Source: Pirellulales bacterium (lineage in GTDB: Bacteria; Planctomycetota; Planctomycetia; Pirellulales; UBA1268). Taken from it: a stretch of 64,000 bases of DNA. Positions within the stretch are counted from its first letter, which is position 1, and every line of letters starts with the position of its first letter. The notes under the pieces were generated by a model that saw only the letters and a program-made list of their open reading frames with translations, ran no database searches and was not told the origin of the DNA. This document shows, piece after piece, positions 1-64,000 of this stretch. The position numbers and the translations under genes are program-made. The stretch covers positions 5,189-69,188 of the forward strand of contig JBAVTF010000102.1 in the NCBI GenBank assembly GCA_049695995.1, in the 5' to 3' direction.

Positions 1-1269
1 GCCGACCTCGCGCAGGCCTGCGCCGGCATCGACGTCGCCTACTGGCTCGTCCACTCGATGGAGGGCGGCGTCGATTTCGAACGAGCCGACCGCCTCGCCG
101 CGGAGCGATTCGCCACGGCGGCCCGCACCGCCGGCGTGAAGCGGATCGTCTATCTCGGCGGCCTCGGCGCCGACAACGACCGTCTTTCCGCCCACCTCCG
201 CAGCCGTCACGAAGTCGGCGCAATCCTCCGAGCCAGTGGCCTCGACGTGATCGAGTTTCGGGCGTCGATCATCGTGGGGGCGGGCAGCTTTTCGTTCGAC
301 CTGGTCCGCACGCTCGTCGAGCGGCTCCCGGTAATGATCTGTCCGGCGTGGCTCGCCACGCCCACCCAGCCGATCGCGATCGCCGACGTGGTCGCCTATC
401 TTGCGGCCGCGATCGACCTGCCACCGGGTACGCCGCGAATCTTCGAGATCGGCGGGCCGGACAAAGTGTCCTATGGCGCTATCATGCAGGAGTACGCCCG
501 GCAGCGGGGCCTGCACCGACTGATGATCCCGGTGCCGGTGCTCACGCCGCGGCTGTCGAGCCTGTGGCTCAAACTGGTCACGCCGCGGTATTCGAAAGTG
601 GGCAGGAAGCTGATCGACGGCCTGAAAAACCCGACGGTGGTCACCAGCGACGCGGCCCTCCGCGAATTCGCCATACGGCCGCGCGACCTCGCCACGGCCG
701 TCCATGAGGCGGTCGAACACGAGGATCGCGAGTTCGCCGGCAAGCGCTGGGCCGACTTCGCCGACGTCGAAGATCTGCCGCTGCGCTATGGCGGCAAGCA
801 GGAGGGGACGCGACTGGTCGATCATCGCCACCTGGTGGTGGCCGTCTCAGCCGACCGGGCCTTCGCCGCGATCGAGCGGATCGGAGGGCCCAACGGCTGG
901 TATGCCTGCAACTGGCTGTGGACGCTCCGCGGCTGGATCGACCGCCTGCTCGGCGGGCCGGGCATGTCACGGGGCCGTCGCGATCCAGTCGCCCTCGTGA
1001 CCGGCGACTTCCTTGATTGCTGGCGGGTCGAGGTCTGCGAGCGGCCCCGGCGGCTGCGATTGGCTGCGGAAATGAAGATACCGGGCCGCGGCTGGCTGGA
1101 ATTCGAAGTGGTACCGAGAGATGGCGATGTCACGATTCACCAGACCGCTATCTTTGATCCCAAGGGTCTCGGTGGCCTGGCCTATTGGTATGCGATCTGG
1201 CCGCTGCATGAATTGGTGTTCAGACGCATGCTCGCCGGTATCGCCCGTTCAGCCGTCGCCGGCCGCTGA
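1..1269 (+). CDS. NAD(P)-binding SDR/NmrA-like oxidoreductase with C-terminal DUF2867-like domain (5' end outside window)
   Basis: Frame 1 is open from the window edge (ADLAQACAGIDVAYWLVHSM...). GC3-rich codons. The C-terminal part (WYACNWLWTLRGWIDRLLGGPGMSRGRRD...) resembles the DUF2867 module usually fused to NmrA/SDR domains. Confidence 0.7.
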   Translation, partial: ADLAQACAGIDVAYWLVHSMEGGVDFERADRLAAERFATAARTAGVKRIVYLGGLGADNDRLSAHLRSRHEVGAILRASGLDVIEFRASIIVGAGSFSFDLVRTLVERLPVMICPAWLATPTQPIAIADVVAYLAAAIDLPPGTPRIFEIGGPDKVSYGAIMQEYARQRGLHRLMIPVPVLTPRLSSLWLKLVTPRYSKVGRKLIDGLKNPTVVTSDAALREFAIRPRDLATAVHEAVEHEDREFAGKRWADFADVEDLPLRYGGKQEGTRLVDHRHLVVAVSADRAFAAIERIGGPNGWYACNWLWTLRGWIDRLLGGPGMSRGRRDPVALVTGDFLDCWRVEVCERPRRLRLAAEMKIPGRGWLEFEVVPRDGDVTIHQTAIFDPKGLGGLAYWYAIWPLHELVFRRMLAGIARSAVAGR

Positions 1270-1400
1270 CTGCCAGGCTTCGGCGAGCGGTCTGCTCCGG
1301 TCCGCCCTCACCGCGTCTCGCTTACCCTGCTTCTATTGACAACCCACCCCAGTGAGCGAAGATACCGCTCGGCGGATCTTCCCCACCTCGCTCCTGCAAC

Positions 1401-1772
1401 ATGATCCGGACATTCGCTTGGATGGCGTGTGCCGCCACGGCATTCATAGTGCACACACCAGTCGTTCTCACGGCTGAGTCAACCTTCGACGGCTCGACGC
1501 TCGACTCCCCGCTCGGCCAACCGATCTTCGGTTCGCCTGAGTCCGTGTCGGAGGCCGAGCGATCGCTCGCGCCCCAGGTGCACCGCGTGCCGCTCAACGA
1601 GGCCATCGGCACGACGCTCTCTCGCCGAGACGATGTTCGGTCAACTCCCGTTGCATCCTCCAACCGCACCACCTGGGAGCGTCGGGCGTTCGCCACAGCA
1701 GCTCTCGTCGCACTGGTCTGCGTTGCGCTTGGCGTGCTGGCGGCCCTCATGACGCTGGCTCAGCGCCGCTGA
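1401..1772 (+). CDS. hypothetical protein with N-terminal signal-like and C-terminal TM segment
   Basis: 123-aa ORF with GC3-rich codons, a hydrophobic N-terminus (FAWMACAATAFIV) and a C-terminal hydrophobic anchor (AALVALVCVALGVLAALMTLA). No recognisable family. The 3' end overlaps the convergent CDF gene. Confidence 0.35.
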   Translation: MIRTFAWMACAATAFIVHTPVVLTAESTFDGSTLDSPLGQPIFGSPESVSEAERSLAPQVHRVPLNEAIGTTLSRRDDVRSTPVASSNRTTWERRAFATAALVALVCVALGVLAALMTLAQRR

Positions 1773-2689
1773 CAGCCGGCTGCAGGGCCTTCCAGCTGGA
1801 TCGCCGCGTGGGTCACGTGGTGGTCACGCCGGAGCAGTTCGTCGGCGGCACGCAGCACGGCATCGCGATCGGCGTCCGGCTCCACGGTCAGGTGCACGGT
1901 GAGCGAGGCCTCCGACGTGCTCGCGCCCCAGACGTGCAGTTCGTGCACGTCGATCACCCCCGGCAGGGCCGCGAGCGCCTGCGTGATCCGGCCCGTCTCG
2001 ATGCCGCGTGGCACGGCGTCGAGGGCCAGATCGATGCTCTCGCGAAACAGGCCCCACGTGCCCGCCACGATCGCCGCGGCCACGGCGAGGCTCACCACCG
2101 GGTCGATCCACGTGAGGCCCGTGAGGGTGATGGCGATGCCGGCAGCCACGACGCCTGCTGAGACGGCCGCATCGGCCGCCATGTGAAGGAAGGCACCCCG
2201 CACGTTGGCGTCGCGATGGCCCCGGAGAAAGAGCAGCGCCGTGAGCGTGTTGATCACGACGCCGATCGCCGCCACCGCGATCACGATCGTGCCGGCAACC
2301 GGCTCCGGCGACCGCAGCCGCGTGATGGCCTCCCATGCGATCGCGCCGCAGGCGGCCAGAAGCAGCGTCGCGTTGGCGAGCGCGGCGTAGATCGTTGCCC
2401 GCCGCAGGCCCCAGGTGTAGCGGGCCGACGGCGCGAGCCGGGCGAGCCAACTGGCCCCCCAGGCGAGCAGCAGCCCCACCACGTCGCCGGCGTTGTGCCC
2501 GGCATCGGCCAGCAGCGCGAGCGAGTCGGCCCACAGCCCGCAGGCCGTCTCCACGGTCACGAACGCGACATTGAGTCCCACCCCGAGGGCCATAGCCCGA
2601 TCGAGTCGCTCGGGCGTGAGCCCATGCGCGTGTCCATGCCCGTGCCCGCAGGACGCGTGGTGCCGGTGGTCGGATGGAGCGTGTGCCAT
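1760..2689 (-). CDS. cation diffusion facilitator (CzcD/ZitB-type) metal efflux transporter
   Basis: His-rich N-terminus (HRHHASCGHGHGHAHG), six hydrophobic segments, the CDF signature region ADSLALLADAGHNAGD and a C-terminal cytoplasmic domain. Start trimmed to the ATG at 2689; the upstream ORF extension is Arg/Ser-rich filler. Confidence 0.85.
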   Translation of the reverse strand: MAHAPSDHRHHASCGHGHGHAHGLTPERLDRAMALGVGLNVAFVTVETACGLWADSLALLADAGHNAGDVVGLLLAWGASWLARLAPSARYTWGLRRATIYAALANATLLLAACGAIAWEAITRLRSPEPVAGTIVIAVAAIGVVINTLTALLFLRGHRDANVRGAFLHMAADAAVSAGVVAAGIAITLTGLTWIDPVVSLAVAAAIVAGTWGLFRESIDLALDAVPRGIETGRITQALAALPGVIDVHELHVWGASTSEASLTVHLTVEPDADRDAVLRAADELLRRDHHVTHAAIQLEGPAAGCQRR

Positions 2690-2714
2690 GACGTTTCGAG
2701 GTACGATCATAGCC

Positions 2715-3299
2715 ATGACGCTCACATCCGCGGCGATTCTGCTGTTCTTCGTGATGGATCCGATCGGGAACATCCCCCTGTTCCTGGCGGCGCTCAAGCC
2801 CGTGGAGCAGGGGCGACGGCTGGCCGTCGTGGGCCGCGAACTGCTCATCGCCTATGGCATCCTCGTGGCGTTCGTCTTCGTCGGTCGGCCGCTGTTGGCG
2901 GCGCTGGCGATCTCCGAGCCGGCGCTCACGATCGCCGGGGCGATCGTGCTCATGCTCATCGCGGTGAAGATGATGTTTCCGGCGACGCACGGCCCGCTCG
3001 GCGAACGGGTCGAGGGGGAGCCGTTCATCGTGCCGCTGGCGGTGCCCTACGTCGCCGGGCCCTCGGCCCTGGCCACCGTGCTCCTGATGACGAGCCGTGA
3101 GCCGGGCCGTCGGCTCGACTGGCTGCTTGCGATCACGCTGGCCTGGGCTGCCTCGGCTGTGATCCTCGTGACGGGCCCGCGGCTGGCATCGATGCTGGGC
3201 GACAAGGGAATCACGGCGATCGAGCGGCTCATGGGCATGGGGCTCGTCGCCACCGCGGTGCAGATGTTCCTCGACGGCATCCGCGCGTGGCTACATTAG
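2715..3299 (+). CDS. MarC-family (UPF0056) integral membrane protein
   Basis: MTLTSAAILLFFVMDPIGNIPLFLA... is the typical MarC N-terminal motif, with multiple TM segments. An alternative ATG at 2688 would abut the divergent CDF start codon (shared CATG). Confidence 0.8.
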   Translation: MTLTSAAILLFFVMDPIGNIPLFLAALKPVEQGRRLAVVGRELLIAYGILVAFVFVGRPLLAALAISEPALTIAGAIVLMLIAVKMMFPATHGPLGERVEGEPFIVPLAVPYVAGPSALATVLLMTSREPGRRLDWLLAITLAWAASAVILVTGPRLASMLGDKGITAIERLMGMGLVATAVQMFLDGIRAWLH

Positions 3300-3342
3300 T
3301 CGTCCGTAGGCCCGTTCACTCACGACACGAAAGGCGAATGAC

Positions 3343-4467
3343 ATGGATGCACTCCGAGTGGCAGCGATCGGCCGCACGGGCCGCGGCGACTACGGCCACG
3401 CGATCGACGAGCTGTGGCGGGCCCTGCCGGGCGTCGAGCTCGTGGCGATCGCCGACGAGTCGCCCGAGGGACTCGCGAAGGCAGTCGCCCGCAATGGCCT
3501 CGACGCCACGAAGCCAGGCGTGGCCTTCACCGACTGGCGGAAGATGCTCGCGGAAGCAAAGCCCGACATCGTCGCGATCTGCATGCGGCAGCTCGATTGC
3601 CATGCCGAAATGGCGATCGCCGCGGCGGAGGCCGGCGCGAAGGGCATCTTCATGGAGAAGCCATTCGTTCGCACGCTGGCCGAGGCCGATGCTGTGATCG
3701 CCGCCTGCCGCAAGACCGGGGCGAAGCTGTCGCTGGCGTTCGTCAACCGCCATTCGCCGAGCTACCTCGCCGCCCGCGATCTCATCGAACAGGGGCGAAT
3801 CGGCACCGTTTTGGAGCTGCGCGGCCGAGGCAAGGAAGACCGTCGCGGTGGCGGCGAGGATCTCTGGGTGCTCGGCTGCCACGTGCTCGACATGATGGCG
3901 GATCTCGGCGGTAGTCCGGCGTGGTGCATGGCGAGCGTCACGCAGGCGGGCCGGCCGATCACGAAGTCCGATGCCGTCGCCGGCCCCGAGGAGCTCGGGC
4001 TGATCGCCGGCGATGCGGTGAGTGCGATGTTCGGTCTGGCCGACGGGCCGACGGGGTATTTTGCGAGCATGCGCGAGGCGGGGGCGAAGCAGCCGAATTT
4101 CGGGCTCACGGTCGTGGGCACGAAGGGAGCGATTCACATCCGTCCCGACTTCGTGCCACATGCTTACCTCCGCGAAGCGCCCCTCTGGAGAATCGACAAG
4201 GACTATCCGTGGAAGCCGATCGGCCCGGAGGGGCTCGATTCACCGCTGCCGGAGACGGACGTCGATCGCGCCGCAGAGCGGGCGGGCTGGGGGCGGCGGG
4301 CCGCCGTTGATCTGGTCGATGCGATCCTCGAAGACCGCGAACCGGAGACGGGCATGTATGCCGGCCGCACGACGGTGGAGATGACTGCGGCGGTATTCGC
4401 CTCGGCGATCACCGGCGCGAAGGTGGCGCTGCCGTTGGGAGAACGCACCAACCCCCTGGCGCCCTAG
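3343..4467 (+). CDS. Gfo/Idh/MocA-family NAD(P)-dependent oxidoreductase
   Basis: N-terminal Rossmann segment (LRVAAIGRTGRGDYGH...VELVAIAD), the EKP motif (IFMEKPF) and a C-terminal alpha/beta domain. 374 aa. Confidence 0.85.
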   Translation: MDALRVAAIGRTGRGDYGHAIDELWRALPGVELVAIADESPEGLAKAVARNGLDATKPGVAFTDWRKMLAEAKPDIVAICMRQLDCHAEMAIAAAEAGAKGIFMEKPFVRTLAEADAVIAACRKTGAKLSLAFVNRHSPSYLAARDLIEQGRIGTVLELRGRGKEDRRGGGEDLWVLGCHVLDMMADLGGSPAWCMASVTQAGRPITKSDAVAGPEELGLIAGDAVSAMFGLADGPTGYFASMREAGAKQPNFGLTVVGTKGAIHIRPDFVPHAYLREAPLWRIDKDYPWKPIGPEGLDSPLPETDVDRAAERAGWGRRAAVDLVDAILEDREPETGMYAGRTTVEMTAAVFASAITGAKVALPLGERTNPLAP

Positions 4468-4472
4468 CGCTT

Positions 4473-4510
4473 CATACAAGCCCTGAGCGCAAGCGACGGG
4501 ACCCGTCCGC
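4473..4510 (+). repeat. about 36-nt CATACAAGCCC...GGG...CCGC repeat, copy 1 of 3
   Basis: catacaagccctgagcgcaagcgacgggacccgtccgc shares its first 11 nt exactly, and the remainder approximately, with the copy at 5391-5427. Confidence 0.5.
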
Positions 4511-4541
4511 GTCTATTGGAAAATCAATCCGCGTATCGAAA

Positions 4542-4669
4542 GGCCTTGCCCGGTGAAGAGGATCCCTCGGCAGCATCCGTGCTGATGGGGCCCGCTCCGT
4601 GGCTATCGTGTTTCCTGACCGGATGAGACCGACAGGTTGAAGACATGCCCTCTCCATCCGGGCAAGGCC
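4542..4669. other. 128-nt imperfect long hairpin between convergent genes (candidate structured RNA or bidirectional terminator)
   Basis: GGCCTTGCCCGG (4542-4553) is the exact reverse complement of CCGGGCAAGGCC (4658-4669). Inner pairings include AGAGG/CCTCT and CATCCG/CGGATG. No convincing ORF. Confidence 0.35.
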
Positions 4670-4694
4670 GAAGATCGGAACCGAATGCGGTCAT

Positions 4695-5180
4695 TTATGC
4701 CGTCAGCTCGTCGATGCGCTGACGGAAGCCCGGCATCTCGCTCGTGACGAAGGCCGTCCAGGCCGCCGGCTGCCAGAGTTCCACGCAGACCGCGGCGCCC
4801 ACGACGACCACCTCGCCGCCAGGCTCCACGCCCAGGAAATCGCGGAAGCCTTCGGGCACGACGAGTCGGGCCCGCCCCGCGAGCGTCACCGTTGCATGCC
4901 GCGTCGAGAGCAGCCGGCCGAGATCCTGGAGCTGACCCACTCGCTGGGTGAGCAGACCGGCCCGCATCTTGCTCCACACCACGTCGACGGCGGCGTCGAT
5001 CCGGGGCTTCCAGATCGTCGCCGACCACAGCGAGAGGCAGCCGGCCCGCTCCTTCGCGAGCACGAGCTTCGGCCCCGCGGCCAGCAGCGGATCGAGCAGT
5101 TCCGGCGGGATTGCCAGCCGGTACCGTTCGTCGAGCGTCCGCAGGAATTCGCCGATCAGCAGGTCGGCTGCAGCGGTCAT
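4695..5180 (-). CDS. mraZ: MraZ-like transcriptional regulator (two SpoVT/AbrB-type half domains)
   Basis: Two MraZ-type repeats: LIGEFLRTLDERYRLAIPPELL and TVTLAGRARLVVPEGFRDFLGVEPGGEVVVVGAAVCVELW. ATG at 5180 preferred; an in-frame GTG at 5201 is the alternative. Confidence 0.7.
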   Translation of the reverse strand: MTAAADLLIGEFLRTLDERYRLAIPPELLDPLLAAGPKLVLAKERAGCLSLWSATIWKPRIDAAVDVVWSKMRAGLLTQRVGQLQDLGRLLSTRHATVTLAGRARLVVPEGFRDFLGVEPGGEVVVVGAAVCVELWQPAAWTAFVTSEMPGFRQRIDELTA

Positions 5181-5354
5181 ACGGGGTGCGATGTGTGCCA
5201 CTCACCAAGCCCGCCTCCGCGGGGTCCGTCGCGGGCCCCACGGTGGAGCTGGCGACTCATCCTATGTGGGCAGCAAACCCACGAATCAATGGCTTTTTGC
5301 AATTGATTCGGGCCCGTAACCCACGGAAGAGCAGTCTAGCGGGGGGTGCCGCCC

Positions 5355-5427
5355 AAGAAAAGCCCCTGGGCGAGAGCCGGGGGATGTCCGCATACAAGCC
5401 CCCAGGCGCGAGCCGGGGGATAGCCGC
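5355..5427 (+). repeat. two tandem about 36-nt copies of the AAGCCCC..GGCG.GAGCCGGGGGAT..CCGC repeat
   Basis: aagaaaagcccctgggcgagagccgggggatgtccgc is followed directly by atacaagcccccaggcgcgagccgggggatagccgc. Related to 4473-4510. Confidence 0.55.
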
Positions 5428-5739
5428 TCAATGCCCGCAGTGGCTGCAACCGCCGCAGTTGTCGCCGCAGCCGTCGGCACCGATTTCCTTCTTGTAGGCC
5501 TTCTGTGCCGCGGCCTCCTTCGAGAGCTTGAACTCGGGGCCAGCGGGGAAGTACTGGATATCGTCCTGCAGGTAGTAGGCGCTCGGGAGGGTCTGGCCGC
5601 CCACGTCGACCTGGCAGCCGGTCACGCCCGCGGCCCCGGCGGCGATCGCCAGCAACGCCACCGTCCGCTGCCGCAGCCGCGCGGCATGAAGTCGGGACCC
5701 GGTGATTCGGGGCGTGTCGGTCCGGTGTGCACGATGCAT
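5428..5739 (-). CDS. small lipoprotein with Cys/His-rich C-terminal tail
   Basis: Signal peptide plus lipobox (LLAIAAGAAGVTGC). The C-terminus is GADGCGDNCGGCSHCGH. Start set at the ATG at 5739 (MHRAHRTD...). Confidence 0.6.
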   Translation of the reverse strand: MHRAHRTDTPRITGSRLHAARLRQRTVALLAIAAGAAGVTGCQVDVGGQTLPSAYYLQDDIQYFPAGPEFKLSKEAAAQKAYKKEIGADGCGDNCGGCSHCGH

Positions 5740-5888
5740 GGCGTTGGTCCTCGCAGGGCAGACATCCGGTGTATCGACCGGCACGACCGGCAAACTTTGG
5801 GCAATCGACACGACCGGCCGTGCGAACCCCCCAGCTTGCCAGGCCGCTTGCCTGAGTTCGCGCAACCACGTGCTCCGACTGCTCGCCG

Positions 5889-8800
5889 GTGTACAACCAC
5901 GGCATGCTCGCCTTGCTTCCGCGCCGGCGTTCCACCGTCGCCAGCCTCGTTGTCAGCGTCGTCAGCGTCACTTGCCTCGGGCAGCAACTCGCTGCTCAGC
6001 AGGTGGTGCTTCCACCCGGGTTTGGCCCCCCCGCCGCACTCGGCACGCGACCGTCTCCCGCCTATGACGCCGCCTGCGCTGCGCTCTCAAGCGGCGCCAC
6101 GTCGCGGGCCCTCGACCTCGCTCGCAACGAATACAAGTCGTGCCTGCGAATCGGCGGCCAGCGCTGGATCGATTCGATCGCCGCGAGCGCGCTGATCGGT
6201 GAATGCCACTACGAACTTGGAGACCTGCGCGAAGCCGAGGCCGCCTATGCGGAAACGCTGCTGCTTGCCGCTGCCTACCCGCAGTGGCTGCTCGCCGTGC
6301 AGTTTCCCCAGCAGCAGCCGCGGGCCCGACAGCAGCCGCCGCAGGGCACCTGGGGCCGCAGCATGAGAAACACACGGCCCGCACAACTGCCTGATACGAT
6401 CGCGATTCGTCAGGCGGGCGCCGATGCCAAGCAGGTGCTGGAGCAAGGAGGCGTGCTCGTCGCGCCCTTCGACCAGTTGATCCGTCCCGCCGAGCTGATG
6501 CGGGCGACCGTGATCGCGATCTATCGGCAGTCCGAGATCCTCGGCCCGCTCGGGCGTGAAACACCGGCACTCGACCGCGTGGCCGCGGCGCTGGCGCAGC
6601 GGCCCGCGCAGCCGGCGCACTACGCCCAGTCGTGGATCGACATCGCACTCGGCACAGCGCTGTGGGCGCAGGGCAAGCCCGAGCAGGCCACGCCGCTGCT
6701 CACCCGCGGCCTCGTGATCGGTGACGGCCTCGACCATCAGCTCACGGCGTGGGGCTTGATCGTGCTCGGACGCATCGCCCTCGATGCCGGCCAGGCCGCA
6801 CAGGCCGCGACGTACTTCGAGGAGGCCACCTACGCCGCGGCCAACGAGGCAGACGGGCGTGCGCTCGAGGAGGCATTCGCGTACGTGCATGCCGCGCGTG
6901 CCGCCGCCGGCACCCGCGGCGTGCCCCCCTCGATCGCCGGTGCGATCACCTGGGCCGATCGCGACTGGCCAGTGCTGCACGAGCGGCTGGTGGCGATGCA
7001 GGCGGAGTGTCTCGCCACAGGCGGCGACGCCCGGGCGGCGGCGGCGGCCCTCAAGCAGATCGACGGCCGGCTGCTGCGGGCCGATCCGGGCCGCGGTCAG
7101 CTCGGGGCCGAGGTGGCCTACGCGCAGGCCATCCTCGGCTATGCCACGGCCGATGTGCGGGCGGGCGACACGGCCCTCGACGCCGCGATCGAGATCGCGC
7201 GGCCGCGCAGCCCACGGCTCTTTCAGGTGACGCGGCTCGTCGAGCTCGTGGTTCAGGGTTCCGGCAACCTATCCGACCGGCAGATCGACGCGTTGTTCGC
7301 CGACCTGCTCGCGCCGCCGGCGGACCGCGACTTCACGGCCAAGCCGCTCGACACGCTCGCCGTGATCTCGAGTGATCGGCACGCCGCCTTCGAAACCTGG
7401 CTCGCCGTCGCCACGCGCCGCGACTCCGATCGGGCCTTCGAGGCGGCCGAGGCGCTGGTCCGCGACCGCTGGCTTTCGGCGCGGCCGCTCGGAGGCCGGC
7501 GGCTCGCGATCGATCGGCTGCTTGCGGCCGATCCAGCGGTGCTCGAGCCCACCGCTGCGGCCCGCCGCGCGGCGCTCCTCGGGAATCGCCGCGACCTCGG
7601 CGCCACGCTCGATGCATTCGCCCTGCTCCGCGGCCGGCTCGCCGCTGACCTGCTGGCGGCCAAGCAGGCGCCCGCCGAGAAGCAGCTGGCCGGCAGCGAC
7701 GACGACTGGGCGAAGTATCAGGCACTGGCCGCCACGCGCACGGCGTTCGTCGCCGCGCTCTCTGCGGGCCGCGAGGCCACGGCGATCGATTTTCCACCGC
7801 TCACGCCGACGGCCGAGATTCGCACGCGCCTCGCCCCGAAGCAGCTCATCCTGTCGTTTCGCTGGACCCGCACAGGCCTGACGGCCGCGCTCGAATCCCG
7901 CGATCGCCAGGCGACCTGGGAGGTGCGGCAGGCGGCCGGCATTCCGGTTGAGGTCGCGCAGCTGGCGAAGTCGCTGTGCCTGTTCGACCCCGATGCGGCG
8001 GTCTCCACCGACAAGCTCGTGGCGGGCGGCTGGCGCGACTCGGCCGCGCAACTCGAGCGGATGCTGTTCGAGAACTCCCGCGTCACGCTCGCCGAGGGCG
8101 TCGACGAGCTCGTGATCGTGCCCGATGGCTGGCTGTGGTACGTGCCGTTCGAGCTGTTGCCGATCGCGTCGGGCAAGGGCGACGCGGGCCCCACGTTGCT
8201 CCGCGATGTCTGCCGTGTGCGGTATGCCCCCACGCGCAGCCTCGCCGTGGCACGGCTGCCGGCCGCGGCAGGCACGGGCCCGGTCGGCATTCACGTCGGC
8301 CGACTTGCCCGCGGCCCGAAAGCGACCAGCGAGGAGACGCTCGACCGTCTCACGCAGGGGGTCGATCGGGCGGTGCCGCTGCCGCTGCCCGAGAAACCTC
8401 CAGCGCCGCTCGTGGCCTCAGTGTTCGACGGCCTCGCCGTGCTCGATGATCTCGGCATGCTGGGCCCATCTCCCGCGGCATCACTCGTGCCCGGTGCGTC
8501 GGGCCGGGGCGGCATTCCGCTGGCCGACTGGCTCGCGCCGCCGCAGAAGCGGCCGGGCTTCGTGCTCTTACCGGGGATGCAGTCGGCATTCGCGCGGGGC
8601 CTGGAGAAGGGCAGCCTGCCGCCGCGTCCAGGCGACGATCTCTTCATGCCGGCCATCGATCTGCTCGCGGCCGGCGCCCACACGGCCGTGCTCGCCCGGT
8701 GGCGAGTCGGGGGCCGCACCACGACCGACCTCATGCTCGAGTTTCTGCGGGATGCGACGGTCACCGCCGCGGATGCGCCGCCGCCTCCGGCATCGGCGAG

Positions 8801-8951
8801 CTGGCAGCGGGCGGTCGACGTGGTGACTGCCGAGGCACCCGATGCCAACCGCGAGCCCCGGCTCAAGCAGGGCGAGGCGGTGCTCACCGACGCGCGGCAT
8901 CCCTTTTTCTGGGCGGGCTATCTGCTGATCGACGGCGCGGCAGCGCGGTAG
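5889..8951 (+). CDS. secreted TPR-like / CHAT-domain protein
   Basis: Signal-like N-terminus (MLALLPRRRSTVASLVVSVVSVTCLG), a long Ala/Leu-rich helical repeat region, and a C-terminal CHAT-type block (LVIVPDGWLWYVPFELLP ... HPFFWAGYLLIDG). Confidence 0.75.
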   Translation: MYNHGMLALLPRRRSTVASLVVSVVSVTCLGQQLAAQQVVLPPGFGPPAALGTRPSPAYDAACAALSSGATSRALDLARNEYKSCLRIGGQRWIDSIAASALIGECHYELGDLREAEAAYAETLLLAAAYPQWLLAVQFPQQQPRARQQPPQGTWGRSMRNTRPAQLPDTIAIRQAGADAKQVLEQGGVLVAPFDQLIRPAELMRATVIAIYRQSEILGPLGRETPALDRVAAALAQRPAQPAHYAQSWIDIALGTALWAQGKPEQATPLLTRGLVIGDGLDHQLTAWGLIVLGRIALDAGQAAQAATYFEEATYAAANEADGRALEEAFAYVHAARAAAGTRGVPPSIAGAITWADRDWPVLHERLVAMQAECLATGGDARAAAAALKQIDGRLLRADPGRGQLGAEVAYAQAILGYATADVRAGDTALDAAIEIARPRSPRLFQVTRLVELVVQGSGNLSDRQIDALFADLLAPPADRDFTAKPLDTLAVISSDRHAAFETWLAVATRRDSDRAFEAAEALVRDRWLSARPLGGRRLAIDRLLAADPAVLEPTAAARRAALLGNRRDLGATLDAFALLRGRLAADLLAAKQAPAEKQLAGSDDDWAKYQALAATRTAFVAALSAGREATAIDFPPLTPTAEIRTRLAPKQLILSFRWTRTGLTAALESRDRQATWEVRQAAGIPVEVAQLAKSLCLFDPDAAVSTDKLVAGGWRDSAAQLERMLFENSRVTLAEGVDELVIVPDGWLWYVPFELLPIASGKGDAGPTLLRDVCRVRYAPTRSLAVARLPAAAGTGPVGIHVGRLARGPKATSEETLDRLTQGVDRAVPLPLPEKPPAPLVASVFDGLAVLDDLGMLGPSPAASLVPGASGRGGIPLADWLAPPQKRPGFVLLPGMQSAFARGLEKGSLPPRPGDDLFMPAIDLLAAGAHTAVLARWRVGGRTTTDLMLEFLRDATVTAADAPPPPASASWQRAVDVVTAEAPDANREPRLKQGEAVLTDARHPFFWAGYLLIDGAAAR

Positions 8952-8992
8952 TCGGCACCGTGGGATAGAACGATGGGGTAGAACGATGCGCC

Positions 8993-9820
8993 ATGGATGA
9001 TGCCTTGTTGCCCACGAGCCCGTCTGGAGTGGCCCTGCTTGCCGTCGCGTCGGCGGTGGCGGGCGCGGTGAATTCCGTTGCCGGCGGCGGCACCATCCTC
9101 ACGTTTCCGGTGCTTGCGGCGATTCTGCCCCCCGATCCTGGCCGCATGGTCGTGGCCAATGCGACGAGCACGATCGGCCTCTGGCCCGCCTCGGCCGTGG
9201 CAGCGTGGGCCTATCGCGGCGAGCGAACGCACCAACCGGCCTGGGTGCGGTGGATGATCCTGCCGAGCGTAGCGGGCGCAATCGTGGGCACGCTGCTTGT
9301 GCTGCGGCTGCCCCCCGCATGGTTCGACGCGGCCGTGCCGTGGCTGATCCTCACGGCTGCGATCTTGTTCAGCGTGCAGCCCCGCGTAGGCCAATCACTC
9401 CGCAACGGGCAGCCCGTTGCAGCGCAACGGGCCTACACGACGCAACGGCTCCTGCCCGCCTGCCTGTTGCAGTTCGCGGTGGCGATCTACGGCGGCTATT
9501 TCGGAGCCGGCATCGGCATTCTCATGCTCGCCGTGCTCGGCCTGCTCGGACTCGGCGATATCCACAAGCTCAACGGCGTGAAGAACGTGCTCGGCACGGC
9601 GATCAACGGTGTCGCGGCGGCCACGTTTGCCGCCGGCTCGCTCAGCGGGGCCCACGACGTGTCGTGGCCACTGGCAGCGGTGATGGCCGGGGCGGCGATG
9701 GCGGGCAGTCTGTCGGCATCGCTGGTCGCCCGGCGGCTGCCAGCAGCCCGGGTGCGGCGGTTCGTGGCCATCCTCGGATTCGCCCTGGCGGCCTACTATC
9801 TGTGGCGGCATTTCTCATAG
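8993..9820 (+). CDS. TauE/SafE-family (DUF81) anion exporter
   Basis: The N-terminal motif AGAVNSVAGGGTILTFPVL is repeated in the second half (GGYFGAGIGILMLAVLG). Roughly 8 hydrophobic segments. Confidence 0.85.
   Translation: MDDALLPTSPSGVALLAVASAVAGAVNSVAGGGTILTFPVLAAILPPDPGRMVVANATSTIGLWPASAVAAWAYRGERTHQPAWVRWMILPSVAGAIVGTLLVLRLPPAWFDAAVPWLILTAAILFSVQPRVGQSLRNGQPVAAQRAYTTQRLLPACLLQFAVAIYGGYFGAGIGILMLAVLGLLGLGDIHKLNGVKNVLGTAINGVAAATFAAGSLSGAHDVSWPLAAVMAGAAMAGSLSASLVARRLPAARVRRFVAILGFALAAYYLWRHFS
9386..9436 (+). repeat. 51-nt GTAGGC...GCCTAC palindromic element inside the TauE/SafE CDS, in frame
   Basis: GTAGGCCAATCACTCCGCAACGGGCAGCCCGTTGCAGCGCAACGGGCCTAC has the same termini and core (GGGCAGCCCGTTGC) as the intergenic copies at 14103-14153 and 25414-25465. 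Confidence 0.75.
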
Positions 9821-9835
9821 GGCCCCTCCCCACGC

Positions 9836-10720
9836 ATGCTCGTCCGCGCCGACCATCTCACGAAACGCTACGGCAGCTTCACGGCGCTCGACGGCTGCTC
9901 GCTGCACGTCGCGGAGGGAGACATCTTCGGGCTGCTCGGGCCCAACGGTGCCGGCAAGACGACGTTTCTGCGCACGCTCCTCGGCTTCATCACGCCCACG
10001 AGCGGCACAGCCACGGTCGCGGGCTTCGACTGCGTCAGGCAATCGCTGCAGGTGCGGGAACACACCGCCTATCTGCCAGGCGAGGCCCGGCTCTTCCGCC
10101 GGATGAACGGCTACGGCGTGCTCGACTTCTTCGCCGACCTGCGGCCCTCGTGCGGCCGCGGGCGGGCGGCGGCGATTGCCGACCGGCTCGGCCTCGACTG
10201 TTCGCGGCAGGTGGCCCGCATGAGCACGGGCATGCGGCAGAAGCTGGCGCTCGCCGTCGTGCTCGCCACCGATGCGCGGCTCGTGATTCTCGATGAGCCG
10301 ACGGCCAATCTCGACCCCACGGCCCGTGCCGAGGTGCTCGATCTCGTGCTCGAGGCCCGCGCGGCCGGCCGCACGGTGATCTTCTCGTCGCATGTGCTCT
10401 CCGAGGTGGAGGCCTCCTGCGACCGCGTCGCGATCCTGCGGGCGGGCCGGCTCGTCCACGAGCAGTCGATCCACGACCTGCGACGGAGTCATCGGATCAC
10501 CGCGCGGCTGGCTGGCCCGTTTGCCGGCGTGCCGGCGGCGCTAGTGGCGCACGTCGCGGTCGCTGGCCACGAAGGATCGCGGGTCGTCCTGGAGACGGCC
10601 GATTCACTCGCGCCGTTGCTCGGCTGGCTGGCCACGCTGCCGCTGGAGGAGATGCAGGTCGAGCCGGTCGGCCTCGGCGCGGTCTACGATCGTTTCCACC
10701 GGAATATCCACGCCTCATGA
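9836..10720 (+). CDS. ABC transporter ATP-binding protein
   Basis: Walker A GPNGAGKTT, signature MSTGMRQK and Walker B LVILDEPTANLD. ATGA overlap with the downstream permease gene. Confidence 0.9.
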   Translation: MLVRADHLTKRYGSFTALDGCSLHVAEGDIFGLLGPNGAGKTTFLRTLLGFITPTSGTATVAGFDCVRQSLQVREHTAYLPGEARLFRRMNGYGVLDFFADLRPSCGRGRAAAIADRLGLDCSRQVARMSTGMRQKLALAVVLATDARLVILDEPTANLDPTARAEVLDLVLEARAAGRTVIFSSHVLSEVEASCDRVAILRAGRLVHEQSIHDLRRSHRITARLAGPFAGVPAALVAHVAVAGHEGSRVVLETADSLAPLLGWLATLPLEEMQVEPVGLGAVYDRFHRNIHAS

Positions 10721-11550
10721 TCTTCAACACCGCCATCTGGAAGCGCACCTGGGGTGACCAGCGAGTGCTGGTGCTGTCGCTGGCCGCGCTGTGGGCCGTG
10801 TTCCCCTGGATCTACATCACGCTCTCGGCGCAGATCCAGATGTCGGCCTTCCAAGACGTGCTCCTGCGGGCGATCCCGCAGGAGTGGCAGAAGCTGTCGG
10901 GCGTGCCCTTCTCCGAGGTGGCCACGCATGCCGGCCGCGTGGCGCTGGCGTTCGTCGATCCCGTGGTGGTGCTCGCGGCCACGGTCTGGGGCATCACCCG
11001 CGGCAGCGATGCAGTGTCGGGGCAGCTCGAGCGGGGCACGATGGAGATGGTGCTGGCAGCGCCGGTGGGACGCGTGGCTGTGTTCGTCACCCAGGCCCTC
11101 GCCACCACGCTCGCGGCGGCCGTCTTGGTGGGCGTCCTGCTCGGCGGTGTGTATTCGGCCATCACCTTCGGCCCCTGGGCCGGCCAGGTCGACCCGGCTC
11201 GGTTCGTGCCCGCGGCGGCCAATGTGTTCGGCCTGATGGTCTGCATGGCGGGCATCACGGCCTGCGTGTCGGCAGCCGACAGCCACCGCTGGCGGACGAT
11301 CGGCATACTTTGTGGCTTCTACGTATTTTCAATCCTGGCGAAGCTCGTCGGGCGGATGAGCGAGTCGCTATCCTGGGTCGGCTACCTGTCGGTCTTCAAC
11401 GCATATGAGCCGCAGCGGCTCGTGTTTGGCGGCCTCGATTCCTGGCTGCTCGTGGCCCGCTATGACGGCGTGCTGCTCGGGATCGGGCTGGCCGCCTACG
11501 TGATCGGGGCGGCGATCTTCGCCCGCCGCGACCTCCCCGCGCCGCTGTGA
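10717..11550 (+). CDS. ABC-2-type transporter permease
   Basis: 277-aa polytopic membrane protein translationally coupled (ATGA) to the ATPase. Six hydrophobic segments. Confidence 0.7.
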   Translation: MIFNTAIWKRTWGDQRVLVLSLAALWAVFPWIYITLSAQIQMSAFQDVLLRAIPQEWQKLSGVPFSEVATHAGRVALAFVDPVVVLAATVWGITRGSDAVSGQLERGTMEMVLAAPVGRVAVFVTQALATTLAAAVLVGVLLGGVYSAITFGPWAGQVDPARFVPAAANVFGLMVCMAGITACVSAADSHRWRTIGILCGFYVFSILAKLVGRMSESLSWVGYLSVFNAYEPQRLVFGGLDSWLLVARYDGVLLGIGLAAYVIGAAIFARRDLPAPL

Positions 11551-11632
11551 ATGCAGTGGCTTTTTTTCAACGGTGTGCCGCATACTTTGGGGCGGGTATC
11601 CAAAGGTTCCGATCGAACAAAGGCGGGTTGCG

Positions 11633-13378
11633 ATGGTGCGACGAAGTGATGCAGATCTCCGGGTGTCCGCCGGATGCTTCCTGGCGTTGATCGTGTGCCT
11701 CATGTTCGCCGCCGGCGCAGTGCGGGCCGACGAGGCCGCAGCTGGGGTGGCCGACGAGACTCCGGGGCAGGCCGAGCTCGACAAGGCGATCGACGCCAAA
11801 CTCGGGGCCGACGATCTCGATGATTACGAGCGGGTGCTCGAGCATTGCAAGAAGGCGGTCGAACTCGGCCTCGACGCCGAATCGAAAAAGTTCGCCGACG
11901 AACTCTACACCGGCACGCTGGTGGATCGCGCCGGGATGATCGTCGACGCCATCTACGATTCGGTCCCGCCCAACCCGCAGTGGCCCCGAATGCGCGGATT
12001 TGCCCTGCGGGATCTCGGCGAAGTGATCGGCCGTGATCCGAAGCTGGGGCAGGCCCACCTGATGATCGCCCGCCTCGAGTCGCTGCCGCGGGGCAACCGT
12101 GAACGCGCCAAGGCGTCCGCCGAGAAGGCACTCGAACTGCTCGGCGACGATCGCCTCCAGATGGCGAAGGCCCACATCGTGCTGGCGGGCCTGGAGGAAG
12201 ACGACACCGCGAAGCAGGAGGAGCACTACGCGAAGGCGATCGAGTTCGCCCCGCGCGACGTCGAGATCCGCCGGACCCGCGGCCTGCACTTCCTGCTCGA
12301 AGACAAGTTCGACCGGGCCCGCGAAGATCTGCTGGTGGCGATCGAGGAGAAGCCCAGCGACGGCTCGCTCCACGAGGCGCTCGGCATGGCCTGCATGATG
12401 GGCGACAAGCGCGACGAGGCGAAAAAGGCATTCGACAAGGCGATCGAGCTGGAGCCCGATTCGAGCAGCCCGCTGCTGCAGCGGGCCAGGCTGTTGGCGG
12501 TGGAGGAGAAGTTTCCCGAGGCGATCGCCGACGTCGACCGCGCCCTCGACCTGGAGCCGGGCAATCCGGCGGCCCTCGTGCTGCGGGCTCGCGTGCATCA
12601 GCAGGCGGGCGATTCCGCTGAGGCGCTCGACGATGTCGAGTCGGTGCTCGCCGATGATCCCGACAACACCGTGGCCTTGGAACTGCGGGGGCTGATCGCG
12701 GCGGAGCGCGACGACTTCCCGAGCGCGATCCGGGATTTTCGGCGGCTGGTGGCGCGAAATGGCGACGATGCCGTGCTCGTGAGCCAGCTCGGCATGCTGT
12801 ATCTGGCCGCCAAGCAGCCGCGTGAGGCCGTCCGCCGCTTCACGCGGGCCCTCGAGATCGACGACGAGCATTTCGCCAGTCGCCGTGGCCGCAGCGATGC
12901 GTTGATCTCGATCGGCGACCATCCGGCGGCGATCCAAGACCTGGAGAAGGCCCACGCACTCAAGCCCGACGACACCGGTGTGCTCAACAACCTTGCCTGG
13001 CTGCTCGCCACATCACCCGACGACACGATCCGCGACGGCAAGCGGGCCGTTGAGCTGGCTCAGAAGGCCTGCGAGCTGACGGAGTGGAAGGAGCCCCACA
13101 TCATCAGCACGCTCGCGGCGGGCCATGCGGAGGCGGGTGATTTCGCCAAGGCACGCGAGTTCAGCCAGAAGGCGGTCGATGCGAGCGACGATTCCGACCA
13201 GGTCAAGGAGCAACTGAAGGGCGAACTCGCCAGCTACGAGGCGGAGAAGCCGTGGCGTGAGCGGCAGGAGATGGAGGAGGCGAAGCTCGACGAGCCCGGC
13301 GGCCAGGCGCGGAGTGAGTCGGAGCCCGAGGAGAACGACGAGCCGCCCCCCGCGCCCCGCCGGCCGTTCGACGAGTAG
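11633..13378 (+). CDS. secreted tetratricopeptide (TPR) repeat protein with acidic C-terminal tail
   Basis: Signal peptide (CFLALIVCLMFAAGAVRA) and many 34-aa TPR-type repeats (e.g. AIADVDRALDLEPGNPAALVLRARVH). The tail is Glu/Asp-rich. Start set at the ATG at 11633. Confidence 0.8.
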   Translation: MVRRSDADLRVSAGCFLALIVCLMFAAGAVRADEAAAGVADETPGQAELDKAIDAKLGADDLDDYERVLEHCKKAVELGLDAESKKFADELYTGTLVDRAGMIVDAIYDSVPPNPQWPRMRGFALRDLGEVIGRDPKLGQAHLMIARLESLPRGNRERAKASAEKALELLGDDRLQMAKAHIVLAGLEEDDTAKQEEHYAKAIEFAPRDVEIRRTRGLHFLLEDKFDRAREDLLVAIEEKPSDGSLHEALGMACMMGDKRDEAKKAFDKAIELEPDSSSPLLQRARLLAVEEKFPEAIADVDRALDLEPGNPAALVLRARVHQQAGDSAEALDDVESVLADDPDNTVALELRGLIAAERDDFPSAIRDFRRLVARNGDDAVLVSQLGMLYLAAKQPREAVRRFTRALEIDDEHFASRRGRSDALISIGDHPAAIQDLEKAHALKPDDTGVLNNLAWLLATSPDDTIRDGKRAVELAQKACELTEWKEPHIISTLAAGHAEAGDFAKAREFSQKAVDASDDSDQVKEQLKGELASYEAEKPWRERQEMEEAKLDEPGGQARSESEPEENDEPPPAPRRPFDE

Positions 13379-13394
13379 GGGCGCTGCCCTTAGT

Positions 13395-13451
13395 GGGCAT
13401 GTCACGCCGTGACATGCTGCCCTTATTCCGGTCACGGCGTGACCGGGCTAC
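13395..13451. repeat. composite palindromic element (two GTCACGSCGTGAC hairpins)
   Basis: GGGCATGTCACGCCGTGACATGCTGCCC plus CCGGTCACGGCGTGACCGGGCTAC. The 3' half is near-identical to 23369-23393. Lies between convergent genes. Confidence 0.7.
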
Positions 13452-13455
13452 TTTC

Positions 13456-14082
13456 CTACCGACGGCCAGGTTCACGGCCGGGGTCCAGCTCGCGCACCTT
13501 CGCGGCCGCGGCGCGGGCGGCGGCGATGTTGCCGGCGCGTTCCCAGCCCCGCATCGCGAGCAGCTGGGCAGACATCGCCATGTCGCGGCGGCCGTCGGCC
13601 TCAGCTCGCGCGCCCAACTGGCCTGCCATGTCGGCGAGCGCAGCGGCCCGATCGGAATCGAGCAGCCGAAGTGGGATGCCGGTGAGCGTGCGGTATTCCT
13701 CGGCCACGGCGTCGAAGTCGAAGCTGGCCGAGGCGAGCCGGATCGCACGAGAGACGGCAGCCGCATTGCCCGCATCAGCAGCCAGTTCGCGGGCCTCGTC
13801 GAACATCAGCCACTTGAGACGGCGGTCTGGCTCGCTGGCAGCCGCAGCGAGCAGCGCAGCCACTGCGGTGTTGGCGCCGGCGGGCGTTGACACGCTCGCG
13901 AGTTCGTCGCGGAAGCGTCGCCGCAATTCGGCGCGGGCGTCCACGAGTTCGTGCGGGCCCGGTGGCTCACCAGCGGCGGCCGCGGGGGCGAGCTGCCGCA
14001 TCCGCAGGCGGGCGGGTGCATCGGCGTCGTCCGCGCGAGCGGCGAGCGGGAGGAGTGCGATGAGGATGGCGGCACCACGCAT
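13456..14082 (-). CDS. hypothetical secreted Ala/Arg-rich protein
   Basis: Signal peptide MRGAAILIALLPLAARA. Last gene of the Wza-like operon. No recognisable domain. Confidence 0.5.
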   Translation of the reverse strand: MRGAAILIALLPLAARADDADAPARLRMRQLAPAAAAGEPPGPHELVDARAELRRRFRDELASVSTPAGANTAVAALLAAAASEPDRRLKWLMFDEARELAADAGNAAAVSRAIRLASASFDFDAVAEEYRTLTGIPLRLLDSDRAAALADMAGQLGARAEADGRRDMAMSAQLLAMRGWERAGNIAAARAAAAKVRELDPGREPGRR

Positions 14083-14102
14083 GCTCGTCAGTCTAGCAGC
14101 GT

Positions 14103-14153
14103 GTAGGCCCGTCACTCCGTGACGGGCAGCCCGTTGCGGAGCAACGAGCCTAC
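14103..14153 (+). repeat. 51-nt GTAGGC...GCCTAC palindromic element (intergenic reference copy)
   Basis: GTAGGCCCGTCACTCCGTGACGGGCAGCCCGTTGCGGAGCAACGAGCCTAC. It carries two internal hairpins (CCCGTCAC/GTGACGGG and CGTTGC/GCAACG) and 6-nt terminal inverted repeats. Confidence 0.8.
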
Positions 14154-14158
14154 GGGCA

Positions 14159-14587
14159 TCAGCGGGCGCCGGGGTAGTAGTGCGACATGTTGAGATACGT
14201 CGCGGAGTGGCCGGTCGGGCGGATGCTCTCGTTCACCTGCCGCGAGCTCGTGTCGCGCTGAATCTGCTGCACGCGGTTCTGCAGGTTGTTGATCTGTCGG
14301 GCCTGCTGCATGCCGCCGACGATCTGGCTCTCCTGGTCGAACCGCGGCTGGATGAGCTGCTGGTAGACGAGCGGGTTCACGCCGCCGGTAGTCGGATTTA
14401 CGCCGCCCCCCATGCCACCGCCACCCGGCTGCGCGAGCATCGTGTAGGGGCTCACGGTCGGCCGGCGGTAGGTGTTAGTGCTGGAAAACGGTAGCTGGCC
14501 GTTCTGCGCATGGGCGTCGACTGCCACGCCGGCCACGATCGCGGCCAGGGCGAGCGGTGCGGTGCGGATGAGAAGGCGGAAGCTCAT
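14159..14587 (-). CDS. hypothetical secreted Gly/Gln/Asn-rich protein
   Basis: Signal peptide MSFRLLIRTAPLALAAIVAGVAVDAHA, a Gly-rich segment (QPGGGGMGGGVNPTTGG) and a Gln/Asn-rich helix (QQARQINNLQNRVQQIQ). Lies immediately downstream of the Wza-like gene. Confidence 0.55.
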   Translation of the reverse strand: MSFRLLIRTAPLALAAIVAGVAVDAHAQNGQLPFSSTNTYRRPTVSPYTMLAQPGGGGMGGGVNPTTGGVNPLVYQQLIQPRFDQESQIVGGMQQARQINNLQNRVQQIQRDTSSRQVNESIRPTGHSATYLNMSHYYPGAR

Positions 14588-14659
14588 GGTCGTTGCTCCA
14601 GGGCCCATTCCACTTTCGTTCAATCGTACCGCGCTCACCTGGCCCGGGCCATCAGCCGG

Positions 14660-15952
14660 TCACTCCGGCAGTTCGTAGCCCGCGATCGCCATCTCCATCG
14701 CGGCCCGGACAGCGGCCTTCGCCAACGGCTTGTCGTGCAGCCAGGCGGCGAACTGCTCGCCGTGGGCGGCATAGGCCGTCTGCAGCCAGCTCGGAGCCTC
14801 CGTGAGCATCCAGGCCCGGAACACGAGCCACCGCGGGTCGTCCACGCCGTAGGCCTCGCGGGCCGTCCAGCAGAAGAACGTGCCGAACGGCACCGTGAGC
14901 GTCCGTACCATGCTCGAGCCGAGCAGGGTGAAGCCAAACATCCGCTCGAAGGGAGCCGTGATCTTGCCCACGATGCTGTCGAAGGCGACCCACGAATCCT
15001 GGGCGATGAACACGCGGTCACCCGGCAGGATCTGGTAGTTGGTGGCGGTCGCGCCCCCCTTCATGATCGACTCGATGTCCACGGGCAGGATCTGATCGCA
15101 GCCCACGCCCGAGGGGGCCGGCCGGGCGATCCAGATGTCCTTGCTGGAGAGCTTGGAGAGGCCGTTGATCTGGGCGATCGCGTCGAGCACGGTCTCGTTG
15201 CCCGTCACGGGGAAGCGGGCCACGTTGTCGCCGAAGCCCGCCCCTTCGGTCACCACGTAGTAGACCTTCGAGTTGTACGAAAACACGTCCACGCTCACGA
15301 GCGGCGCGTCGAGATACTGGCCAAGGTGCTGCTCGATCTTGGCCTTCGCCTCGTTGAGCGTCAGGCCCGTGATGTAGACACTCCCGTACGTGCCGAGATT
15401 GATCGTGCCGTCGGGGCCCACGAGGTGCTCGCCGGCGATCTGCTGCTGGCCAGCGGCCTGGGCGAGCGTGAGCGATACCTGCGGCTCGCGGAGGATTCGC
15501 TTCAGGTGGCGGAAGATCGAATCCTGAGCTTCTTCGAGCGACTGATTGCCCACCATCACCTTGCCGTAGGAGGGACCGAGGTCGAGCATGCCGCCCGGCT
15601 CCACCACGTAGATGCCGTTGATGGGCTGCTCGAGGAGCGTGCCTTCCACGATGACCTGCAGCGAATCGAACGACTGGATCCGGAAGGGCGGCTTGGGCAC
15701 GACGCGGAGCGCGTCCACGAGCAGGATGTCGGGCGGCTCGATCACATAGGCCGGCAGGGACACTTTCGCCAGTTCCTTGGCCGGCATCCGGCTCGGGTCG
15801 GTCGGCGGGCAGTTGGCCTGCTCCGACACCCGCTGGAAGTGCGACCGCTGCGGCCGGCCGTAGATGGACGTGCAGCCGGCGGACGAGAGCGTCGCGGCCA
15901 GGGCCACGAGCGTCACCGCCACCCGATTGTTTCGCGCTGCAAACCAGCCCAT
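14660..15952 (-). CDS. Wza-like polysaccharide export lipoprotein (Poly_export + SLBB domains) with C-terminal extension
   Basis: Lipobox (LAATLSSAGC), a Poly_export-type motif (YVIEPPDILLVDAL), and SLBB-like repeats (VGPDGTINLGTYGSVYITGLTLNEAKAKIEQHL; FPVTGNETVLDAIAQ). About 100 extra C-terminal residues. Confidence 0.85.
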   Translation of the reverse strand: MGWFAARNNRVAVTLVALAATLSSAGCTSIYGRPQRSHFQRVSEQANCPPTDPSRMPAKELAKVSLPAYVIEPPDILLVDALRVVPKPPFRIQSFDSLQVIVEGTLLEQPINGIYVVEPGGMLDLGPSYGKVMVGNQSLEEAQDSIFRHLKRILREPQVSLTLAQAAGQQQIAGEHLVGPDGTINLGTYGSVYITGLTLNEAKAKIEQHLGQYLDAPLVSVDVFSYNSKVYYVVTEGAGFGDNVARFPVTGNETVLDAIAQINGLSKLSSKDIWIARPAPSGVGCDQILPVDIESIMKGGATATNYQILPGDRVFIAQDSWVAFDSIVGKITAPFERMFGFTLLGSSMVRTLTVPFGTFFCWTAREAYGVDDPRWLVFRAWMLTEAPSWLQTAYAAHGEQFAAWLHDKPLAKAAVRAAMEMAIAGYELPE

Positions 15953-16145
15953 GCTCACACTCCCTGCGACCGGCATAGTCGCTGCGATCGGGAGTATCGG
16001 CAGATTCCGGCCGCAAACTTTGCCCGGCCTGCCTTCCAGACACGGTTCGGCGAAAAACCCGGCGGCCGGCCCGGTAGGTGGGGCGACTTGGGCGAAAACC
16101 GGGCGTAAACTTGCGTTTCAGAGAGGGTTCTCGAAGGGTCTCTGC

Positions 16146-16715
16146 GTGCCCATCCTCCCCAAACAGTGCGATTTCTATCCTGCCGACCTGCTTGACCTTC
16201 CGGCGAGTCAGGACGCCGGCGGGCCGGAGGCCACCCGCTGGCTCGTCTTCTACACACTCGCCCGACGCGAGAAAGACCTGATGCGGAAGCTGGAGGCGGC
16301 CCACATCCCGTTTTACGGGCCGATGATCCGCCGCCGGCTGCGATCCACCGGGGGCAAGACCCGCTCCTCCTACGTTCCGCTTTTCCCAGGCTACGTATTC
16401 TCACGCGTCGACGACGAGCAGAGGCGGGCGGCGTTGGCCACCAACACGATCGCCCGCTGGATTCCCGTCGGCGACGAGCGAATGCTTGTCAGCGACCTGC
16501 GGGCGATCCGGCAGCTCATCGACAGCGATCAGCCGCTCACTCCCGAGGCCCGACTGGAGCCAGGGCAGCCGGTCCGCGTGCGAACCGGGCCGCTCAAGGG
16601 CATCGAGGGCGTGGTGATCCGCCGGCGGGGCGAGGAGCGGCTGCTCGTGGCGGTGCGGTTCCTGAATCAGGGCGCGTCGATCGAACTGGAAGACATCGAC
16701 CTCGAACCGCTGTAG
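16146..16715 (+). CDS. specialised NusG paralog (RfaH/UpxY/LoaP-like antiterminator)
   Basis: NGN-like N-terminus (WLVFYTLARREKDLMRKLEAAHIPFYGPM...YVPLFPGYVFSR) and a KOW motif (GQPVRVRTGPLKGIEGVVI). GTG start at 16146, because no ATG lies upstream of the NGN domain. First gene of the sugar operon. Confidence 0.75.
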   Translation: MPILPKQCDFYPADLLDLPASQDAGGPEATRWLVFYTLARREKDLMRKLEAAHIPFYGPMIRRRLRSTGGKTRSSYVPLFPGYVFSRVDDEQRRAALATNTIARWIPVGDERMLVSDLRAIRQLIDSDQPLTPEARLEPGQPVRVRTGPLKGIEGVVIRRRGEERLLVAVRFLNQGASIELEDIDLEPL

Positions 16716-16731
16716 TGGAACGGAATCCCGA

Positions 16732-18699
16732 ATGATCGCACGTCTCACGTCAGCGGTGGTCGCGAAGCTCGAGGAGTGGTGGCGCGCGCGGCTGCCCACC
16801 CGCGAAGCGATCGTCGTCACGGCGCTGCTCGCCCTCATCTTCGAGGGCACGTATCTGGCCTCGTTCTTCATCCGCAGCGAACTGCTGCTGAAGGGCTCCG
16901 ACGCCCAGGCGATCCTTAACACGATCGTGGCCGTCGTCAGCCTGAAGCTGCTCGTCTTCTACTGGCGGGGCTTCTGCCACAAGCCGTGGCGGGCCGCCCG
17001 ATTCGCCGATTTGAACCGTCTCTTGCGGGCCGCCACGACGTGCCTGCTCGTATTCGTGGCCCTCAACTATTTCAGCGGCTACATCCCGGGCTGGATCCAG
17101 ATCCCGCGGTCGGTGCTGCTCCTCGACTGGGCCTTCACGCTCCTCGCTGTCGGCGGCATGCAGGCTGTCGCCCGCAGCCTCTACGAAGAGATCATGCCGA
17201 CCACCACCGTGGGCAACCAGAAGACGGTGCTCGTGATCGACGCCTCGCCGGCCGGTCGTGAGCTGGCCGCAGCGCTCGGCCAGCTCAACTCGCGGGGCTA
17301 CTTCGTGGCGGGACTGCTCGACGACGATCCCGACACCTACGGCCTGAACGTCGGGCGGGCCCGCGTGCTCGGACCCGTGCTGATGGCACCGGCCTGTGCC
17401 CAGCGGCTGCGGGCCTCCGAGATCGTGGTCCGCGAGGGAGCCATTTACGGGGCGCGGCTACGGGAGCTGTGCGACGCTTGCGCCGAGATCAACGTGCGGG
17501 TGTCGATCGCCGAGAACGTCACCGATCCCGACCTGTCGGCCGGCAGCCAGCCGACTACGGTTCAGCCGCTCGTCGTCCGCGCCCTCGAGCTTCGCGACCT
17601 CCTCTCCCGCCCCCAGGCCCGGCTCGATGACCACGACATCCACGTCTATCCGTTCCTGCATGGCAAGACGGTGCTCGTCACGGGTGCCGGCGGCTCGATC
17701 GGTTCGGAAATCTGCCGGCAGCTGCTGCGGTTCACGCCAGCGCGGATCGTGCTCGTGGAACGGTCGGAGGCAAGCCTGTTCGCGATCCACCACGAGCTGG
17801 TGCAGTCTGCCACGCTCGGCTCCACCGACCTGGTGCCGATCCTGTGCGACATCTCCCACGTCGATCGGGCCGAGCGGCTGTTCACCGACCACCGGCCGCA
17901 GGTCGTGATCCACGCGGCGGCCTTCAAGCACGTGCCGCTGATGGAGGCCCACCCGGTCGAGGCGATCGAGAACAACGCGCTGGCCACCGCCGCGCTGGCC
18001 GAACTGGCCGACGCACATGCCGTCTCAACGTTCGTCGCCCTCTCCACCGACAAGGCCGTCCATCCGTCGAGCGTGATGGGAGCGTCGAAGCTGGTGGCCG
18101 AGCGGTTCCTGCAGTCGTTCGGTGAGACGTCGACCACGCGGTTCGTGGCGGTGCGGTTCGGCAACGTGATCGGGTCGAGCGGCAGCGCCGTGCCGATCTT
18201 CACCGAGCAGCTCACCAAGCGGCTGCCGATCACGATCACGCACGAAGACGTGCGGCGGTATTTCATGACGATCACGGAGGCGGCGCAGCTCGTGCTCCTG
18301 GCCGGGGCCCTGCCTGGACGTGGCGGCACGTTCGTGCTGGAGATGGGCGAGCCGATTCGGATCGTGGAGCTGGTGTCGAGTCTCGCCTACGTGCTGCACG
18401 TGCCGCCTGAGCAGGTGCGGATCCGGTATTGCGGGCTGCGGCCCGGCGAGAAGCTCGACGAGGAGCTGTTTTTCGAAGACGAGCGGCGGGAGGCCACGTC
18501 GCATCCGCTGGTGATCCGGGCGGTCCGCGCGGCCCGGCCGCTCGACGAGGTGCGGCAGTGGATGGGTGAACTGAAGAGCGCGGTGTCCGGCCCGTCCGAG
18601 ACGGCCGGCCATACGCTCATGGACATCGTCACCAGCGATTGCAGCAGCCTCGTGCCTGTGGAGGCACCGGTGGGTCAGCCAGTGGAGCAACGCGCATGA
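16732..18699 (+). CDS. membrane-anchored NDP-sugar 4,6-dehydratase (CapD/WbpM/PglF family)
   Basis: Four N-terminal TM segments, then VLVTGAGGSIGSEICRQLL and STDKAVHPSSVMGASKLVAE (the Met-for-Tyr variant typical of PglF/CapD). Confidence 0.9.
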   Translation: MIARLTSAVVAKLEEWWRARLPTREAIVVTALLALIFEGTYLASFFIRSELLLKGSDAQAILNTIVAVVSLKLLVFYWRGFCHKPWRAARFADLNRLLRAATTCLLVFVALNYFSGYIPGWIQIPRSVLLLDWAFTLLAVGGMQAVARSLYEEIMPTTTVGNQKTVLVIDASPAGRELAAALGQLNSRGYFVAGLLDDDPDTYGLNVGRARVLGPVLMAPACAQRLRASEIVVREGAIYGARLRELCDACAEINVRVSIAENVTDPDLSAGSQPTTVQPLVVRALELRDLLSRPQARLDDHDIHVYPFLHGKTVLVTGAGGSIGSEICRQLLRFTPARIVLVERSEASLFAIHHELVQSATLGSTDLVPILCDISHVDRAERLFTDHRPQVVIHAAAFKHVPLMEAHPVEAIENNALATAALAELADAHAVSTFVALSTDKAVHPSSVMGASKLVAERFLQSFGETSTTRFVAVRFGNVIGSSGSAVPIFTEQLTKRLPITITHEDVRRYFMTITEAAQLVLLAGALPGRGGTFVLEMGEPIRIVELVSSLAYVLHVPPEQVRIRYCGLRPGEKLDEELFFEDERREATSHPLVIRAVRAARPLDEVRQWMGELKSAVSGPSETAGHTLMDIVTSDCSSLVPVEAPVGQPVEQRA

Positions 18700-19823
18700 C
18701 AGCTGGCTGGCGGGTGCCGTTCGTACGGCCCGATGTGCCGGCGTATGCGGAGGTGAGCGCGGCGATCGAGCGGGCCGTCTCGAGCGGCATGCTCACGAAG
18801 GGGCCGGAGCTAGCGGCGCTCGAGGCCGAGGCGGCGGCGGCGCTCGGTGTGCGGCACGTCGTCGGCGTGTCGAGCTGCACGATCGGCGTCGCGCTCGTGC
18901 TCAAGGCGATCGAGCCACGCGCGGGCCGTACGGAAATCATCCTTCCGAGCTTCAACTTCCTCGCGGCGCCCGGCGCCGTCGTGTGGGCCGGGTTCACGCC
19001 GGTATTCGTCGAGGTCGATCCCCACACGTTCACGATCGACCCCGCCGCGGCCGCCGCCGCGGTCACCGACCGCACGGCCGCGATCATGGCCTGCCACACG
19101 TTCGGCTGCCCGTGCGACGTGCCCGCCCTCGACGCGGTGGCCGTGCGGGCGGGCGTGCCGCTCGTCGTCGATGCCGCCCACGGCCTCGGCACGCAGCTGC
19201 AGGGTCGACAGGTGGGGGCCGGCGGACTCGCGCAAATCTTCAGCCTCTCCCCCACGAAGCTCGTCGTCGCAGGTGAAGGGGGCCTCGTGGCCACCGACGA
19301 CGACGCGCTCGCCGCCGCGGTCCGCACCGCCCGCGAATATGGCAACGACGGCCACTACGGCTGCGCGGTGCCCGGCCTCAACGGCCGGCTGCCCGAGATC
19401 TCCGCGATCCTGGCCCGGGCATCGCTGGCCCGGCTGCCAGACGTGGCCGCCCGCCGCCGGGCCGCGGCCGAGGCCTACAACGCGGAACTTACCAACCTGC
19501 CCGGTGTCGGCCTGCAGCGGATGCCCCCGGGGGCCACGAGCAGCTGGAAGGATTTCGTGATCACGATCGATGCGGAGCGGTTCGGCATGAGCCGCGACGC
19601 CGTTCGCCGCCGCCTGGCCGATGCGGGCGTCGACACGCGGGCGTATTATGATCCGGCCTGCCACCAGATGGAGGCGTTCCGCCGCTACGCGAGGCCGGGG
19701 CAGTCGCTGCCGATCACCGACCACCTCGCCGCCACGGCGTTGGCGCTGCCCCTCGGGGCGCATGTCACGGCCGACGTGGCACGGTCGGTGGCCCACGTGA
19801 TCCGCGCCGGCGCCCGCTCATGA
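18696..19823 (+). CDS. DegT/DnrJ/EryC1/StrS (PglE-like) PLP-dependent sugar aminotransferase
   Basis: PLP-lysine context IFSLSPTKLVVAGEGGLVATDD. ATGA overlap with the upstream dehydratase. Confidence 0.9.
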   Translation: MTAGWRVPFVRPDVPAYAEVSAAIERAVSSGMLTKGPELAALEAEAAAALGVRHVVGVSSCTIGVALVLKAIEPRAGRTEIILPSFNFLAAPGAVVWAGFTPVFVEVDPHTFTIDPAAAAAAVTDRTAAIMACHTFGCPCDVPALDAVAVRAGVPLVVDAAHGLGTQLQGRQVGAGGLAQIFSLSPTKLVVAGEGGLVATDDDALAAAVRTAREYGNDGHYGCAVPGLNGRLPEISAILARASLARLPDVAARRRAAAEAYNAELTNLPGVGLQRMPPGATSSWKDFVITIDAERFGMSRDAVRRRLADAGVDTRAYYDPACHQMEAFRRYARPGQSLPITDHLAATALALPLGAHVTADVARSVAHVIRAGARS

Positions 19824-20962
19824 AACCCGTCGAACAGCCAAACCTCTTCCCGTCGTTCGACTCGATCGAGGCGGTGCTCTGGCCGGCGGCCGCGCTGGCC
19901 GTGTTCGTGCTCACGGCGGTGCTCGTCGATCTCATGGTCATCCTCGCCGCGCGGTGGCGGCTGGTCGATCTCCCCAACCGCCGCAGCGCCCACGCGCTGC
20001 CCACGGCCCGGGGCGGCGGACTGGCGATCGTGCTCACGACGGCGCTGGCCTCGATCATGGTGGCGCTGCGGTGGCCCCCGGCCGCGTTTGCGATCCTCGG
20101 GGGCGTGATCGTCCCCTGTCTCGTGATCGCCGGGGTGGGGATCGTCGACGACATCCAGCCTCTCAAGGCGTCGCTGCGGCTGTTCATCCAGATCGGGGTC
20201 GCCGCGGCGATCACGGCCGCACTCGGCCCGCTCTCCACGATCGCGATCCCGGGGCTGCCGGTGCTCGAACTGGGCTGGGCGGGCTGGCCGCTCACGGTGG
20301 TCTGGATCGTGGGCATGACCAACGCCTTCAACTTCATGGATGGCTCCGATGGCATGGCAGCGCTCGGGGCCGTCGTGGCGGGCGTGGTGATGGCGGTGAT
20401 CGGCTGGCAACTGCGGATCCATCTCCCGCTGCTCCTCGCCGCCTTCGCGGCGGCGGCGGCGGGTGGATTCCTGGTCTTCAACTGGCAACCGGCCCGCGTC
20501 TTCATGGGCGACGTGGGCAGCGCGTTTCTGGGCACCTATCTGGCTGCGGTACCGCTGGCGTTTCCAGAGCCGCAGCGATCGCTCGTGTTCATTCCGATGG
20601 TGTTGGCACTGTGGCCCTACATCTTCGATCCATTCGTTTCGGTGCTGCGGCGAATCTACCACCGAAAGAGCCCGTTCGAGCCTCACCGAGAGTTCTTGTT
20701 CCATCGCCTGATCCGCAGCGACATCGGCCACGGGTTCGCGGCGCTGCTCTATGCGATGCTGGCATTGACGGGCGGGCTCGTGGGCATCCTGATGGTCGAG
20801 AATCTGCTGCCCGATGCAGTGCGGGCCTGCGGTCCGCTCGTCGTCATCGCGCTGGCGGGCGTACTGGCGTGGGCGATCGAGCGGCGGTGCACGCTCGTTG
20901 GGCTGCCGTCGGCGAGTGGAGCCGTCGCCGCGTCGGCGGCCGAACCGTCCACCACGGCCTAA
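19820..20962 (+). CDS. polyprenyl-phosphate HexNAc-1-phosphate transferase (MraY/WecA/WbpL family, GT4)
   Basis: Polytopic protein with NAFNFMDGSDGMAA and VFMGDVGSAFLG motifs. ATGA-coupled to the aminotransferase. Confidence 0.85.
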   Translation: MKPVEQPNLFPSFDSIEAVLWPAAALAVFVLTAVLVDLMVILAARWRLVDLPNRRSAHALPTARGGGLAIVLTTALASIMVALRWPPAAFAILGGVIVPCLVIAGVGIVDDIQPLKASLRLFIQIGVAAAITAALGPLSTIAIPGLPVLELGWAGWPLTVVWIVGMTNAFNFMDGSDGMAALGAVVAGVVMAVIGWQLRIHLPLLLAAFAAAAAGGFLVFNWQPARVFMGDVGSAFLGTYLAAVPLAFPEPQRSLVFIPMVLALWPYIFDPFVSVLRRIYHRKSPFEPHREFLFHRLIRSDIGHGFAALLYAMLALTGGLVGILMVENLLPDAVRACGPLVVIALAGVLAWAIERRCTLVGLPSASGAVAASAAEPSTTA

Positions 20963-20984
20963 GAAGTGACAAGGGCTTTCGACC

Positions 20985-21659
20985 ATGGCTGCGACGTCGC
21001 GCGCGAGTGAGGCCTTGCCACGGGAACCACACGGGTGGTATCCGACGGTCGTGAAGCGCGGATGCGACCTCATCGTGGCGGCTGCGCTGGTCGTCCTGCT
21101 CGCGCCGCTGATGGCGGCGGTTGCGCTGGCCGTGCGGCTCGTGCTCGGGCGGCCGGTCTTCCATCGCGACATGCGGGCCGGGCTCCACGGAAAACCTTTC
21201 GAGATCGTGAAGTTTCGGTCGATGGCCGAGCGGGTGGACGACGCCGGTCGGCTCTTGCCCGACGAACAGCGGCTCGGACTCTTCGGCCGGTGCCTGCGGG
21301 CCACGAGCCTCGACGAACTGCCGCAGCTGGTGAGCGTGGTACGCGGCGAGATGAGCCTGGTGGGGCCGCGTCCTCTCCCACTTCGCTATGTTGCCAGATA
21401 TTCGCCCCGACAGGCCACGCGGCTGCTCGTCCGGCCGGGACTCACCGGCTGGGCCCAGATTCATGGCCGAAACGCCCTCGACTGGGGCCCGAGGCTGGAA
21501 TATGACGCCCGCTACGTGGAAATTCTCGGGCGGTGGCATGCCCCGCTGGCCGATTGCTGGATCATTGTGGTCACCCTGCTCCAATTGATCGTTCAGGCCG
21601 TCACCGGCCGCGGCGTGGCGGCGCCCGGCTCGGCCACGATGCAAGAGTTTCAACCGTGA
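20985..21659 (+). CDS. small monotopic phosphoglycosyl transferase (bacterial sugar transferase, PglC/WbaP C-terminal type)
   Basis: KRGCDLIVAAALVVLLAPLMAAVALAV re-entrant helix, then KFRSM, DELPQLVSVVRGEMSLVGPRP and RPGLTGWAQIHGRN. Confidence 0.9.
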   Translation: MAATSRASEALPREPHGWYPTVVKRGCDLIVAAALVVLLAPLMAAVALAVRLVLGRPVFHRDMRAGLHGKPFEIVKFRSMAERVDDAGRLLPDEQRLGLFGRCLRATSLDELPQLVSVVRGEMSLVGPRPLPLRYVARYSPRQATRLLVRPGLTGWAQIHGRNALDWGPRLEYDARYVEILGRWHAPLADCWIIVVTLLQLIVQAVTGRGVAAPGSATMQEFQP

Positions 21660-21919
21660 GTCCGTCCGACGCCGTCGCCGACGCCATCCGCACCGTGCTT
21701 CGCGAGACCGGCCGCAGCCGCGATGCGATCGAGCCGCAGCAGCTGCTGGCCGCCGATCTCGGTCTCGACTCGCTCGACCTCGCGCAAGCGATCGTGCTCC
21801 TCGAGCGATCGCTCGGCGTCGATCCATTCCGCGACTGGTCCGCCGCCGCGCCGCGGCCGGCCGTCCGCACCGTCTCCGATCTCGTTGCCATCTACACGAC
21901 AGCCCTCGCCTCACCCTGA
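21656..21919 (+). CDS. acyl carrier protein
   Basis: 87 aa with the phosphopantetheine attachment motif LGLDSLDLAQ. The GTG start overlaps the upstream stop (GTGA). Confidence 0.8.
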   Translation: MSPSDAVADAIRTVLRETGRSRDAIEPQQLLAADLGLDSLDLAQAIVLLERSLGVDPFRDWSAAAPRPAVRTVSDLVAIYTTALASP

Positions 21920-21932
21920 GAGATTCAGCGCC

Positions 21933-23294
21933 ATGCACGCCACGCTCGACACGCTGCTCGATCATCTCGCCGAAGCCCCTGCCGCCGAGCGGCTCGCCGT
22001 CGCGATCACGGAGATCGCCAGACAGTTTCCCGACCGCGTCGCGATCGTCGCCCAGGCCGGCACCGATGCCCGTCGCGTGATCGACTACGCGACGCTCGCG
22101 ACCGCGGTCATGAAGCTCGAAGGGGAGCTGGAGGTCAATCGGCCCGTGGGCGTGGTGGCCCGGGCGGTGCGGCCGGAGTCGCTCGCGGTGATCACGGCCG
22201 CCTGCGGTCGGCAGCGGGTGCCGCTGGCGTTCGTCTCGCCCGATTCGCAGGCGCTCGCCGGCGAGCTGCACGACTGGGTGGCGATCGACGACAGCCTCGC
22301 CCTGCCTGTCAGCTCGGGCCGCCGCGGCGATCTCGACTCGGTGCCGCCGCCGGTGATCGTGGCCACGAGCGGCACGAGCGGGCCGCCGAAGCTCGTCGAT
22401 CATGCCTGGGATTCGGTGCTCGCCGCCGCCCGGCTCTCGGAGCAGTGGCACGGGCTCGGCTGGCTCATGGTCTACGACGCGGCCCGGTGGGCGGGCATCC
22501 AGGTGTGGGTGCAGGCGTTGCTCACGGGAGGTCGGCTGGTGGTGCCGGCGTCGCGAGATCCCGACGTGGTGGCCCTCGCGCTCGTCAACGAGTCGGTGCA
22601 GGTGATGCCGGCCACGCCCACGCTCTTGCGGCGGCTGCTGACGTCGGCCGATCGCAGCGTGCTCTGCCGCGGCCAGGTCGATCGGATCACGCTCGGCGGC
22701 GAGGCGGCCGATGCCCAGCTGTTGAACGATGCCCGTGCCTTCTATCCGCAGGCGAAGATCACGCAGGTCTATGCCACGACGGAGCTGGGCGAGGTGTTTC
22801 GCGTGGCCGACTGCAAGCCGGGGTTTCCGGCCAACTGGCTGGGCAAGGCGCTGCCCGGCGGCGCGCGGCTGGCCACTCGGCGCGACGGCGAATTGCTCGT
22901 GCAGCTCTCCCGCGACACCGCGGAGGTGGGCACGGGCGATCTCGTGGAGCGACGTGGCGACCGCTACGAGTTCGTGGGCCGGCGGACCGACGTGATCATC
23001 GTGGGCGGCGCGAAGGTCTTCCCGAGCCGGGTGGAGGAAGTGCTCCGCGGCGTGCCGGGGATCGCAGAGGCCCGCATCTACGGGCTGCCGAGCGCGATCA
23101 CGGGCGAGCTGGTGGCCGCGGAGATCGTGCTGGCCGATCCGCTGCCGGATGCCGCCACGCCGGAGAAGGTGCGGGCGGCGGCCCTCACGGCCTGCCGCGA
23201 GCAGCTGGAGCCCCAGGGCGTCCCGCGGATCCTCGACATCGTGAAGAAAATCGCCACCACCGCCGCCGGCAAAACCCCCCGCAGTCGGCCGTAA
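21933..23294 (+). CDS. AMP-dependent synthetase/ligase (acyl-ACP/CoA ligase-like)
   Basis: AMP-binding motif VIVATSGTSGPPKLV, plus YATTELGEV and a C-terminal AAGKTPR lysine. Confidence 0.85.
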   Translation: MHATLDTLLDHLAEAPAAERLAVAITEIARQFPDRVAIVAQAGTDARRVIDYATLATAVMKLEGELEVNRPVGVVARAVRPESLAVITAACGRQRVPLAFVSPDSQALAGELHDWVAIDDSLALPVSSGRRGDLDSVPPPVIVATSGTSGPPKLVDHAWDSVLAAARLSEQWHGLGWLMVYDAARWAGIQVWVQALLTGGRLVVPASRDPDVVALALVNESVQVMPATPTLLRRLLTSADRSVLCRGQVDRITLGGEAADAQLLNDARAFYPQAKITQVYATTELGEVFRVADCKPGFPANWLGKALPGGARLATRRDGELLVQLSRDTAEVGTGDLVERRGDRYEFVGRRTDVIIVGGAKVFPSRVEEVLRGVPGIAEARIYGLPSAITGELVAAEIVLADPLPDAATPEKVRAAALTACREQLEPQGVPRILDIVKKIATTAAGKTPRSRP

Positions 23295-23315
23295 GCCGCA
23301 TGCCCATCACTCCCC

Positions 23316-23393
23316 GTAGGCCCGTCACGCCGCGTGGGTCCGTCACGCGGTGACGGACATCCCCGTTTACCGGTCACGGCGTGACCGGGCTAC
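23316..23393. repeat. composite palindromic element (GTAGGC half-element plus CCGGTCACGGCGTGACCGGGCTAC module)
   Basis: GTAGGCCCGTCACGCCGCGTGGGTCCGTCACGCGGTGACGGAC...CCGGTCACGGCGTGACCGGGCTAC. Sits between the ligase stop and the SDR start. Confidence 0.7.
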
Positions 23394-23397
23394 CGTC

Positions 23398-24180
23398 ATG
23401 CCCACGACCATCATCTCCGGCGGCTCCCGCGGGCTTGGGCTCGCCCTCGTGGAGCGGCTGCTTGCCCGCGGCGATACGGTCGCCACGTTCTCCCGCGCGG
23501 GATCTCCGGCACTCGATGCCCTCGCCGCGGCCCACGCCGACCGGCTGTTCACCGCTCGCGTCAATGCCGCCGACAGTGCCGCGATTCGCGGCTTCGTCGA
23601 GCAGGCTACGACGCGGTTCGGCCGCATCGACCACTGCATCGCGAATGCGGCGATCGCCCACGAGGGCGTGCTGGCGGTCACGAGCGACGCGGCGATCGAC
23701 GACATGCTCGCGATCAACCTCAAGGGCTCGATCGTGCTCGTTCGCGAATGTGTCCGCCAGATGCTCGTGCAGGCGAGCCCGTCGCACCCCGGAGGGCCGT
23801 CACGCCGTGACGGGCAGTCCGTTGCGGAGCAACCGACCGACAACCTGTCGATCACGGTCATCTCCTCGGTGGTCGCCTCCCGGGGCTCGCCGGGCCTCGC
23901 GGTCTACGCGGCCACGAAGGCGGGGCTCGAGGGCTTTGCCCGCAACCTCGCCCGCGAGTTGGGGCCGCGGGGCATCCGCGTCAACGCCGTAGCGCCGGGG
24001 TTTCTGGAGACGGAACTCTCGGCCTCGCTGTCCCCGGAAAACCGCAGTCGCATCGCCCGCCGCACGGCGCTCGGCCGCCTCGGCCGGCCGGCCGACATCG
24101 TGGGCGCGGTGGAGTTTCTGATGAGTCCGGCGGCGGCGTTCATCACGGGCCAGGTGCTCGCGATCGACGGCGGGGCCTGA
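23398..24180 (+). CDS. short-chain dehydrogenase/reductase (FabG-like 3-oxoacyl reductase) carrying an internal repeat-derived insert
   Basis: TIISGGSRGLGLAL cofactor motif, NAAI, and catalytic VYAATKAGLEGF. Start set at the ATG at 23398, downstream of the repeat element. Confidence 0.8.
   Translation: MPTTIISGGSRGLGLALVERLLARGDTVATFSRAGSPALDALAAAHADRLFTARVNAADSAAIRGFVEQATTRFGRIDHCIANAAIAHEGVLAVTSDAAIDDMLAINLKGSIVLVRECVRQMLVQASPSHPGGPSRRDGQSVAEQPTDNLSITVISSVVASRGSPGLAVYAATKAGLEGFARNLARELGPRGIRVNAVAPGFLETELSASLSPENRSRIARRTALGRLGRPADIVGAVEFLMSPAAAFITGQVLAIDGGA
23791..23841 (+). repeat. 51-nt degenerate GTAGGC-family palindromic element inside the SDR CDS, in frame
   Basis: GGAGGGCCGTCACGCCGTGACGGGCAGTCCGTTGCGGAGCAACCGACCGAC has the same core as 14103-14153, with diverged termini. 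Confidence 0.7.
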
Positions 24181-24186
24181 TGTGCA

Positions 24187-24205
24187 CCGCACACGGAGTG
24201 TGCGG
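24187..24205. terminator. GC-rich hairpin between convergent genes
   Basis: CCGCACAC-GGA-GTGTGCGG. No U-tract follows, so the terminator role is tentative. Confidence 0.3.
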
Positions 24206-24255
24206 ACTACGGTTGCATGGGCGCACCCTCGCCCGCCGGTATGATCTCCGTGGAT

Positions 24256-24276
24256 GTGCAGACTGGCAGTCTGCAC
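24256..24276. repeat. perfect 21-nt palindrome GTGCAGACTGGCAGTCTGCAC
   Basis: 10+1+10 palindrome read directly, 10 nt downstream of the stop of the minus-strand epimerase gene. Confidence 0.5.
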
Positions 24277-24285
24277 ACCGCCCGC

Positions 24286-25341
24286 TCAGGCGCGGGTGCG
24301 GTGGGCGGCGATGATTTCGTCGAAGGTCTGGCCGAGGGAGATCTCCGGCGTCCAGCCCGGATAGTCGGCCATCATCCGGCGCAGGTCGGAGTAGTAGCAG
24401 ATGTGGTCGCCCGCGCGGGCTTGGTCGGAATAGACCCAGTCCATCGGGTTGCCGCTCCGCTCCGCCACCATCTGGAAGGCTTCAAGAATCGAGCAGCTGT
24501 TCGTCTTGCCGCCGCCGATGTTGTACACGGCCGCGGGCCTCGGAGCCGCGATGAACCGCGCGATGAAGGCCGCCACGTCGGCGGCGTGGATGTTGTCCCG
24601 CACCTGCTTGCCCTTGTAGCCGAATACGGTGTACCGCCGGCCTTCGAGGTTGCACTTCACGAGGTAGCTCAGGAAGCCGTGCAACTCCACGCCCGAGTGC
24701 GACGGCCCGGTGAGGCAGCCGCCCCGCAGGCAGCAGGTCGGCATGTCGAAGTAGCGGCCGTATTCCTGCACCATCACGTCGGCGGCCACCTTCGAGGCGC
24801 CGAAGAGCGAGTGCTTGCTGGCGTCGATCCGGAACGTCTCGGGGATGCCGTGGGTGTAGGCCGGGTCGGCGTAGTCCCAGCGGGTCTCGTGCTCCACGAG
24901 CGGCAGTTCGTTCGGGGCGTCGCCATACACCTTGTTCGTGCTCATGTGCACGAACGGCGCCTCCGGCGCGAACCGCCGGGCCGCCTCGAGCATGTTGAGC
25001 GTGCCGACGGCGTTGGTGTCGAAGTCGTCGAACGGGATGGCCGCCGCCCGGTCGTGCGACGGCTGGGCCGCGGTGTGCACGATCGCTGTCGGCCGCACCT
25101 CTTCGATGAGCCGCAGCACGCCGGCCCGGTCGCGAATATCGAGCTCGTGGTGGGTGAACGACCGCAGGCTCGCGGCGAGCCTGTTTTGATTCCAGCGGGT
25201 GTCGCCGGCAGGGCCGAAGAAGACAGCCCGCTGGTTGTTGTCCACACCGTGCACGGCCCAGCCGGCGGCATCGAAGTGCGTGGCCACCTCGCTGCCGATG
25301 AGGCCCGACGAACCGGTCACGAGCAGAACGCGTGCAGACAT
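24286..25341 (-). CDS. extended-SDR NAD-dependent sugar epimerase/dehydratase (CDP-tyvelose 2-epimerase-like architecture)
   Basis: [15 protein letters not shown] Rossmann motif and MSTNKVYG. The expected YxxxK position reads FGASK. Confidence 0.8.
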
Positions 25342-25413
25342 GGAGTCGCTCCCTTTGGCTCCGTTATCTGACCGGATATCCGCGGAGATTCAACCCTGCG
25401 GCGTTCCCCAAAT

Positions 25414-25465
25414 CACCTAGTCTGTAGGCCCCGTTGCTCCGCAACGGGCTGCCCACCACGGAGTG
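25414..25465 (-). repeat. 52-nt GTAGGC...GCCTAC palindromic element (inverted orientation)
   Basis: The reverse complement, GTAGGCCCGTCACTCCGTGGTGGGCAGCCCGTTGCGGAGCAACGGGGCCTAC, is near-identical to 14103-14153. Lies in a divergent promoter region. Confidence 0.8.
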
Positions 25466-25511
25466 ACGGGCCTACGGCCACGCTCGCAACGTACACTGGT
25501 TTCCTTCCGCC

Positions 25512-26213
25512 GTGCCCTCCCTCTGGACTTTCCGCCGGGATGCTTGTTCCGTGACTCACCCCTCGCAGCTCTCCGTGCAACGCATCGTGATCGTCGGCGC
25601 CGGCGGCTTCGGCCGGGAAGTCCTGCAGTGGGCCCGCGCCGCCTGGCCCGAGGCAGCAACGCACATCGCCGGTTTTCTCTCGGCCGATCCTCGCATCCTC
25701 GCGGGCCACGCCTGCCCGCTGCCTGTCATCGGCGATCCGGCCACTTTCGAGCCGGAGCCGGAAGATGGCCTCCTCTTGGCGATCGGGATTCCCTGCATCC
25801 GCCGCCGCGTAGCCGAGCTGCTGCTGGGCCGGGGCGCCGAGTTTCTCACGCTGATTCATCCCACCGCAATCGTCGTGCCCACGGCGCGGATCGGCACGGG
25901 AGCGATCGTCTGCCCGCAGGCGATCGTGAGCGACTCCGCCACGCTTGGCCGGTTCGCGCTCGTCAACTACCACGCATCCGTGGCCCACGACGCATCCGTG
26001 GGCGACTTCGCCGTGCTCTCGCCGTATGCCACGCTTGCGGGCGGGGCCCACGTGGGCGACGACGCATTCCTCGGCCTCCACGCTTCCGTCGGCCCGGGCG
26101 TGAGCGTCGGCCCGCGGAGCAAGGTGGCTGCGAACTCGTGTGCCCTCGCCGACACCCCAGCCGACTCGCTCGTGCACGGCGTGCCGGGCCGGATCACTCC
26201 GCTCCTCAGCTGA
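25512..26213 (+). CDS. NeuD/PglD-family left-handed beta-helix sugar N-/O-acyltransferase
   Basis: IVIVGAGGFGREVLQWA N-terminal domain followed by hexapeptide repeats (IGTGAIVCPQAIVSDSATLGRFALVNYHASVAHD...). An alternative GTG start lies at 25575. Confidence 0.85.
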   Translation: MPSLWTFRRDACSVTHPSQLSVQRIVIVGAGGFGREVLQWARAAWPEAATHIAGFLSADPRILAGHACPLPVIGDPATFEPEPEDGLLLAIGIPCIRRRVAELLLGRGAEFLTLIHPTAIVVPTARIGTGAIVCPQAIVSDSATLGRFALVNYHASVAHDASVGDFAVLSPYATLAGGAHVGDDAFLGLHASVGPGVSVGPRSKVAANSCALADTPADSLVHGVPGRITPLLS

Positions 26214-26239
26214 TCGCGAGCGACGCGTGCCAGGCTGCT

Positions 26240-26812
26240 CTACCAAATGGTCGCGAGTGGCACCTGGAGCGACCCGCCAAGTGCTGTGGCTGGGTCGGTT
26301 GGCGGCTCGAGCCGGTATAAGCCGTCCACCAATCGATACCGCTCGAGCTTTTGGTTCTCAGGATCCGCAATCCAATACTCGACAACTCCCGTTCGCTCGT
26401 AGAGTTGCTTCTTCAAGTCGGTGTCATGAGACGCCGTGGACGGCGAGAGGATCTCGACGACCAGGTCCGGCACTCCGTTGATCTTCGTCGGCGTGATCAT
26501 CCGAGCCCGATCCTTCAGCACGACGATCAGGTCTGGCTGGACGATGTCGTAGTCGGTGAGTTGCACATCGCAGGGCGCGTCGAATACAAGCCCAAGACCG
26601 GCAAGTTCGATCTGTGTGTACAGCTGATACTGAAGCCGCTTCGACACCGTCTGATGGGTCGTGGATGGTGCGGGGGTCACGTAGTGGTCTCCGTCGATGA
26701 TCTCGTGCCGCCGTCCGTCGTTCGGCAGGCAGCAGTACTCGCGGTACCCGAACCGCGTGCGCGGCCGCGCGACCGGTTGGCTCGACGACGATGGGCTGAT
26801 GTCGGTGGACAT
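26240..26812 (-). CDS. Uma2-family (DUF820) putative endonuclease
   Basis: HEIIDGDHYVTPAP, QPDLIVVLKD, PDLVVEILSPST and YERTGVVEYWIADP motifs. GGAGG Shine-Dalgarno about 8 nt upstream. More AT-rich than the flanks. Confidence 0.85.
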   Translation of the reverse strand: MSTDISPSSSSQPVARPRTRFGYREYCCLPNDGRRHEIIDGDHYVTPAPSTTHQTVSKRLQYQLYTQIELAGLGLVFDAPCDVQLTDYDIVQPDLIVVLKDRARMITPTKINGVPDLVVEILSPSTASHDTDLKKQLYERTGVVEYWIADPENQKLERYRLVDGLYRLEPPTDPATALGGSLQVPLATIW

Positions 26813-26885
26813 GACAATCCTCCAAGCGATTGCGAAATGTTATACAGACGTTCACTATTTGTCAAGAACGCCGCGGCATGGTGGC

Positions 26886-27818
26886 TTACGCGGCGACATG
26901 GGGAAGCCGTTTGGCTGCCGCACGTAGTCCGCATGCGGCCAGCGCCAGGCACACTAGCGTCACCGCACTGGGCTCAGGCACGACTGCCACGATCTGATTA
27001 CGGTAGTACGACAGATCCGCGACGAAGGTCTCGTTGCCAAACACCGCCGTCAGCTCGGGGCTCGGCTGCCCGGAATACCCGGCCACCGCCACCATGATCC
27101 CTGCCAACTGCCACTGGCCTCCGTTCTTCACGAACACCGGCCCGCCAAAGTCGCCTTCCACCGCCTGTGCCTCGGACGTCCCGTCGGCGAACTCAACCGC
27201 CGTCCACGTCGTCAGCACATCCTGGCTGCCGGTCGAAATCCACTGCTCGGTGCCGGCCACCGCGTTGGTACCCCAGCGCAACGCCCGCGTCGCGAGTGTC
27301 TGATACCCAGCGGCGCCTCCGCCCGACGACACCTCCGTCCACGTCCACGGCGTCGTGCTCTGATTCACGCTCCATTGGGTAAACGCCCCTCGATCGCGGC
27401 CGCCGCCGATCATCGTCACGGCCGTGCCCACAGTGGGCGTCGTCGTGGCGATCGGCAGCGTCGCCACGCCCGTCGGGATCCCGTTGATCTGAAACATCGT
27501 GAGGTCCGTCGTCGCCGTCTTCCCCGCTGCCCCGTTGTTCGTCAGGGTAAACGCCGTGCCGGGCACCTCCGAAAACGTCTGGCCATTGAACGTCATGTCT
27601 CCGGCGGTCGTGTGGTTGGGGGTGAGCACCCAGCCATTGCCGAGATACACGGCCGTGCCGTTGCCGCGGATGCTCACGTTGTTCCAGCCGGGATCATCGG
27701 CCGGCGCGGTCGTGTTGCCGGTGCCGGACGCCGTCTGGATGATCACCCCCCGCGCCGGTGCAGCCGCGAGGGCAAGCAGCACCGCGACGGAGGCCACGAA
27801 GAGCCGACGGGTGAGCAT
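26886..27818 (-). CDS. PEP-CTERM-anchored trypsin-fold protein with the active-site Ser position occupied by Phe
   Basis: Signal peptide MLTRRLFVASVAVLLALAAAPARG, a chymotrypsin-like His (WVLTPNHT) and Asp (TTDLTMFQI), GDFGGPVF where GDSGGP is expected, and a C-terminal VPEPSAVTLVCLALAACGLRAAAKR sorting signal. Confidence 0.7.
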   Translation of the reverse strand: MLTRRLFVASVAVLLALAAAPARGVIIQTASGTGNTTAPADDPGWNNVSIRGNGTAVYLGNGWVLTPNHTTAGDMTFNGQTFSEVPGTAFTLTNNGAAGKTATTDLTMFQINGIPTGVATLPIATTTPTVGTAVTMIGGGRDRGAFTQWSVNQSTTPWTWTEVSSGGGAAGYQTLATRALRWGTNAVAGTEQWISTGSQDVLTTWTAVEFADGTSEAQAVEGDFGGPVFVKNGGQWQLAGIMVAVAGYSGQPSPELTAVFGNETFVADLSYYRNQIVAVVPEPSAVTLVCLALAACGLRAAAKRLPHVAA

Positions 27819-27965
27819 GTGTGCTCTGGACACGATCGGAATCACGTGTGCGTCTCTGCAGTGGCGGTGCGGACGGGAGCCTCCGACCGAACGCCTGTAT
27901 GGTACATGCAGGCAGTCTGCCGCTCACCGCCGCTACACTTTGGGGGCCCCTGGAGGCAGCGATCC

Positions 27966-28681
27966 GTGAACGACGTATCGGCCATTATCCACGAGTTGTG
28001 CACCACCTGGCCCAAACTGCATGGCGAGCGAGGCGAGCGGCACCTGTCGCTCGATCCGCCCGTCCTCGAGTGGATTGCAGCGCACGTGCGCCCGGGCGAC
28101 GTCACGCTCGAAACCGGCTGCGGCTATAGCACGGTGGTGTTTTCGCCGCCGGCTGCCGCCACACGGTTATCTCTCCCTCCGCAGCCGAACACTCGCGGCG
28201 CCGCGCCTGGGGCGAGCAGCGCGGCATCGACTTCTCTCGCGTGACGTTCATCTCCACAAAGTCCGAAGACGTCCTCCCATCGTTCACGACGGCTCCGCTT
28301 TCACTGGCCCTGATCGATGGATGGCATGCGTTTCCTGGCCCGTTTCTCGACTGGTTTTTCATCAGCCGGCTGCTGGCGGTGGGGGGCTGCGTAATCGTGG
28401 ACGACGTGCAGCTTCGCGCATGCGGCATCCTCCGAGATTTTCTCAAAGCAGAGGCCGGCCGCTGGAAACAGACGGGGCGGGTCCTGCAATCCGAGATGTT
28501 CACGAAGCTCACAAACGCGTTGTTCGTGGGCGACTGGGAAACGCAACCCTTCGGCGCAAAACCGCGATTCACCGTCAAGCAACGAATCAGACGGCGGCTT
28601 ATCCCAGCGGTCGCCTTGGCACGAAAAGTGCCCATTCTCGCCGCCGTGCTCGATGCGATCCGCCGCAAGGATGGGGCGTGA
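27966..28681 (+). pseudogene. class I SAM-dependent methyltransferase (Methyltransf_24-like) split by a frameshift at a T4 run
   Basis: SAM motif I (VTLETGCGYSTVVF) is in one frame up to about 28142. The rest (FAAGCRHTVISPSAAEHSRRRAWGEQRGIDFSRVTFIS...LALIDGWHAF...VIVDDV) continues in the -1 frame from 28142. Confidence 0.65.
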
Positions 28682-28725
28682 GGAGCGGGGCAGCGGCACG
28701 CACGCACAATACACCCGCCGCTCGC

Positions 28726-29706
28726 TCACCCATACGCCTGCCGCATCAGCCGCCGTGTGATCGCCCGTTTTACGGCCCGAATCAATCGCAGTGTGCGAGG
28801 AACCGGGCCTCTTCCGTATTCCAGATACGCGCTGAATCGCCAGCGATGATACGGCGGCACACCCGCCGCGTGTGCAACCGCCGCTCGCATGCGGGCGTGA
28901 TCCAAGTGCCGGTCATATTGATGCAGCACCAGGCACGTAGGGGGCGTCTGATCCGGCGGCTGCCGCGGCTCCCAATCGAATCGTAGCTCATCAAACGGCG
29001 TTATGCCGATCGACCGCATCCAGCCATCCTCTGCCGCGCTGATCTCGAAGTCCGGCAACTGTCCCGCGTATGCCAGGTGGTTGTGAAGCGGCTGATCGCC
29101 GATTCGTTGGGTTAGCTCGACGCCCACTCGCTGCACTTCATCCGACATGGCGGCCAGATAGCCAAGCACTGCCTGACGCGGACCAAACACGGTGCCTGCA
29201 CACAGAATCGGCCTGTGGCCGAGAGCTGCACGTTCGCCCTCCCCGTACCCTTCCGCAATCCAATCGCGATTCCAGTGGTTCGCAGCGATTGGGGTGGCCG
29301 CATGCTCCTGCGAAAGCACGAGCCGCGACACGGTCGTTACAGCTTCGAGTGGCGCCGTCACGATCACGTCGCGGGTGTCGGCAAGGAGAAAATGCGTTTC
29401 GTCACGGGCCTCGATCGCTGCCCGATAGAGCGCGTGCCTGCGGCCGTAAAGCTCGAAAAGCCACTCGCGGCGGCGTGCAGCCGCTGCCTTGTGATCCACG
29501 CCTAGCCGAGGCGACGGCTCTATGGCCTCAACTGACTCCACTCGATACTCGTCAAACAAGAAACGATCTGCGTCGCCGAGCGGAGCGGTAACGAGAACGA
29601 TCGCCGTCCGCGGCGAGTGCAGCCGCACGCTCCGCACGAGCAGTTCGACGTTTTGCCAGACACGATCCCTTGGATAGGCCGCCAGCCCCAAGATCGCTTC
29701 GGCCAT
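28726..29706 (-). CDS. hypothetical protein, possible GT-A-like nucleotide-sugar transferase fold
   Basis: 326 aa, with alternating beta/alpha pattern (TAIVLVTAPLGDADRF; HFLLADTRDVIVTAP, a DxD-like motif). No family recognised. Confidence 0.45.
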   Translation of the reverse strand: MAEAILGLAAYPRDRVWQNVELLVRSVRLHSPRTAIVLVTAPLGDADRFLFDEYRVESVEAIEPSPRLGVDHKAAAARRREWLFELYGRRHALYRAAIEARDETHFLLADTRDVIVTAPLEAVTTVSRLVLSQEHAATPIAANHWNRDWIAEGYGEGERAALGHRPILCAGTVFGPRQAVLGYLAAMSDEVQRVGVELTQRIGDQPLHNHLAYAGQLPDFEISAAEDGWMRSIGITPFDELRFDWEPRQPPDQTPPTCLVLHQYDRHLDHARMRAAVAHAAGVPPYHRWRFSAYLEYGRGPVPRTLRLIRAVKRAITRRLMRQAYG

Positions 29707-29849
29707 GGTCGTACGTCCTGCGTGTCTGCTGCGGCTTTGGCATTTCCTGCAACGCATGCAGGCGTGATCATCATTTGTACCCCACAGGGATTCGCTGGAA
29801 GAAAACGCTGCCTCTCGTTGACCAGCAGCTCGCACCCCTTGGATACACT

Positions 29850-31307
29850 ATGGCCCCCCCCTTCGTGAAGCGTGCCATGAGATCTCGCGAGTTCCTTTCC
29901 CCGCAGCGTGGCCTCTCCGCTTTGGCTCTGGCCCTTGGTGCCGTCCAAGCGATGGCTGATGTGGCCGCACCCACACTCGCCCGCCCCCAGGATCAGGCCC
30001 GGTTTCGCGTAAGCGTGTTTGCCACCGGTCTCGGCTATCCAACGAGCATGGCCCAGTTCGCCGACGGATCCCTCCTCGTCGCCACGAGCACCGGCGGGAC
30101 GTCCTCGTGGCTGAACAACTACATCTTTTCATCCCCAAGCGGTGAGCTCGTGCGGCTTGCCGACGCTGACGGCGATGGCGTCGCCGATGGACCCGCGCAG
30201 CCAGTTGCTAGCGGCCTACCCGGACTTGTGACGACGGTGCGGCGGGAGGGGAACCTCATCTTTGCCCTGAGCGCCCAACCGGGCAGCCAGGCGATCACGA
30301 TCTGGAGAACCGGCTCCAGTGCCGCGGCTCCACTCGAGGCCGCCGGCCGACTTTCTTTCTCTCTACCGGCGGGCTTTGAGCATCCCCCATGCACGCTCGC
30401 CACACGACCGGCGCCAGGCGGCGGCGTGGAGCTGTTTTTCAACGTCGGCTCGGCGCACAACGCCCAATCGACGCCAGCCGAGCAGACGATCGGAATCACG
30501 GCGTCCGCGGGCGCAGCATTCGTGAGCGGCAGCGCGTTTCAGCTCGCGGCCGATTCCGTGCATCGCATTCGTGTCACCGCCGACGCCTCGACCGTGACTG
30601 TCGGAGTGCCGCAGCACATTGCCCGCGGCCTTCGCAATGCGGCAGGGATGGTGTTCGACTCCCAGGGCAATCTATGGCTTCAAGATAACGGCATCGACGG
30701 GATCCCGGCGACGGTCTCACTTTCCGCCGACGAATTGAATTTCATCCCCGCGGCTGACATCGGCACGAGCGTGCCCGACTTCGGCTTCGCCGCCACGTAC
30801 GTGGACTACGCGACGGGCGACGTGATCGGGCCAACTGCCGGCGTCGTGCAGCCGCTTGTCGCATTCCGACCGATCGCCGGCGAGAAGAGCGAAGGCGTCG
30901 TCGAACTCGCGATCGCCCCGACATCATTCCCCAGTGACTTTACCGGTGGCATATTCGCGCCGTTTTCGGGAGTGTTCAACCAAGGCGGCCTGGCCAACGA
31001 TGAAAACCCGCTGATCTTCGTAAAAACGACCGACAACACCTATTTCCACTTCATCGAGAACCAGCGGCTCGGACATCCGAACGGTCTCCTGTCAGCGGCT
31101 GACGGCCTTTACGTCTCCGACCTCAACTATCTGGGCCTGTTCGGCAACCCAGTTGGAAGCAACCCGCTGGTGCCGGCAGATCAACAGGGCGTGATCTACA
31201 AGATCACGTATGTGCCGGAGCCAGAATCGCTCTGGCTCGCTCTCTTCAGCCTGGCGAACCTTTTTACTCCATGTTCCAGCTTGCGGCGCCGCCCATCAGC
31301 TCTGTGA
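29850..31307 (+). CDS. PEP-CTERM-anchored beta-propeller protein (sorbosone/glucose dehydrogenase- or NHL-like)
   Basis: Signal peptide (LSALALALGAVQA), propeller-type blades (FATGLGYPTSMAQFADGSLLVAT; RNAAGMVFDSQGNLWLQDNG; PNGLLSAADGLYVSD), and a C-terminal VPEPESLWLALFSLANLF...RRR. Confidence 0.65.
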   Translation: MAPPFVKRAMRSREFLSPQRGLSALALALGAVQAMADVAAPTLARPQDQARFRVSVFATGLGYPTSMAQFADGSLLVATSTGGTSSWLNNYIFSSPSGELVRLADADGDGVADGPAQPVASGLPGLVTTVRREGNLIFALSAQPGSQAITIWRTGSSAAAPLEAAGRLSFSLPAGFEHPPCTLATRPAPGGGVELFFNVGSAHNAQSTPAEQTIGITASAGAAFVSGSAFQLAADSVHRIRVTADASTVTVGVPQHIARGLRNAAGMVFDSQGNLWLQDNGIDGIPATVSLSADELNFIPAADIGTSVPDFGFAATYVDYATGDVIGPTAGVVQPLVAFRPIAGEKSEGVVELAIAPTSFPSDFTGGIFAPFSGVFNQGGLANDENPLIFVKTTDNTYFHFIENQRLGHPNGLLSAADGLYVSDLNYLGLFGNPVGSNPLVPADQQGVIYKITYVPEPESLWLALFSLANLFTPCSSLRRRPSAL

Positions 31308-31388
31308 CGACGACGTGAAGCAGGGCTTGTCGGCGTGGCTGGCCGAAGCCAGGCAACTACCGGGTTGCGAGCGGAGAACCTGGGTTCT

Positions 31389-33300
31389 TTATCTCCCGAG
31401 CTCATGGCTAGAACGTATCCCATCAAATATTGGATCCAAGTACGGCGCGAGTGCCCTGGCGGCTGTGGCTGAGATATGGTTGTCGTCGCTGTATGCACAC
31501 GCCCCATCTACCAACAGACTGCTTTCGCTTGCCTTTCGCAACAGTGCCGCGACATCCAGATACGAAACGCGCTCGTTCGTGAGTCGCTGAAACAACAGAG
31601 CAATCGGCTCTGTCGCTGTTGCGAACTCCTCCTGGCTCACCGGGCGAACATCTTGCCATCCAAACAGCTCGTGCAGCGCCAGCTGCTTCGGCACATTGAA
31701 CCGCTGACTCGGCACTTCTTCCAGGATCCATACTCGCTCAACGCCGGCATTCAATACCGTAGTGATCGTTTCCGAAAGCGCCTTTGCCAGACACTGCTCC
31801 TTCTCTGTTGCATTGGTCGCAGGTTTTCCGTCGCTCCCGCAGTTCCACGTCATGAGGCCACTCCACCGTGCCGCCAGCACAACGCACGCCGGCCGTTCCC
31901 TCTGGAGATAAGCAACCGCGGCATCGCGGAACGCCCAATTCGGACCGTTGGCGCCGGGTGCATTCATGTGCAATCCAACAAGCGGCGGGGTCGCGCCGCG
32001 GGTGAGCGCTACACCCGACGCACGGTGGTCAAACGCGGCCTGATCGAACGCTGGCACAAGGGCATCGGCATGGCTGTCGCCCCACAACACAAAATCGGGT
32101 CTCGTGTCGCCATCCCTGCGACCAAGTCGCGGCATTTTGCCGTTTTGAATAATCCGAATCGGAAGATTGATCGTCTCCGCACGTCGCGGCTGCCAGTCGG
32201 CCATCCCCTGACTGAGCCGAACCACCTGCGGCGGTAATCGCTGCGGGAGCCCGCCTGTCCTATGCATGAGAAGTCCGCACACCGCCGTCGCGACTCCAGC
32301 AACAGCCCAGCTACCGAGCACGCGGCCGTCTGGCCAGCGGATTCCGCGGCCGGGCGTCTCCACAAACCGAAAAGACAGCCACGCAACGACGAGGGAGATG
32401 AGCCCGACCACATACGAGATCACCACGGAACACGAGCCGGCCATGCCAGACCACGGATAGCGAGCAAGCGTCAGTAGCGGCCAATGCCAAAGATAAAGGG
32501 AGTACGAAATCAACCCTGTCCATACGAGCCACGGCGAGGCCAGGAGCCGCTGCCACCCCGATGAAGAGCCCGCGGTAACGATGATGAGCCCTGCGGTTCC
32601 GCACACGGGAACCAACGCCGCCCACCCAGGAAACACCGATTGCTCCGAAAGGGCTGCCATTGGTGACAGAACACATGCCATCGACACCAGCCCAAGCCAC
32701 CCGCTCAACCCGGCAGAAACCACTGCCCTCGACGGGACGATCGCACACATCGCACCCGCGAGCAGCTCAAATGACCGACTCGGCAGTAAGTAATACGCGG
32801 ACCGGGCGTCGTGACCGCACTGCCAGACGCTCAAGCCAAAAGAGAGGAAAAACAAGGCTACGAACACCGCCGCCTGAATCAGCCGTGGGCGCTTTGCAAT
32901 CGCAACGACGAGCCATGGAAAAACCAGATAGAACTGCTCTTCGACAGCAAGGGACCACGTGTGCAAAAGCGGCCACGAGCGATGCGCCAAGGTCTTTCAA
33001 GTCGCGAGGCAGGAATATCGCACCGGCGAGGAGCGTTACGATCGCCGACATGACCGCAGCAGCAGGCAAAAGACGCCGCACGCGTCGGGCATAAAATCTC
33101 GTGAATGAGACCGCCCCTTGCGATGCTTCGCGCAGCAAGATCGAAGTGATCAGATAGCCCGAGATCACAAAAAACACATCGACGCCGACGAAGCCGCCAG
33201 GGAGAATCCGACTGTCAATGTGATTCGCGACGACCGCGAGAATGGCGATGCCCCTCAACCCATCGATCTCTGGTCGGTAATGAGGTGTCGGCGGGGTCAT
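31389..33300 (-). pseudogene. acyltransferase-3 (OafA-like) with C-terminal SGNH domain, disrupted by frameshift and apparent internal deletion
   Basis: The N-terminal part (RPEIDGLRGIAILAVVANH...DVFFVISGYLIT...FYARRVRRLLPA) and the remainder (LLHTWSLAVEEQFYLVFP... plus an SGNH-like tail) lie in different frames, joined near 32960-33000. Confidence 0.6.
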
Positions 33301-33328
33301 GAAGACGAGGCCCGTACGGACGACGCTT

Positions 33329-34087
33329 TCAGCAGTGTTTCATTTTCTTATTGATCACAAACAACCACCCTCGGTCGCAGTGCTCGTCGGGACGGCTGTT
33401 CTCGGTGAAGTGGTAGTAGGGCAGCCCAAGGCCGCGCACCGTGCCCTCCAACGTCGCGAGGGCGGGAAAGGCTTCAGGCTGGTTCGTGTCGTGGAAAAAC
33501 AGGAATCCGTCGTGCTTCACGATGCGCAGGTGCTGATCGAGCCACTCCGGGCTGCGGTAGTGGTCCGCATCCGAGATCAGCATGTCATAGGCGCCCGTCG
33601 GAGCAGAACGCACGAACTCTTCTTCACCGCTGCACACGATGTTGACGCCGAGCGCTCGCAATTGCTTGGCAATAGGCGGCTCCTGCCCTTGCGTATCGTA
33701 CCAATTGTCAACACTGGTCAGTTGGCCCACGCCGTTGTAGCGAATCGCGTAGGCGAGGCTGGCGGAGAGATACCCGCTGCCGACGCCCAATTCGACAACC
33801 GCTTTCGGCTTCATTGACAGCACCATGCCCGCGACCAGCATGTTGTGGGCACGATCGAGCGCCACCGGATTGCGATGATCGAACGACAAAACGAGATTGA
33901 AATAGGAAACGAGATCGTCGTTCCTCTCACCCGGCTTCAGTCCTGCGGATGAAGTGGAATGAAGATCCGCAAACCGGGGAGGCGCACCGCCGGCTTGGCG
34001 AATAGCCGCAGCGAATCGCTGCGCCATCCCGAGCATCGGCCCCGGCAGAACGGCCTTGATCGCTCGCTTTACGGTATTGAGAGCCAT
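33329..34087 (-). CDS. class I SAM-dependent methyltransferase
   Basis: VVELGVGSGYLSASLA (motif I) and YDMLISDADH. 252 aa. Confidence 0.8.
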   Translation of the reverse strand: MALNTVKRAIKAVLPGPMLGMAQRFAAAIRQAGGAPPRFADLHSTSSAGLKPGERNDDLVSYFNLVLSFDHRNPVALDRAHNMLVAGMVLSMKPKAVVELGVGSGYLSASLAYAIRYNGVGQLTSVDNWYDTQGQEPPIAKQLRALGVNIVCSGEEEFVRSAPTGAYDMLISDADHYRSPEWLDQHLRIVKHDGFLFFHDTNQPEAFPALATLEGTVRGLGLPYYHFTENSRPDEHCDRGWLFVINKKMKHC

Positions 34088-34264
34088 TGGGTATCGCTCC
34101 GCTGAAGCAAAAGTGTGTCGAGTAGGCCGTGGAGAAAGACTCGAATGCTAAGCCAGAAACAAGACGCCGTCCGTTCTCCCTGATGCGACGCGCCGGGAAT
34201 CAAGGCGCTTCAACGAAGAGCCGTATCCACCGGCGACGAAGGCGATGCCGCAAAGACGCCCCTT

Positions 34265-35140
34265 TCACTCTTGCGAACGCACTTCCTTGGTTTTCAGAAC
34301 GATCAGGTAGTCATAGATTGCCATGAGCATGCAGTAATGAAACCCGGGCCCGCCGTCCCAAAACCCACGCCGCAGGAAATACAGATACAGAAATCGCCAC
34401 AACGGCCGGGCCGGCAACGAATCAGCGAGCCGCTTGCGGGACTGTTGCCGCTCTTGGCGCGTGGCCCCACGAAATGCACTGACGAGCGCTCTGCTCCACG
34501 GCATCCGGAGAGAAGCGATCCGTTTTGCTTCGTCCGATGAATACCGATTGTGGCGGCTAAGCCAGTCGGAGATGCCTTTCGAAAAGTTGTAGTGCAAGTA
34601 GGGCTCGCGGAGCGTTCCCACGCCGCGTGCAGTCGGCCCGAGAGTCTGCCCATGACCGGTCTGCACAAACCGTGATTCACCGATCCGCAGAAGCCTCGCC
34701 TGGTAATAGGGATACATGCTCGCATGCCGAATCCACCGGTCCATGAACATCAGCTTGTTCGCGAGGAGATAAGCGCTCTTCTCGTCGCGCGCCACGACAT
34801 CCAGCAGCTCGTGATGCAAGGCCGGCGTCATGCACTCATCGGCATCGAGGTGCAGCACCCAGGGGTGCCTGAATGGCACAGTGTCGATCGCCCAGTTGCG
34901 CTGGCCGGCAAACGTGTCGAACTGCCTCTCGAACGTCCTGACGGGATATCGCTCGCACACTTGTAGCGTTGCGTCGGAACTGTATGAGTCGAGCACCACG
35001 ATGTCGTCACACGCTTGCAGGGAATCCAGGCATCGGCTGATGTTCACCGCTTCGTTGCGTGTGAGAATGAGAACCGAATATCCGGTGGACTCCGCCGCCG
35101 CACCCCTCAGCGGAGCTATTTGTGTTCCGTCAATGTTCAT
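34265..35140 (-). CDS. family 2 glycosyltransferase
   Basis: YSVLILTRNEAVNISRCLDSL...IVVLDSYSSDAT...LHLDADE (DxD). Start at the ATG at 35140, overlapping the upstream stop (TGATG). Confidence 0.85.
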   Translation of the reverse strand: MNIDGTQIAPLRGAAAESTGYSVLILTRNEAVNISRCLDSLQACDDIVVLDSYSSDATLQVCERYPVRTFERQFDTFAGQRNWAIDTVPFRHPWVLHLDADECMTPALHHELLDVVARDEKSAYLLANKLMFMDRWIRHASMYPYYQARLLRIGESRFVQTGHGQTLGPTARGVGTLREPYLHYNFSKGISDWLSRHNRYSSDEAKRIASLRMPWSRALVSAFRGATRQERQQSRKRLADSLPARPLWRFLYLYFLRRGFWDGGPGFHYCMLMAIYDYLIVLKTKEVRSQE

Positions 35141-36114
35141 CACTGACCTTCCGTCCGATTCCGGAGGCGGTGATACGCAGTGTTGAGACAGCGGTTGCCC
35201 CGCAGCCAATACCCGATCGTGCCGGCCACCATTGAAACGCTGTCGGACAGCATGCCAAGCGGTCCGCGGGGCTGGCAAAAGCGACGATAGACGGAGAAAT
35301 GTGGCATGGCTGGATGGAGTCGGATTCCAGCCCAATGCAGGAAGAGCATCTGCCGCCGGTGCTGCAAACCTCCGAAGTCCCACTTACGCCACACCCCGTC
35401 GGCATCTTCGTAGACAGATCCGCGATCGTTCGCCCACGCCGAGTGCGCGAAGCGACTCTCGAGGTCGGCGATGTGGCAGGCGCGGAGCCCATGGGAGTCG
35501 CACAGATAGTTCAAGAAGAACTGGTCGGTGTTTCGGGGATTCATCTGGTCCCGCACCGCAACCAGCTCCTTCCCGGCAGCCTCCATCTGCTCGAGAGAAA
35601 ACAGCCCCTTCCGGCTCGCCCAGATATTGCTGCTGAAACCGTGGCCCAGACCCTTACGACAAAAGCCGGTGCGAATTGGCCCGTCGTTGTAGACCTGGTT
35701 GATCACGGCGTCGTAGTGCACGAGTGGCACGTCGTGCGAACGGGCGGCCGCCGCAAAGCCCGATGTATCGGCCAACACGAGCATGCGGCAGTCCAGGTAC
35801 GCGAATGCGTCAAACGGGCCGTCGAACGCCGCGAACCTGCGGAACCAGTGCGGGCCGGTCGCCGTCTTGCCGATTTCGAGATCACGGCCGATCCGCTCCA
35901 GCCGTTGGAATGCCGCGTCGTCGCGATAGACGTCGCCCCCCGCCTGCCGCACGAGCGCTTCGCAGCGACCGCTCTGCTCGTCAAAAGGAATCAACAGAAG
36001 CGGAAGGGCGGGGTTGTAGACCCGAAAACTGGCGACGAAGGCCGAGAGCCAATCCGCGACGCGGTCATTGGCGAGCACGAACACGCCAGTCCGCGGATCA
36101 CTGTTTTCCATCAT
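35140..36114 (-). CDS. hypothetical protein, possible GT-A-like transferase
   Basis: 324 aa (VFVLANDRVADWLSAFVASFRVYNP...FAYLDCRMLVLAD). Coupled to the downstream GT2. No family confidently recognised. Confidence 0.45.
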   Translation of the reverse strand: MMENSDPRTGVFVLANDRVADWLSAFVASFRVYNPALPLLLIPFDEQSGRCEALVRQAGGDVYRDDAAFQRLERIGRDLEIGKTATGPHWFRRFAAFDGPFDAFAYLDCRMLVLADTSGFAAAARSHDVPLVHYDAVINQVYNDGPIRTGFCRKGLGHGFSSNIWASRKGLFSLEQMEAAGKELVAVRDQMNPRNTDQFFLNYLCDSHGLRACHIADLESRFAHSAWANDRGSVYEDADGVWRKWDFGGLQHRRQMLFLHWAGIRLHPAMPHFSVYRRFCQPRGPLGMLSDSVSMVAGTIGYWLRGNRCLNTAYHRLRNRTEGQ

Positions 36115-36394
36115 CTTCTCCCACGGCCACCACGATACCAGCCGGCTGGCCGGCGCCGACGAACGCCCTTGGCAAAATCGCCGGGGCGCATGATTTCCAC
36201 GGCAACTGCCGTATACTCCCTACAAGAATGAGGTGCGCAGCCGGGAACTGGCGCGGGACGCCTGCAGACACGCCGACACCGACGGGAACGGAGTACGCCT
36301 CAACTCACCCCCTCTTTGTAGCGTGTCGCGATGTTGGGCCCGGCATATGCCTGATGCCACACTCAGCTCTCACGAACCCCTCAGCTGCTCTGCC

Positions 36395-37180
36395 ATGAAA
36401 GTCGTCATCCTCTGCGGTGGCAAAGGTACGCGGCTCCGCGAAGAAACGGAGTATCGCCCGAAGCCCATGGTCCCGATCGGCGGCAAGCCGATTCTCTGGC
36501 ACATCATGAAGACCTATGCCCATTACGGGCACAAGGAGTTCATTCTCTGCCTTGGCTACAAGGGGGAGATGATCAAAGACTTCTTCCGCAACTACATGTG
36601 GGCAACAAGCGATGTCACCATGAAACTCGGCCGCGGATCGTCGGTAACGTTTCATGACCACGTCGATGAACTCGACTGGACCGTGACGCTCGCCGACACG
36701 GGCGAAGACAGCATGACGGCCTACCGTATCCGGCGAATCGAGCGATACCTGGGGGATGACGACACGTTTCTTCTCACGTACGGCGACGGCGTGGGGAACA
36801 TCGATATCACGGGCTCGATCGCCTTTCACCACGAGCACCGTCGTGCCTGCACGCTCACCGGCGTCCATCCTCCAGGGCGGTTCGGCGAATTGGGCATCGG
36901 TCAGAAGTCCGAAGTTACGCACTTCAATGAGAAGCCGCAGTCCGAGGGCGGCTATATCAACGGCGGCTACATGGTCTGCGACCGGAGACTCTTCACCTAT
37001 CTCCCGGACGATCCGAGCATGATGCTTGAACGGCAGCCAATGAGCGACATGGTTCGCGCCCGCGACTTGGCCGTGTTCCGCCACAATGGTTTTTGGCAGC
37101 CAATGGATACGTTCCAGGAATTGGTCCTTCTCAACCAGTTGTGGTCGAACGGCAAGGCGCCTTGGAAGGTGTGGCCATGA
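36395..37180 (+). CDS. rfbF: glucose-1-phosphate cytidylyltransferase
   Basis: MKVVILCGGKGTRLREETEYRPKPMVPIGGKPILWHIMKTYAHYGHKEFILCLGYKG is the characteristic RfbF/DdhA N-terminus. Confidence 0.9.
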   Translation: MKVVILCGGKGTRLREETEYRPKPMVPIGGKPILWHIMKTYAHYGHKEFILCLGYKGEMIKDFFRNYMWATSDVTMKLGRGSSVTFHDHVDELDWTVTLADTGEDSMTAYRIRRIERYLGDDDTFLLTYGDGVGNIDITGSIAFHHEHRRACTLTGVHPPGRFGELGIGQKSEVTHFNEKPQSEGGYINGGYMVCDRRLFTYLPDDPSMMLERQPMSDMVRARDLAVFRHNGFWQPMDTFQELVLLNQLWSNGKAPWKVWP

Positions 37181-38325
37181 CCATCGCCCACGAACAAGCT
37201 TTGTTCGGCGGTGCGTTTCATGGCGCCCGCGTGCTCGTCACGGGCCATACGGGCTTCAAGGGCTCATGGCTGTGCGAATGGCTGCTGGCTCTCGGCGCTC
37301 AGATCACGGGCCTTGCCCTCGAACCCGACACCACTCCCGCTCTCTTCACGCAACTAGGGCTCGCGTCCAGGGTGCGTCACATCGTAGGTGACGTTCGTTC
37401 GCCCGACGTCGTTCGGCGGATCGTTGCCGAAACATCGCCGGACTTCGTATTCCACCTTGCCGCCCAGCCCCTCGTGCGTCGTTCCTATCGGAAGGCGACC
37501 TACACGTGGGAGACAAACGTGCTGGGCACAGTGCACGTGCTCGACGCACTGCGGCAACTCGACAAGCCCTGCGCGGCCGTCATGGTGACCACAGACAAGT
37601 GCTACGAAAATCGCGAATGGCTCTACGGCTATCGGGAAAACGACCCGCTCGGTGGGCACGATCCCTACAGTTCCAGCAAGGCAGCCGCCGAACTTGCAAT
37701 AGCTTCGTGGCGGAACTCATTTTTCGCCTCGGGCGATCCCGTCCGGATCGCGAGCGCCCGCGCCGGCAACGTGATTGGCGGCGGCGACTGGGCCGAGGAT
37801 CGGATCGCGCCCGACTGCGCCCGCGCAGTGACCCACAACAACGCGATTGCCGTCCGCAACAAGACGGCCACGCGTCCGTGGCAGCACGTCCTCGAACCGC
37901 TGAGCGGCTACCTCTGGCTCGCCGCCGTGCTGGCCAATCCGACACTGCGGCCTTATGCGGCTGATTTATTTACCTCAGCATTCAATTTCGGACCTTCCTC
38001 CGAGTCAAATCGGACCGTAGTCCAACTTGTAGAGGCATTTTTGCGACACTGGCCGGGGCAATGGGCTGACCAGAGCGATCCGGCCGCTTCCCATGAAGCG
38101 GGTCAGCTCAGCCTGGCGACCGACAAGGCGCTTCAGATCCTCGGTTGGGAACCATGCTGGGACTTCGAAGACGCCGTCCTAAAGACTGCCACATGGTATC
38201 GACGCTGCCACGAAGGTTGGGATCCGGCTGAGCTGACCCGCAGAGATCTCGATGATTACGAGGCACTCGCACGTCAGAAGAACATTTGCTGGATGCCCCA
38301 GAAACGGAAGCATTGTAAGTCATGA
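37177..38325 (+). CDS. rfbG: CDP-glucose 4,6-dehydratase
   Basis: VLVTGHTGFKGSWLCEWLLALGA, TTDKCYEN and PYSSSKAAAE. ATGA-coupled to rfbF. Confidence 0.9.
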   Translation: MTIAHEQALFGGAFHGARVLVTGHTGFKGSWLCEWLLALGAQITGLALEPDTTPALFTQLGLASRVRHIVGDVRSPDVVRRIVAETSPDFVFHLAAQPLVRRSYRKATYTWETNVLGTVHVLDALRQLDKPCAAVMVTTDKCYENREWLYGYRENDPLGGHDPYSSSKAAAELAIASWRNSFFASGDPVRIASARAGNVIGGGDWAEDRIAPDCARAVTHNNAIAVRNKTATRPWQHVLEPLSGYLWLAAVLANPTLRPYAADLFTSAFNFGPSSESNRTVVQLVEAFLRHWPGQWADQSDPAASHEAGQLSLATDKALQILGWEPCWDFEDAVLKTATWYRRCHEGWDPAELTRRDLDDYEALARQKNICWMPQKRKHCKS

Positions 38326-39566
38326 AGATGCCCATGATACGACGACTGAACGGGTGTCGAGTCTGCGGAAGTGCGGACTTGACTGCGTTTCTTCATCTTG
38401 CCGACATGCCGTTCACGGACGACTTCGTCCCGCCGGCTCGCTTCGGTTCCGAGTTTCGCGCCGACATAGACGTGTTCCTGTGTCGCGGGTGTCTCACGGC
38501 GCAGACACAACACGACGTCGATGTTGGTGACTACTACGAGGACTACCAGTATTCCGTAGGCGGATCCGGCACTGCCAGCAGATTCATGCGGCAACTCGCC
38601 GAGCAGAGCCAAGCAACCTTCTATCCGGGTGAGACCGGAAGAAAAGTGCTTGAGGTCGGTTCGGGTGACGGAGAGCAACTGGTGGCTTTCAAGCAGACGG
38701 GTTGCAAAGTCCTTGGATATGAGCCGTCGTCGACGCTGTGCCGGGCGGCTCTCGATAAAGGTATCGAGTCGGTGCAGGGACTGTTTACTGCCAATTCGGT
38801 CCGGCAGTTGCCGCCGGATTTCCGTCAGGTCGACGTATTGATGCTGTCGTACACCTTTGATCACCTTCCCGATCCGCGGGAATTCGTGGCGACCAGCCGG
38901 TCAATCCTAAATCCCGAGCAAGGACTGCTGATCGTCGAGATTCACGACCTCGAGAAGATCATAGCCCGGCAAGAATATTGCTTGTTCGAGCACGAGCACT
39001 CGATCTATCTAACCGAGGCGACGGCAGCAAATCTGTGCCGGCTGGAGGACATGGAAATCGTCAGTTTTGATCTCGTTCCGCAAAGCGATCGCCGCGCCAA
39101 TTCGCTAATTTTCGTGGCGACGCCCAAAGGGTCACGATTTTCACACCGCCCCGCGGCACCCCGCACGCCGCCAAGCTTCGCCGACCCGGAGTTTTATCGG
39201 CAGGTCAGCGCGAATATTTTCCGCGGAGTCGCGAACCTTGAGGCGTTTGTGGACAACAGGACTCGCCGCGGCAGAAGCCTCGCGGGCTACGGCGCGGGCG
39301 GACGGGGAGTGATGACTATGAGCGCGATGAAGAACGCTTCTCGGCTCCGTTATCTGGTCGACAAAAAGCCCAAACGCCCCGGGCTGCTCGCGCCGAAGTC
39401 CGGCGTTCCAGTGGTTGGGCCCGACGGATTACAGGTCGATCCTGTCAACGACATCATCGTGTTTAGTTTCGGATATTTCGAGGAAATCCGTGATGAAGTC
39501 GGGCAAATAGGCTACCGTCCTGAGCAGCTCCATTCCCTGGTCGACATCCTCGCCGGGCGCTTCTAG
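38322..39566 (+). CDS. NDP-hexose C-methyltransferase-type enzyme (Zn-ribbon + SAM MT + C-methyltransferase C-terminal domain)
   Basis: N-terminal CRVCGS...CRGCL zinc ribbon, SAM motif VLEVGSGDGEQL, and a long C-terminal domain as in TylCIII-like enzymes. Confidence 0.7.
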   Translation: MKMPMIRRLNGCRVCGSADLTAFLHLADMPFTDDFVPPARFGSEFRADIDVFLCRGCLTAQTQHDVDVGDYYEDYQYSVGGSGTASRFMRQLAEQSQATFYPGETGRKVLEVGSGDGEQLVAFKQTGCKVLGYEPSSTLCRAALDKGIESVQGLFTANSVRQLPPDFRQVDVLMLSYTFDHLPDPREFVATSRSILNPEQGLLIVEIHDLEKIIARQEYCLFEHEHSIYLTEATAANLCRLEDMEIVSFDLVPQSDRRANSLIFVATPKGSRFSHRPAAPRTPPSFADPEFYRQVSANIFRGVANLEAFVDNRTRRGRSLAGYGAGGRGVMTMSAMKNASRLRYLVDKKPKRPGLLAPKSGVPVVGPDGLQVDPVNDIIVFSFGYFEEIRDEVGQIGYRPEQLHSLVDILAGRF

Positions 39567-39569
39567 CCA

Positions 39570-40514
39570 ATGAAGCACCACGTTGTCATAACGGGGGCAA
39601 CGGGATTCATCGGTGCTGCGATCGCGGCGACCATGCTGCGGCGCGGCTGGAGCGTCACAACGCTCGTTCGGCCTCACTCCAACCTTGATCGCTTGCGTGA
39701 GCTATCAGGGCACTCTGTCCTAGTCTGTCCAGGGTTTGCTGATCACGCGGTCCGGGCAGAATTGCGTGAGCGTCGTCCCGACGCCTTCGTTCATTGCGCG
39801 TGGCGCGGCGTTAGCGGAGCCGACAGAAACGAGAAGTTTCAGGTTCAGGACAATCTCGCAATGACCCTGACCACAGTCGATTTGGCCGCGACTGTGGGCT
39901 GTCAACAGTGGATTGGACTCGGGTCCCAAGCGGAATACGGCAATCTCAACCGGCGAATCGACGAGAATGATTCGCCCCGTCCGACCACGCTGTATGGGAA
40001 GGCGAAACTGGCGGCTGGAATAGCGTCACTCGCGTTATGCCAAGCTCATGGAATGCTGGGCACATGGCTCCGCGTGTTTTCCACCTACGGGCCGGGAGAC
40101 TCTCCTCGCTGGTTCTTGCCGTATGTCATCAGGGAGTTTTTGGCGGGTCGTCCGCCAGAACTCACCAAGTGCGAGCAGCGGTGGGATTACTTGTATGTTG
40201 ACGACGCCGCAAGAGCTGTGACGGAAGTTGTAGAAACATCGGCCCATGGGGTCTTCAATTTGGGCTCGGGCAGTTCGCGGCCGTTACGGGACTATGTCGA
40301 TGCTATCGTCCGGGAACTCGGCTGCGTCACCAAGCCCGCTTATGGCGCTGTTCCCTACAGGACAGACCAGGTCATGCATCTCGAAGCCGACATCTCCCGC
40401 CTGTCGACTGCCGTTGGCTGGATACCGACGACGATGCTTAACGACGGAATTCGCGCAACAGTCGCTTTTGAGCGAACGCGGACCGCCACAGGACCCTCAG
40501 GATCCAAGCCATGA
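39570..40514 (+). CDS. extended-SDR NAD-dependent sugar epimerase/reductase
   Basis: VVITGATGFIGAAIA and LYGKAKLAAG (YxxxK). Confidence 0.8.
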   Translation: MKHHVVITGATGFIGAAIAATMLRRGWSVTTLVRPHSNLDRLRELSGHSVLVCPGFADHAVRAELRERRPDAFVHCAWRGVSGADRNEKFQVQDNLAMTLTTVDLAATVGCQQWIGLGSQAEYGNLNRRIDENDSPRPTTLYGKAKLAAGIASLALCQAHGMLGTWLRVFSTYGPGDSPRWFLPYVIREFLAGRPPELTKCEQRWDYLYVDDAARAVTEVVETSAHGVFNLGSGSSRPLRDYVDAIVRELGCVTKPAYGAVPYRTDQVMHLEADISRLSTAVGWIPTTMLNDGIRATVAFERTRTATGPSGSKP

Positions 40515-41317
40515 ATTCTCACACCTTGGCATGTTGCATCCGACGGCTGTCTTTGCAAATGGTGCACGCAGCAAATGCGTCCCACATTGGAGGCGCCTTG
40601 TCCATGGCCGACCTCATCGCAGTCCTTTACAGCGACGTACTGCGCGTGCGCCCCGAAGACCCGCAGTGGCCACTTCGCGACCGTTTCATTCTTAGCAAAG
40701 GTCATTGCTGCGTGGCTCTTTACGCAGCTCTAGCAACCAAGGGGTTCTTCAGTAGCGACGAGCTCACTTCATACGGCGCTAATGGATCGAGGTTGATGAC
40801 CCACATCAGCCATAAGGTTCCCGGGGTCGAATTTTCCACCGGCTCACTCGGCCACGGACTGCCATTTGCCGCTGGTCGCGCCCTGGCGGCAAAACGTCAA
40901 CACTGCGACTGGAAGACATTCGTCCTGCTCAGCGACGGCGAACTAGACGAGGGATCGAACTGGGAAGCAATCCTCTTTGCCCCACACCATCGCCTCGACA
41001 ATCTCGTAGTAATCATCGACTACAACAAAATCCAAAGCCTTGGCTCAGTTTCGGAAGTCGTGGAGCTACACCCATTAGCCGATAAGTTCCGAGCTTTTCG
41101 CTGGACCGTGCAAGAAATCGACGGTCACGATCACGGCCAGATTAAACACGCGCTGACTAGCACTCCGTGGGCGCCAGGAAAACCAAGCGTTGTGCTTGCT
41201 CATACCGTGAAGGGGAAAGGCATTGACTTCATGGAGGGCAACCTCAAATGGCATTACAGCGCACCCACTCCTCAACAACTCGGAGTCGCCCTCAGCCAGA
41301 TCGAGGGCACATCGTGA
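40511..41317 (+). CDS. transketolase N-terminal (ThDP-binding) subunit
   Basis: HIGGALSMADLIAVLY, ILSKGHCCVALYA, GSLGHGLPFAAG and LLSDGELDEGSNWEA. Confidence 0.9.
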   Translation: MNSHTLACCIRRLSLQMVHAANASHIGGALSMADLIAVLYSDVLRVRPEDPQWPLRDRFILSKGHCCVALYAALATKGFFSSDELTSYGANGSRLMTHISHKVPGVEFSTGSLGHGLPFAAGRALAAKRQHCDWKTFVLLSDGELDEGSNWEAILFAPHHRLDNLVVIIDYNKIQSLGSVSEVVELHPLADKFRAFRWTVQEIDGHDHGQIKHALTSTPWAPGKPSVVLAHTVKGKGIDFMEGNLKWHYSAPTPQQLGVALSQIEGTS

Positions 41318-42216
41318 GAACCGCATTTATTCAACACCTTATCGAACACGCACGTACGAACCCACGGCTCTTTCTCGTCGTCGGGGATCTCGGATACTCC
41401 GTGGTCGAACCCTTTGCGGCCGAATTTCCCGATCGGTTTCTCAATGCAGGCGTAGCCGAGCAAAACATGACCGGCGTTGCGGCCGGCCTCGCCGCGGAGG
41501 GATATCACGTCTTCACATACTCGATCGCGAATTTCCCAACCCTTCGTTGCCTAGAGCAAATCCGTAACGACATCTGCTACCACGGCTTCCCAGTAACGAT
41601 CGTTTCCGTTGGTGCGGGGCTTGCTTATGGAAACCTAGGATTCTCCCACCACGGAATCCAAGACATCGCAACGCTGCGATGCATGCCCAACATTACGATC
41701 GCCAGCCCTGCTGATCCCGAGGAGACGCGCGGGTGCCTTGCCTATCTAATAGCAAACCCCGGCCCGTCATATTTGCGACTCGGGAAAGCCGGCGAACCGC
41801 AGCTGCACCGCGTCCCCATCGATGGACTGCGGCCGCTGAACTTAATTGATGGCAAGGCTGCCCTGGCGATCGTCGGCACCGGCGCAATTGTTGCCACTGC
41901 CCTGGAGGCAGCACGCCAACTGAGGGAATGCGGCCTAGATTGCTCAGTTTTTTCGGTGCCATTCCTCGCGCCCAGCAATGGCGATGCTTTCAACGCCCTC
42001 TGGCAGATGCCAAACATAATTACAGTAGAGGAACATGTTGCTGCGGGCGGACTAGGCAGCTTGATCAAAGAGAATGCTCCACACGGCGTGCGCGTCCGCT
42101 CCCTGTGCGTGAATGAATCTCTCTTCTCAGCCGTCGGTTCCCAGAAGACACTGTGGGAAGCGAATGGCCTTACTGCCGATGCACTGGTTTTGCAAGCACG
42201 GCAGCTACTTCAGTGA
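41314..42216 (+). CDS. transketolase C-terminal (pyrimidine-binding) subunit
   Basis: The GTG start overlaps the upstream stop. FLNAGVAEQNMTGVAAGLA, SIANFPTLRCLEQIRNDI and HHGIQDIATLRCMPN. Confidence 0.85.
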   Translation: MRTAFIQHLIEHARTNPRLFLVVGDLGYSVVEPFAAEFPDRFLNAGVAEQNMTGVAAGLAAEGYHVFTYSIANFPTLRCLEQIRNDICYHGFPVTIVSVGAGLAYGNLGFSHHGIQDIATLRCMPNITIASPADPEETRGCLAYLIANPGPSYLRLGKAGEPQLHRVPIDGLRPLNLIDGKAALAIVGTGAIVATALEAARQLRECGLDCSVFSVPFLAPSNGDAFNALWQMPNIITVEEHVAAGGLGSLIKENAPHGVRVRSLCVNESLFSAVGSQKTLWEANGLTADALVLQARQLLQ

Positions 42217-42389
42217 ACGCAAAGCCTCACGCCTGCCTTCGTCTTGGTGTTGAGCAGGTGATGCGAAATGCCTGAGCCCGTGCGACTAAAAAGAACACTG
42301 ACTACATCGCAACGCGCTCAACACATTGCCGCAGGATCTAATCCCGTGCCGACGTACTAACGCACCCGTTTCCTTTTCTATAACTTCTC

Positions 42390-43460
42390 GTGTACCACCA
42401 TAAGGCCTTGCCTGACGCCGCCGCGGTAAAGAGCACCCAGCTGCTTATAGCTATCCCCACCTTTAATCGCGCCCCTCGGCTCCGCGATACCCTGGAGGCT
42501 CTTGCTCCGCAATTAACTCCTGAGGTGTCTGTACTGTTGCTTGACAATCACAGTACCGACGACACACCAAGAATTTGCGAGGCCTTCCGATCACGCTTTC
42601 CAAATAATGTCACGGTGTCTCGCAATAATGCCAACGTCGGCGTATTACCAAATGTCATGAAGTGCTTCGAGGCCGCACAAGCCGGCTGGCTGTGGCCCCT
42701 CCCAGACGACGACGAGATTCTGCCAGACGCCATCTCCCTTGCAACGTCCGTTATTGAACGGCATCCAACAGCCGTGTTCGTCAATTTCTCCACCTCCTTA
42801 CTGAAGGCCCATGGAATTGATCGAGATCAAGAGATCATCTTCAGCAGCCTCGACGATTTTCTTGCTCGTTGCGACTCCTTTGGCAACACCCTTTTCTTGA
42901 CAGCAACCTTTTACAACTGCGAGGCAGTAAGGAAAGAGCTCCGAACTGCCTACCTCACCCTACATACTTTCGCCCCCCATGTCGCCATCCAACTGTTGGC
43001 GCTAGCCAAACCCAACGCCATTGCAGTACAGTCCGACGTGCGCATCGCAAATTGGGGAACAAATGTTGAATGGAGCAATAAAGCCGTCTCAGACGGCATG
43101 ACTGGCCTTCTGAGATTGGTGTCGTCTGCCAACGGCCGTCACAATCTGAATCAATTAATCGAAAAGGAATTTCCTTTTTCTGCACGCAGTCGCTCACGGC
43201 TCTCGGCGGCTTTTAACGCAGCCGCCGATGGCCCCGCAGCTCTTTCCGACCGAATAGCCAAGTGCGGCACCATCACGGCATTCACCGGCAGGTACCGCCT
43301 ACACTTAGTTCTGCTCCTAGTTCTACAGCTTCTCGACACCGTTTATATCGGACAGGGCATTTGTTTTGTGAGGTCCGTGCTAGATAGACTCCGAAAGCGC
43401 AAGGTCCGAAGCGCGAATGGAGGAGCGCTTGCGGACTTTGAGAATTGCGAGCGGTTGTGA
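42390..43460 (+). CDS. family 2 glycosyltransferase
   Basis: LLIAIPTFNRAPRLRDTLEAL...LLLDNHSTDDT...PLPDDDE. GTG start, exact position uncertain. Confidence 0.8.
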   Translation: MYHHKALPDAAAVKSTQLLIAIPTFNRAPRLRDTLEALAPQLTPEVSVLLLDNHSTDDTPRICEAFRSRFPNNVTVSRNNANVGVLPNVMKCFEAAQAGWLWPLPDDDEILPDAISLATSVIERHPTAVFVNFSTSLLKAHGIDRDQEIIFSSLDDFLARCDSFGNTLFLTATFYNCEAVRKELRTAYLTLHTFAPHVAIQLLALAKPNAIAVQSDVRIANWGTNVEWSNKAVSDGMTGLLRLVSSANGRHNLNQLIEKEFPFSARSRSRLSAAFNAAADGPAALSDRIAKCGTITAFTGRYRLHLVLLLVLQLLDTVYIGQGICFVRSVLDRLRKRKVRSANGGALADFENCERL

Positions 43461-43485
43461 CGCAGAGTACAGGCAACAGGACGGC

Positions 43486-44496
43486 ATGACTGAGGAAACC
43501 GGCATTTTAAGTGGGCCGCCGGGAAGCCCATTCACAAGAAACGGCATTCGACGCGAGCGTGTCGCGATCGTACTCACGAACTACAACTATCAACACTATG
43601 TCGCTCGAGCAATTCGCTCCTGCCAAAGGCAGTCGCACTCCGAAATTAGCATTGTTGTTGTTGATGACGGCTCCGTTGATGACTCTGTTTCTGCCATCAC
43701 GGATGCGTTTGACGGCGATCAACGGTGCCAACTAGTCCGGAAAGATAACGGCGGGCAACTGTCAGCATTCAACACAGCCGTTAGCGCCATCACAGAAGAC
43801 GTTTACATCGTTGTTTTCCTTGATGCGGACGACGTACTTGAGCCTGATTGCGTCGCCGCGCTGCTTAAGGCATACAGCGACCGCCCTGACGTTGACTTTA
43901 TTTTCAGCACGCCGCGGCCTTTTAGCGAGCCCGAGCCCCCGCTCATCGAGCCCACCAACCATACAGCAACCGATCTTGGTTTTACGACCGCGGCGACATG
44001 GTTCTGTCAGGAATGGATAGGCGCGCCGACTTCCGGGCTTTCGATGCGGGCATCACTGGTGCGGAAACTGCTTCCCATCCCGCTTGAATCAGATTGGCGG
44101 ATCCGGGCTGATGATTGCCTTGTTTGGGGTTCGTCCCTGGCAGGAGCCAGAAAGATGCACCTTGACGGCACGCTCGTTCATTACCGCATCCATGAAAACA
44201 ATTCGTTCTACGGTAAAAACGTTCTCGCGGCATCCGACCGTTACCGTCGCTGCCTTGCCGCTAACCGTGTGTGGCAACACTTCGACTCGGTGTTTGCGCT
44301 CTCGCGGTTGAGCGCAAGCGGTGTTTACCTCGAGTTTCGCACACAGCCTCGGCGGACACTGCAACAGGCGCTCCGCTACACGCGGATTGCCCGGGCAACG
44401 CGATTCCGCGTGCTAGACCGCATGCGACTGATAGCGAACATCTGGGCCCGCTTTGCGTATGACGCCGTGATGTCGCTTCGGGGCACCCCGCAATGA
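43486..44496 (+). CDS. family 2 glycosyltransferase
   Basis: VAIVLTNYNYQHYVARAIRSCQRQ...IVVVDDGSVDDS...VFLDADD. Confidence 0.85.
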   Translation: MTEETGILSGPPGSPFTRNGIRRERVAIVLTNYNYQHYVARAIRSCQRQSHSEISIVVVDDGSVDDSVSAITDAFDGDQRCQLVRKDNGGQLSAFNTAVSAITEDVYIVVFLDADDVLEPDCVAALLKAYSDRPDVDFIFSTPRPFSEPEPPLIEPTNHTATDLGFTTAATWFCQEWIGAPTSGLSMRASLVRKLLPIPLESDWRIRADDCLVWGSSLAGARKMHLDGTLVHYRIHENNSFYGKNVLAASDRYRRCLAANRVWQHFDSVFALSRLSASGVYLEFRTQPRRTLQQALRYTRIARATRFRVLDRMRLIANIWARFAYDAVMSLRGTPQ

Positions 44497-46265
44497 GCAC
44501 ACTGTGGCGACTCCTGACTCGTAGGCAGCGGGTGCTATTCGTTGCGCTCGTGTTCGTGAATCTGATTGCCGCCGGCGCTGAAGTGCTGGGCGTGTTTTCC
44601 GTGCTGCCTTTCCTCGCTTTGGCCAGCGATCCCGGCCTCTGCGAAACCCAGCAGTCCTTGCACTCTGTATACACAGGCTTCGGCTTTCAGTCCCATCTCT
44701 CATTTGTAATTGCAGCAGGCATCGCGACCGTCGCATCACTGGTGCTCACGAACGTGATCGCTATGGGATCGCTCTGGTTTCGGACGTGGTACTGCAGTCA
44801 GGTCGTCACCGATATGTCCGACCGCTTATTGCGAGGGTATCTCGCGCAGCCTTACGAGTTCTTTCTTTCGCGCAACGCAAGTGTCCTTGGCAAAGATCTG
44901 CTCAACGAAGCCCAAGGCTTTTTCACCTATGCGCTCGAACCGTTTACTGTGCTCATCGCGCGGGCCTTGCAGATCACCGCCGTCGCTATCGCATTGCTAT
45001 TTTTCGATTGGCGTACCACTCTGTTGGCAGCGTTGTTGTTTGGTGGCTTCTACGTTGCGATCTATCTGGTCCTTACGAAGCGTATCCATCGCTATGGGCA
45101 CGACCGCTACGTAGCCAACGAGGCGAGGTATAAGCTGGCGAGCGAGGCCTTGGGCGGCATGAAGGAACTCAAGCTCTTTGGCCGGGAGCGATGGTACGCA
45201 GATGCATTCGATTCCGCTTCTCAAACCATGGTGCGAACCCAAGGCCGCCTCGCGATTTACTCGTTGACACCACGTTATGCCTTGGAGATTCTCATTTTCT
45301 CCGCGGTTGTGCTGGCAGTGCTCTGGAAGCTGGCCAACGGCGAGCCCTTTCAGAGGCTCGCCCCTTCGCTAAGCGTTTTTGCGATAGCCGGGCTGCGGTT
45401 GCTCCCCGCGATCCAGCTCGTATTTCAGTATGCGACCGCCTTGGCAGCGGGAGGCATCGCCGTCGATAACCTTCATAAACTGTTCGCCACAGTCGGAGCA
45501 CTCGACACCACCCCCTATTTACCGACGCACCATGAGGCTAAGCTGCCTCTCAGAGGGCGAATCGACGTCGAGAATGTGTCGTTTGCCTACGCCGGCACCC
45601 ATCGCATCGTCTTAGATCGCCTGTCTCTGACGATTTCCGCCGGCCAATGTGTTGGCTTGTGTGGCCCAAGCGGGTCCGGCAAGACAACCCTGGTGGACCT
45701 CTGCCTCGGGCTTCTTACCCCGAACGAAGGTAGCATTCGCGTCGATGCCGAGCTGATCACGGCCGACAATGCAAGCCGGTGGCAGAGGAATATCGGCTAT
45801 GTCCCCCAGGCGATTTATCTGATCGACGGCACAATAGCTGAGAATATTGCTTTCTCAACAGACCCTCGTGCCATCGACATGGCTGCCGTGGAGCGAGCCG
45901 CTCGCTTGGCGCATCTGGACGACGTAATCGCCAACGCGGGCGATGGGTTCAACACCCTTGTTGGAGAACGCGGAGTTCGATTGAGCGGGGGACAACGACA
46001 GCGAGTCGCGATCGCAAGGGCTCTCTATAGCGACCCGGACGTGCTGCTGTTCGATGAGGCGACAAGCGCGCTCGACACCGCGAGTGAGGCGCAGGTGGTT
46101 GAGGCGATTCAATCGCTCGCCCACCTAAAGACCACCATCATCGTTGCACATCGACTGACCACCCTTCGTTATTGCGACGTGATCTACGAACTGCGGAACG
46201 GGCAGCTGGTGCGTTCCGGTGACTATGCCGCTTTTGCGTCGCAAGCCACTGCCTGCGAATCGTGA
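44493..46265 (+). CDS. fused TMD-NBD ABC exporter (MsbA/PglK-like)
   Basis: Six N-terminal TM segments, Walker A GPSGSGKTT, signature LSGGQRQR and Walker B LLFDEATSALD. Confidence 0.9.
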   Translation: MSTLWRLLTRRQRVLFVALVFVNLIAAGAEVLGVFSVLPFLALASDPGLCETQQSLHSVYTGFGFQSHLSFVIAAGIATVASLVLTNVIAMGSLWFRTWYCSQVVTDMSDRLLRGYLAQPYEFFLSRNASVLGKDLLNEAQGFFTYALEPFTVLIARALQITAVAIALLFFDWRTTLLAALLFGGFYVAIYLVLTKRIHRYGHDRYVANEARYKLASEALGGMKELKLFGRERWYADAFDSASQTMVRTQGRLAIYSLTPRYALEILIFSAVVLAVLWKLANGEPFQRLAPSLSVFAIAGLRLLPAIQLVFQYATALAAGGIAVDNLHKLFATVGALDTTPYLPTHHEAKLPLRGRIDVENVSFAYAGTHRIVLDRLSLTISAGQCVGLCGPSGSGKTTLVDLCLGLLTPNEGSIRVDAELITADNASRWQRNIGYVPQAIYLIDGTIAENIAFSTDPRAIDMAAVERAARLAHLDDVIANAGDGFNTLVGERGVRLSGGQRQRVAIARALYSDPDVLLFDEATSALDTASEAQVVEAIQSLAHLKTTIIVAHRLTTLRYCDVIYELRNGQLVRSGDYAAFASQATACES

Positions 46266-46317
46266 CGCGCCCTCTTTGCTAGGGCATCAGGCAACGGCTT
46301 TGGCTGGCAAGATCGGA

Positions 46318-47196
46318 ATGAATCGCGGAATTCTGCTGGTCGCGCATGGCAAGACTTCATATTGGGACGAAGCTACAACGCTTGCGCGATCGCTGCGGCG
46401 GCATTCGCCGCAGCTCACCATCGCCGTGGCAAGCGATTTGGACGTGCCCGAAGCGCAGTGGCGGCGTGATGGATATGACATCTACGTCCCTTTCGACTTT
46501 CGTGAATGCGGCGGCGTGTCTTTCAAGATGCAGCTCGATCGGATCACACCATTCGCCGACGCCACGCTGTTCATCGACTCCGATAGCATTTGCTACCGCG
46601 ACATCAGCGCTGTTTTTGACGCGTTTGCCGGAGACGACTTCGTCACGCTTGGGACCGTCGTCACGAGTTGTCATTGGTTCAAGGACAATTCACTGATCCA
46701 TCGCGAATTCCACTGTGACTCGTTTCCGTTTTTTTGCGGCGACTTTTATTTGTTTCGCACGAGCATAAAGGCGGCTGCGGTATTCGACACGGCTCGGGAA
46801 CGAGCAAGACGGTATCGCGCACTCGGGATCATTCCCCTTGGCGGCTGGTGCAACGATGAGCCGGCATTTTCGCTGGCGATGCTGGAACACAACGTGCCAA
46901 TCAGCTCCGGCGTCGGGGATTGGATTATCCAAGTAGCCCACGAAAAGGTCACGGACATTGACCTAGACTACGCCGCCGGGCGTGCGCGGGCCGTGCTCGA
47001 CGGTGTCGGGATCACTCCCCGGCTGGTCCACTTCTCGACGCACCGATCGCAGCCCCTCTACTTCCGCGAGCGTTACCGGGTCCGGAATCCAGCGAACAAC
47101 TGGTGGAACCGAGTGGCCGCCCAAGGCGTTGGCTCTCTGGAATCGACACGGTATCGCTTGACGAGGCGACTCCGTGCCGCAACAGCCCGCTCGTAG
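46318..47196 (+). CDS. hypothetical protein, possible GT-A-like (GT8-like) transferase
   Basis: ILLVAHGKTSYWDEATTLARSL...TLFIDSDSICYRD (DxD-like). No family confidently recognised. Confidence 0.45.
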   Translation: MNRGILLVAHGKTSYWDEATTLARSLRRHSPQLTIAVASDLDVPEAQWRRDGYDIYVPFDFRECGGVSFKMQLDRITPFADATLFIDSDSICYRDISAVFDAFAGDDFVTLGTVVTSCHWFKDNSLIHREFHCDSFPFFCGDFYLFRTSIKAAAVFDTARERARRYRALGIIPLGGWCNDEPAFSLAMLEHNVPISSGVGDWIIQVAHEKVTDIDLDYAAGRARAVLDGVGITPRLVHFSTHRSQPLYFRERYRVRNPANNWWNRVAAQGVGSLESTRYRLTRRLRAATARS

Positions 47197-47249
47197 CCAG
47201 CACCAGAGCACACTCTTCCGCGAAACGAACACAGGAGTCACGCTTCGCA

Positions 47250-47987
47250 ATGACCACTCTTTCACGCATCCGCTCCGCGATCACATCCGGCGCGAAGCGG
47301 CTTATCAATGGCGTCCTTGACCCTTTGGGGTGCCGCGTGGTCCCAAACCATTCGTTCGACGTATTCGACGCGATAGTTCACAGATTCAACCGGCCGGGAT
47401 TCACGTTCGTGCAAATCGGTGCGAACGACGGGAAAAGGTTCGACCCGATCTTTCAGTACGTCACACGCTACGGGTGGAAAGGCTATGCGCTCGAGCCGAT
47501 TTCCGAGTATTTCCAAGAGCTAAAGCGCAACTACTCGCAACATCCGCAGGTCACGTGCTGCCAGGTCGCGATCTATGAAAAAGATGGTCCGTTAACGCTG
47601 TACCGCGTCGATCCAACGGCGAGTGATCTGCCCGAGTGGTCCAAAGGCATAGCGTCGGTGTTTCAAGACCACCATCACAAGTCGGGGACTCCGAGCGACA
47701 AAATGATCGCGGAGGAGGTTCAGGGCCAGCGATTCGAGACGTTCATCGCGTCGCACGGTATCTCGCGGTGCGATCTGCTTCAGATCGACACGGAAGGCTA
47801 CGACTATCACATCCTGAAAATGATCGACTTCGACCGCTGGGCGCCGAGCATCATTCGCTTTGAGCACGGGATGACGGATCGCATCATGTCGGCCGAGCAG
47901 TTTTCCGAAGTCGCTCAGCTTCTGGCCCGCAACGGCTACGACTTTTTCGTGGGCCAGTTTGATTGCTATGCCGCGAAGCGAGGGTAA
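47250..47987 (+). CDS. FkbM-family methyltransferase
   Basis: FVQIGANDGKRFDPI and LQIDTEGYDYHILKMIDF. AGGAG Shine-Dalgarno upstream. Confidence 0.85.
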   Translation: MTTLSRIRSAITSGAKRLINGVLDPLGCRVVPNHSFDVFDAIVHRFNRPGFTFVQIGANDGKRFDPIFQYVTRYGWKGYALEPISEYFQELKRNYSQHPQVTCCQVAIYEKDGPLTLYRVDPTASDLPEWSKGIASVFQDHHHKSGTPSDKMIAEEVQGQRFETFIASHGISRCDLLQIDTEGYDYHILKMIDFDRWAPSIIRFEHGMTDRIMSAEQFSEVAQLLARNGYDFFVGQFDCYAAKRG

Positions 47988-48008
47988 GGAGCCGCCCTCG
48001 ACGCTCGT

Positions 48009-49145
48009 ATGAAACTCGCCTTTATTTCGACTCAGCCGAGCGCCGCCTGGGCTGCGAGTGAGCTCCTCTGGGAAGCGGCTGCCGTGGAGGCCATCCAGGC
48101 GGGACACGACGTCTTGGTATCGTCGTATCAGTGGCCCACTACGCCGGCGGCGATCAAGCGACTCGTCGATGCCGGGGCTCGCTACCATCGGCGGCGTCGG
48201 CCGCGGCTCGGACGCCTGGAACGAGTCGTCGATCGCTGGAGCGATCGGTGGCGGCATCTTCGGAATTTTGCTCCCGATGCAATCTGCATCAGTCAAGCCG
48301 GCAGTTACGACGCCATCGTCGCATCAGACCTCGCCAGCATTCCGGCCGTGCTGTACGCCTTGAACAAGCCGTATGTCGTGGTATGCAACGCGTTGCCGGA
48401 GCACTGGACGCTCAACGACGATGCACGCTCCAGAGGACGAGCGCTTTTCGGGAAGGCGAGAAAGGTCATCTTCGTCTCCCAGCGAAATCGGGAGATAGCC
48501 GAACGGCATTTGGCGGCGGGTGTGCCAGACTCCATCCTGCTTCATGCCCCGGCAAACGTTACCGGCGACATTCCGCTCCCATGGCCCGCGGACAGTCGCG
48601 ATTTGCGAATGGCGATCATCGGTCGCCTCGACGTTGCAACCAAGGGGCATGACGTGCTGTTCGAGGCACTTGCAGGCTCCGCGTGGCGGGACAGGAAGTG
48701 GCGGCTACGAATCTACGGAGATGGCCCGGATCGGAAGTATCTCACTGAGTTAGCGGCGCATTATCAGATCAGCGACAAAGTCGATTTCCCAGGACATCTC
48801 GAGAACCTTCGGGATGTGTGGGCGGACAACCATCTGCTGGTAATGCCGTCGCGGCATGAAGCCGGGCCGCTCGTCGTCATCGAGGCGGCTCTCTACGGCC
48901 GACCCGTCGTCGCCACCGATGTGGGCCTGGTGGAGCAGTGGGTGATCGACGGCGACACGGGGTTTGTGGCGGAAGCCACGACCCGATCCGCCCTTGCGAA
49001 CGCGCTCGACCGGGCGTGGGCCGAACGCGAGCGATTGAGCAGCATGGGACGTGCGGCCCACGCCCACGGGATCACGCTGTGGCAACGCACTCCTGGGAAG
49101 ACGTTGTTCCACGCAATGACTCATGATGGGCTCGTCTGCCCGTGA
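48009..49145 (+). CDS. GT-B glycosyltransferase (GT4/GT1 family)
   Basis: C-terminal EAGPLVVIEAALYGRPVVATDVG (E-x7-E type motif). Confidence 0.85.
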   Translation: MKLAFISTQPSAAWAASELLWEAAAVEAIQAGHDVLVSSYQWPTTPAAIKRLVDAGARYHRRRRPRLGRLERVVDRWSDRWRHLRNFAPDAICISQAGSYDAIVASDLASIPAVLYALNKPYVVVCNALPEHWTLNDDARSRGRALFGKARKVIFVSQRNREIAERHLAAGVPDSILLHAPANVTGDIPLPWPADSRDLRMAIIGRLDVATKGHDVLFEALAGSAWRDRKWRLRIYGDGPDRKYLTELAAHYQISDKVDFPGHLENLRDVWADNHLLVMPSRHEAGPLVVIEAALYGRPVVATDVGLVEQWVIDGDTGFVAEATTRSALANALDRAWAERERLSSMGRAAHAHGITLWQRTPGKTLFHAMTHDGLVCP

Positions 49146-50320
49146 GCGTCGCACCACGCGTGATGCGGCTGTTTCGGCGGGTGACGACCTCCGGTGGATA
49201 CGTTCCCGAGATCGACGGCTTGCGGTTCGTGGCCATCATGCCCGTCCTCGCGTTTCACCTCTGGGGCTACTGGGGTCGAATCGAACAGCGGCCGTACCCT
49301 GATCCTTGGCCGCTCGACTATGTGCTCAACTTCCTTGTCTCACTCGGCCATTATGGGGTTCATCTATTCTTCATGATCAGCGGCTTCGTGCTCGCAACGC
49401 CGTTCTCGAAGCATGCCTTAGAGGGCGCTCCGGCGGTCGATCTGAAGCGATACTTTTGGCGGCGGATCACCCGCCTGGAACCGCCGTATGTCGTGTCAAT
49501 GCTGCTGTTTTTCCTCGTGGCGCCCTTGGCTGCCAAAGGATCATGGGCGGATCTGTTTCCCCACCTGCTCGCAAGCCTCGGCTACGTGCACGAACTCGTG
49601 TACGGCACGGGCAGCCCCATCAATAACAATGCATGGAGCCTCGAAATCGAGGTGCAGTTTTATCTGCTGATGCCGCTCCTCGCATCGGTCTTGTGGCTAC
49701 CGCCCGTGCCACGGCGAATCCTCATGGCATGTGTGATTGCGATACTCTCGACACACGCCCTGTGGCTTTCGCCGACCGCCCCCAGAACGATCGTTCAATA
49801 TGGCCAGTTCTTTCTGACCGGCGTTCTTCTCAATGATTTGTGGACGACGGGGTGGCGTGATACCGCCCGCTCGATGAGTGCCGATGTGCCGGGCGTTACA
49901 GCGTGGCCGGCGTTCTTCGCCGCAAACATTTTCGGGAGTTCGCTGTTCGTGGATCTCGTCGCGCCGTGGATCATCGCCGGGTTGTTTTACTCCGCTTTGC
50001 GCGGCCGCTGCCACTCTGCGATCCTGGCATATGGGGCCATTCCACTGATTGGTGGGATGTGCTACTCGATCTATCTTCTCCATGCCCGCGTGATCGCATT
50101 GACCGTCCACGCTGTGGGTGCAGCAATCCCGTCAACCGGGTCCTTTTGCGTCGAGTTCACGATCGCATTCGTGATCTGCACAGTGGCCGTCTTGATCGTC
50201 AGTGGCTGCTTCTTCCTCCTGATTGAAAAGCCCTGTATGGATCCGCAATGGCCACAGCACCTGTACGCGCGGCTTGGCGGCATGTGGCGAGAGCGACGGC
50301 TCCAGGGAGCAGGCAAATGA
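49142..50320 (+). CDS. acyltransferase family 3 (O-acyltransferase) membrane protein
   Basis: YVPEIDGLRFVAIMPVLAFHL, HLFFMISGFVL, AWSLEIEVQFYLLMP. About 10 TM segments. Confidence 0.85.
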   Translation: MSVAPRVMRLFRRVTTSGGYVPEIDGLRFVAIMPVLAFHLWGYWGRIEQRPYPDPWPLDYVLNFLVSLGHYGVHLFFMISGFVLATPFSKHALEGAPAVDLKRYFWRRITRLEPPYVVSMLLFFLVAPLAAKGSWADLFPHLLASLGYVHELVYGTGSPINNNAWSLEIEVQFYLLMPLLASVLWLPPVPRRILMACVIAILSTHALWLSPTAPRTIVQYGQFFLTGVLLNDLWTTGWRDTARSMSADVPGVTAWPAFFAANIFGSSLFVDLVAPWIIAGLFYSALRGRCHSAILAYGAIPLIGGMCYSIYLLHARVIALTVHAVGAAIPSTGSFCVEFTIAFVICTVAVLIVSGCFFLLIEKPCMDPQWPQHLYARLGGMWRERRLQGAGK

Positions 50321-51786
50321 ATCCGCCGCGCAGGCGCAAGCAGCCGCAGTTCGATATTCCGAGCCTGTTTCTGACAGCACTGGGCATCATCGCCCTGCTC
50401 TTCGTCAATAAACCAGGCGCGCCGGGAAACGTGCTGTTCTTCGCTGCGCTGCTTGCGATGATCGCCTACTCGCCAGAGTGGGCGGTCCGGGCATTCTCGC
50501 TCTGTTTTCTTGGGCTCGTCACCAATCAGGCGATCGTTTTGAAAACGCCGGTGTGGACGCTCGCCCGCTTTCTCATTCCAGCAATCTGCCTGCTCCGCTT
50601 CATCGCGGACTTGCAGCACCTTCGGAAGCCGCTGCTCCGCCCCCGCTACCTTGCGGCTCTGGCCGGTTTTATCGCAGTCGCTGCCGTGCTGTCGGTGATG
50701 ACCGGGTATTTCGTCCATATCGCGCTCTTGAAGCTCATTAACTTCGGCATCGCAAGCTTCTCATTGCTGTATGGGGTTCGCGTGATGGCTGCACGGCGGG
50801 CTGATCTCACGCCCTGGTTCGTCTCGATCGTAATGGCGGTCGCGATCATGGGCCTCGCGTCGATTCCTCTCGGTATTGGATACAACTTTCGCGGCGATGC
50901 GTCCCTGGGCCGAAGCCTGTTCAACGGGCCTTTTTATCACTCAAACTGCCTGGGACCGATGGCTTCGCTCATGGCCGTCCTCATGGTCTGCGCTGTTGTC
51001 TTCGGACCGTACCGCAACCGCTGGGTGTGTGCGGTGCTCAGCCTCGTCATGCTCTACTTCATGGCCAAGACCCAATCGCGAACGTCTTTTGCGGCCTTTG
51101 CTATAGGCATTCTCACAATTCTCGTTGCTTCGTTCATGCTGCGGCAACGCCGTCTGTTTCGCCTGAACATGCGGGTATCGAGAACAGCGTTGGTTACCAC
51201 GGTCGTCGTTCTGGCGATCGCTGCCGTGGGCTACGACGTAGCGAGCGGCGGTGGGCTCACGCGCAGCGTGATTACGTTCGCGCAAAAAGGGAAGCAGACG
51301 GAGGAACTTTCCGTCGAAGAGGTGTTTGCGTCACGGCAGGGGCTGATTGACCACATGTGGGCCAACTTCTTGCAGTCGCCGCTGATCGGCATTGGATTTG
51401 AGGTGGCGCTCACCTCTTATTTCCGGGAGAACGCCACGCTCTTCAACGCGCCAATCGAAAAAGGATTCATGCCGATGGCGGTGCTGGAGGAAACTGGCGT
51501 CATTGGCACATGTTTTTTCGTGCTCTTCCTGGGATCGCTTATTGCGAGCCTGAGAAAGGATCTGAACGTTCCGGGCTTGGCCCTGCTCTTCACGTTCCTG
51601 GCAGTGAATTGCGGTGAGTCGATGTTTTTCTCGCTGGGCGGGCACGGCGCGTATGGCTGGCTGATGATGGCGGCAGGCATGATGCTTGGGCCCCATTGCA
51701 CAACGCTCAAGAAACCGTTCATGGGGCATACGATCCCCATCCCATCAGATCCGATACCCAGCGGCCCGCCCCGTCGTGTCGCTTGA
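50317..51786 (+). CDS. O-antigen polymerase/ligase-like (Wzy_C domain) membrane protein
   Basis: Polytopic. MAKTQSRTSFAAFAIGILTILV and a periplasmic loop followed by PMAVLEETGVIG. ATGA-coupled to the upstream gene. Confidence 0.75.
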   Translation: MNPPRRRKQPQFDIPSLFLTALGIIALLFVNKPGAPGNVLFFAALLAMIAYSPEWAVRAFSLCFLGLVTNQAIVLKTPVWTLARFLIPAICLLRFIADLQHLRKPLLRPRYLAALAGFIAVAAVLSVMTGYFVHIALLKLINFGIASFSLLYGVRVMAARRADLTPWFVSIVMAVAIMGLASIPLGIGYNFRGDASLGRSLFNGPFYHSNCLGPMASLMAVLMVCAVVFGPYRNRWVCAVLSLVMLYFMAKTQSRTSFAAFAIGILTILVASFMLRQRRLFRLNMRVSRTALVTTVVVLAIAAVGYDVASGGGLTRSVITFAQKGKQTEELSVEEVFASRQGLIDHMWANFLQSPLIGIGFEVALTSYFRENATLFNAPIEKGFMPMAVLEETGVIGTCFFVLFLGSLIASLRKDLNVPGLALLFTFLAVNCGESMFFSLGGHGAYGWLMMAAGMMLGPHCTTLKKPFMGHTIPIPSDPIPSGPPRRVA

Positions 51787-51792
51787 GCTGTC

Positions 51793-52887
51793 ATGAAGCT
51801 GCTGTGTTACCTGCAGCCGCATCGCGGGGGCGGCGTGGCTCGGCACGCCGTCGAGATGTCTCGCGGTCTCCATGCCCGGCAGGGATTCGACGTGTCGTTT
51901 CTTGCCAGCGGGGCCGATGCCCGCCGTCACCCCGATTTCATGGGCCGACTGCCCAGGGCAACGATGGCTTCGCTGCCCCTGTCGGGCACGCTGCAAGAGC
52001 GAATCTGGAAGGTAGCTCATTGGCCGCCGCTCACCCGTCGTTGCCGGGGCGTCGATGCGATCTATTCGCCTGCCGAAGTTCGTTTTCCTGCGTGTGGCGT
52101 GCCACAGTTGGTGACGATCCACGACGTGCAAGCGTTGGAGGATGAGCTGCCGTGGTCCTCGACACCCGAGCACCGCGAATTTCGGCGCAAGTGGATGCGG
52201 TGGCTGCCGAAGCTGATTCGTGAAGCCGATCGAATCCTGACAGTCTCTGAGTTCAGTAAGCAGCGCATGGTCGATTTGCTCGCCGCGCCCGCCGACAAGA
52301 TCGTAGTCGTTGGCAACGGCGTGTCGTCTGCTTTCCTGGCATCGTCCTCCATGCCGCCGCCGGAGACCCAACCGACGGTTATCGTGATCGGCGGTCTACG
52401 TGATAAGAAGGGGGCTGCTGCAACACTCGTGGTAGCCGCCGAGATGCGTCGCCGACGGCTTCCGTTCACGATCGAGGTCTTCGGCCAGCACGATCCGGCC
52501 TGGGCGATAGAAGCCGCCGCACACCCGAACGTGAATCTGCATGGATACGCGCCGGATGAAGTCATCGCCGATGCACTGCGATCATCTACTGCGCTCTTGT
52601 TCCTAAGCCCCTACGAAGGCTTTGGGATTCCGGCAGTGGAGGCAATGGCTGCCGGATCGCCCGCCGTCGTCGCCAACGCCGCATCGCTGCCAGAGATCGT
52701 CGGAGACGCGGGGCTGGTAGTGAACCCCGCTGAACCGCAAGCCGTCGTTGATCTTTTGGTTCGACTGATGGACGATTCAGCCTGGCGAAATGTGTGGGTT
52801 GCCAAGGGACGGGCTCGTGCCGCCACGTTCACCTGGGATCGATGCGTGGACAAACTCGTCGCCACACTTCGTGAAGTGACTGCATGA
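51793..52887 (+). CDS. GT-B glycosyltransferase (GT4/GT1 family)
   Basis: LLFLSPYEGFGIPAVEAMAAGSPAVVANAASLPEIVGDAG. Confidence 0.85.
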   Translation: MKLLCYLQPHRGGGVARHAVEMSRGLHARQGFDVSFLASGADARRHPDFMGRLPRATMASLPLSGTLQERIWKVAHWPPLTRRCRGVDAIYSPAEVRFPACGVPQLVTIHDVQALEDELPWSSTPEHREFRRKWMRWLPKLIREADRILTVSEFSKQRMVDLLAAPADKIVVVGNGVSSAFLASSSMPPPETQPTVIVIGGLRDKKGAAATLVVAAEMRRRRLPFTIEVFGQHDPAWAIEAAAHPNVNLHGYAPDEVIADALRSSTALLFLSPYEGFGIPAVEAMAAGSPAVVANAASLPEIVGDAGLVVNPAEPQAVVDLLVRLMDDSAWRNVWVAKGRARAATFTWDRCVDKLVATLREVTA

Positions 52888-53969
52888 AGATCATATTCTG
52901 CTGGTCGGTGATCTCCGGCTACATGGCCACATGTTGGCAGGAACTGGCACGTCGCCCTGGAGTCGACCTGCACGTTATCGCCCACCGGTCGCACGGAGCC
53001 ACGGCCTTCGACGACTCCCTGCTCCACGGTCTCTCGCACCGTTATCTCGATGTTCCTGAGCACGATGACGCGACACTCATTCGGAAGCTCGTGGAGGCCG
53101 AGAAGCCCGACGTTATCGCCATGACGGGGTGGTGGCTCCCGGCTTACCGTGGACTCGTGCATGCCAGAAACCTTGCCCACGTTCGGTTCATCATGGGCGT
53201 GGATACTCCGTGGCGAACCGAGGCCCAGTTCCTCACCCGTTTTCGTTACGCCCGCAGCCTGCGCAAGTTCGATCATTTTTTCGTAACCGGCGAGCGCAGT
53301 TGGCAGTACGTGACGCGACTTGGGGTTCCTGCGGAACGAGTCAGTCGTGGTATGTACGGCGTGGATGTCGCTGGGCTTGCCGCTGCGGGCGCAAGCCGTG
53401 ACGCGTCGGCGTGGCCCAAGAGATTCATGTTCATGGGCCGTTACGCCCGCGAGAAGGGCCTCGATGTGCTCGTGTCGGCGTATGCGGCGTATCGCGAGAG
53501 AGTTGCAGACCCCTGGCCCCTCGTCTGCTGCGGCCGTGGACCGGATGGAGCGGCACTCGCCAATACTCCTGGGATCACCGATCTCGGCTTCCTCCAGCCC
53601 CATGAACTGATCAACCAACTTGCCGCAAGTGGCACATTTGTCATGCCGAGCCGGTTCGATCCTTGGCCGTTGGCGTTGGTGGAGGCGGCGGCGGCGGGAT
53701 TGCCGATCGTGTGCTCCGACGCCTGCGGATCTGCCGTTGAAATCGTGCGGCCATACTTCAACGGCTTTGTCGTCCCGAAGGAATCGCCAGCGGCTCTTGC
53801 TGACGCATTGCACGCAATTCACGCACGATACGCAGACCTTCCGGAGTGGGGCCGACGGGCCGCGGAGTTCGCCGCCGCCTACTCCAGCGAACTCTGGGCC
53901 GACCGCTGGATCGCCGCATTTCATGCCCTCGCAGCCGCCGACCGATGCGATCCACGATCGTCACGCTGA
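52884..53969 (+). CDS. GT-B glycosyltransferase (GT4/GT1 family)
   Basis: FVMPSRFDPWPLALVEAAAAGLPIVCSDACGS. Confidence 0.85.
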   Translation: MKIIFCWSVISGYMATCWQELARRPGVDLHVIAHRSHGATAFDDSLLHGLSHRYLDVPEHDDATLIRKLVEAEKPDVIAMTGWWLPAYRGLVHARNLAHVRFIMGVDTPWRTEAQFLTRFRYARSLRKFDHFFVTGERSWQYVTRLGVPAERVSRGMYGVDVAGLAAAGASRDASAWPKRFMFMGRYAREKGLDVLVSAYAAYRERVADPWPLVCCGRGPDGAALANTPGITDLGFLQPHELINQLAASGTFVMPSRFDPWPLALVEAAAAGLPIVCSDACGSAVEIVRPYFNGFVVPKESPAALADALHAIHARYADLPEWGRRAAEFAAAYSSELWADRWIAAFHALAAADRCDPRSSR

Positions 53970-55090
53970 GCCTTTACCCGTCATCGGGCGGTCCTTCGAA
54001 GTCGATATCCGCGTTTCAGCGGGCTCTGAATGCCGACGTCGTTTCCTGGGCGGATGGACGACTCACAGAAGATGAGAAACTCGTCTGGGAACAGTGCCAT
54101 GTCGTCTCCGCGGTACGCACGCCCTTTCTGAGAAAGCTCGCCTATCCTTCCGGGGCGGGGCTGGCCGCTGCCGAGCACGCCATCGCAGCTAGCGACCTCG
54201 TTTCGTGCCACCTGTTTTGGAAACTTCATGCGCAGTATGCGGGCGCCATGGCTCGACGGCACGATGTTCCCTATTGGTTCGTTCCACATGGAGCCCTCGA
54301 CCCCTACGTGTTCGAATCGGACAAGGTCGCCAAGTGGGCGTTTCTGAAGGCAGGGGGTCGGCGGTTCCTCGCGGATGCGGCTGCAGTGGTGTGCGCGACG
54401 CAGAGGGAATACGACAAACTGCGCCACTTCGTTCCGCAGGCCCGTCCGGCAATCATTCCCTGGCCGCTGGCTGACTCTGACTTCCGGGAAACGGATTCGG
54501 GGCGCCGCGCTAAGACTCGCCGCATGCTCGGCATTGCCGAAGACGCCGTGGCGTTCCTGGCGTTCGGCCGCCTCGATCCGATGAAGCGGCCGCTCGAAAC
54601 GATCGCCGCATTTGCCACAGGCGCGCCAGAGACTGCGCACTTGATGCTTGTGGGAAACGAATGTGGTGTATCGCGACAAGCCTGCGAGGATCGCGCTCGT
54701 GCGCTCAACGTGTCGCAGCGAGTTCATGTGACGGGACCGGCGTATGGCTGCGCACGGCACGACTATATCGACGCCGCCGACGTGTATGTCTCGCTGTCTC
54801 GGCGTGAGAATTTCAACTTCACTGCCGCGGAGGCGCTGGCCAGCCGCTTGCCAGTGCTGCTTTCACCTGGCAATGATCTTTCCGCCGACCTGCAGGCGGC
54901 AGACTGCGGATGGTTTCTGGGCTCGCTCGAACAGGCTGCGGATGCCTTCTCACTGGCTGCACGCTCCACGCCCGAAGACCGCCGCTCCAAAGGCGATCGC
55001 GGCCGCACGTGGGCGGAAACCCACCTGCGGTTCGACACGTTCCAATCCCGTGTGTGCACCTTTGCCGCCCAGATTGCACGCCGACCGTGA
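53945..55090 (+). CDS. GT-B glycosyltransferase (GT4/GT1 family)
   Basis: MRSTIVTLSLYPSSGGPSK... and YVSLSRRENFNFTAAEALASRLPVLLSPGND. Start set at the internal ATG at 53945. Confidence 0.75.
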   Translation: MRSTIVTLSLYPSSGGPSKSISAFQRALNADVVSWADGRLTEDEKLVWEQCHVVSAVRTPFLRKLAYPSGAGLAAAEHAIAASDLVSCHLFWKLHAQYAGAMARRHDVPYWFVPHGALDPYVFESDKVAKWAFLKAGGRRFLADAAAVVCATQREYDKLRHFVPQARPAIIPWPLADSDFRETDSGRRAKTRRMLGIAEDAVAFLAFGRLDPMKRPLETIAAFATGAPETAHLMLVGNECGVSRQACEDRARALNVSQRVHVTGPAYGCARHDYIDAADVYVSLSRRENFNFTAAEALASRLPVLLSPGNDLSADLQAADCGWFLGSLEQAADAFSLAARSTPEDRRSKGDRGRTWAETHLRFDTFQSRVCTFAAQIARRP

Positions 55091-55095
55091 CCGCC

Positions 55096-55908
55096 ATGGC
55101 ACTATCCGATTGGCTCATCTGCAATCCTCGCCGGGATGAACCGCGGGTGGCGACGCTGCGACGGACGATGGACGACTTTTACCGAACGTCCACTGACTAC
55201 ACGAAGTTTCATGAACCTGCGGTGAAGTCTCGTGAGTGGGTGATGATGGATGCCACGCTCGCTGAAATCATCGCGTCCAAGGGGCATGCCCGCATCCTGG
55301 AACTCGGGGCGGGACGAACCGCCTACCTCCAGCACGTCGCCACCCGCCGACCGGCAATCGAGTTTCATTGCCAGGACGTGACGCCCGTCAACGCCGACTA
55401 CCTGCAGCAGCATGCCGACCGATTGCACGTCGGCGACATTGCGGCCCTTGATGGCGAGTATGACCTTATTTTCTCCACATACGTTCTCGAGCACGTATGC
55501 GATCCGGAGCGATTCCTTGAACACGTGGACCGGCTTCTCGCGCCAGGTGGCTGGCATTTCACGTTCAGTCCGCGATACGACACGGTTTTCTACGTATGCC
55601 CGTCGCTACGGCATCAGCCGCGGCCAGTGCAGGCGGCCGCGAACGTCCGGATGGCGATCGGCCGCATGACGGCGGCTGTCGTGCGAACCCCCCGCTTTTG
55701 GATCAACTGCGACCCCGCCGTACTGCATGCGCCATGGCGCCGCGATGCCGACGCAGTCCACCTCGTCAACAGGCACGCGATCGAAATGTGGCATCGCCAG
55801 CGTGGCTACGCATCGCAACGCCTGATGCAGACTTCGCATTCCTGGAAGGAGTGGCTGCTCGTCAGGCATCTGCTGTTGAGTAACGGGTTTCAGAAGCGCC
55901 GGAGATGA
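55096..55908 (+). CDS. class I SAM-dependent methyltransferase
   Basis: RILELGAGRTAYL (motif I) and YDLIFSTYVLEHV. Confidence 0.75.
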   Translation: MALSDWLICNPRRDEPRVATLRRTMDDFYRTSTDYTKFHEPAVKSREWVMMDATLAEIIASKGHARILELGAGRTAYLQHVATRRPAIEFHCQDVTPVNADYLQQHADRLHVGDIAALDGEYDLIFSTYVLEHVCDPERFLEHVDRLLAPGGWHFTFSPRYDTVFYVCPSLRHQPRPVQAAANVRMAIGRMTAAVVRTPRFWINCDPAVLHAPWRRDADAVHLVNRHAIEMWHRQRGYASQRLMQTSHSWKEWLLVRHLLLSNGFQKRRR

Positions 55909-55912
55909 CAGC

Positions 55913-57043
55913 GTGAAAGTCGTCATCGTCGCGGGCCCGTTTTTCAGTGTGCCGCCTGCACCGTCTGGCGCGGTGCAAAGGGTTTGGAATGACCTAGCGC
56001 CGTATTTCACCGCGCGAGGCCACGAGGTCACCATCGTCTGTCGTGACCATCCGGCGCTCCCGAAAGACATTGGTGGTGAGCGGCTTCGCTACATTCGTTC
56101 GCCGCAGTATCGCCAGACCGGACGACTTCCGATCGACTTGATCAAGGATTGTGTTTATTCCTTGGGTGTGCAGTGGCGGCTGCCCGCTGCCGACATCTAC
56201 GTACTCAACGCGTTTTGGCTGCCGGTGTTCACGCCGCGGCTCCAGGGCACACATCGCGCATACGCAGTCGCAGTTCAGCGAATGCCAAAGGGGCAGTTCT
56301 GGCTGTACCCGCGCTGCCAGCGGTTCTCCGCCGTGTCTCACGCCGTGGCGGATGCTCTGGCGAAGGAGAATCCGTCCTATGCCGCTCGAACGCGCGTCAT
56401 CGCCAACCCGATCCACACCGATGTATTCGTGCCACCGCAGCAGCGTGCCTGGGGCGATGCCCCACAGACGATCCTGTACACGGGCCGGATTCACCCGGAA
56501 AAAGGTCTGCACCTGCTGATCGATGCATTTCGGCTGATACACGAGCGGCACCCGACGACCCGCCTTCGGCTGGTTGGCCCCGTACGGGCGGCAGAGGGGG
56601 GCGGCGGCGAGGCCTTTCAAGACTCGCTGGCCCGAAAGGCCCACAGCCTTCCGGTGGAGTTTGGGGCTGCCATCAACGACCGCCCCGGACTCGCCCGTGA
56701 ACTCCAGGCAGCGCACTATTACTGCTATCCGTCGACCGCTGACGCGGGAGAAACCTTCGGCGTCGCACCGCTCGAGGCGATGGCCACTGGACTGCCCACG
56801 GTGGTGTCGGCGCTCTCCTGCTTCACCGACTTTGTTCGCGACGGCGAAAACGCCCTGGTGTTCGACCATCGGGCTCCGGACGCCGCCAACCGACTGGCGG
56901 CCGCATTGGATCGACTGGTCACGGCCCCTGCTCTACGGGAGCAGCTCAGCCGGGAGGCCGCTTCGACGGCCGCACGGTTCAGCTATGAAGCCATCGCCGA
57001 CGCGTACCTGGCGGACTTCGCATCATTGCTCGCGGCTTCGTGA
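55913..57043 (+). CDS. GT-B glycosyltransferase (GT4/GT1 family)
   Basis: GTG start. VKVVIVAGPFFSVPP... and YCYPSTADAGETFGVAPLEAMATGLPTVVS. Confidence 0.85.
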   Translation: MKVVIVAGPFFSVPPAPSGAVQRVWNDLAPYFTARGHEVTIVCRDHPALPKDIGGERLRYIRSPQYRQTGRLPIDLIKDCVYSLGVQWRLPAADIYVLNAFWLPVFTPRLQGTHRAYAVAVQRMPKGQFWLYPRCQRFSAVSHAVADALAKENPSYAARTRVIANPIHTDVFVPPQQRAWGDAPQTILYTGRIHPEKGLHLLIDAFRLIHERHPTTRLRLVGPVRAAEGGGGEAFQDSLARKAHSLPVEFGAAINDRPGLARELQAAHYYCYPSTADAGETFGVAPLEAMATGLPTVVSALSCFTDFVRDGENALVFDHRAPDAANRLAAALDRLVTAPALREQLSREAASTAARFSYEAIADAYLADFASLLAAS

Positions 57044-57053
57044 AGGGCGGGCG

Positions 57054-58124
57054 TCAGCTCGCCGTCACCCAATCGTGCCACGATCGCGGGAAGAGAATCC
57101 GACGCAGTACGGGAATCCGCCACACGATCACGGCGAATGCGAAAGAGCCGATGATCGTGGCGGCAAGTATCGCTAAGCCAATCGGCATATCTGCCCCAAC
57201 GATCGTGGGGCTCCGGAAGTTTCCCCCGAACCACGCCCGTGTGAGCCCTCGATAGACGAACATGTGGACGAGGTAGAGCGGCATCGAATACTTACCACAT
57301 GCTTCCAGGACCTTGCCCGGTACGGTCGCCAAGCCGGCCGACAGTGTCAGCACCATCGCACACGGAAACACCAGCGCGACGCCCCAGGTGAGAGGGCGAC
57401 GAATGTCGTATGTCGTGACGCTCGCTGCAGATACCCAGCCCAGCGGCACCCCGACGATCAGGGCGGCGAGCCCAAGAGCGAGAAGCGGCAGAAACCAGCG
57501 GGCCGCCGCCACCCGAGCAACCGCCGGAACCCCAAGGACACCTTTGGCCAGTTCCCCCAGCCCGAAGAAAAAGACTGCATTGAGCAGGCTGTAAGGCACC
57601 CACGCCAAGGATTCAGCGGAAAACAGCCCCGCCACCAGTAGCCAAAGACAGGCCAGGAGCACCATGGGGCGCCGAAACCATGGCCAGCGATTCGCAGCAG
57701 CCTTTATGATGCAAAAACAGAACAGGCACGGCAGGAACCACAGAAAATGCATGCCGGTCGCCGCGTGGAGCGACTGATCGTTGCCCACCAGCAATGCGGT
57801 CCAGAGGCGACGGATCACAGTGGCAGGTTCTGTGACACTCTGCATCGCCCCGAAGGCGAGGGCCCCAAGCACGACGAAGGCAGCATGCGGCACCAGATAC
57901 CGCACCGCCCGATCCCGGAGAAACTGGAGGCTCATCTGCTGGGTGTCGAGAAATGAAGACAGCAGGAAAAAGCCTTGTACGTGGAAGTAGTAGGCCAGCT
58001 GTCGCAGCCATGGAGCGTGCAACGACACCGCATCGTTGTGACCCGCGATCACCGCGAGAATGAGCACTCCTTTGATGCGATCAATCGTGCCGCGGTCTGC
58101 TGAAAGAAGCGGGGCGCTTGCCAT
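57054..58124 (-). CDS. acyltransferase family 3 membrane protein
   Basis: IDRIKGVLILAVIAGHN. About 10 TM segments. It is the only minus-strand gene in this part of the locus. Confidence 0.75.
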   Translation of the reverse strand: MASAPLLSADRGTIDRIKGVLILAVIAGHNDAVSLHAPWLRQLAYYFHVQGFFLLSSFLDTQQMSLQFLRDRAVRYLVPHAAFVVLGALAFGAMQSVTEPATVIRRLWTALLVGNDQSLHAATGMHFLWFLPCLFCFCIIKAAANRWPWFRRPMVLLACLWLLVAGLFSAESLAWVPYSLLNAVFFFGLGELAKGVLGVPAVARVAAARWFLPLLALGLAALIVGVPLGWVSAASVTTYDIRRPLTWGVALVFPCAMVLTLSAGLATVPGKVLEACGKYSMPLYLVHMFVYRGLTRAWFGGNFRSPTIVGADMPIGLAILAATIIGSFAFAVIVWRIPVLRRILFPRSWHDWVTAS

Positions 58125-58243
58125 CCTTACCTCGAGCCACTGTTGGCCCACGCGATGCACGGGGAACCGCCGCCGCCCACTCACTTTGGTGAATCGGCAA
58201 GCGATCCTAATCAGCCTGGCTCGGCCTGAGAAGCGGGTGTCTG

Positions 58244-59482
58244 TTGTTGACGCATAAGCCGACCCGCCCGCGGCTCCTCGTGATCTCGCAGGTGTATCCG
58301 CCCGACGCAGCCGCCGTTGGGCAATATTTCGCCGATGCCTGCGAAGAAATCGCCGCCCGGGGCTGGGACGTCGTCGTCTACACGTCCGCCCGAGGCTACG
58401 ACGATCCGTCTCGGCGTTACCCAGCGCGAGAACATCGCCGTGGCGTCACGATTCGCCGGCTGCCGTTTTCGAGTTTTGGGAAGCGGTCAATTCCAATTCG
58501 GCTTCTCGCCCAAGTGCTGTTTCTAACCCAGGCGGCGGTACGGATACTGTTCGCCGGCCGATTCACGAGCTTGATTGTCAGCACAAGCCCGCCATTCGCT
58601 GGCTTCTTCGGGGCGTTACTCTCGATCGTCACGCGGGTGCCGCTCACGTGGTGGGTGATGGATCTCAATCCTGACCAGATGATCGCAGCCGGCAAGCTCA
58701 ACCCGAGTGCATTTCTGGCACGAGTCTTCGACTGGATGAATCGGGTCACGCTGCGGCAGTCACGGGCTGTCGTTGTGCTGGATCGCTACATGAAGGAGCG
58801 GGTGCTTGCCAAATTGCCGGCGCATGGTGCACTCGCCCACAAGGTGCACGTGCTCCCGCCGTGGTCGCTCGATAGCCATCTGCGCTTGGAGGCCGACGAA
58901 GCCGCGGCGTTCCGACGGGACCATGGGCTGACTGATCGACTCGTGGTCATGTACTCGGGTAACCATTCCGACCAGAACCCTCTGGACACGCTCCTTGCCG
59001 CTGCCGACGCCCTTGCGGAACGCGACGACCTGAGATTTCTTTTCGTTGGCGGCGGCAATGGCAAAGCCGAAATTGATCGGCGAGTGACCGCCGGCGCCCG
59101 CAATATCGTGTCGCTTCCCTACCAGCCAATTGAACGCCTGGCCGCAACGCTCGGCGCTGCTGATGTGCATGTCGTTTCCGTCGGGAATACGATGGTGGGG
59201 ATCGTACACCCCTGCAAAATTTATTCGGCAATGGCAGTCGGCAAACCCATCCTGCTCTTTGGGCCCCAGCGGTGTCATGCCGCCGATATTCTTCACGGCG
59301 AGACTGCAGGCTGGCACGTCTCGCACGGCGATGTGGCCGCGACGGTGGCAGCAATCGAGGAAGCAGCCAGCCTCGCCCATGACGCCCGGGCCGCCATGGG
59401 GCATCGGGCGGAAGAACTGATTGCCCGCGACTTTTCGCGGCAGCGTCTTCTCCGGCAATTCGTGGAAATCGCCTGCCCATGA
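58244..59482 (+). CDS. GT-B glycosyltransferase (WcaI-like)
   Basis: RLLVISQVYPPDAAAVGQYFADACEEIAARGWDV. Non-ATG (TTG) start, so the exact start is uncertain. Confidence 0.8.
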   Translation: MLTHKPTRPRLLVISQVYPPDAAAVGQYFADACEEIAARGWDVVVYTSARGYDDPSRRYPAREHRRGVTIRRLPFSSFGKRSIPIRLLAQVLFLTQAAVRILFAGRFTSLIVSTSPPFAGFFGALLSIVTRVPLTWWVMDLNPDQMIAAGKLNPSAFLARVFDWMNRVTLRQSRAVVVLDRYMKERVLAKLPAHGALAHKVHVLPPWSLDSHLRLEADEAAAFRRDHGLTDRLVVMYSGNHSDQNPLDTLLAAADALAERDDLRFLFVGGGNGKAEIDRRVTAGARNIVSLPYQPIERLAATLGAADVHVVSVGNTMVGIVHPCKIYSAMAVGKPILLFGPQRCHAADILHGETAGWHVSHGDVAATVAAIEEAASLAHDARAAMGHRAEELIARDFSRQRLLRQFVEIACP

Positions 59483-61389
59483 CCGCCGTTCCGCCGGACA
59501 CGCGACCGCATCTCGGAGAGTGGATTTCCGGCAGCCTACTTGCGGCCGCCTGCATCGCGGCCCCGCTATGCCTGGGCGCGACCGCGCCGTGGTCGCGGTT
59601 CGCTGTGGAAGCCACAACCGCCCTCGCCGTGGCGCTCTGGGCCCTAGCAGTCCCGCACAGATGGCGAATCACGTGGGCGCCGATCGGCATCGCGACGCTT
59701 TTCATGCTGCAACTGCTCGCACTGCCCGATCAGTTGCTTGGATTTATCTCGCCCGTCGCCATGGGCGCCTGGAAGGTAGCGCTCGCGGACAGCCCGACCA
59801 CCTGGGGGCGCATCAGCGTTGATCCCGCGGCAACCGCAAGCGCGATACGGCGGCTGCTGCTGGCCGCCGGCGTCATCGTGGCGGTGCGGGATCTTGGCCG
59901 GCACACGCCGCTGCGCCGGTTGCTCTGCGGGGCGCTCTGCCTCGTATGCGTCACCATTTGGACTCTCGGCCTCGCATTCCCATTTGATCGAAAGACCCTC
60001 GTCGTGCTTGGGACTTTTGACTTCACCGGACCGATCGCGGCCGAGTCGTGGAAAACACCCGTTGAACCACCGATCAGCACGAATGGAAGCGGCAATCTGG
60101 AATGGGTCCGCGTGGGAGACCAGCGCTACGAGTCACCGATGTGGATCGCAGCCGATGCCTTCGGGCCATACATCTACGCAAATCATTTTGCCTCCGCGCT
60201 CAGCCTCACCCTACCCGTATTGCTGGGAGCGTGGCTGACTGCAACCCGACGGCGGCTGCCGAACCTGGCTCGGCATGCGCTCGCTGTCGCTGTTTTCGCT
60301 GGCGCGCTCTGGACGTCTGGGATTTTGGCGACCTCGCGCGCGGGCGCTGCGGGGCTGCTGCTCGCTGCCCTGGTGTTTGCCAGCCTTACCATCGAACGCC
60401 TGTGGGCCAGACGAACCGCAACGGCGCTCTGCATCGTTTACGGATTCGCCGTCCTGGCTTTCATGGTGATTCTGTACGGAGGCTTTCACGGGCTCGAAGG
60501 ACTTGTGCCCAACCAATACCGACCACGCGTCGCCGCCTTGCTATCGGATGGTCGTGCGCTGGCAGCCCGTACGGCCCTGAACATGTTTCTCGCAGCCCCG
60601 CTTCTTGGGTCGGGACTGGCGACATTTGGCGACCTCTTTCCGCGGCTGTTGCGGACTGACTTTCTGCTGCACTACGCCCATAACGACTACGCTCAGTGGC
60701 TCGCCGAAGCCGGTCTCGTCGGAGCAAGTGTTGCTGTTGGTTTCGTAGCGATGCTTGGCACGAGTTTTCGTCGCTGGTGGCAGACAGTGATCCGACAGAG
60801 ACGGGGTGATCCGCTTACCGCCGGCGTGTGGGCGGGACTTGCCGGTCTTGGACTCCATACCGCCTTTGATTGGAATCTTCACATTCCGGCGAACGCGCTG
60901 CTCGCGTGCGTTGCCGCTGGAATCGCCCTCGCTTCTGGAACTGCTTCCGTCGCCGATCCGGCTGCAAGCGCACTGCCACGACGGATGCTGAGGGCATGGC
61001 TACCGGCCATCGCTCTGTGTGCTGCCTGCCTGATCGCTGCAGCACTTCTCGCCCGCGATGCGGCCTCGGACGACACGCAGCGGGATTTGCGGAGAGCCAT
61101 CGTCGCAGCCCGTATTGCCACCGCAGACCCACAATCGCCGTCTGCTGACGCTGCACTGCATGCCGCGACGGCCGCTGGCGAGCAGATGTTTCGCTGGGAC
61201 TCCGCCAACGGCCGTCTTGCCGTATTGATCGGGCTGGCGAGGCTGCACCTGGCCGCGATGCCCGATGCCGCGCCATCCGAACGGGCAGCAGCCGAGGAAT
61301 GGTTTTCTCGCTCTCAACGCCGCTGCGCTGTATGCCGTGGCCTTCCGGAGCCCGTGCCAGTGCAACCGCAAGCAATCCCCTCGCCGTAA
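59479..61389 (+). CDS. O-antigen ligase-family (Wzy_C) membrane protein with about 160-aa soluble C-terminal extension
   Basis: Polytopic. ILATSRAGAAGLLLAALVF, and HYAHNDYAQWLAEAGLVG as the typical O-antigen ligase motif. The Ala-rich helical tail begins about 470 aa into the protein. Confidence 0.8.
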   Translation: MTAVPPDTRPHLGEWISGSLLAAACIAAPLCLGATAPWSRFAVEATTALAVALWALAVPHRWRITWAPIGIATLFMLQLLALPDQLLGFISPVAMGAWKVALADSPTTWGRISVDPAATASAIRRLLLAAGVIVAVRDLGRHTPLRRLLCGALCLVCVTIWTLGLAFPFDRKTLVVLGTFDFTGPIAAESWKTPVEPPISTNGSGNLEWVRVGDQRYESPMWIAADAFGPYIYANHFASALSLTLPVLLGAWLTATRRRLPNLARHALAVAVFAGALWTSGILATSRAGAAGLLLAALVFASLTIERLWARRTATALCIVYGFAVLAFMVILYGGFHGLEGLVPNQYRPRVAALLSDGRALAARTALNMFLAAPLLGSGLATFGDLFPRLLRTDFLLHYAHNDYAQWLAEAGLVGASVAVGFVAMLGTSFRRWWQTVIRQRRGDPLTAGVWAGLAGLGLHTAFDWNLHIPANALLACVAAGIALASGTASVADPAASALPRRMLRAWLPAIALCAACLIAAALLARDAASDDTQRDLRRAIVAARIATADPQSPSADAALHAATAAGEQMFRWDSANGRLAVLIGLARLHLAAMPDAAPSERAAAEEWFSRSQRRCAVCRGLPEPVPVQPQAIPSP

Positions 61390-61396
61390 CTCTTCC

Positions 61397-62374
61397 ATGG
61401 CTCGACACTTGATCATCGGCATCAGCGGCCAGGACGGCGCGTATCTCGCCCAGAACCTGGTAGCGAGCGGGGAGTACGTCGTAGGTACGTCCCGGTCTTC
61501 CTGCGCAGTCCCGTTGCCGAACCTCGTCCGGTTAGGAATTGCCGACTCCGTCCCACTGATCTCGGCTGCCCCTGCGGATGAAACAACCATCTTGGCAGCT
61601 ATTCGTGAGCACCACATCGATCGCGTCTACTTGCTCGCCGGCCAGAGTTCCGTGGGGTTGTCATTTGCCGAGCCGGTGGAGACCTACCGCGGACTCGTTA
61701 CGCCCGCGCTTACGATTCTCGATCTTCTCCGCCGTGAAGCGCCCCATGTGCGGCTTCTCTACGCAGGATCGGGTGAGGTCTTTTCACCCGACGATGGCCT
61801 CCCATTTACGGAGCACTCTCGCCACTCCCCCAAGAGCCCGTATGCCGTCGCCAAATCAGCGGCGATGACTCTCGTGGACACCTACCGCGCCGTCTACGGA
61901 ACATTTGCCTCGACGGCGATTCTTTTCAATCACGAATCGCCATTGCGGCCCACCACGTTCGTGCTGCCGAAAATTGTGGCGGCGGCCGCCCGCATGGCGC
62001 GAGGGTCTGACGAACGTCTTTCCCTTGGCGATATCGATATCGGACGAGATTGGGGGTGGGCGCCTGAGTATATCGTGGCGATGCGACGGATCATCGAACA
62101 CGACACCGCCGATACCTTCATCGTCGCGACAGGGGTGACTCATTCCATTCGCGATGCAATTACACTCATCGGGCACCACTTTGGGATCGACTTGCCGAAA
62201 CGATGTGACGCTTCGCCTGCGCTCTTGCGACCCTGTGATGCTCGTTTCGTGAGGACCGATCCGAGCAAACTACAGAAGACCCTCGGCTGGCGAGCAACGA
62301 CCTCCTTTGAACGGATCGTGAGTCTGCTGTGCGAGGCCGCGACTGCGCATCCGTCGCTGCAGGAAACACGCTGA
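61397..62374 (+). CDS. gmd: GDP-mannose 4,6-dehydratase-like extended SDR
   Basis: LIIGISGQDGAYLAQNLVASGEYVVG, SPYAVAKSAA and ILFNHESPLR. Confidence 0.8.
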   Translation: MARHLIIGISGQDGAYLAQNLVASGEYVVGTSRSSCAVPLPNLVRLGIADSVPLISAAPADETTILAAIREHHIDRVYLLAGQSSVGLSFAEPVETYRGLVTPALTILDLLRREAPHVRLLYAGSGEVFSPDDGLPFTEHSRHSPKSPYAVAKSAAMTLVDTYRAVYGTFASTAILFNHESPLRPTTFVLPKIVAAAARMARGSDERLSLGDIDIGRDWGWAPEYIVAMRRIIEHDTADTFIVATGVTHSIRDAITLIGHHFGIDLPKRCDASPALLRPCDARFVRTDPSKLQKTLGWRATTSFERIVSLLCEAATAHPSLQETR

Positions 62375-63507
62375 TGGAGCAACGCATACTATGCTCCTTG
62401 CCAACACTCCCCGATCGGAATACCGGGGGAGGCGTGCTCATTTACGAGACTCTGGTCTACCTGCTGACTCGTGGCACTGTGCGTGTCTGCCTTCCTGTGG
62501 CTCGTCATCTCCAGGATGCCTTTGTGTCGCTACGAAGCGACCCCGCACTGGCGGCCGTGCGCTGGCACCCTTTCGAAGAGAACGCATCGGCTTCGCGTAT
62601 CACACGTGGCTTACGAGTGCTCGCCCCCGCGCCGGTCGAGGTGCAGAAATTTCTGACCCCGGCAAACCTGTCGCTGCTCAGCGACGCGCGTCGCCTCTTC
62701 AACCCATCAGCTGAGCTCCTGATTTCGTCTCGTGTCATCGCCGCGTGCTCGCAGTCCGCCCTACCCGCGAACGTTCGGCTGTACATGCTTGACATAGACC
62801 CGAGGATCATCCGTTATGACGGCCCCTCGTGGCCGAAGCGCCTTGCCACAGCGATCGAGCGACTCAAGGTAGACCGGCTGTGTCGGAAAGCCTTGGCTTA
62901 CGCCGGCCGAGTCGGTGCGATCTCACAGGCCGACGTGCCTGAACTGAACCGCATGAGGAAGCGTGACGACGTTCGCCACGTACCACCCCTTATGAGACCT
63001 CAGCCAGCGGACCGTCAAAACGTCGATAAGGGTCACGTCCTCATCACAACCAACTTTGGCTATCAACCCAATGTGGCGGCGCTGCGGTGGTTTCTGCAGA
63101 TGTGTTGGCCGCATGTAGACAGCCGCGCATCGCTCACGGTGACTGGCATAGATGTCGGTGACTCGCTCAAGCGGCTGTGCGAGGCCCACGAGCGAGTCAC
63201 CTACGCCGGATGCCTGCCTCGCCCGCAGCTGGATGCGATGTATGGCCGCGTGAGCCTCGCGGTAAACCCCACTCGCAGCGGCAGCGGCTTTCAGATCAAG
63301 CTGCTTGACGCTCTTGCTCGTGGCGTGCCGATCGTCTCGACGGCCTTTAGCAATCGGGTCGGGGCAGCGATCGCCAGTAGCGACGACCCCGTGGAACTCG
63401 CCCGCTTGATCAATGCCCGACTGATCCCCGGCGCGACGCCGACGTTCGACTATACGGCGTTCTACGAGACCGCCATTCGGTCGTGGGATTCCTTTCTCTT
63501 TGAATGA
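62374..63507 (+). CDS. GT-B glycosyltransferase (GT4/GT1 family)
   Basis: SLAVNPTRSGSGFQIKLLDALARGVPIVSTAFS. The start overlaps the gmd stop (TGATG). Confidence 0.7.
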   Translation: MEQRILCSLPTLPDRNTGGGVLIYETLVYLLTRGTVRVCLPVARHLQDAFVSLRSDPALAAVRWHPFEENASASRITRGLRVLAPAPVEVQKFLTPANLSLLSDARRLFNPSAELLISSRVIAACSQSALPANVRLYMLDIDPRIIRYDGPSWPKRLATAIERLKVDRLCRKALAYAGRVGAISQADVPELNRMRKRDDVRHVPPLMRPQPADRQNVDKGHVLITTNFGYQPNVAALRWFLQMCWPHVDSRASLTVTGIDVGDSLKRLCEAHERVTYAGCLPRPQLDAMYGRVSLAVNPTRSGSGFQIKLLDALARGVPIVSTAFSNRVGAAIASSDDPVELARLINARLIPGATPTFDYTAFYETAIRSWDSFLFE

Positions 63508-64000
63508 CGCGGCTGACGCCCGTGATCTCCGTCGTCGTCTGCACCCGTAACCCCGAGCCGGACACGTTTGCTCGGGTGCTTGAGTGTCTGGCGCTCCAAA
63601 CGCTTCCCAAGGATCGCTGGGAACTTGTGGTAATCGACAACGGGTCGAAACCGCCGGTGGTGATACCGGCGGTTGATGGGCTGCCCAAGTGTCGGCTCAT
63701 TGCCGAGCCCACTCCTGGCATCGCGGCGGCCCGCGTTCGCGGAATCCGCGAGGCCGCCGGGGAATTGCTCGTATTCGTCGATGACGACAACCTGCTCGAT
63801 CCCGACTATCTGGAAAATGCGGTGCGGATCGCCGATTCGTTCCCACAGTTGGGGGCGTTTGGCGGACGCATCACGGCCGACGGCGATCTCCGACTGCCTA
63901 GCTGGCTCGAGCCATTCAGGAGCCACTTGGCCCTCGCGGAGTGTGATCGCGACGAATGGGCCCTGAGGGCGGGAGAATCCGTTGTTGTGCCGTATGGGGC
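63504..64000 (+). CDS. family 2 glycosyltransferase (3' end outside window)
   Basis: My own translation from the ATG at 63504: MTRLTPVISVVVCTRNPEPDTFARVLECLALQTLPKDRWELVVIDNGS...LLVFVDDDN. Open to the window edge, and absent from the ORF track because no stop is reached. Confidence 0.8.
   Translation, partial: MTRLTPVISVVVCTRNPEPDTFARVLECLALQTLPKDRWELVVIDNGSKPPVVIPAVDGLPKCRLIAEPTPGIAAARVRGIREAAGELLVFVDDDNLLDPDYLENAVRIADSFPQLGAFGGRITADGDLRLPSWLEPFRSHLALAECDRDEWALRAGESVVVPYG

Follow-up and report, generated by a model that had tools for sequence, protein, structure and literature searches.

A GTAG-tagged REP doublet lies in frame within the central loop of a TauE/SafE transporter gene, most likely as a tolerated passenger

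Introduction

Palindromic repeats that lie between genes are common, and the locus described here raises the question of how such a repeat comes to reside inside a membrane transporter gene that remains intact. The window, a 64,000-nucleotide stretch of DNA from a Pirellulales bacterium, contains a gene for a TauE/SafE (TSUP-type) membrane transporter of 275 aa (8993..9820, plus strand; PF01925), within which a 51-nt palindrome, GTAGGCCAATCACTCCGCAACGGGCAGCCCGTTGCAGCGCAACGGGCCTAC, occupies positions 9386..9436 (plus strand) and ends in GTAGGC and GCCTAC. The initial annotation regarded this palindrome as a copy of a dispersed repeat that added 17 residues to a functional protein and compared it with the Rickettsia palindromic elements. 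The analysis below supports a dispersed palindromic repeat copy residing in frame inside a functional gene. The element is a REP doublet (REPIN) of a GTAG-tagged family and not a Rickettsia palindromic element, and it is very probably a tolerated in-frame passenger, from a family that a REP-associated tyrosine transposase (RAYT) presumably mobilises.

The element and its repeat family

The palindrome starts 393 nt, or 131 codons, after the first position of the transporter gene (9386 − 8993) and is thus codon-aligned. The open reading frame is translated across it as ...QPR-VGQSLRNGQPVAAQRAY-TTQRLLPAC... with no stop codon, which agrees with the annotated phase and with a length divisible by three. 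The pattern GTAGGC-N25-55-GCCTAC occurs three times in the window, at 9386, 14103 and 25424, against 0.05 expected. The core GGGCAGCCCGTTGC has three exact matches, and ten at no more than two mismatches against 1.2 expected. All three copies located with the core alone, using a query devoid of GTAG, terminate in GTAGGC/GCCTAC, so the termini and core said to be common to the intragenic and intergenic copies are indeed shared. A profile made for nhmmer from the 51-nt doublets of relatives matched along the entire 9386-9436 segment (41.7 bits, E 6e-12), and Rfam at gathering thresholds gave no match anywhere in the window.

Each unit of the family is 25 nt long and consists of GTAG, GC and a 9-bp stem closed by a 3-nt loop; a doublet is formed by two inverted units arranged tail to tail and separated by 1 nt. 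Type A units (GTAGGCCCGTCACTCCGTGACGGGC) were counted 80 times and type B units (GTAGGCCCGTTGCTCCGCAACGGGC) 58 times, with a further 25 copies of a variant. Compensatory changes distinguish the two types and keep the stem paired, with CA/TG in one arm matched by TG/CA in the other. The 198 intact units of the related loci were picked with GTAG in the pattern, and their heads are no independent proof of the tag. The 5' flank of the units is C-rich, with C at position −1 in 78%. Among the doublets of sister Planctomycetaceae metagenome-assembled genomes (MAGs), the commonest form is the 51-nt arrangement of type A, 1 nt and inverted type B, accounting for 37 of 73. This canonical 51-mer folds as a single hairpin (−41.6 kcal/mol, z −9.5) and equals exactly 17 codons, with two of its six frames free of stops.

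The transporter copy departs from the canonical 51-mer at six positions. In its left unit (9386-9410) the hairpin has decayed; the right one, a type B unit in minus orientation at 9412-9436 (GTAGGCCCGTTGCGCTGCAACGGGC), is intact. The predicted RNA fold reaches −25.6 kcal/mol compared with −41.6 for the canonical form. This copy is slowly decaying.

The window holds four doublets and three singlet clusters by nhmmer, all in its first 26 kb. The near-canonical intergenic REPIN at 14103..14153 (plus strand; 60.8 bits) joins a type A unit, 1 nt and an inverted type B unit, is flanked by two minus-strand genes and folds at −34.7 kcal/mol (z −6.7). Another intergenic REPIN, 52 nt long and in the opposite orientation, lies between divergently oriented genes at 25424..25475 (minus strand; 50.4 bits). 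An intergenic cluster of singlets without assigned strand spans 13393..13451 and includes GTAGCCCGGTCACGCCGTGACCGG, a unit of type C on the minus strand (13428-13451). REPs also frame a short-chain dehydrogenase/reductase (SDR) gene: an intergenic cluster, likewise unstranded, is located just upstream of the start codon (23316..23393), with a GTAG unit at 23316 and a type C unit at 23370-23393 (minus), and the singlet GTAGTCCGCACACTCCGTGTGCGG lies just downstream of the stop codon (24187..24210, minus).

The central loop of the TauE/SafE protein

TSUP/TauE proteins are built from two homologous halves of four helices each. In accordance with this architecture, the AlphaFold model of the transporter displays 4+4 helices (pTM 0.84) and places the repeat-encoded residues 132-148 between predicted helices 108-137 and 142-170, in the central loop between the halves where the initial annotation had put them. 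The lowest internal confidence of the model falls in two 10-residue blocks spanning residues 131-150 (67 and 62). TauE has 7417 homologs, with invariant residues flanking the loop on either side, and the gene is conserved on each side of the insert.

In at least five related genomes this loop of the close TauE orthologs is likewise occupied by REP arrays, which differ from one another and are always in frame. At syntenic loci the arrays vary in their junctions and in the type and number of their units, and one of these loci, L002, holds the canonical 51-mer without a mismatch. No REP was found in the loop of two other syntenic loci (L005 and L006), in TauE orthologs at 77-84% identity or in any of the more distant orthologs aligned. 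The REP-free orthologs at 77-84% identity have a loop about as long as the REP-bearing one. The loop sequences of the repeat-free proteins P0015, P0016 and P0019, and of all aligned orthologs at 65-70% identity, are unrelated to the repeat.

These comparisons bear directly on the claim that the element adds 17 residues. The encoding of 17 residues stands, but the addition does not, and the clean 17-aa indel predicted for aligned TauE orthologs was not seen. A clean insertion was rejected, considering that loop length is conserved and that the junctions vary between lineages. As read from the alignments, REPs turn over in the TauE loop, and its ancestral sequence has been lost; since empty and filled sites differ by no clean insertion, the original event cannot be reconstructed. 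The comparison sequences all come from metagenome assemblies, where repeats are difficult to resolve, and assembly collapse could in part produce the differences in array size between short-read MAGs, but it cannot account for the differing junctions and unit types.

In-frame copies in other genes

A second in-frame copy was found in the window at 23789..23841 (plus strand; nhmmer 42.6 bits), inside the 3-oxoacyl-ACP-reductase-like (FabG-like) SDR gene at 23398..24180 (plus strand; identified by Pfam). This decayed REPIN encodes PGGPSRRDGQSVAEQPTD. Both of its GTAG heads are gone, having become GGAG and CGAC, and its RNA fold of −21.2 kcal/mol is no better than that of shuffled sequence. The Pfam match of the SDR protein is interrupted by the insert (4-125 and 148-259), and the PDB relative 4yxf has a 4-residue turn where the protein of the window has 26 residues. 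The SDR has 244 aa where the insert is lacking and 260 aa where it is present, and the insert-free allele occurs in a genome that still carries the REP family. P0130 is a REP-free SDR ortholog. Alignment of the empty site (L095) with the filled site (L096) revealed no visible target-site duplication. Insert-spanning tryptic peptides of the in-frame copies would include NGQPVAAQR for TauE and DGQSVAEQPTDNLSITVISSVVASR for SDR.

The ABC ATPase gene adjoining TauE bears an in-frame insert in two relatives, whose proteins are 315 and 308 aa long compared with 294 aa. A glycosyltransferase gene in a sister MAG provides a further in-frame copy, seen in the insert-bearing form. The clean presence/absence indels absent from TauE are instead found, at the level of sequence, in the SDR and ABC ATPase genes, where the presence of intragenic copies varies among genomes that all carry the REP family, a polymorphism that bears indirectly on mobility. 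The copies in these three genes also dispose of the idea that the transporter copy is the only one in a coding region. The host proteins (transporter, SDR, ABC ATPase and glycosyltransferase) are mutually unrelated.

Distribution in related genomes and a candidate transposase

The unit is present in at least 87 stretches of 8 kb from three related MAGs. In 588 kb of related DNA, nhmmer returned 169 matches, comprising 126 intergenic copies, 38 touching gene ends and 5 internal to genes; the intragenic share is about 3% of copies, compared with about 86% coding DNA. In these figures, the gene calls come from a crude codon-usage caller, and the loci were chosen by an exact-match pattern that undercounts decayed copies, intragenic ones included. 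A 50-aa concatenation of three open-frame peptides, searched against a collection of 5.8 billion proteins, yielded two candidates and one 47-aa match.

A gene for a RAYT-like tyrosine transposase (Y1_Tnp, REP_Tyr_transpos) was identified at 2864-3532 (minus strand) of locus L041 from the sister MAG GCA_945890755.1. The protein barely reaches the Pfam Y1_Tnp cut-off (23.3 bits against 23) and matches NCBIfam REP_Tyr_transpos with an E value of 2.8e-17 and 63 bits, under the curated cut-off of 80. It contains the motifs HVHVL and YIAGNP, and REP doublets lie on both sides of its gene. A regular-expression motif scan found no RAYT in the 64-kb window or in the first ortholog loci, and a wider motif scan of the loci returned the L041 gene only. 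Scanning metagenomes for its relatives gave distant ones, at no more than 41% identity. GTAG hairpins are absent from the short flanks of the four closest (L097-L100), so the link between RAYT and REP is based on one locus.

Origin and maintenance of the in-frame copies

REPINs are non-autonomous and are thought to be spread by a RAYT, which presumably moves the present element as well. One REPIN would have landed, or been copied, into the cytoplasmic-type central loop that joins the four-helix halves of TauE. A copy with an open frame in a tolerant surface loop would leave the gene unbroken, survive and be read as about 17 residues. The insert is probably translated, to judge from conservation, and its peptide would be neutral. 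The sites appear tolerant, as suggested for TauE by the low-confidence segment of the model and for SDR by the 4-residue turn of the solved homolog. Selection would remove all other coding insertions, which would explain why about 97% of copies are not wholly intragenic. After arrival, units would be gained, lost and swapped as at intergenic sites, with adjoining loop sequence deleted along the way; such turnover could also proceed in the absence of transposition, by gene conversion or recombination between REPs.

The principal rival to a tolerated passenger is that the in-frame repeat now serves a function, as an mRNA hairpin pausing translation between the halves, as a source of loop variation or as a functional peptide. 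In-frame arrays in the TauE loop of several related genomes, the exact canonical 51-mer of L002 and an element of exactly 17 codons with two open frames are in its favor. Nevertheless, the repeat is dispensable in the TauE orthologs at 77-84% identity and in all more distant ones aligned, and the variation of the arrays in unit type, number and junctions conserves no specific peptide or structure. The intragenic copies of the window fold more weakly than the canonical element (−25.6 and −21.2 versus −41.6 kcal/mol), the hosts are unrelated, and orthologous intergenic sites undergo equal turnover; the site corresponding to 14103..14153, for example, carries REP arrays of other sizes in L001 and L002. 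Use of the repeat is consequently improbable. A related proposal, judged to have a similarly small chance, names three candidate landing pads, namely the central loop of TauE, the turn that precedes the ISS strand in the SDR and the tail of the ABC ATPase, where REP/RAYT turnover would rewrite the peptide or a stable hairpin would pause translation between the transporter halves. If true, the repeat system would generate protein loop variation or pause translation rather than being a mere passenger.

It is very unlikely that the in-frame position is an artefact, whether of a pseudogene, of a repeat that separates two half-size genes or of metagenome misassembly. A split is conceivable in a protein of two homologous four-helix halves, and repeats are hard to assemble in metagenomes, from which all the comparison sequences derive. 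Against this, the gene is one continuous open reading frame with a single uninterrupted PF01925 match (E 2e-40, residues 16-268), and every ortholog, irrespective of its array, retains strong conservation of the downstream half in that frame, on which grounds a split or pseudogenised TauE was rejected. Identical REP-bearing TauE proteins were recovered on multiple contigs (P0006 on five and P0012 on two), the flanking sequence is collinear across seven loci, and the pattern recurs in three other genes.

Still less credible is the notion that the loop has long contained this 17-residue segment, or gained it by convergence, and resembles the intergenic repeats only secondarily, with the intergenic copies derived, for instance, from the gene. 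The nearly equal loop length of REP-free orthologs would fit it, but their loops are unrelated in sequence, whereas an ancestral origin would have repeat-free orthologs sharing the 17 residues. Moreover, the family consensus is matched over all 51 nt with both GTAG heads included, well over 100 family copies exist in related genomes, and different family members occupy the TauE loop of relatives. True membership in the Rickettsia palindromic element families shares in-frame residence in genes as a behaviour and is the most remote of the readings, given the Planctomycetaceae-type host, the different tag and size, and the RAYT-like gene associated with the family.

With the tolerated passenger preferred, the locus offers a multi-genome example of a selfish hairpin repeat living within working genes, in which in-frame copies persist solely where a loop or protein tail tolerates them, and in which one coding site is rewritten time and again among close relatives. 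For annotators and modellers, it offers a reason why proteins that are conserved elsewhere contain odd low-confidence inserts of 17-33 residues (VGPSLRDGQPVAEQRAY and its variants). The empty site, single unit, array and decayed copy form a natural series for studying how inserts rise and fade.

Comparison with known systems

Miniature inverted-repeat elements (MITEs) inside genes (PMC10969869) are likewise small and non-autonomous and can be in frame within coding sequence. Here, in contrast, neither IS-derived terminal inverted repeats nor a visible target-site duplication is present, and the combination of hairpin and GTAG is typical of the IS200/IS605-like (Y1) world. A MITE identity was rejected, since each terminus is formed by the GTAG head of a REP hairpin and no target-site duplication is visible at the SDR site.

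The parallel drawn with RPE-1 and its relatives in Rickettsia holds for in-frame behaviour, both being selfish palindromes in frame within functional genes at tolerated places, but not for family identity. RPE-4 and RPE-6 are tagged with CGTC instead of GTAG, and RPE-1 is a longer palindromic insertion than the 25-nt unit or 51-nt doublet (PMC3733652). CGTC REPs, including RPE-4 and RPE-6, are apparently without a dedicated transposase (PMC3733652). Membership was rejected on tag, size and host (Rickettsia versus a Planctomycetaceae-type genome), the RPEs being set apart by their descriptions.

REPINs are two inverted REPs that fold together into one hairpin (PMC3116915). The present family agrees with the REPINs and RAYTs of Bertels and Rainey (2011, PMC3116915) and Ton-Hoang et al. 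(2012, PMC3333891) in its inverted doublet with one long hairpin, in the doublet being the commonest and presumably replicative unit, and, at the one sister-MAG locus, in a candidate RAYT-like HUH/Y1 gene with repeats on either side. It differs in being far more compact, with 51 nt and a 1-nt spacer where P. fluorescens has spacings of 71 and 110 bp, in having several copies in frame within genes where REPINs are described as extragenic populations, and in its divergent RAYT candidate, which scores below the NCBIfam cut-off. The REP/REPIN-RAYT system is thereby extended to uncultivated Planctomycetaceae.

The closest likeness is to the GTAG REPs of Di Nocera, De Gregorio and Rocco (2013, PMC3733652), a likeness by description and not by alignment to the 24 family consensus sequences of that study. 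Shared features are the GTAG head, a stem of 9 bp within their range of 5-13 bp, sub-families with alternative complementary stem bases, and tail-to-tail heterodimers with a spacer of 1-2 bp, as in GTAG-19 of Opitutus terrae. In both cases the repeats are mainly intergenic, with a minority wholly within real ORFs, and the frame begins at the GTA codon (VGPALAAG... in theirs, VGPSLRDG... here). The occurrence in the PVC superphylum, Planctomycetes included, is also common to both, and Xanthomonas recB likewise carries different REPs in related species at about one site of the gene. The hosts differ, with uncultivated Planctomycetaceae MAGs here, and the emphasis of the earlier study on DNA-repair genes contrasts with the transporter, SDR, ABC ATPase and glycosyltransferase genes. 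Intragenic GTAG REPs in real proteins, single and dimeric and with dimers from PVC bacteria among them, were catalogued in that study, and the principle is unchanged by the present locus. In-frame GTAG REPs have thus been known since 2013 (PMC3733652), and the TauE/SafE copy is a further member of this group, most likely a tolerated passenger.

In-frame element of the TauE/SafE gene

The TauE/SafE gene (8993-9820, plus strand) encodes a 275-aa protein matching PF01925 in a single stretch (E 2e-40, residues 16-268) and harbors the 51-nt element GTAGGCCAATCACTCCGCAACGGGCAGCCCGTTGCAGCGCAACGGGCCTAC at 9386-9436. As position 9386 lies 393 nt past the ATG, the element is codon-aligned, and it reads in the TauE frame as the stop-free segment VGQSLRNGQPVAAQRAY, in agreement with the coordinates, alignment and open frame proposed in the initial annotation. 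The location assigned there, a central loop between the two halves of the transporter, was also supported: AlphaFold modeling from the ortholog alignment gave a confident 4+4-helix structure (pTM 0.84), in which the insert occupies residues 132-148 between helices 108-137 and 142-170, and the blocks 131-140 (67) and 141-150 (62) show the lowest internal confidence. TSUP/TauE proteins have a two-repeat architecture, and the modeled position fits this architecture and a tolerant connecting loop.

The pattern GTAGGC-N25-55-GCCTAC matched the window three times (9386, 14103 and 25424) against 0.05 expected from shuffles, and the 14-nt core occurred three times exactly and ten times with at most two mismatches against 1.2 expected. 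Repeat clustering joined 9378-9436, 14095-14153 and 23783-23841 in a single family; 25437-25475 belongs to an overlapping family, and 25424-25475 is the inverted-repeat partner of the first three. No Rfam match was obtained anywhere in the window. The copies all fall between 9386 and 25475, within its first 26 kb; none above nhmmer E = 0.1 occurs in the other 38 kb.

Anatomy and family identity

The initial annotation described a palindromic element; the 51-nt GTAGGC/GCCTAC palindrome held, but not as a single palindrome, being composed of two inverted 25-nt units, each with GTAG, GC and a 9-bp stem with a 3-nt loop. The window and related DNA (738 kb) contained 280 GTAG units, including type A (GTAGGCCCGTCACTCCGTGACGGGC, 80 copies), type B (GTAGGCCCGTTGCTCCGCAACGGGC, 58 copies plus 25 of a CCT variant) and type C (GTAGCCCGGTCACGCCGTGACCGGA, 20 copies). 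A is distinguished from B by CA/TG changes in both arms, which preserve pairing of the stem, and a C-rich flank lies 5' of GTAG, C occupying position -1 in 78% of units. The layout of A, one base and inverted B is a tail-to-tail heterodimer, and 51 nt was the commonest doublet length (37/73), followed by 60 nt (11); the TauE copy in the window combines a decayed A unit with an intact B unit. The canonical 51-mer folds into a single extended hairpin (RNA -41.6 kcal/mol, z -9.5; DNA -22.9) and is open in two of six frames, giving VGPSLRDGQPVAEQRAY along the A-to-B strand and RPVAPQRAARHGVTGL along its complement; the closed frames have TAG in phase or meet the TGA of GTGACGG. With the defining features present (PMC3733652, PMC3116915), the element is a GTAG-tagged REP doublet (REPIN).

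Scanning one genome per species with the pattern GTAGGCCCGTYRCNNNGYRACGGGC yielded at least 87 stretches, and nearly all of those among the matches listed came from the MAGs GCA_945890755.1 (CAMDDA01), JAPOJV01 and JBJTIE01, the last named Planctomycetaceae. No gene resembling a REP-associated tyrosine transposase (RAYT) was found within the 64-kb window. A RAYT-like ORF of 223 aa with HVHVL and YIAGNP motifs lies on the minus strand of L041 (2864-3532), a locus of the sister MAG GCA_945890755.1 (CAMDDA010000105.1); it reached 23.3 bits against Pfam Y1_Tnp (cut-off 23) and 63 bits (E 2.8e-17), below the cut-off of 80, against the NCBIfam REP-associated tyrosine transposase. The protein is divergent, its closest relatives found in metagenome contigs being only 41% identical, and the ORF is flanked on both sides by doublets of the element's own REP family. 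These doublets are 60-61 nt long with a common 11-nt spacer (TTTGCGGATGG / TTTGCGGATAG); the common 51-mer has a 1-nt spacer.

The sister MAG (L002, L008-L094; also one CAMDDJ01 contig) is labelled 'Candidatus Kuenenia stuttgartiensis isolate MiE-22jul19-122'. It holds contigs syntenic with the window, its TauE is 81% identical (BLASTP), G+C is 67% in the single contig checked (L041) and the closest named TauE homolog is from 'Planctomycetaceae bacterium'; the label looks wrong. Canonical 51-nt doublets also occur on L063, L076 and L080 (CAYQCU01, an 'uncultured Bifidobacterium sp.' MAG), contigs of 68-71% G+C, which suggests mis-binning or contamination, and one single-unit match lies on L035, a 1.1-kb contig of Actinacidiphila cocklensis.

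Turnover of the TauE loop

The closest TauE relatives (81-92% identity by BLASTP, 87-95% in the alignment) share the order CHAT-TPR protein, TauE, ABC ATPase and ABC permease. Both sides of the central loop are conserved in the protein alignment and the loop itself is highly variable, because, as DNA comparison showed, the REP arrays differ between loci. The loop contains a partial A unit and then an exact canonical 51-mer in L002, an A unit, a GTGGGCCAGTCAC unit and an inverted C unit in L001, a GTAGTCCAGTCAC unit and a C-like unit in L004, and decayed units in L007, all versions being in frame without a stop. The array starts directly after QPR in the window and L004; eight further loop codons (YVVRALQA) are kept before it in L001, L002 and L007, and the right-hand junction is different in every lineage.

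REP-free TauE proteins were encoded in L005 and L006 (83-84% identical) and also comprised P0019 (77%) and all aligned orthologs of 65-70% identity. Their loops are unrelated in sequence to the REP-bearing loop and about equally long; therefore, the clean 17-aa indel anticipated by the initial annotation did not emerge. The alignments indicate that the ancestral loop sequence is lost and the site has been turned over repeatedly.

Further in-frame copies

The fourth doublet of the window has decayed, with neither GTAG head left; it lies in frame at 23789-23841 (nhmmer match 23793-23839, 42.6 bits) in an SDR/FabG-like gene (23398-24180) and encodes PGGPSRRDGQSVAEQPTD. The insert occupies the turn that leads into the ITVISS strand; Pfam matches to the protein split at residues 125 and 148, and 26 residues stand where 4yxf, the best homolog of solved structure, has 4. 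The segment is absent from orthologs P0127-P0130 (240-244 aa, 90-93% identical), P0122 and P0123 contain PVGPSLRDG(L/Q)SVAEQQTY, and P0124 contains three units, close orthologs occurring with 0, 1 and 3 units. In DNA, the filled allele (L096) has a 51-nt REPIN that the empty one (L095) lacks; the junctions are slightly altered and the target site is not duplicated. L095 retains family units just outside the gene, so that genomes with the REP family are polymorphic for the insert. A HicA/HicB toxin-antitoxin pair (L095 324-814) directly precedes the repeat-free gene, and a 523-aa ORF (21723-23294) takes this position in the window.

The ABC ATPase adjoining TauE is repeat-free in the window (9836-10720) and has 294 aa there and in L002 and L004. 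Its orthologs in L001 (315 aa) and L007 (308 aa) carry in-frame REPINs (11763-11820 and 2528-2574, respectively) five codons before the stop, reading YDRFHR-AGPSLRDGQSELPVAEQRAY-GKQHTP*; L001 retains the final residues, and its gene still overlaps the permease gene downstream through ATGA. Type B units form an in-frame array, VGPLLRNGLSLRPVGPLLRNGLSPSRSAGPTG, at residues about 65-97 of a group 1 glycosyltransferase (PF00534, 2e-21) in the sister MAG (L093 5243-5334). The other coding-region copies that were sought were thus found in the SDR, ABC ATPase and glycosyltransferase genes. In another MAG, a REPIN directly after the C-terminal membrane anchor is read through at the tail of a PEP-CTERM-like protein (L062 7797-7847), a TGA-to-CGA change opening the frame.

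Distribution and origin

An nhmmer profile of the 51-mer, run on 588 kb of pattern-derived loci, gave 169 matches, of which 126 were intergenic, 38 touched the ends of predicted genes and 5 lay inside genes, three in number. With 86% of this DNA called coding by a simple and crude codon-usage gene caller, the copies are strongly depleted from coding sequence; the loci, on short-read MAG contigs, were picked by exact pattern, so that decayed copies are undercounted. The internal copies inspected were in frame and stop-free, with GTA as a codon where the frame was read. Between two minus-strand genes, the intergenic doublet at 14103-14153 corresponds to a partial unit in L001 (15284-15314) and to an array of three matches in L002 (15159-15289; two partial, one full 51-nt doublet), indicating that REP sites persist at orthologous positions while the unit count changes.

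Very probably, the TauE loop tolerated the arrival of a REPIN copy in an open frame, and the copy has since been carried and translated as a passenger, other coding insertions being removed by selection. The TauE array would subsequently evolve like REP clusters elsewhere. Movement by a RAYT is presumed from membership of the REP family; a recombinant E. coli RAYT is reported to cleave REP DNA at the GTAG motif in vitro (PMC3733652; PMC3333891, one source paper).

That the hairpin or the peptide serves a function is unlikely; the SDR copy of the window folds no better than shuffled sequence. The most interesting remaining point is that the same coding loop is rewritten repeatedly among close relatives, and this too is unlikely to reflect function. 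An artefact of annotation or assembly is very improbable; the TauE ORF is uninterrupted with a single Pfam match, and in-frame copies recur in three other genes. Ancestral or convergent sequence is more improbable still, the repeat-free orthologs (L005, L006, P0019 and those of 65-70% identity) having loops unrelated to the 17 residues. The in-frame dispersed repeat of the initial annotation is real, and its interpretation is essentially right.

Comparison with known systems

GTAG REPs have been described in Planctomycetes and Verrucomicrobia by Di Nocera et al. 2013 (PMC3733652), including heterodimers, with tail-to-tail dimers of 1-2 bp spacers in Opitutus terrae. The same study lists REPs wholly inside real ORFs, its table of intragenic REPs naming 'terrae' 70 times with peptides such as VGPALAAGREQRARLPAAGERPPY, and reports that REPs of different kinds share roughly one site in Xanthomonas recB. 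The likeness to Rickettsia palindromic elements stands as a fair analogy, but true membership is hardly credible, since the window element is a GTAG REP doublet whereas the short Rickettsia elements RPE-4 and RPE-6 are assigned to the CGTC class (PMC3733652). In-frame GTAG REPs were already known (PMC3733652), and the window element adds another member.

Follow-up and report, generated by a model that had tools for sequence, protein, structure and literature searches.

A REP-type palindromic repeat in the αE-β5 loop of a planctomycete FabG/MupS-type reductase

The SDR gene and its surroundings

The DNA analysed here, a 64,000-nt stretch of a Pirellulales contig that we refer to as the window, contains a reductase gene in which a copy of a dispersed repeat is read in frame. 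The features of this gene that bear on the insert are:

23398–24180, forward strand: host SDR gene, an intact classical SDR of 260 aa and FabG/MupS-type 3-oxoacyl-ACP reductase
23770–23847, forward strand: enlarged αE-β5 loop, residues 125–150
23773–23790, forward strand: GCGAGCCCGTCGCACCCC, upstream extra segment encoding ASPSHP, extra relative to 240-aa orthologs
23791–23841, forward strand: in-frame SDR copy of the repeat, matching the consensus at 44 of 51 positions and encoding residues 132–148, GGPSRRDGQSVAEQPTD

The gene is the only long ORF with SDR homology at this locus, and its close orthologs all start with MPTT(L/I)ISGG. The protein matches Pfam adh_short_C2 (E = 4e-48), and its best solved relative is the 3-oxoacyl-ACP reductase MupS (4yxf, E = 3e-50; Foldseek TM-score 0.83, normalised to the target). 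It has the Gly-rich cofactor motif, NNAG-type motif, N-S-Y-K tetrad and Rossmann fold of classical SDRs, and the corresponding residues (SGGSRGLG at 7–14, ANAA at 82–85, N107, S157, Y170 and K174) are invariant in 40 orthologs. A PP-binding carrier protein (ACP) gene (21656–21919) and an AMP-ligase gene are located directly upstream. These two neighbors, and MupS as the best relative, point to an ACP-bound 3-oxoacyl compound as the putative substrate. The ACP, AMP-ligase and SDR genes are part of a conserved cluster that also contains genes for a NusG-like protein, a PglF-like dehydratase, a DegT aminotransferase, a GT4 glycosyltransferase, a Bac_transf sugar transferase, an epimerase (opposite strand) and a PglD-like acyltransferase, and that is a polysaccharide (N-acyl amino-sugar) cluster.

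The region just upstream of the SDR gene differs among related loci, which we number L001 onwards. A HicA/HicB toxin-antitoxin pair is found there in L001 (4587–5077, between the AMP-ligase and SDR genes), L006 (324–814), L010 (244–734) and L090 (47–514), and HicA alone is found in L091 (76–294), the upstream end of which is cut. In the window this spacer contains nothing but REP-like sequences, and it is likewise short in L004 and in the contig encoding ortholog P0010.

The first-pass annotation had left room for the SDR gene being an unexpressed pseudogene. As long spurious ORFs are common in this high-GC window, the open frame of a disrupted or unexpressed gene could be accidental, but several observations speak against this. 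The dN/dS of the window gene is 0.10–0.17 against six orthologs, the catalytic and cofactor motifs are invariant, GC3 is 0.87–0.92 in a coding-type pattern on both sides of the insert, and synteny with the ACP and AMP-ligase genes is conserved. By these sequence criteria, purifying selection acts on the gene and its catalytic residues are preserved, and we reject the pseudogene reading as very improbable indeed.

A dispersed 51-nt repeat with the anatomy of a REP doublet

Repeat finding and a consensus scan placed four copies of a repeat of ~51 nt in the window, and a 21-nt core of this repeat occurs four times where 0.11 occurrences are expected from shuffled sequence. Besides the SDR copy, the window contains three further copies and two other REP-like hairpins that lie next to the SDR gene:

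9386–9436, forward strand: TauE copy, in a TauE/SafE-family membrane protein gene (8993–9820), sharing orientation and phase with the SDR copy
14103–14153, forward strand: near-canonical copy with one consensus mismatch, between long ORFs and read as intergenic
25425–25475, reverse strand: fourth copy, between the epimerase and PglD-like acyltransferase genes and read as intergenic
23370–23393, reverse strand: second REP variant, the GTAG-tagged hairpin GTAGCCCGGTCACGCCGTGACCGG, ending 5 nt before the SDR start codon
24187–24210, reverse strand: third REP variant, the GTAG-tagged hairpin GTAGTCCGCACACTCCGTGTGCGG, beginning 7 nt past the SDR stop codon

At least three REP variants coexist in the window; the GTAGCCCGGTCACGCCGTGACCGG variant has a second copy at 13428–13451. 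The SDR gene is bracketed by GTAG-tagged hairpins (within 23295–23397 and 24181–24285).

The consensus of the 51-nt repeat, GTAGGCCCGTCACTCCGTGACGGGCAGCCCGTTGCGGAGCAACGGGCCTAC, consists of two inverted units separated by a 1-nt spacer, both of which are GTAG-tagged palindromes. Unit 1 is GTAG followed by GCCCGTCAC-TCC-GTGACGGGC, and unit 2 is the reverse complement of GTAG followed by GCCCGTTGC-TCC-GCAACGGGC. Each half, in the consensus and, apart from the mutated tags of the SDR copy, in the window copies, has the GTAG tag, a 9-bp stem and a TCC loop. The consensus is predicted to fold into a single 22-bp hairpin with a minimum free energy of -41.6 kcal/mol (shuffles, -18.3 ± 3.0), and the near-canonical copy at 14103–14153 reaches -34.7 kcal/mol. 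Copies of 51–60 nt exist, as the length of the spacer varies. A GTAG 5' of an imperfect palindrome, an inverted pair that forms one long hairpin, a high copy number at mostly extragenic positions, and filled and empty sites (described below) are properties of REPs and REPINs, and we conclude that the 51-nt repeat has the anatomy of a GTAG-tagged REP doublet (REPIN). At gathering thresholds, no Rfam family matched anywhere in the window.

The 51-mer has inverted termini (GTAGGCCCGT / ACGGGCCTAC), as a classical MITE would. We rejected this class because the flanks of 65 canonical copies contain no direct target-site duplication; the only regularity in these flanks is a symmetric pyrimidine...purine (Y...R) extension of the palindrome. 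A truncated unit is present within 16 nt upstream of 25 of 85 copies (29%), compared to a background of 3%.

The SDR copy had been described in the first-pass annotation as a second in-frame copy of the element found in the TauE gene, in the same orientation and phase, and the 44/51 match to the consensus at 23791–23841 bears this out. Counted from the ATG at 23398, it begins at an offset of 393 nt (131 codons), and it is codon-aligned in the ORF. The gene containing the TauE copy is a clear family member (Pfam E = 2e-40), the copy translates to VGQSLRNGQPVAAQRAY, and the insertion (…VGQSLRNGQPVAAQRAYTTQRLL…) has an orthologous copy at 4092–4142 of L044, from a Planctomycetaceae MAG (…SSLRDGQPVAEQRAYTTQRLL…). 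The TauE and SDR copies both begin at codon 132 of their own genes, by appearance a coincidence. The repeat unit is 17 codons long, and its consensus can be read without a stop only in forward frame 1 and reverse frame 3. The shared phase therefore carries little weight, a copy that persists in a gene having a prior of roughly 1-in-2 for this frame, and with stops in four of six frames we rejected phase-specific targeting as its explanation.

Beyond the window, an exact 27-nt core of the repeat was found in 79 stretches in planctomycete MAGs of a species-representative genome collection. Most of these are in one MAG, CAMDDA01 (GCA_945890755.1), and the rest are in Planctomycetaceae and Pirellulales MAGs. 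In a blastn-short census, many copies were 100% identical to the consensus. This census is biased towards exact-core copies; in it, coding-like ORFs contain only seven of 85 distinct copies (four orthologous SDR copies, two orthologous TauE copies and one ambiguous C-terminal case), and the other 78 are located outside such ORFs. Clean intragenic targets therefore number only two among about 80 distinct copies.

The ambiguous case, at 7797–7847 of L023, was rejected as a third clean internal insertion because it lies at a C-terminal end and its ORF runs off the locus. There, a large repeat protein has the PEP-CTERM-like motif VPEPATLGLLLAGL, directly after which lies a copy in the opposite orientation, and the ORF continues through the element as its in-frame TGA is mutated to CGA. 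This element may have replaced or extended the C-terminus of the protein. Elsewhere, in L019 (2618–2773), a 37-nt unit derived from the REP, GCCCGTCACCCGTAGGCCTGTTGCTCCGCAACGGGCT, is repeated 4.2 times in tandem with 98% identity, and L020 and L031, where core matches follow one another at a close spacing of 36 nt, appear to contain similar but shorter arrays. Among the repeat-bearing MAGs (CAMDDA01 and CAYQCU01; L011–L089), the one richest in the repeat is labelled Candidatus Kuenenia stuttgartiensis, and another is labelled Bifidobacterium. These labels look doubtful, since the named relatives of the SDR are from Planctomycetaceae or Pirellulales MAGs.

Filled and empty alleles of a tolerant loop

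A protein search recovered SDR orthologs of 240 to 282 aa. Orthologs P0002–P0006 (89–91% identical to the window protein) carry VGPSLRDGQSVAEQQTY at the same place, encoded by GTAGG...CCTAC, and at least six protein clusters (at 90% identity) contain the insert in frame. Orthologs P0007–P0010 (90–93% identical) are without the insert and have 240–244 aa. As orthologs of ~90% identity exist both with and without this segment, it is an insertion and not ancestral protein sequence. The close orthologs that lack it also speak against one refuting condition named in the first-pass annotation, conservation of the region in SDR orthologs from genomes without the repeat. The ortholog alignment also agrees with the earlier estimate of an insert of about 20 aa, the window protein having 260 aa and a net gain of 60 nt (20 codons) over the 240-aa form.

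The polymorphism is also seen in the DNA. At 88–92% nucleotide identity, the SDR gene is filled in the window, L001, L004 and L008, and is empty in L003, L006 and L010. The empty allele of L010 reads CAGGCG-ACTGTAGCTTCG-TCGATC, and the other empty alleles are similar. The copies in L001, L004 and L008 keep the canonical GTAGG...CCTAC. The upstream extra segment in the window, GCGAGCCCGTCGCACCCC, matches GTAGGCCCGTCACTCCCC, a sequence found directly 5' of full copies elsewhere, at 13 of 18 positions when counted by hand, and is possibly an older or co-inserted truncated REP half. With this truncated unit included, the original insert may have been about 65–69 nt. The precise inserted length and the target are uncertain, as the window lineage is without an exactly matching empty site and the loop evolves by indels.

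The loop is hypervariable, and in many orthologs it is rich in Pro, Ser and Ala. The resemblance to the repeat could thus be a coincidence of a native low-complexity linker. To this we assign only a vanishing probability, as the window copy matches the consensus at 44 of 51 nt and the orthologous copies, which have intact GTAG...CTAC ends, at 47–48 of 51 nt, and zero such matches are expected by chance. Based on the chance expectation, the alignment of filled alleles and the consensus match, we reject chance resemblance; the SDR segment is a member of the repeat family.

The first-pass annotation had taken the diverged termini of the insertion as a sign of an older event, and this view gains support: in the window copy neither GTAG tag is intact (the 5' one reads GGAG, and the one on the opposite strand GTCG), and orthologs at dS 0.24–0.43 have the insertion as well, from which we conclude that it is not recent. 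Filled and empty alleles do not form separate groups in a neighbor-joining tree but are interleaved; with a single gain, later loss or recombination must also have taken place. Furthermore, the copies in L001, L004 and L008 differ mutually at only 0–1 of 51 nt, while their flanks differ at about 5–6 per 51 nt, and only 0.5–1.8% of flanking 51-nt windows are as similar as these inserts.

Both observations would fit several independent, recent insertions of one sub-variant into a site-specific hot spot in place of one old insertion. The bases T28 and A46, which depart from the consensus, form a compensated pair in the second stem and are common to all four filled alleles, mark a sub-variant that is found elsewhere too, in L066 and L020. 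In L001 a further REP half occupies this insertion site, and the empty site of L010, which reads ACTGTAGCT, contains GTAG. Against this, all four filled alleles have the same orientation and an identical 3' junction, three of the four share the 5' flank CACCCC, and two clean intragenic targets among ~80 distinct copies speak against a strong preference for the SDR gene. We consider repeated insertion unlikely. The near-identity of the three inserts possibly reflects recent spread by recombination, homogenisation, or a nucleotide-level constraint on the hairpin.

In the protein, the first-pass annotation had placed the insert at the point where FabG-type SDRs make a short turn ahead of the IxxISS strand, and alignment with solved relatives puts it there. 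Query residues 3–124 align with MupS 23–142 and residues 151–259 with MupS 147–254, so that 26 query residues (125–150) face four in MupS (143–146); the corresponding numbers for the FabG structures are 28 and 6. The AlphaFold model (pLDDT 79) has a helix at 97–126, coil at 127–149 and a strand at 150–159, with pLDDT below 50 for residues 129–146. For P0008, an ortholog lacking the insert, the modelled core is the same, and a turn of 5 residues replaces the coil. The insert is thus predicted to form a disordered or coil segment of ~20 residues within the loop.

A position close to the substrate or cofactor cleft, also proposed in the first-pass annotation, is only partly borne out. The turn leads into the N-terminal end of β5, which from Rossmann-fold topology we take to be the edge of the sheet that faces away from the NADP site of the same subunit, and proximity to the cofactor is not supported. 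Residues 152–259 of the query align with FabG 133–240, placing S157, Y170 and K174 on S138, Y151 and K155, and R191 on R172; by this alignment, the loop of E. coli FabG that is displaced is K127–R132, which includes Arg129. Arg129, together with Arg172, has been reported to contribute to ACP docking in FabG (PMC8007833). The Arg172 equivalent, R191, is invariant among the orthologs.

The αE-β5 loop accepts many unrelated sequences. Among 114 orthologs (at least 68% identical), it ranges from 6 to 49 residues. The longest loop belongs to P0004 (282 aa; L001 5560–5693), where the extra REP half and SHP/VAP microduplications upstream of the copy produce 49 residues; repeat units can therefore build up within a coding loop, in a way that resembles their clusters in intergenic DNA. 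In L090 (891–911) and L091 (701–721), which represent a distant lineage, the loop contains a different palindromic repeat, CCCTCTGGGAGAGGGTGGCCGAAGGCCGGGTGAGGG, encoding PLGEGGRRPGEG. A 30-nt core of this second repeat occurs on at least 120 metagenome contigs from soil and freshwater (L092–L211), which are unrelated and only one of which encodes an SDR ortholog; the element is dispersed very widely. The same SDR loop has thus received two distinct dispersed palindromic repeats, the 51-mer in the window and the CCCTCTGGGAGAGGGTGGCCGAAGGCCGGGTGAGGG repeat in L090 and L091.

Since the insert loop aligns with the Arg129 loop, the insert could have been exapted, with its peptide or its DNA or mRNA hairpin functional (in ACP docking, translation or mRNA stability) and kept by selection. 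The in-frame retention of the insert in at least six clusters and its near-invariance in L001, L004 and L008 would be explained by such a function, and the latter counts against pure neutrality, as in these three relatives the nucleotide sequence of the insert is conserved much more strongly than that of the flanks. However, equally close orthologs without the insert are intact genes under the same constraint, and the loop tolerates unrelated content. In addition, the window copy is visibly eroded. It has 7 mismatches to the consensus and differs from the orthologous copies at 5–6 nt, corresponding to 4–5 non-synonymous codon changes and one synonymous change; its minimum free energy (-21.3 kcal/mol) is close to that of its own shuffles (-19.1 ± 3.2), the long hairpin being lost; and P0006 has a 3-codon deletion inside the insert. 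With the low-confidence coil and the mutated tags, these results do not bear out the description of the insert as domesticated. The pattern of changes in the window copy reads as the decay of an immobilised passenger, and we regard exaptation as quite improbable.

Origin of the insert and comparison with known systems

We find it very probable that the SDR segment is a fossil REP/REPIN-type insertion in a tolerant loop, now largely a neutral passenger at the protein level. A small non-autonomous mobile element of this type would have inserted into the DNA for the surface turn αE-β5 of an ACP-dependent ketoreductase, probably mobilised by a RAYT-type HUH transposase via single-stranded DNA. Two crude regex scans for the RAYT-like HUH...Y..NP motif in six-frame translations of the window and ~0.6 Mb of related loci found none, a result that falls short of proving absence. 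The resulting loop of ~20 residues, predicted to be disordered, would leave the Rossmann core and catalytic tetrad untouched. We propose that the insertion survived because its length was a multiple of three (51 nt, possibly plus the truncated half unit), because it landed in one of only two stop-free frames, and because the αE-β5 turn tolerates almost any content. In the window lineage, the subsequent loss of both GTAG tags and of the hairpin probably left the copy immobile.

A bolder reading draws on the near-invariance of the insert in L001, L004 and L008 and on the interleaving of filled and empty alleles. According to it, the αE-β5 loop would be a recurrent acceptor of unrelated palindromic repeats, and the REP segment would be functional as a DNA or RNA hairpin or as an ACP-specificity loop. 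We give this reading little credence; if it were true, mobile hairpins would supply enzymes that depend on carrier proteins with adaptive diversity in their loops. As a fossil insertion, the SDR case provides a natural experiment in which close relatives have one and the same enzyme with no insert, an intact hairpin, a decayed hairpin or a doubled one, and it is a direct demonstration of selfish palindromic DNA lengthening a protein loop without harm to the gene. There is also a use in annotation, as VGPSLRDGQPVAEQRAY or PLGEGGRRPGEG peptides in planctomycete proteins mark repeat insertions and not conserved motifs.

As an enzyme, the window SDR shares its fold, cofactor motif and catalytic residues with MupS and FabG (4yxf, 1i01, 1q7b), and its gene has an ACP gene as a neighbor. 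It differs in the αE-β5 loop, which has 26 residues where MupS has 4 and FabG 6.

Among known repeats, close counterparts are the GTAG-tagged REPs described by Di Nocera et al. 2013 (PMC3733652), which are mostly extragenic, a minority lying entirely within the ORFs of known proteins. Intragenic REP dimers encoding 20–30 aa have been reported for the Planctomycetes-Verrucomicrobia-Chlamydiae (PVC) superphylum, the largest number of intragenic GTAG repeats being in Opitutus terrae, and the main text of that paper names no planctomycete genera (PMC3733652). The 51-nt family shares with these REPs the GTAG tag with its palindrome, the inverted pairing and the mostly extragenic location. It differs in that neither the family nor its SDR and TauE targets could be assigned to any family listed in PMC3733652, and in that natural filled and empty alleles of one gene are available here, with an in-gene copy that is visibly decaying.

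REPINs consist of two inverted REPs with a short spacer that form one hairpin and are mobilised by RAYTs (Bertels & Rainey 2011, PMC3116915; PMC3337134); one criterion for them is that the genome also encodes a cognate RAYT, a Y1 HUH transposase whose gene usually lies between REPs. Many near-identical copies per genome and spacer-dependent variation in length are common to REPINs and the present family. In contrast to REPINs, which are described as extragenic, the SDR copy is by its reading frame translated.

The Rickettsia palindromic elements (RPEs) are elements of about 100–150 bp that are frequently intragenic and lie in frame, at fold-compatible positions, in functional Rickettsia genes (Ogata et al. 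2000, as summarised in PMC10969869 and PMC3733652). The likeness lies in a palindromic repeat that is read in frame and adds a peptide where the fold allows it; the difference lies in the sequence families, which appear unrelated, in the 51-nt unit and in clean intragenic location for only ~2 of ~80 distinct copies. By analogy, the 51-nt element appears to work like an RPE without being a member of that class. As intragenic REPs and Rickettsia RPEs have already been described, the conceptual gain is small, and we present the SDR insertion as a clear example of a published phenomenon and not as a new one.

What the first reader, a model, noticed from the sequence alone, without database searches (positions are those of the whole stretch)
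36395..42216. CDP-glucose pathway feeding a C-methyltransferase and a split transketolase instead of the dideoxy (RfbH/RfbI) enzymes
rfbF and rfbG generate CDP-4-keto-6-deoxyglucose. The usual 3-deoxygenation genes are absent. The coupled operon continues with a TylCIII-type C-methyltransferase, an SDR reductase/epimerase and a two-subunit ThDP transketolase. ThDP enzymes are known to attach two-carbon branches to keto-sugars, as YerE does in yersiniose biosynthesis. A CDP-activated sugar that is C-methylated and/or carries a two-carbon branch would be an unusual bacterial glycan component. This block is also among the most AT-rich parts of the window.
Basis: inference. Interest (0 to 1): 0.6.

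Follow-up and report, generated by a model that had tools for sequence, protein, structure and literature searches.

The report
Branched CDP-sugar operon with split transketolase
Six tightly coupled genes turn CDP-glucose into a rare C-methylated sugar, and probably add a two-carbon branch using a two-part transketolase-like enzyme whose pocket no longer fits sugar phosphates; that reaction has been proposed for this enzyme class but never demonstrated.

Summary
Window 36395-42216 (+) holds six translationally coupled genes:
- rfbF and rfbG, both above the curated equivalog cut-offs
- a TylCIII/TcaB9-type 3-C-methyltransferase
- an extended SDR
- a split ThDP transketolase (TKn, TKc)

No RfbH exists anywhere in the genome, which does carry a normal full-length transketolase elsewhere.

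The split transketolase belongs to a very large uncharacterised clade:
- All donor-side catalytic residues are kept.
- The phosphate-binding His is always Gly, the acceptor-binding Asp is never Asp, and the second phosphate Arg is mostly Lys.
- In 34 of 56 informative loci from many phyla it follows rfbF-rfbG.
- The module between them varies: a C-methyltransferase as here, RfbH plus a reductase (the YerE substrate), or nothing.
- TKn also occurs fused to C-methyltransferase, NDP-sugar SDR, DegT and other glycan enzymes.

Most likely the enzyme adds a two-carbon unit to C4 of the CDP-4-keto sugar. One relative has the first four genes without the transketolase, so those four can work alone.

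The operon is compositionally foreign (GC 0.586 against 0.676). This scan met the same transketolase family before on other DNA; the C-methyltransferase variant is new to it. No biochemistry exists.

The parts
36395..37180 (+). rfbF, glucose-1-phosphate cytidylyltransferase (261 aa)
   Evidence: TIGR02623 equivalog, 333 bits against a cut-off of 300. Its stop overlaps the rfbG start as ATGA.
37177..38325 (+). rfbG, CDP-glucose 4,6-dehydratase (382 aa)
   Evidence: TIGR02622 equivalog, 458 bits against a cut-off of 278. It is the only copy over the cut-off in the genome. A YSSSK catalytic motif is present.
38322..39566 (+). TylCIII/TcaB9-type NDP-hexose 3-C-methyltransferase (414 aa)
   Evidence: Pfam PF08421, SAM domain and PF08484. 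Matches PDB MtmC 4rv9 (E 4e-36) and TcaB9 (E 4e-24) over the full length. The Zn Cys4 site and the Tyr76, His181 and Glu224-His225 equivalents are kept. Orthologues at 60-73% identity lie in the same cassette elsewhere.
39570..40514 (+). Extended SDR (314 aa), probably an NADPH-dependent ketoreductase of the CDP-sugar pathway
   Evidence: Pfam Epimerase, E 3e-37. GATGFIG and YGKAK motifs, with Arg after strand 2. Orthologues at 52-62% identity sit directly upstream of TKn in relatives, and at 58% identity in the transketolase-less L097. SDR-TKn fusions exist.
40511..41317 (+). TKn, ThDP-binding (PP-domain) subunit of the split transketolase-like enzyme (268 aa)
   Evidence: PF00456, E 5e-48. 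Matches PDB 6yak chain A, E 3e-70. The His37, His77, His110, His258, Asp155 and Asn185 equivalents are invariant in 79/79 family members.
41314..42216 (+). TKc, pyrimidine-binding plus C-terminal subunit (300 aa; GTG start overlapping the TKn stop)
   Evidence: PF02779 and PF02780. Matches PDB 6yaj, E 2e-47. Start set. Glu366, Arg318 and the His473(Ec) equivalent are kept. His416 is Gly, Asp424 is Leu and Arg474 is Lys.
42390..43460 (+). GT2 glycosyltransferase, candidate transferase for the cassette's sugar
   Evidence: PF00535. It is 33-34% identical to the GT2 that lies shortly downstream of TKc in L001, L003, L007, L043 and L096. The link is by conserved neighbourhood only.

Best explanation
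This is a horizontally acquired six-gene operon that builds an unusual CDP-activated deoxysugar for the surrounding polysaccharide locus.

Steps supported by strong homology:
1. RfbF makes CDP-glucose.
2. RfbG makes CDP-4-keto-6-deoxy-D-glucose.
3. The TylCIII/TcaB9-type enzyme uses SAM to methylate C3, next to the 4-keto group.

Steps that are inferred:
4. The split transketolase-like enzyme forms a ThDP-bound two-carbon carbanion. Because all transketolase donor-side histidines are kept, this is most likely a dihydroxyethyl (glycolaldehyde) unit taken from hydroxypyruvate or a ketose.
5. That carbanion adds to the C4 ketone of the CDP-sugar, giving a tertiary alcohol with a hydroxyacetyl branch.
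6. The NADPH-type SDR then reduces a ketone, either the branch carbonyl (as YerF does) or C4 of any intermediate that escapes branching.
7. The conserved GT2 downstream transfers the product.

The rebuilt pocket (His to Gly, Asp to Leu, Arg to Lys) would make room for a pyranose ring, while the remaining Arg and Lys could hold the CDP diphosphate. The enzyme is thus a transketolase-superfamily analogue of YerE. Here it is combined with 3-C-methylation instead of 3-deoxygenation.
For: - Gene identities are at equivalog or architecture level.
- The genes are translationally coupled.
- The genome has its own full-length transketolase at 432 bits, so the split pair is an accessory.
- Catalytic and cofactor residues are invariant: 79/79 in TKn, and Glu366 79/79 in TKc.
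- The phosphate-binding His416 equivalent is Gly in 79/79 locus copies and 151/151 representatives of 50%-identity clusters. The Asp424 equivalent is never Asp. The Arg474 equivalent is Lys in 62/79. The canonical split transketolase 6yaj has His, Asp and Arg at these positions.
- Synteny: 34 of 56 loci with at least 6 kb upstream carry rfbF on the same strand, across Verrucomicrobiota, Planctomycetota, Bacteroidota, Pseudomonadota, Cyanobacteriota, Chloroflexota and Chlorobiota.
- The module between rfbG and the transketolase varies. It can be the C-methyltransferase, RfbH (equivalog, 686 bits) plus a flavin reductase (which makes YerE's substrate), or nothing.
- TKn is fused to C-methyltransferase (5 clusters), NDP-sugar SDR (11), DegT (2), FkbM (20) and Bac_transf (7). 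One C-MT::TKn fusion was verified on NCBI DNA as L103.
- A 2025 review states that split-gene transketolases are proposed, but unproven, to transfer hydroxyacetyl to a keto sugar in miharamycin and amipurimycin biosynthesis (PMC12247030).
Against: - There is no biochemical evidence for any member of the clade.
- L097 carries rfbF-rfbG-C-MT-SDR (58% identical to this SDR)-TylF with no transketolase. The SDR may therefore simply be the C4 reductase of a cereose/vinelose-type pathway, which would leave no dedicated reductase for a branch.
- Addition to a ketone flanked by a quaternary C3 is sterically demanding.
- About 40% of family loci show no rfbF nearby. Some sit in non-sugar contexts, such as an E1 dehydrogenase with lipoyl and hydrolase genes in L058.
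- The donor cannot be read from the sequence, because DXS, which uses pyruvate, keeps similar histidines.
- Some fusions may be frameshift artefacts. L104 also has a split rfbG.
- The residue numbering of human and E. coli transketolase comes from my memory of the literature, applied to tool alignments.
Confidence: 0.55

Rival explanations
1. There are two products from one intermediate. The first four genes form a complete cereose/cillose- or vinelose-type pathway, in which the SDR reduces C4 to give CDP-3-C-methyl-6-deoxyhexose. The transketolase diverts part of the 4-keto pool, methylated or not, into a second 4-C-acyl sugar whose branch ketone stays unreduced. The two GT2 genes downstream each transfer one sugar.
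For: - L097 has the four genes plus TylF and no transketolase, with an SDR 58% identical to this one.
- CDP-cillose and CDP-cereose pathways ending in C4 reductases are established (PMC7725333).
- Two GT2 genes follow the operon.
Against: - The SDR family is glued to TKn, directly upstream and sometimes fused to it, even where no C-methyltransferase exists.
- In the minimal rfbF-rfbG-SDR-TK cassettes of Bacteroidota, a plain C4 reductase would make an ordinary 6-deoxyhexose and leave the transketolase idle.
Confidence: 0.2
2. The site and acceptor are the same, but the donor is pyruvate, as in DXS or YerE. The enzyme decarboxylates pyruvate and installs an acetyl branch, which the SDR reduces to 1-hydroxyethyl (yersiniose-type).
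For: - TKc scores almost as well against DXS models and structures as against transketolases (TIGR00204, 107 bits; PDB DXS hits rank second to eleventh).
- All characterised sugar-branching ThDP enzymes (YerE, the alpha-KADH2 group) use 2-oxo acids, mostly pyruvate (PMC12247030).
- Many relatives act after RfbH on exactly YerE's substrate.
Against: - TKn is much closer to transketolases than to DXS (PF00456, 164 bits; DXP_synthase_N, 20 bits).
- All four transketolase histidines that hold the donor hydroxymethyl are invariant.
- Kinase genes are fused or adjacent in some relatives. That would make sense if a primary hydroxyl is created.
Confidence: 0.2
3. The transketolase pair does not touch the CDP-sugar. 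It makes or cleaves a small non-nucleotide metabolite that supplies a decoration or precursor for the glycan, and its place in the operon reflects co-regulation only.
For: - About 40% of family loci lack rfbF nearby, and a few lie in non-sugar contexts.
- Fusion partners include FkbM, GNAT and kinase domains, which are not specific to NDP-sugars.
Against: - Loss of the phosphate-binding His and the acceptor Asp argues against ordinary sugar phosphates.
- There are fusions to NDP-sugar SDR, sugar C-methyltransferase and DegT.
- Translational coupling to the SDR.
- The common denominator of the contexts is always an NDP-4-keto-6-deoxyhexose-forming dehydratase.
Confidence: 0.12
4. The C-methyltransferase methylates the side chain installed by the transketolase (alpha to the new branch ketone) rather than C3 of the ring, extending the branch.
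For: A second, divergent C-methyltransferase paralogue sits next to TKn or is fused to it in relatives (L001, L014, L022, L100, L103).
Against: - The window's enzyme is the other paralogue. It lies directly after rfbG and before the SDR.
- It keeps the TcaB9 active-site set.
- It is present in the transketolase-less L097.
Confidence: 0.07

Closest known systems
Yersiniose A pathway of Yersinia pseudotuberculosis (DdhA-D, YerE, YerF)
   Same: It starts with CDP-glucose and a 4,6-dehydratase. A ThDP enzyme adds a two-carbon unit to the C4 ketone, and a reductase follows. Many relatives of this cassette even include RfbH and a flavin reductase, so they make YerE's own substrate.
   Different: YerE is a decarboxylase/acetolactate-synthase-type flavoenzyme that uses pyruvate. 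The enzyme here is a two-subunit transketolase-superfamily protein with no homology to YerE. This window has a 3-C-methyltransferase in place of 3-deoxygenation.
Split-gene transketolases proposed for miharamycin and amipurimycin biosynthesis in Streptomyces (review PMC12247030)
   Same: They are two-subunit transketolases embedded in a sugar-tailoring cluster and proposed to transfer hydroxyacetyl to a keto sugar. They are likewise unproven.
   Different: Those act in nucleoside-antibiotic clusters. Only 13 were predicted, all in Streptomycetes. This clade sits in cell-surface polysaccharide loci of many phyla and is linked to CDP-sugars. I could not fetch the Streptomyces sequences, so their relation to this clade is untested.
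CDP-cereose/CDP-cillose operon of Bacillus cereus and CDP-vinelose of Azotobacter vinelandii (CDP-3-C-methyl-6-deoxyhexoses)
   Same: The first four genes have the same logic: cytidylyltransferase, 4,6-dehydratase, SAM C-methyltransferase and a reductase. L097 shows this four-gene set standing alone, with a TylF O-methyltransferase.
   Different: Those pathways have no ThDP enzyme. Orthology to the B. cereus genes was not tested. The details of the B. cereus operon and of vinelose are from memory; PMC7725333 confirms only that the two CDP-sugar pathways end in homologous C4 reductases.
Canonical split transketolase of Carboxydothermus hydrogenoformans (PDB 6yak/6yaj)
   Same: It is the closest solved structure (E 3e-70 and 2e-47), with the same two-gene architecture, cofactor site and catalytic histidines.
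   Different: It keeps the His, Asp and Arg that bind sugar-phosphate substrates. This clade has Gly, Leu/Gln/Ala and Lys at those positions.
TylCIII, TcaB9, MtmC and KijD1 NDP-hexose 3-C-methyltransferases
   Same: Three-domain architecture, Zn site and catalytic residues.
   Different: Those act on dTDP-sugars of antibiotics. This one follows a CDP-glucose dehydratase and is about 25-30% identical to them.

Membership tests
Glucose-1-phosphate cytidylyltransferase (RfbF/DdhA, TIGR02623) | Whole-protein score over the curated equivalog cut-off | tested here: met
   333.3 bits against 300.25, covering model positions 1-255 of 255.
CDP-glucose 4,6-dehydratase (RfbG/DdhB, TIGR02622) | Score over the equivalog cut-off, plus the SDR catalytic YxxxK motif | tested here: met
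   458.3 bits against 278.45. YSSSK is present.
TylCIII/TcaB9-type NDP-hexose 3-C-methyltransferase | N-terminal Cys4 Zn domain, SAM domain and C-terminal C-methyltransferase domain | tested here: met
   PF08421, PF13489 and PF08484. The CxxC pairs align with those of TcaB9 and MtmC.
TylCIII/TcaB9-type NDP-hexose 3-C-methyltransferase | Active-site Tyr76, His181 and Glu224-His225 (TcaB9 numbering, from memory of the Holden-lab papers) | tested here: met
   All four align with identical residues. Tyr222 is Glu.
TylCIII/TcaB9-type NDP-hexose 3-C-methyltransferase | Methyl transfer to C3 of an NDP-4-keto sugar | not testable with these tools
   Needs an enzyme assay with CDP-4-keto-6-deoxyglucose and SAM.
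Transketolase, EC 2.2.1.1 (canonical) | ThDP/metal motif, cofactor-activating Glu and the donor-side histidines | tested here: met
   Asp155, Asn185, His37, His77, His110 and His258 equivalents are 79/79. Glu366 is 79/79.
Transketolase, EC 2.2.1.1 (canonical) | Phosphate-binding His and Arg, and the Asp that reads the acceptor C2-OH (E. coli His461, Arg520, Asp469) | tested here: not met
   Gly, Lys and Leu here. Gly is invariant in 151/151 representatives, and Asp never occurs.
Transketolase, EC 2.2.1.1 (canonical) | Housekeeping role in the pentose-phosphate pathway | tested here: not met
   A full-length transketolase (432 bits) lies on another contig. The split pair sits in a foreign glycan operon.
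YerE-like ThDP carboligases (decarboxylase superfamily) | Homology to acetolactate-synthase/decarboxylase-type ThDP enzymes | tested here: not met
   The only Pfam and NCBIfam hits are transketolase, DXS and E1 families. The resemblance is functional only.
CDP-3,6-dideoxyhexose pathway (RfbH/E1 plus RfbI/E3) | Presence of the 3-dehydrase RfbH | tested here: not met
   The best genome hit to NF011936 scores 178 bits against a cut-off of 423. RfbH is present in many related cassettes.
CDP-sugar-linked split transketolase clade (uncharacterised; defined here and in earlier scan reports) | Gly at the His416 position, a non-Asp residue at 424, two-gene layout, and neighbourhood of NDP-4-keto-sugar genes | tested here: met
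   The window falls in a well-supported PVC sub-clade.

The most novel reading that the evidence does not exclude
The operon makes a doubly branched CDP-sugar, 3-C-methyl plus a 4-C two-carbon (hydroxyacetyl or dihydroxyethyl) branch on a 6-deoxyhexose. The step is carried out by the first transketolase shown to use a nucleotide-sugar ketone as acceptor. The enzyme would represent a very large, cross-phylum family (more than 150 clusters at 50% identity) that installs tertiary-alcohol branches in bacterial surface glycans.
Probability: 0.35. Interest if true: 0.8.

Novelty: new variant of a known kind. Interest (0 to 1): 0.62.

Why it matters
ThDP-dependent branching of keto-sugars is known only for YerE-type and E1-type enzymes. 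For transketolases it is a published proposal that has never been demonstrated.

This clade gives that proposal a broad and testable footing:
- thousands of members
- a diagnostic pocket signature
- gene fusions to NDP-sugar enzymes
- cultured carriers, such as Segetibacter aerophilus, Marinobacter confluentis and Bradyrhizobium guangdongense

If the reading is confirmed, three things follow:
- Many environmental and gut bacteria decorate their surfaces with unknown C-branched sugars.
- Biocatalysis would gain a transketolase that makes functionalised tertiary alcohols.
- The C-methyl variant seen here would yield a sugar type not yet described.

Tried and rejected
- **Literature.** Searches combined transketolase with CDP-glucose, rfbF/rfbG, C-methyltransferase, yersiniose or branched sugars. 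They found nothing on transketolases in polysaccharide loci, only the 2025 review. Krug et al. 2024 and Romo et al. 2019 are not held, so I could not compare with the Streptomyces split transketolases.
- **Housekeeping transketolase.** Rejected because of the second, full-length transketolase and the pocket changes.
- **O- or N-methyltransferase.** Rejected on architecture and active-site residues.
- **O-methyltransferases of the window as cassette members.** I tested whether 33329-34087(-), 47103-47987 and 54910-55908 are orthologues of the TylF or FkbM genes found inside related cassettes. There were no hits at E 1e-8.
- **SDR tied strictly to the transketolase.** Not upheld, because L097 has the SDR without a transketolase.
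- **Lys/Arg at position 474 tracking CDP-type against UDP-type contexts.** The pattern exists, but the Arg forms are essentially one clade, so it is not independent evidence.
- **Nearest tree neighbour.** L016 (Kuenenia sp.) showed no recognisable sugar genes among the five + strand neighbours that I scanned.
- **Close relative P0001.** Its contig could not be fetched as DNA.
- **Structure or complex prediction.** None was run. Halves of a split transketolase would pass by likeness to solved structures and would not identify the substrate.

Full report
**What is there**

Between 36395 and 42216 on the + strand lie six genes.
- RfbF (36395-37180) passes the curated equivalog model for glucose-1-phosphate cytidylyltransferase: TIGR02623, 333 bits, cut-off 300.
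- RfbG (37177-38325) passes the model for CDP-glucose 4,6-dehydratase: TIGR02622, 458 bits, cut-off 278.
- The third gene (38322-39566) has the three-domain architecture of sugar C-methyltransferases: a Zn-binding Methyltransf_13 domain, a SAM domain and the C-terminal Methyltransf_14 domain.
- Its only solved relatives are the 3-C-methyltransferases MtmC, TcaB9 and KijD1, aligned end to end.
- The four Zn cysteines and the equivalents of TcaB9 Tyr76, His181 and the Glu224-His225 dyad are all present.
- The fourth gene (39570-40514) is an extended SDR with GATGFIG and YGKAK motifs and an Arg after the second strand, which points to NADPH.
- The last two genes are the ThDP-binding and pyrimidine-binding halves of a split transketolase.
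- TKc starts at GTG 41314, not at ATG 41248. Homologues begin at residue 23-24 of the long ORF, and the GTG overlaps the TKn stop.
- The junctions are ATGA, ATGA, a 3-nt gap, ATGA and GTGA, which is a translationally coupled operon.
- A 173-nt gap separates the operon from a GT2 gene.

**Setting**

The operon lies in a large polysaccharide locus. The locus includes GT2 and GT4 transferases, a PglK/MsbA-type ABC exporter, Wzy_C proteins, acyltransferases and methyltransferases.

- The genome (3.86 Mb, 92.8% complete) has GC 0.676. The cassette has 0.586, lower than 99.5% of 6-kb windows.
- Only 1 of 400 sampled genomes of the same phylum has a relative of the C-methyltransferase, at 41% identity.
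- The closest relatives of every gene are verrucomicrobial, at 53-73% identity.
- The operon is therefore horizontally acquired.
- No RfbH exists in the genome (best 178 bits against a cut-off of 423), and there is only one CDP-glucose dehydratase.
- A normal full-length transketolase is encoded on another contig (432 bits).
I did not verify this.

**The transketolase is not an ordinary one**

I aligned TKc to the canonical split transketolase 6yaj and, through it, to human and E. coli transketolase. The numbering of those two comes from my memory of the literature.

Residues kept:
- the cofactor Glu
- Arg318 (E. coli Arg358)
- the His473(Ec) equivalent

Residues replaced:
- the phosphate-binding His416 (Ec His461) by Gly
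- Asp424 (Ec Asp469, which reads the acceptor's C2 hydroxyl) by Leu
- Arg474 (Ec Arg520) by Lys

How general the pattern is:
- In 79 copies from 80 related loci, Gly is invariant, Asp never occurs, and Lys is found in 62.
- In 150 representatives of 50%-identity clusters, Gly is again invariant and Asp absent.
- All 150 representatives score above the canonical enzyme.
- On the TKn side, the four catalytic histidines and both metal ligands are invariant in 79/79.

The enzyme should therefore still make a ThDP-bound carbanion, but its acceptor site has been rebuilt.

**Neighbourhood evidence**

Of 56 related loci with at least 6 kb upstream, 34 carry rfbF, usually followed by rfbG, on the same strand. 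They come from seven or more phyla. What lies between rfbG and the transketolase varies:
- a C-methyltransferase and SDR, as here (L003, L011-13, L024, L055)
- RfbH (equivalog, 686 bits) with a flavin reductase and an SDR, a route to CDP-3,6-dideoxy-4-ketohexose, which is YerE's substrate (L026, L027, L030, L035, L050)
- only an SDR (Bacteroidota)

A third clade lacks rfbF. It sits instead with a Bac_transf initiating transferase, DegT aminotransferases and a PglF-like dehydratase. The common denominator is an enzyme that makes an NDP-4-keto-6-deoxyhexose.

A tree of TKn plus TKc gives three well-supported clades: PVC, Bacteroidota and the rfbF-less group. Context types are shuffled within them, so this is a modular add-on.

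**Test from the other side**

I took orthologues of the C-methyltransferase (60-73% identical), chosen only because their contigs were long.
- Eight of nine (seven of eight independent) lie in the order rfbF-rfbG-C-MT-SDR-[TylF or a second C-MT]-TKn-TKc.
- The exception, L097, has rfbF-rfbG-C-MT-SDR-TylF-GT2 and no transketolase. Its SDR is 58% identical to the window's, as close as the SDRs of transketolase-bearing cassettes.
- The first four genes can therefore work alone, as in the CDP-cereose/cillose or vinelose type of pathway. The SDR may be a C4 reductase.

**Fusions**

Among longer proteins, TKn of this clade is fused at its N-terminus to the following partners:
- a sugar C-methyltransferase (5 clusters)
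- an NDP-sugar SDR (11, one of them 44% identical to this SDR)
- DegT (2)
- FkbM (20)
- TylF (1)
- kinase-like domains (15)
- Bac_transf (7)
- GNAT (3)

Both parts are covered in full in the sample of 17 fusion proteins that I aligned to the window's proteins.
- One C-MT::TKn fusion translates exactly from an NCBI assembly of a Phycisphaerae MAG. There it follows a window-type C-methyltransferase and an SDR and precedes TKc (L103).
- One SDR::TKn example (L104) lies on a contig that also has a split rfbG, so it may be an artefact.

**Mechanism**

The steps up to CDP-3-C-methyl-4-keto-6-deoxyhexose rest on strong homology. The inferred step is that the transketolase-like enzyme adds its two-carbon carbanion to the C4 ketone, as YerE does with pyruvate in yersiniose synthesis.

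- Because the histidines that hold the donor hydroxymethyl are invariant, I favour a glycolaldehyde unit from hydroxypyruvate or a ketose, giving a hydroxyacetyl branch.
- A DXS-like use of pyruvate cannot be excluded.
- Gly and Leu would open space for the pyranose ring. The remaining Arg and Lys lie where the phosphate of a sugar phosphate binds, and could hold the CDP diphosphate.
- The SDR then reduces either the branch ketone or C4 of unbranched intermediate. L097 makes the second role plausible.
- The GT2 at 42390-43460 is 33-34% identical to a GT2 that follows the transketolase in five relatives. It is the candidate transferase.

**Comparison with the known**

A 2025 review (PMC12247030) records the state of the field:
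- Sugar branching is established for YerE-like decarboxylases and E1-type (alpha-KADH2) enzymes.
- Split-gene transketolases are only proposed, for miharamycin and amipurimycin.
- Thirteen such transketolases have been predicted, all in Streptomycetes, and none characterised.

I found nothing in the library on transketolases in CDP-sugar or polysaccharide loci.

This scan has met the same family before on other DNA (e1-3568048, e1-2815827, e1-3061198) and reached the same reading, always with RfbH or DegT partners. The pairing with a TylCIII-type C-methyltransferase is what is new here. It turns out to be a conserved PVC cassette rather than a one-off.

**Verdict**

I rate it a new variant of a known kind: ThDP-dependent branching of NDP-keto-sugars. 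It is of moderate to high interest, because the chemistry is proposed but undemonstrated and the family is very large. All of it awaits an enzyme assay.

Noticed in passing
L097:6082-12115: A relative has rfbF-rfbG-C-MT-SDR-TylF-GT2 with no transketolase. It is the only transketolase-less case among nine sampled C-methyltransferase orthologues, and it looks like a CDP-vinelose-type (3-C-methyl, O-methyl) pathway.
   Followed up: partly
L095:7116-12065: A compact five-gene version (rfbF, C-MT, one 347-aa SDR-like protein, TKn, TKc) sits alone between housekeeping genes (lptF/G-like, mnmA-like), outside any glycan locus. The 347-aa protein gave no full-length match to either the window's RfbG or its SDR.
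   Followed up: partly
L103:7001-9037: A second, divergent C-methyltransferase paralogue (about 27% identical to the window's) is fused in frame to TKn in a Phycisphaerae MAG. The same paralogue is a separate gene next to TKn in L001, L014, L022 and L100. Some loci therefore have two C-methylations.
   Followed up: partly
L051, L060, L079 (second TKc-like gene about 2-3 kb upstream of the main pair): A different transketolase-C-like protein, flanked by two unknown protein families (about 350-400 aa and 400-460 aa), has Gly-Gly at the Glu423/Asp424 positions and Gln or His at the 428 position. It may be another specialised ThDP system.
   Followed up: no
L005, L028, L077 (genes between rfbG and the SDR); fusion proteins P0394, P0395, P0404: A kinase-like protein (APH, thiamine-kinase or fructosamine-kinase fold) is adjacent to TKn or fused to it in a subset of loci. 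It might phosphorylate a primary hydroxyl created by a glycolaldehyde branch, or prepare a donor.
   Followed up: no
L038, L039, L072, L076 (downstream of TKc): In the rfbF-less clade, TKc is followed by a DegT sugar aminotransferase and then a class-I (aspartate/methionine-type) aminotransferase. The latter could make a 2-oxo-acid donor such as hydroxypyruvate from serine.
   Followed up: no
L058:6375-9924: In Defluviicoccus, the same transketolase clade sits after a fused E1 alpha-beta dehydrogenase and a protein with lipoyl, E3-binding and hydrolase domains. This is a non-sugar-looking context for the family.
   Followed up: no
window 46219-47196 (+), 35140-36114 (-) and 28726-29835 (-): Three proteins of about 300-370 aa in the glycan island have no Pfam family at E 0.001. 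They have no counterpart in the related cassettes.
   Followed up: partly
window 26001-64000: The whole 38-kb right-hand part of the window has GC 0.608, against 0.692 for the first 26 kb and 0.676 for the genome. The entire island, not only the cassette, looks foreign.
   Followed up: partly
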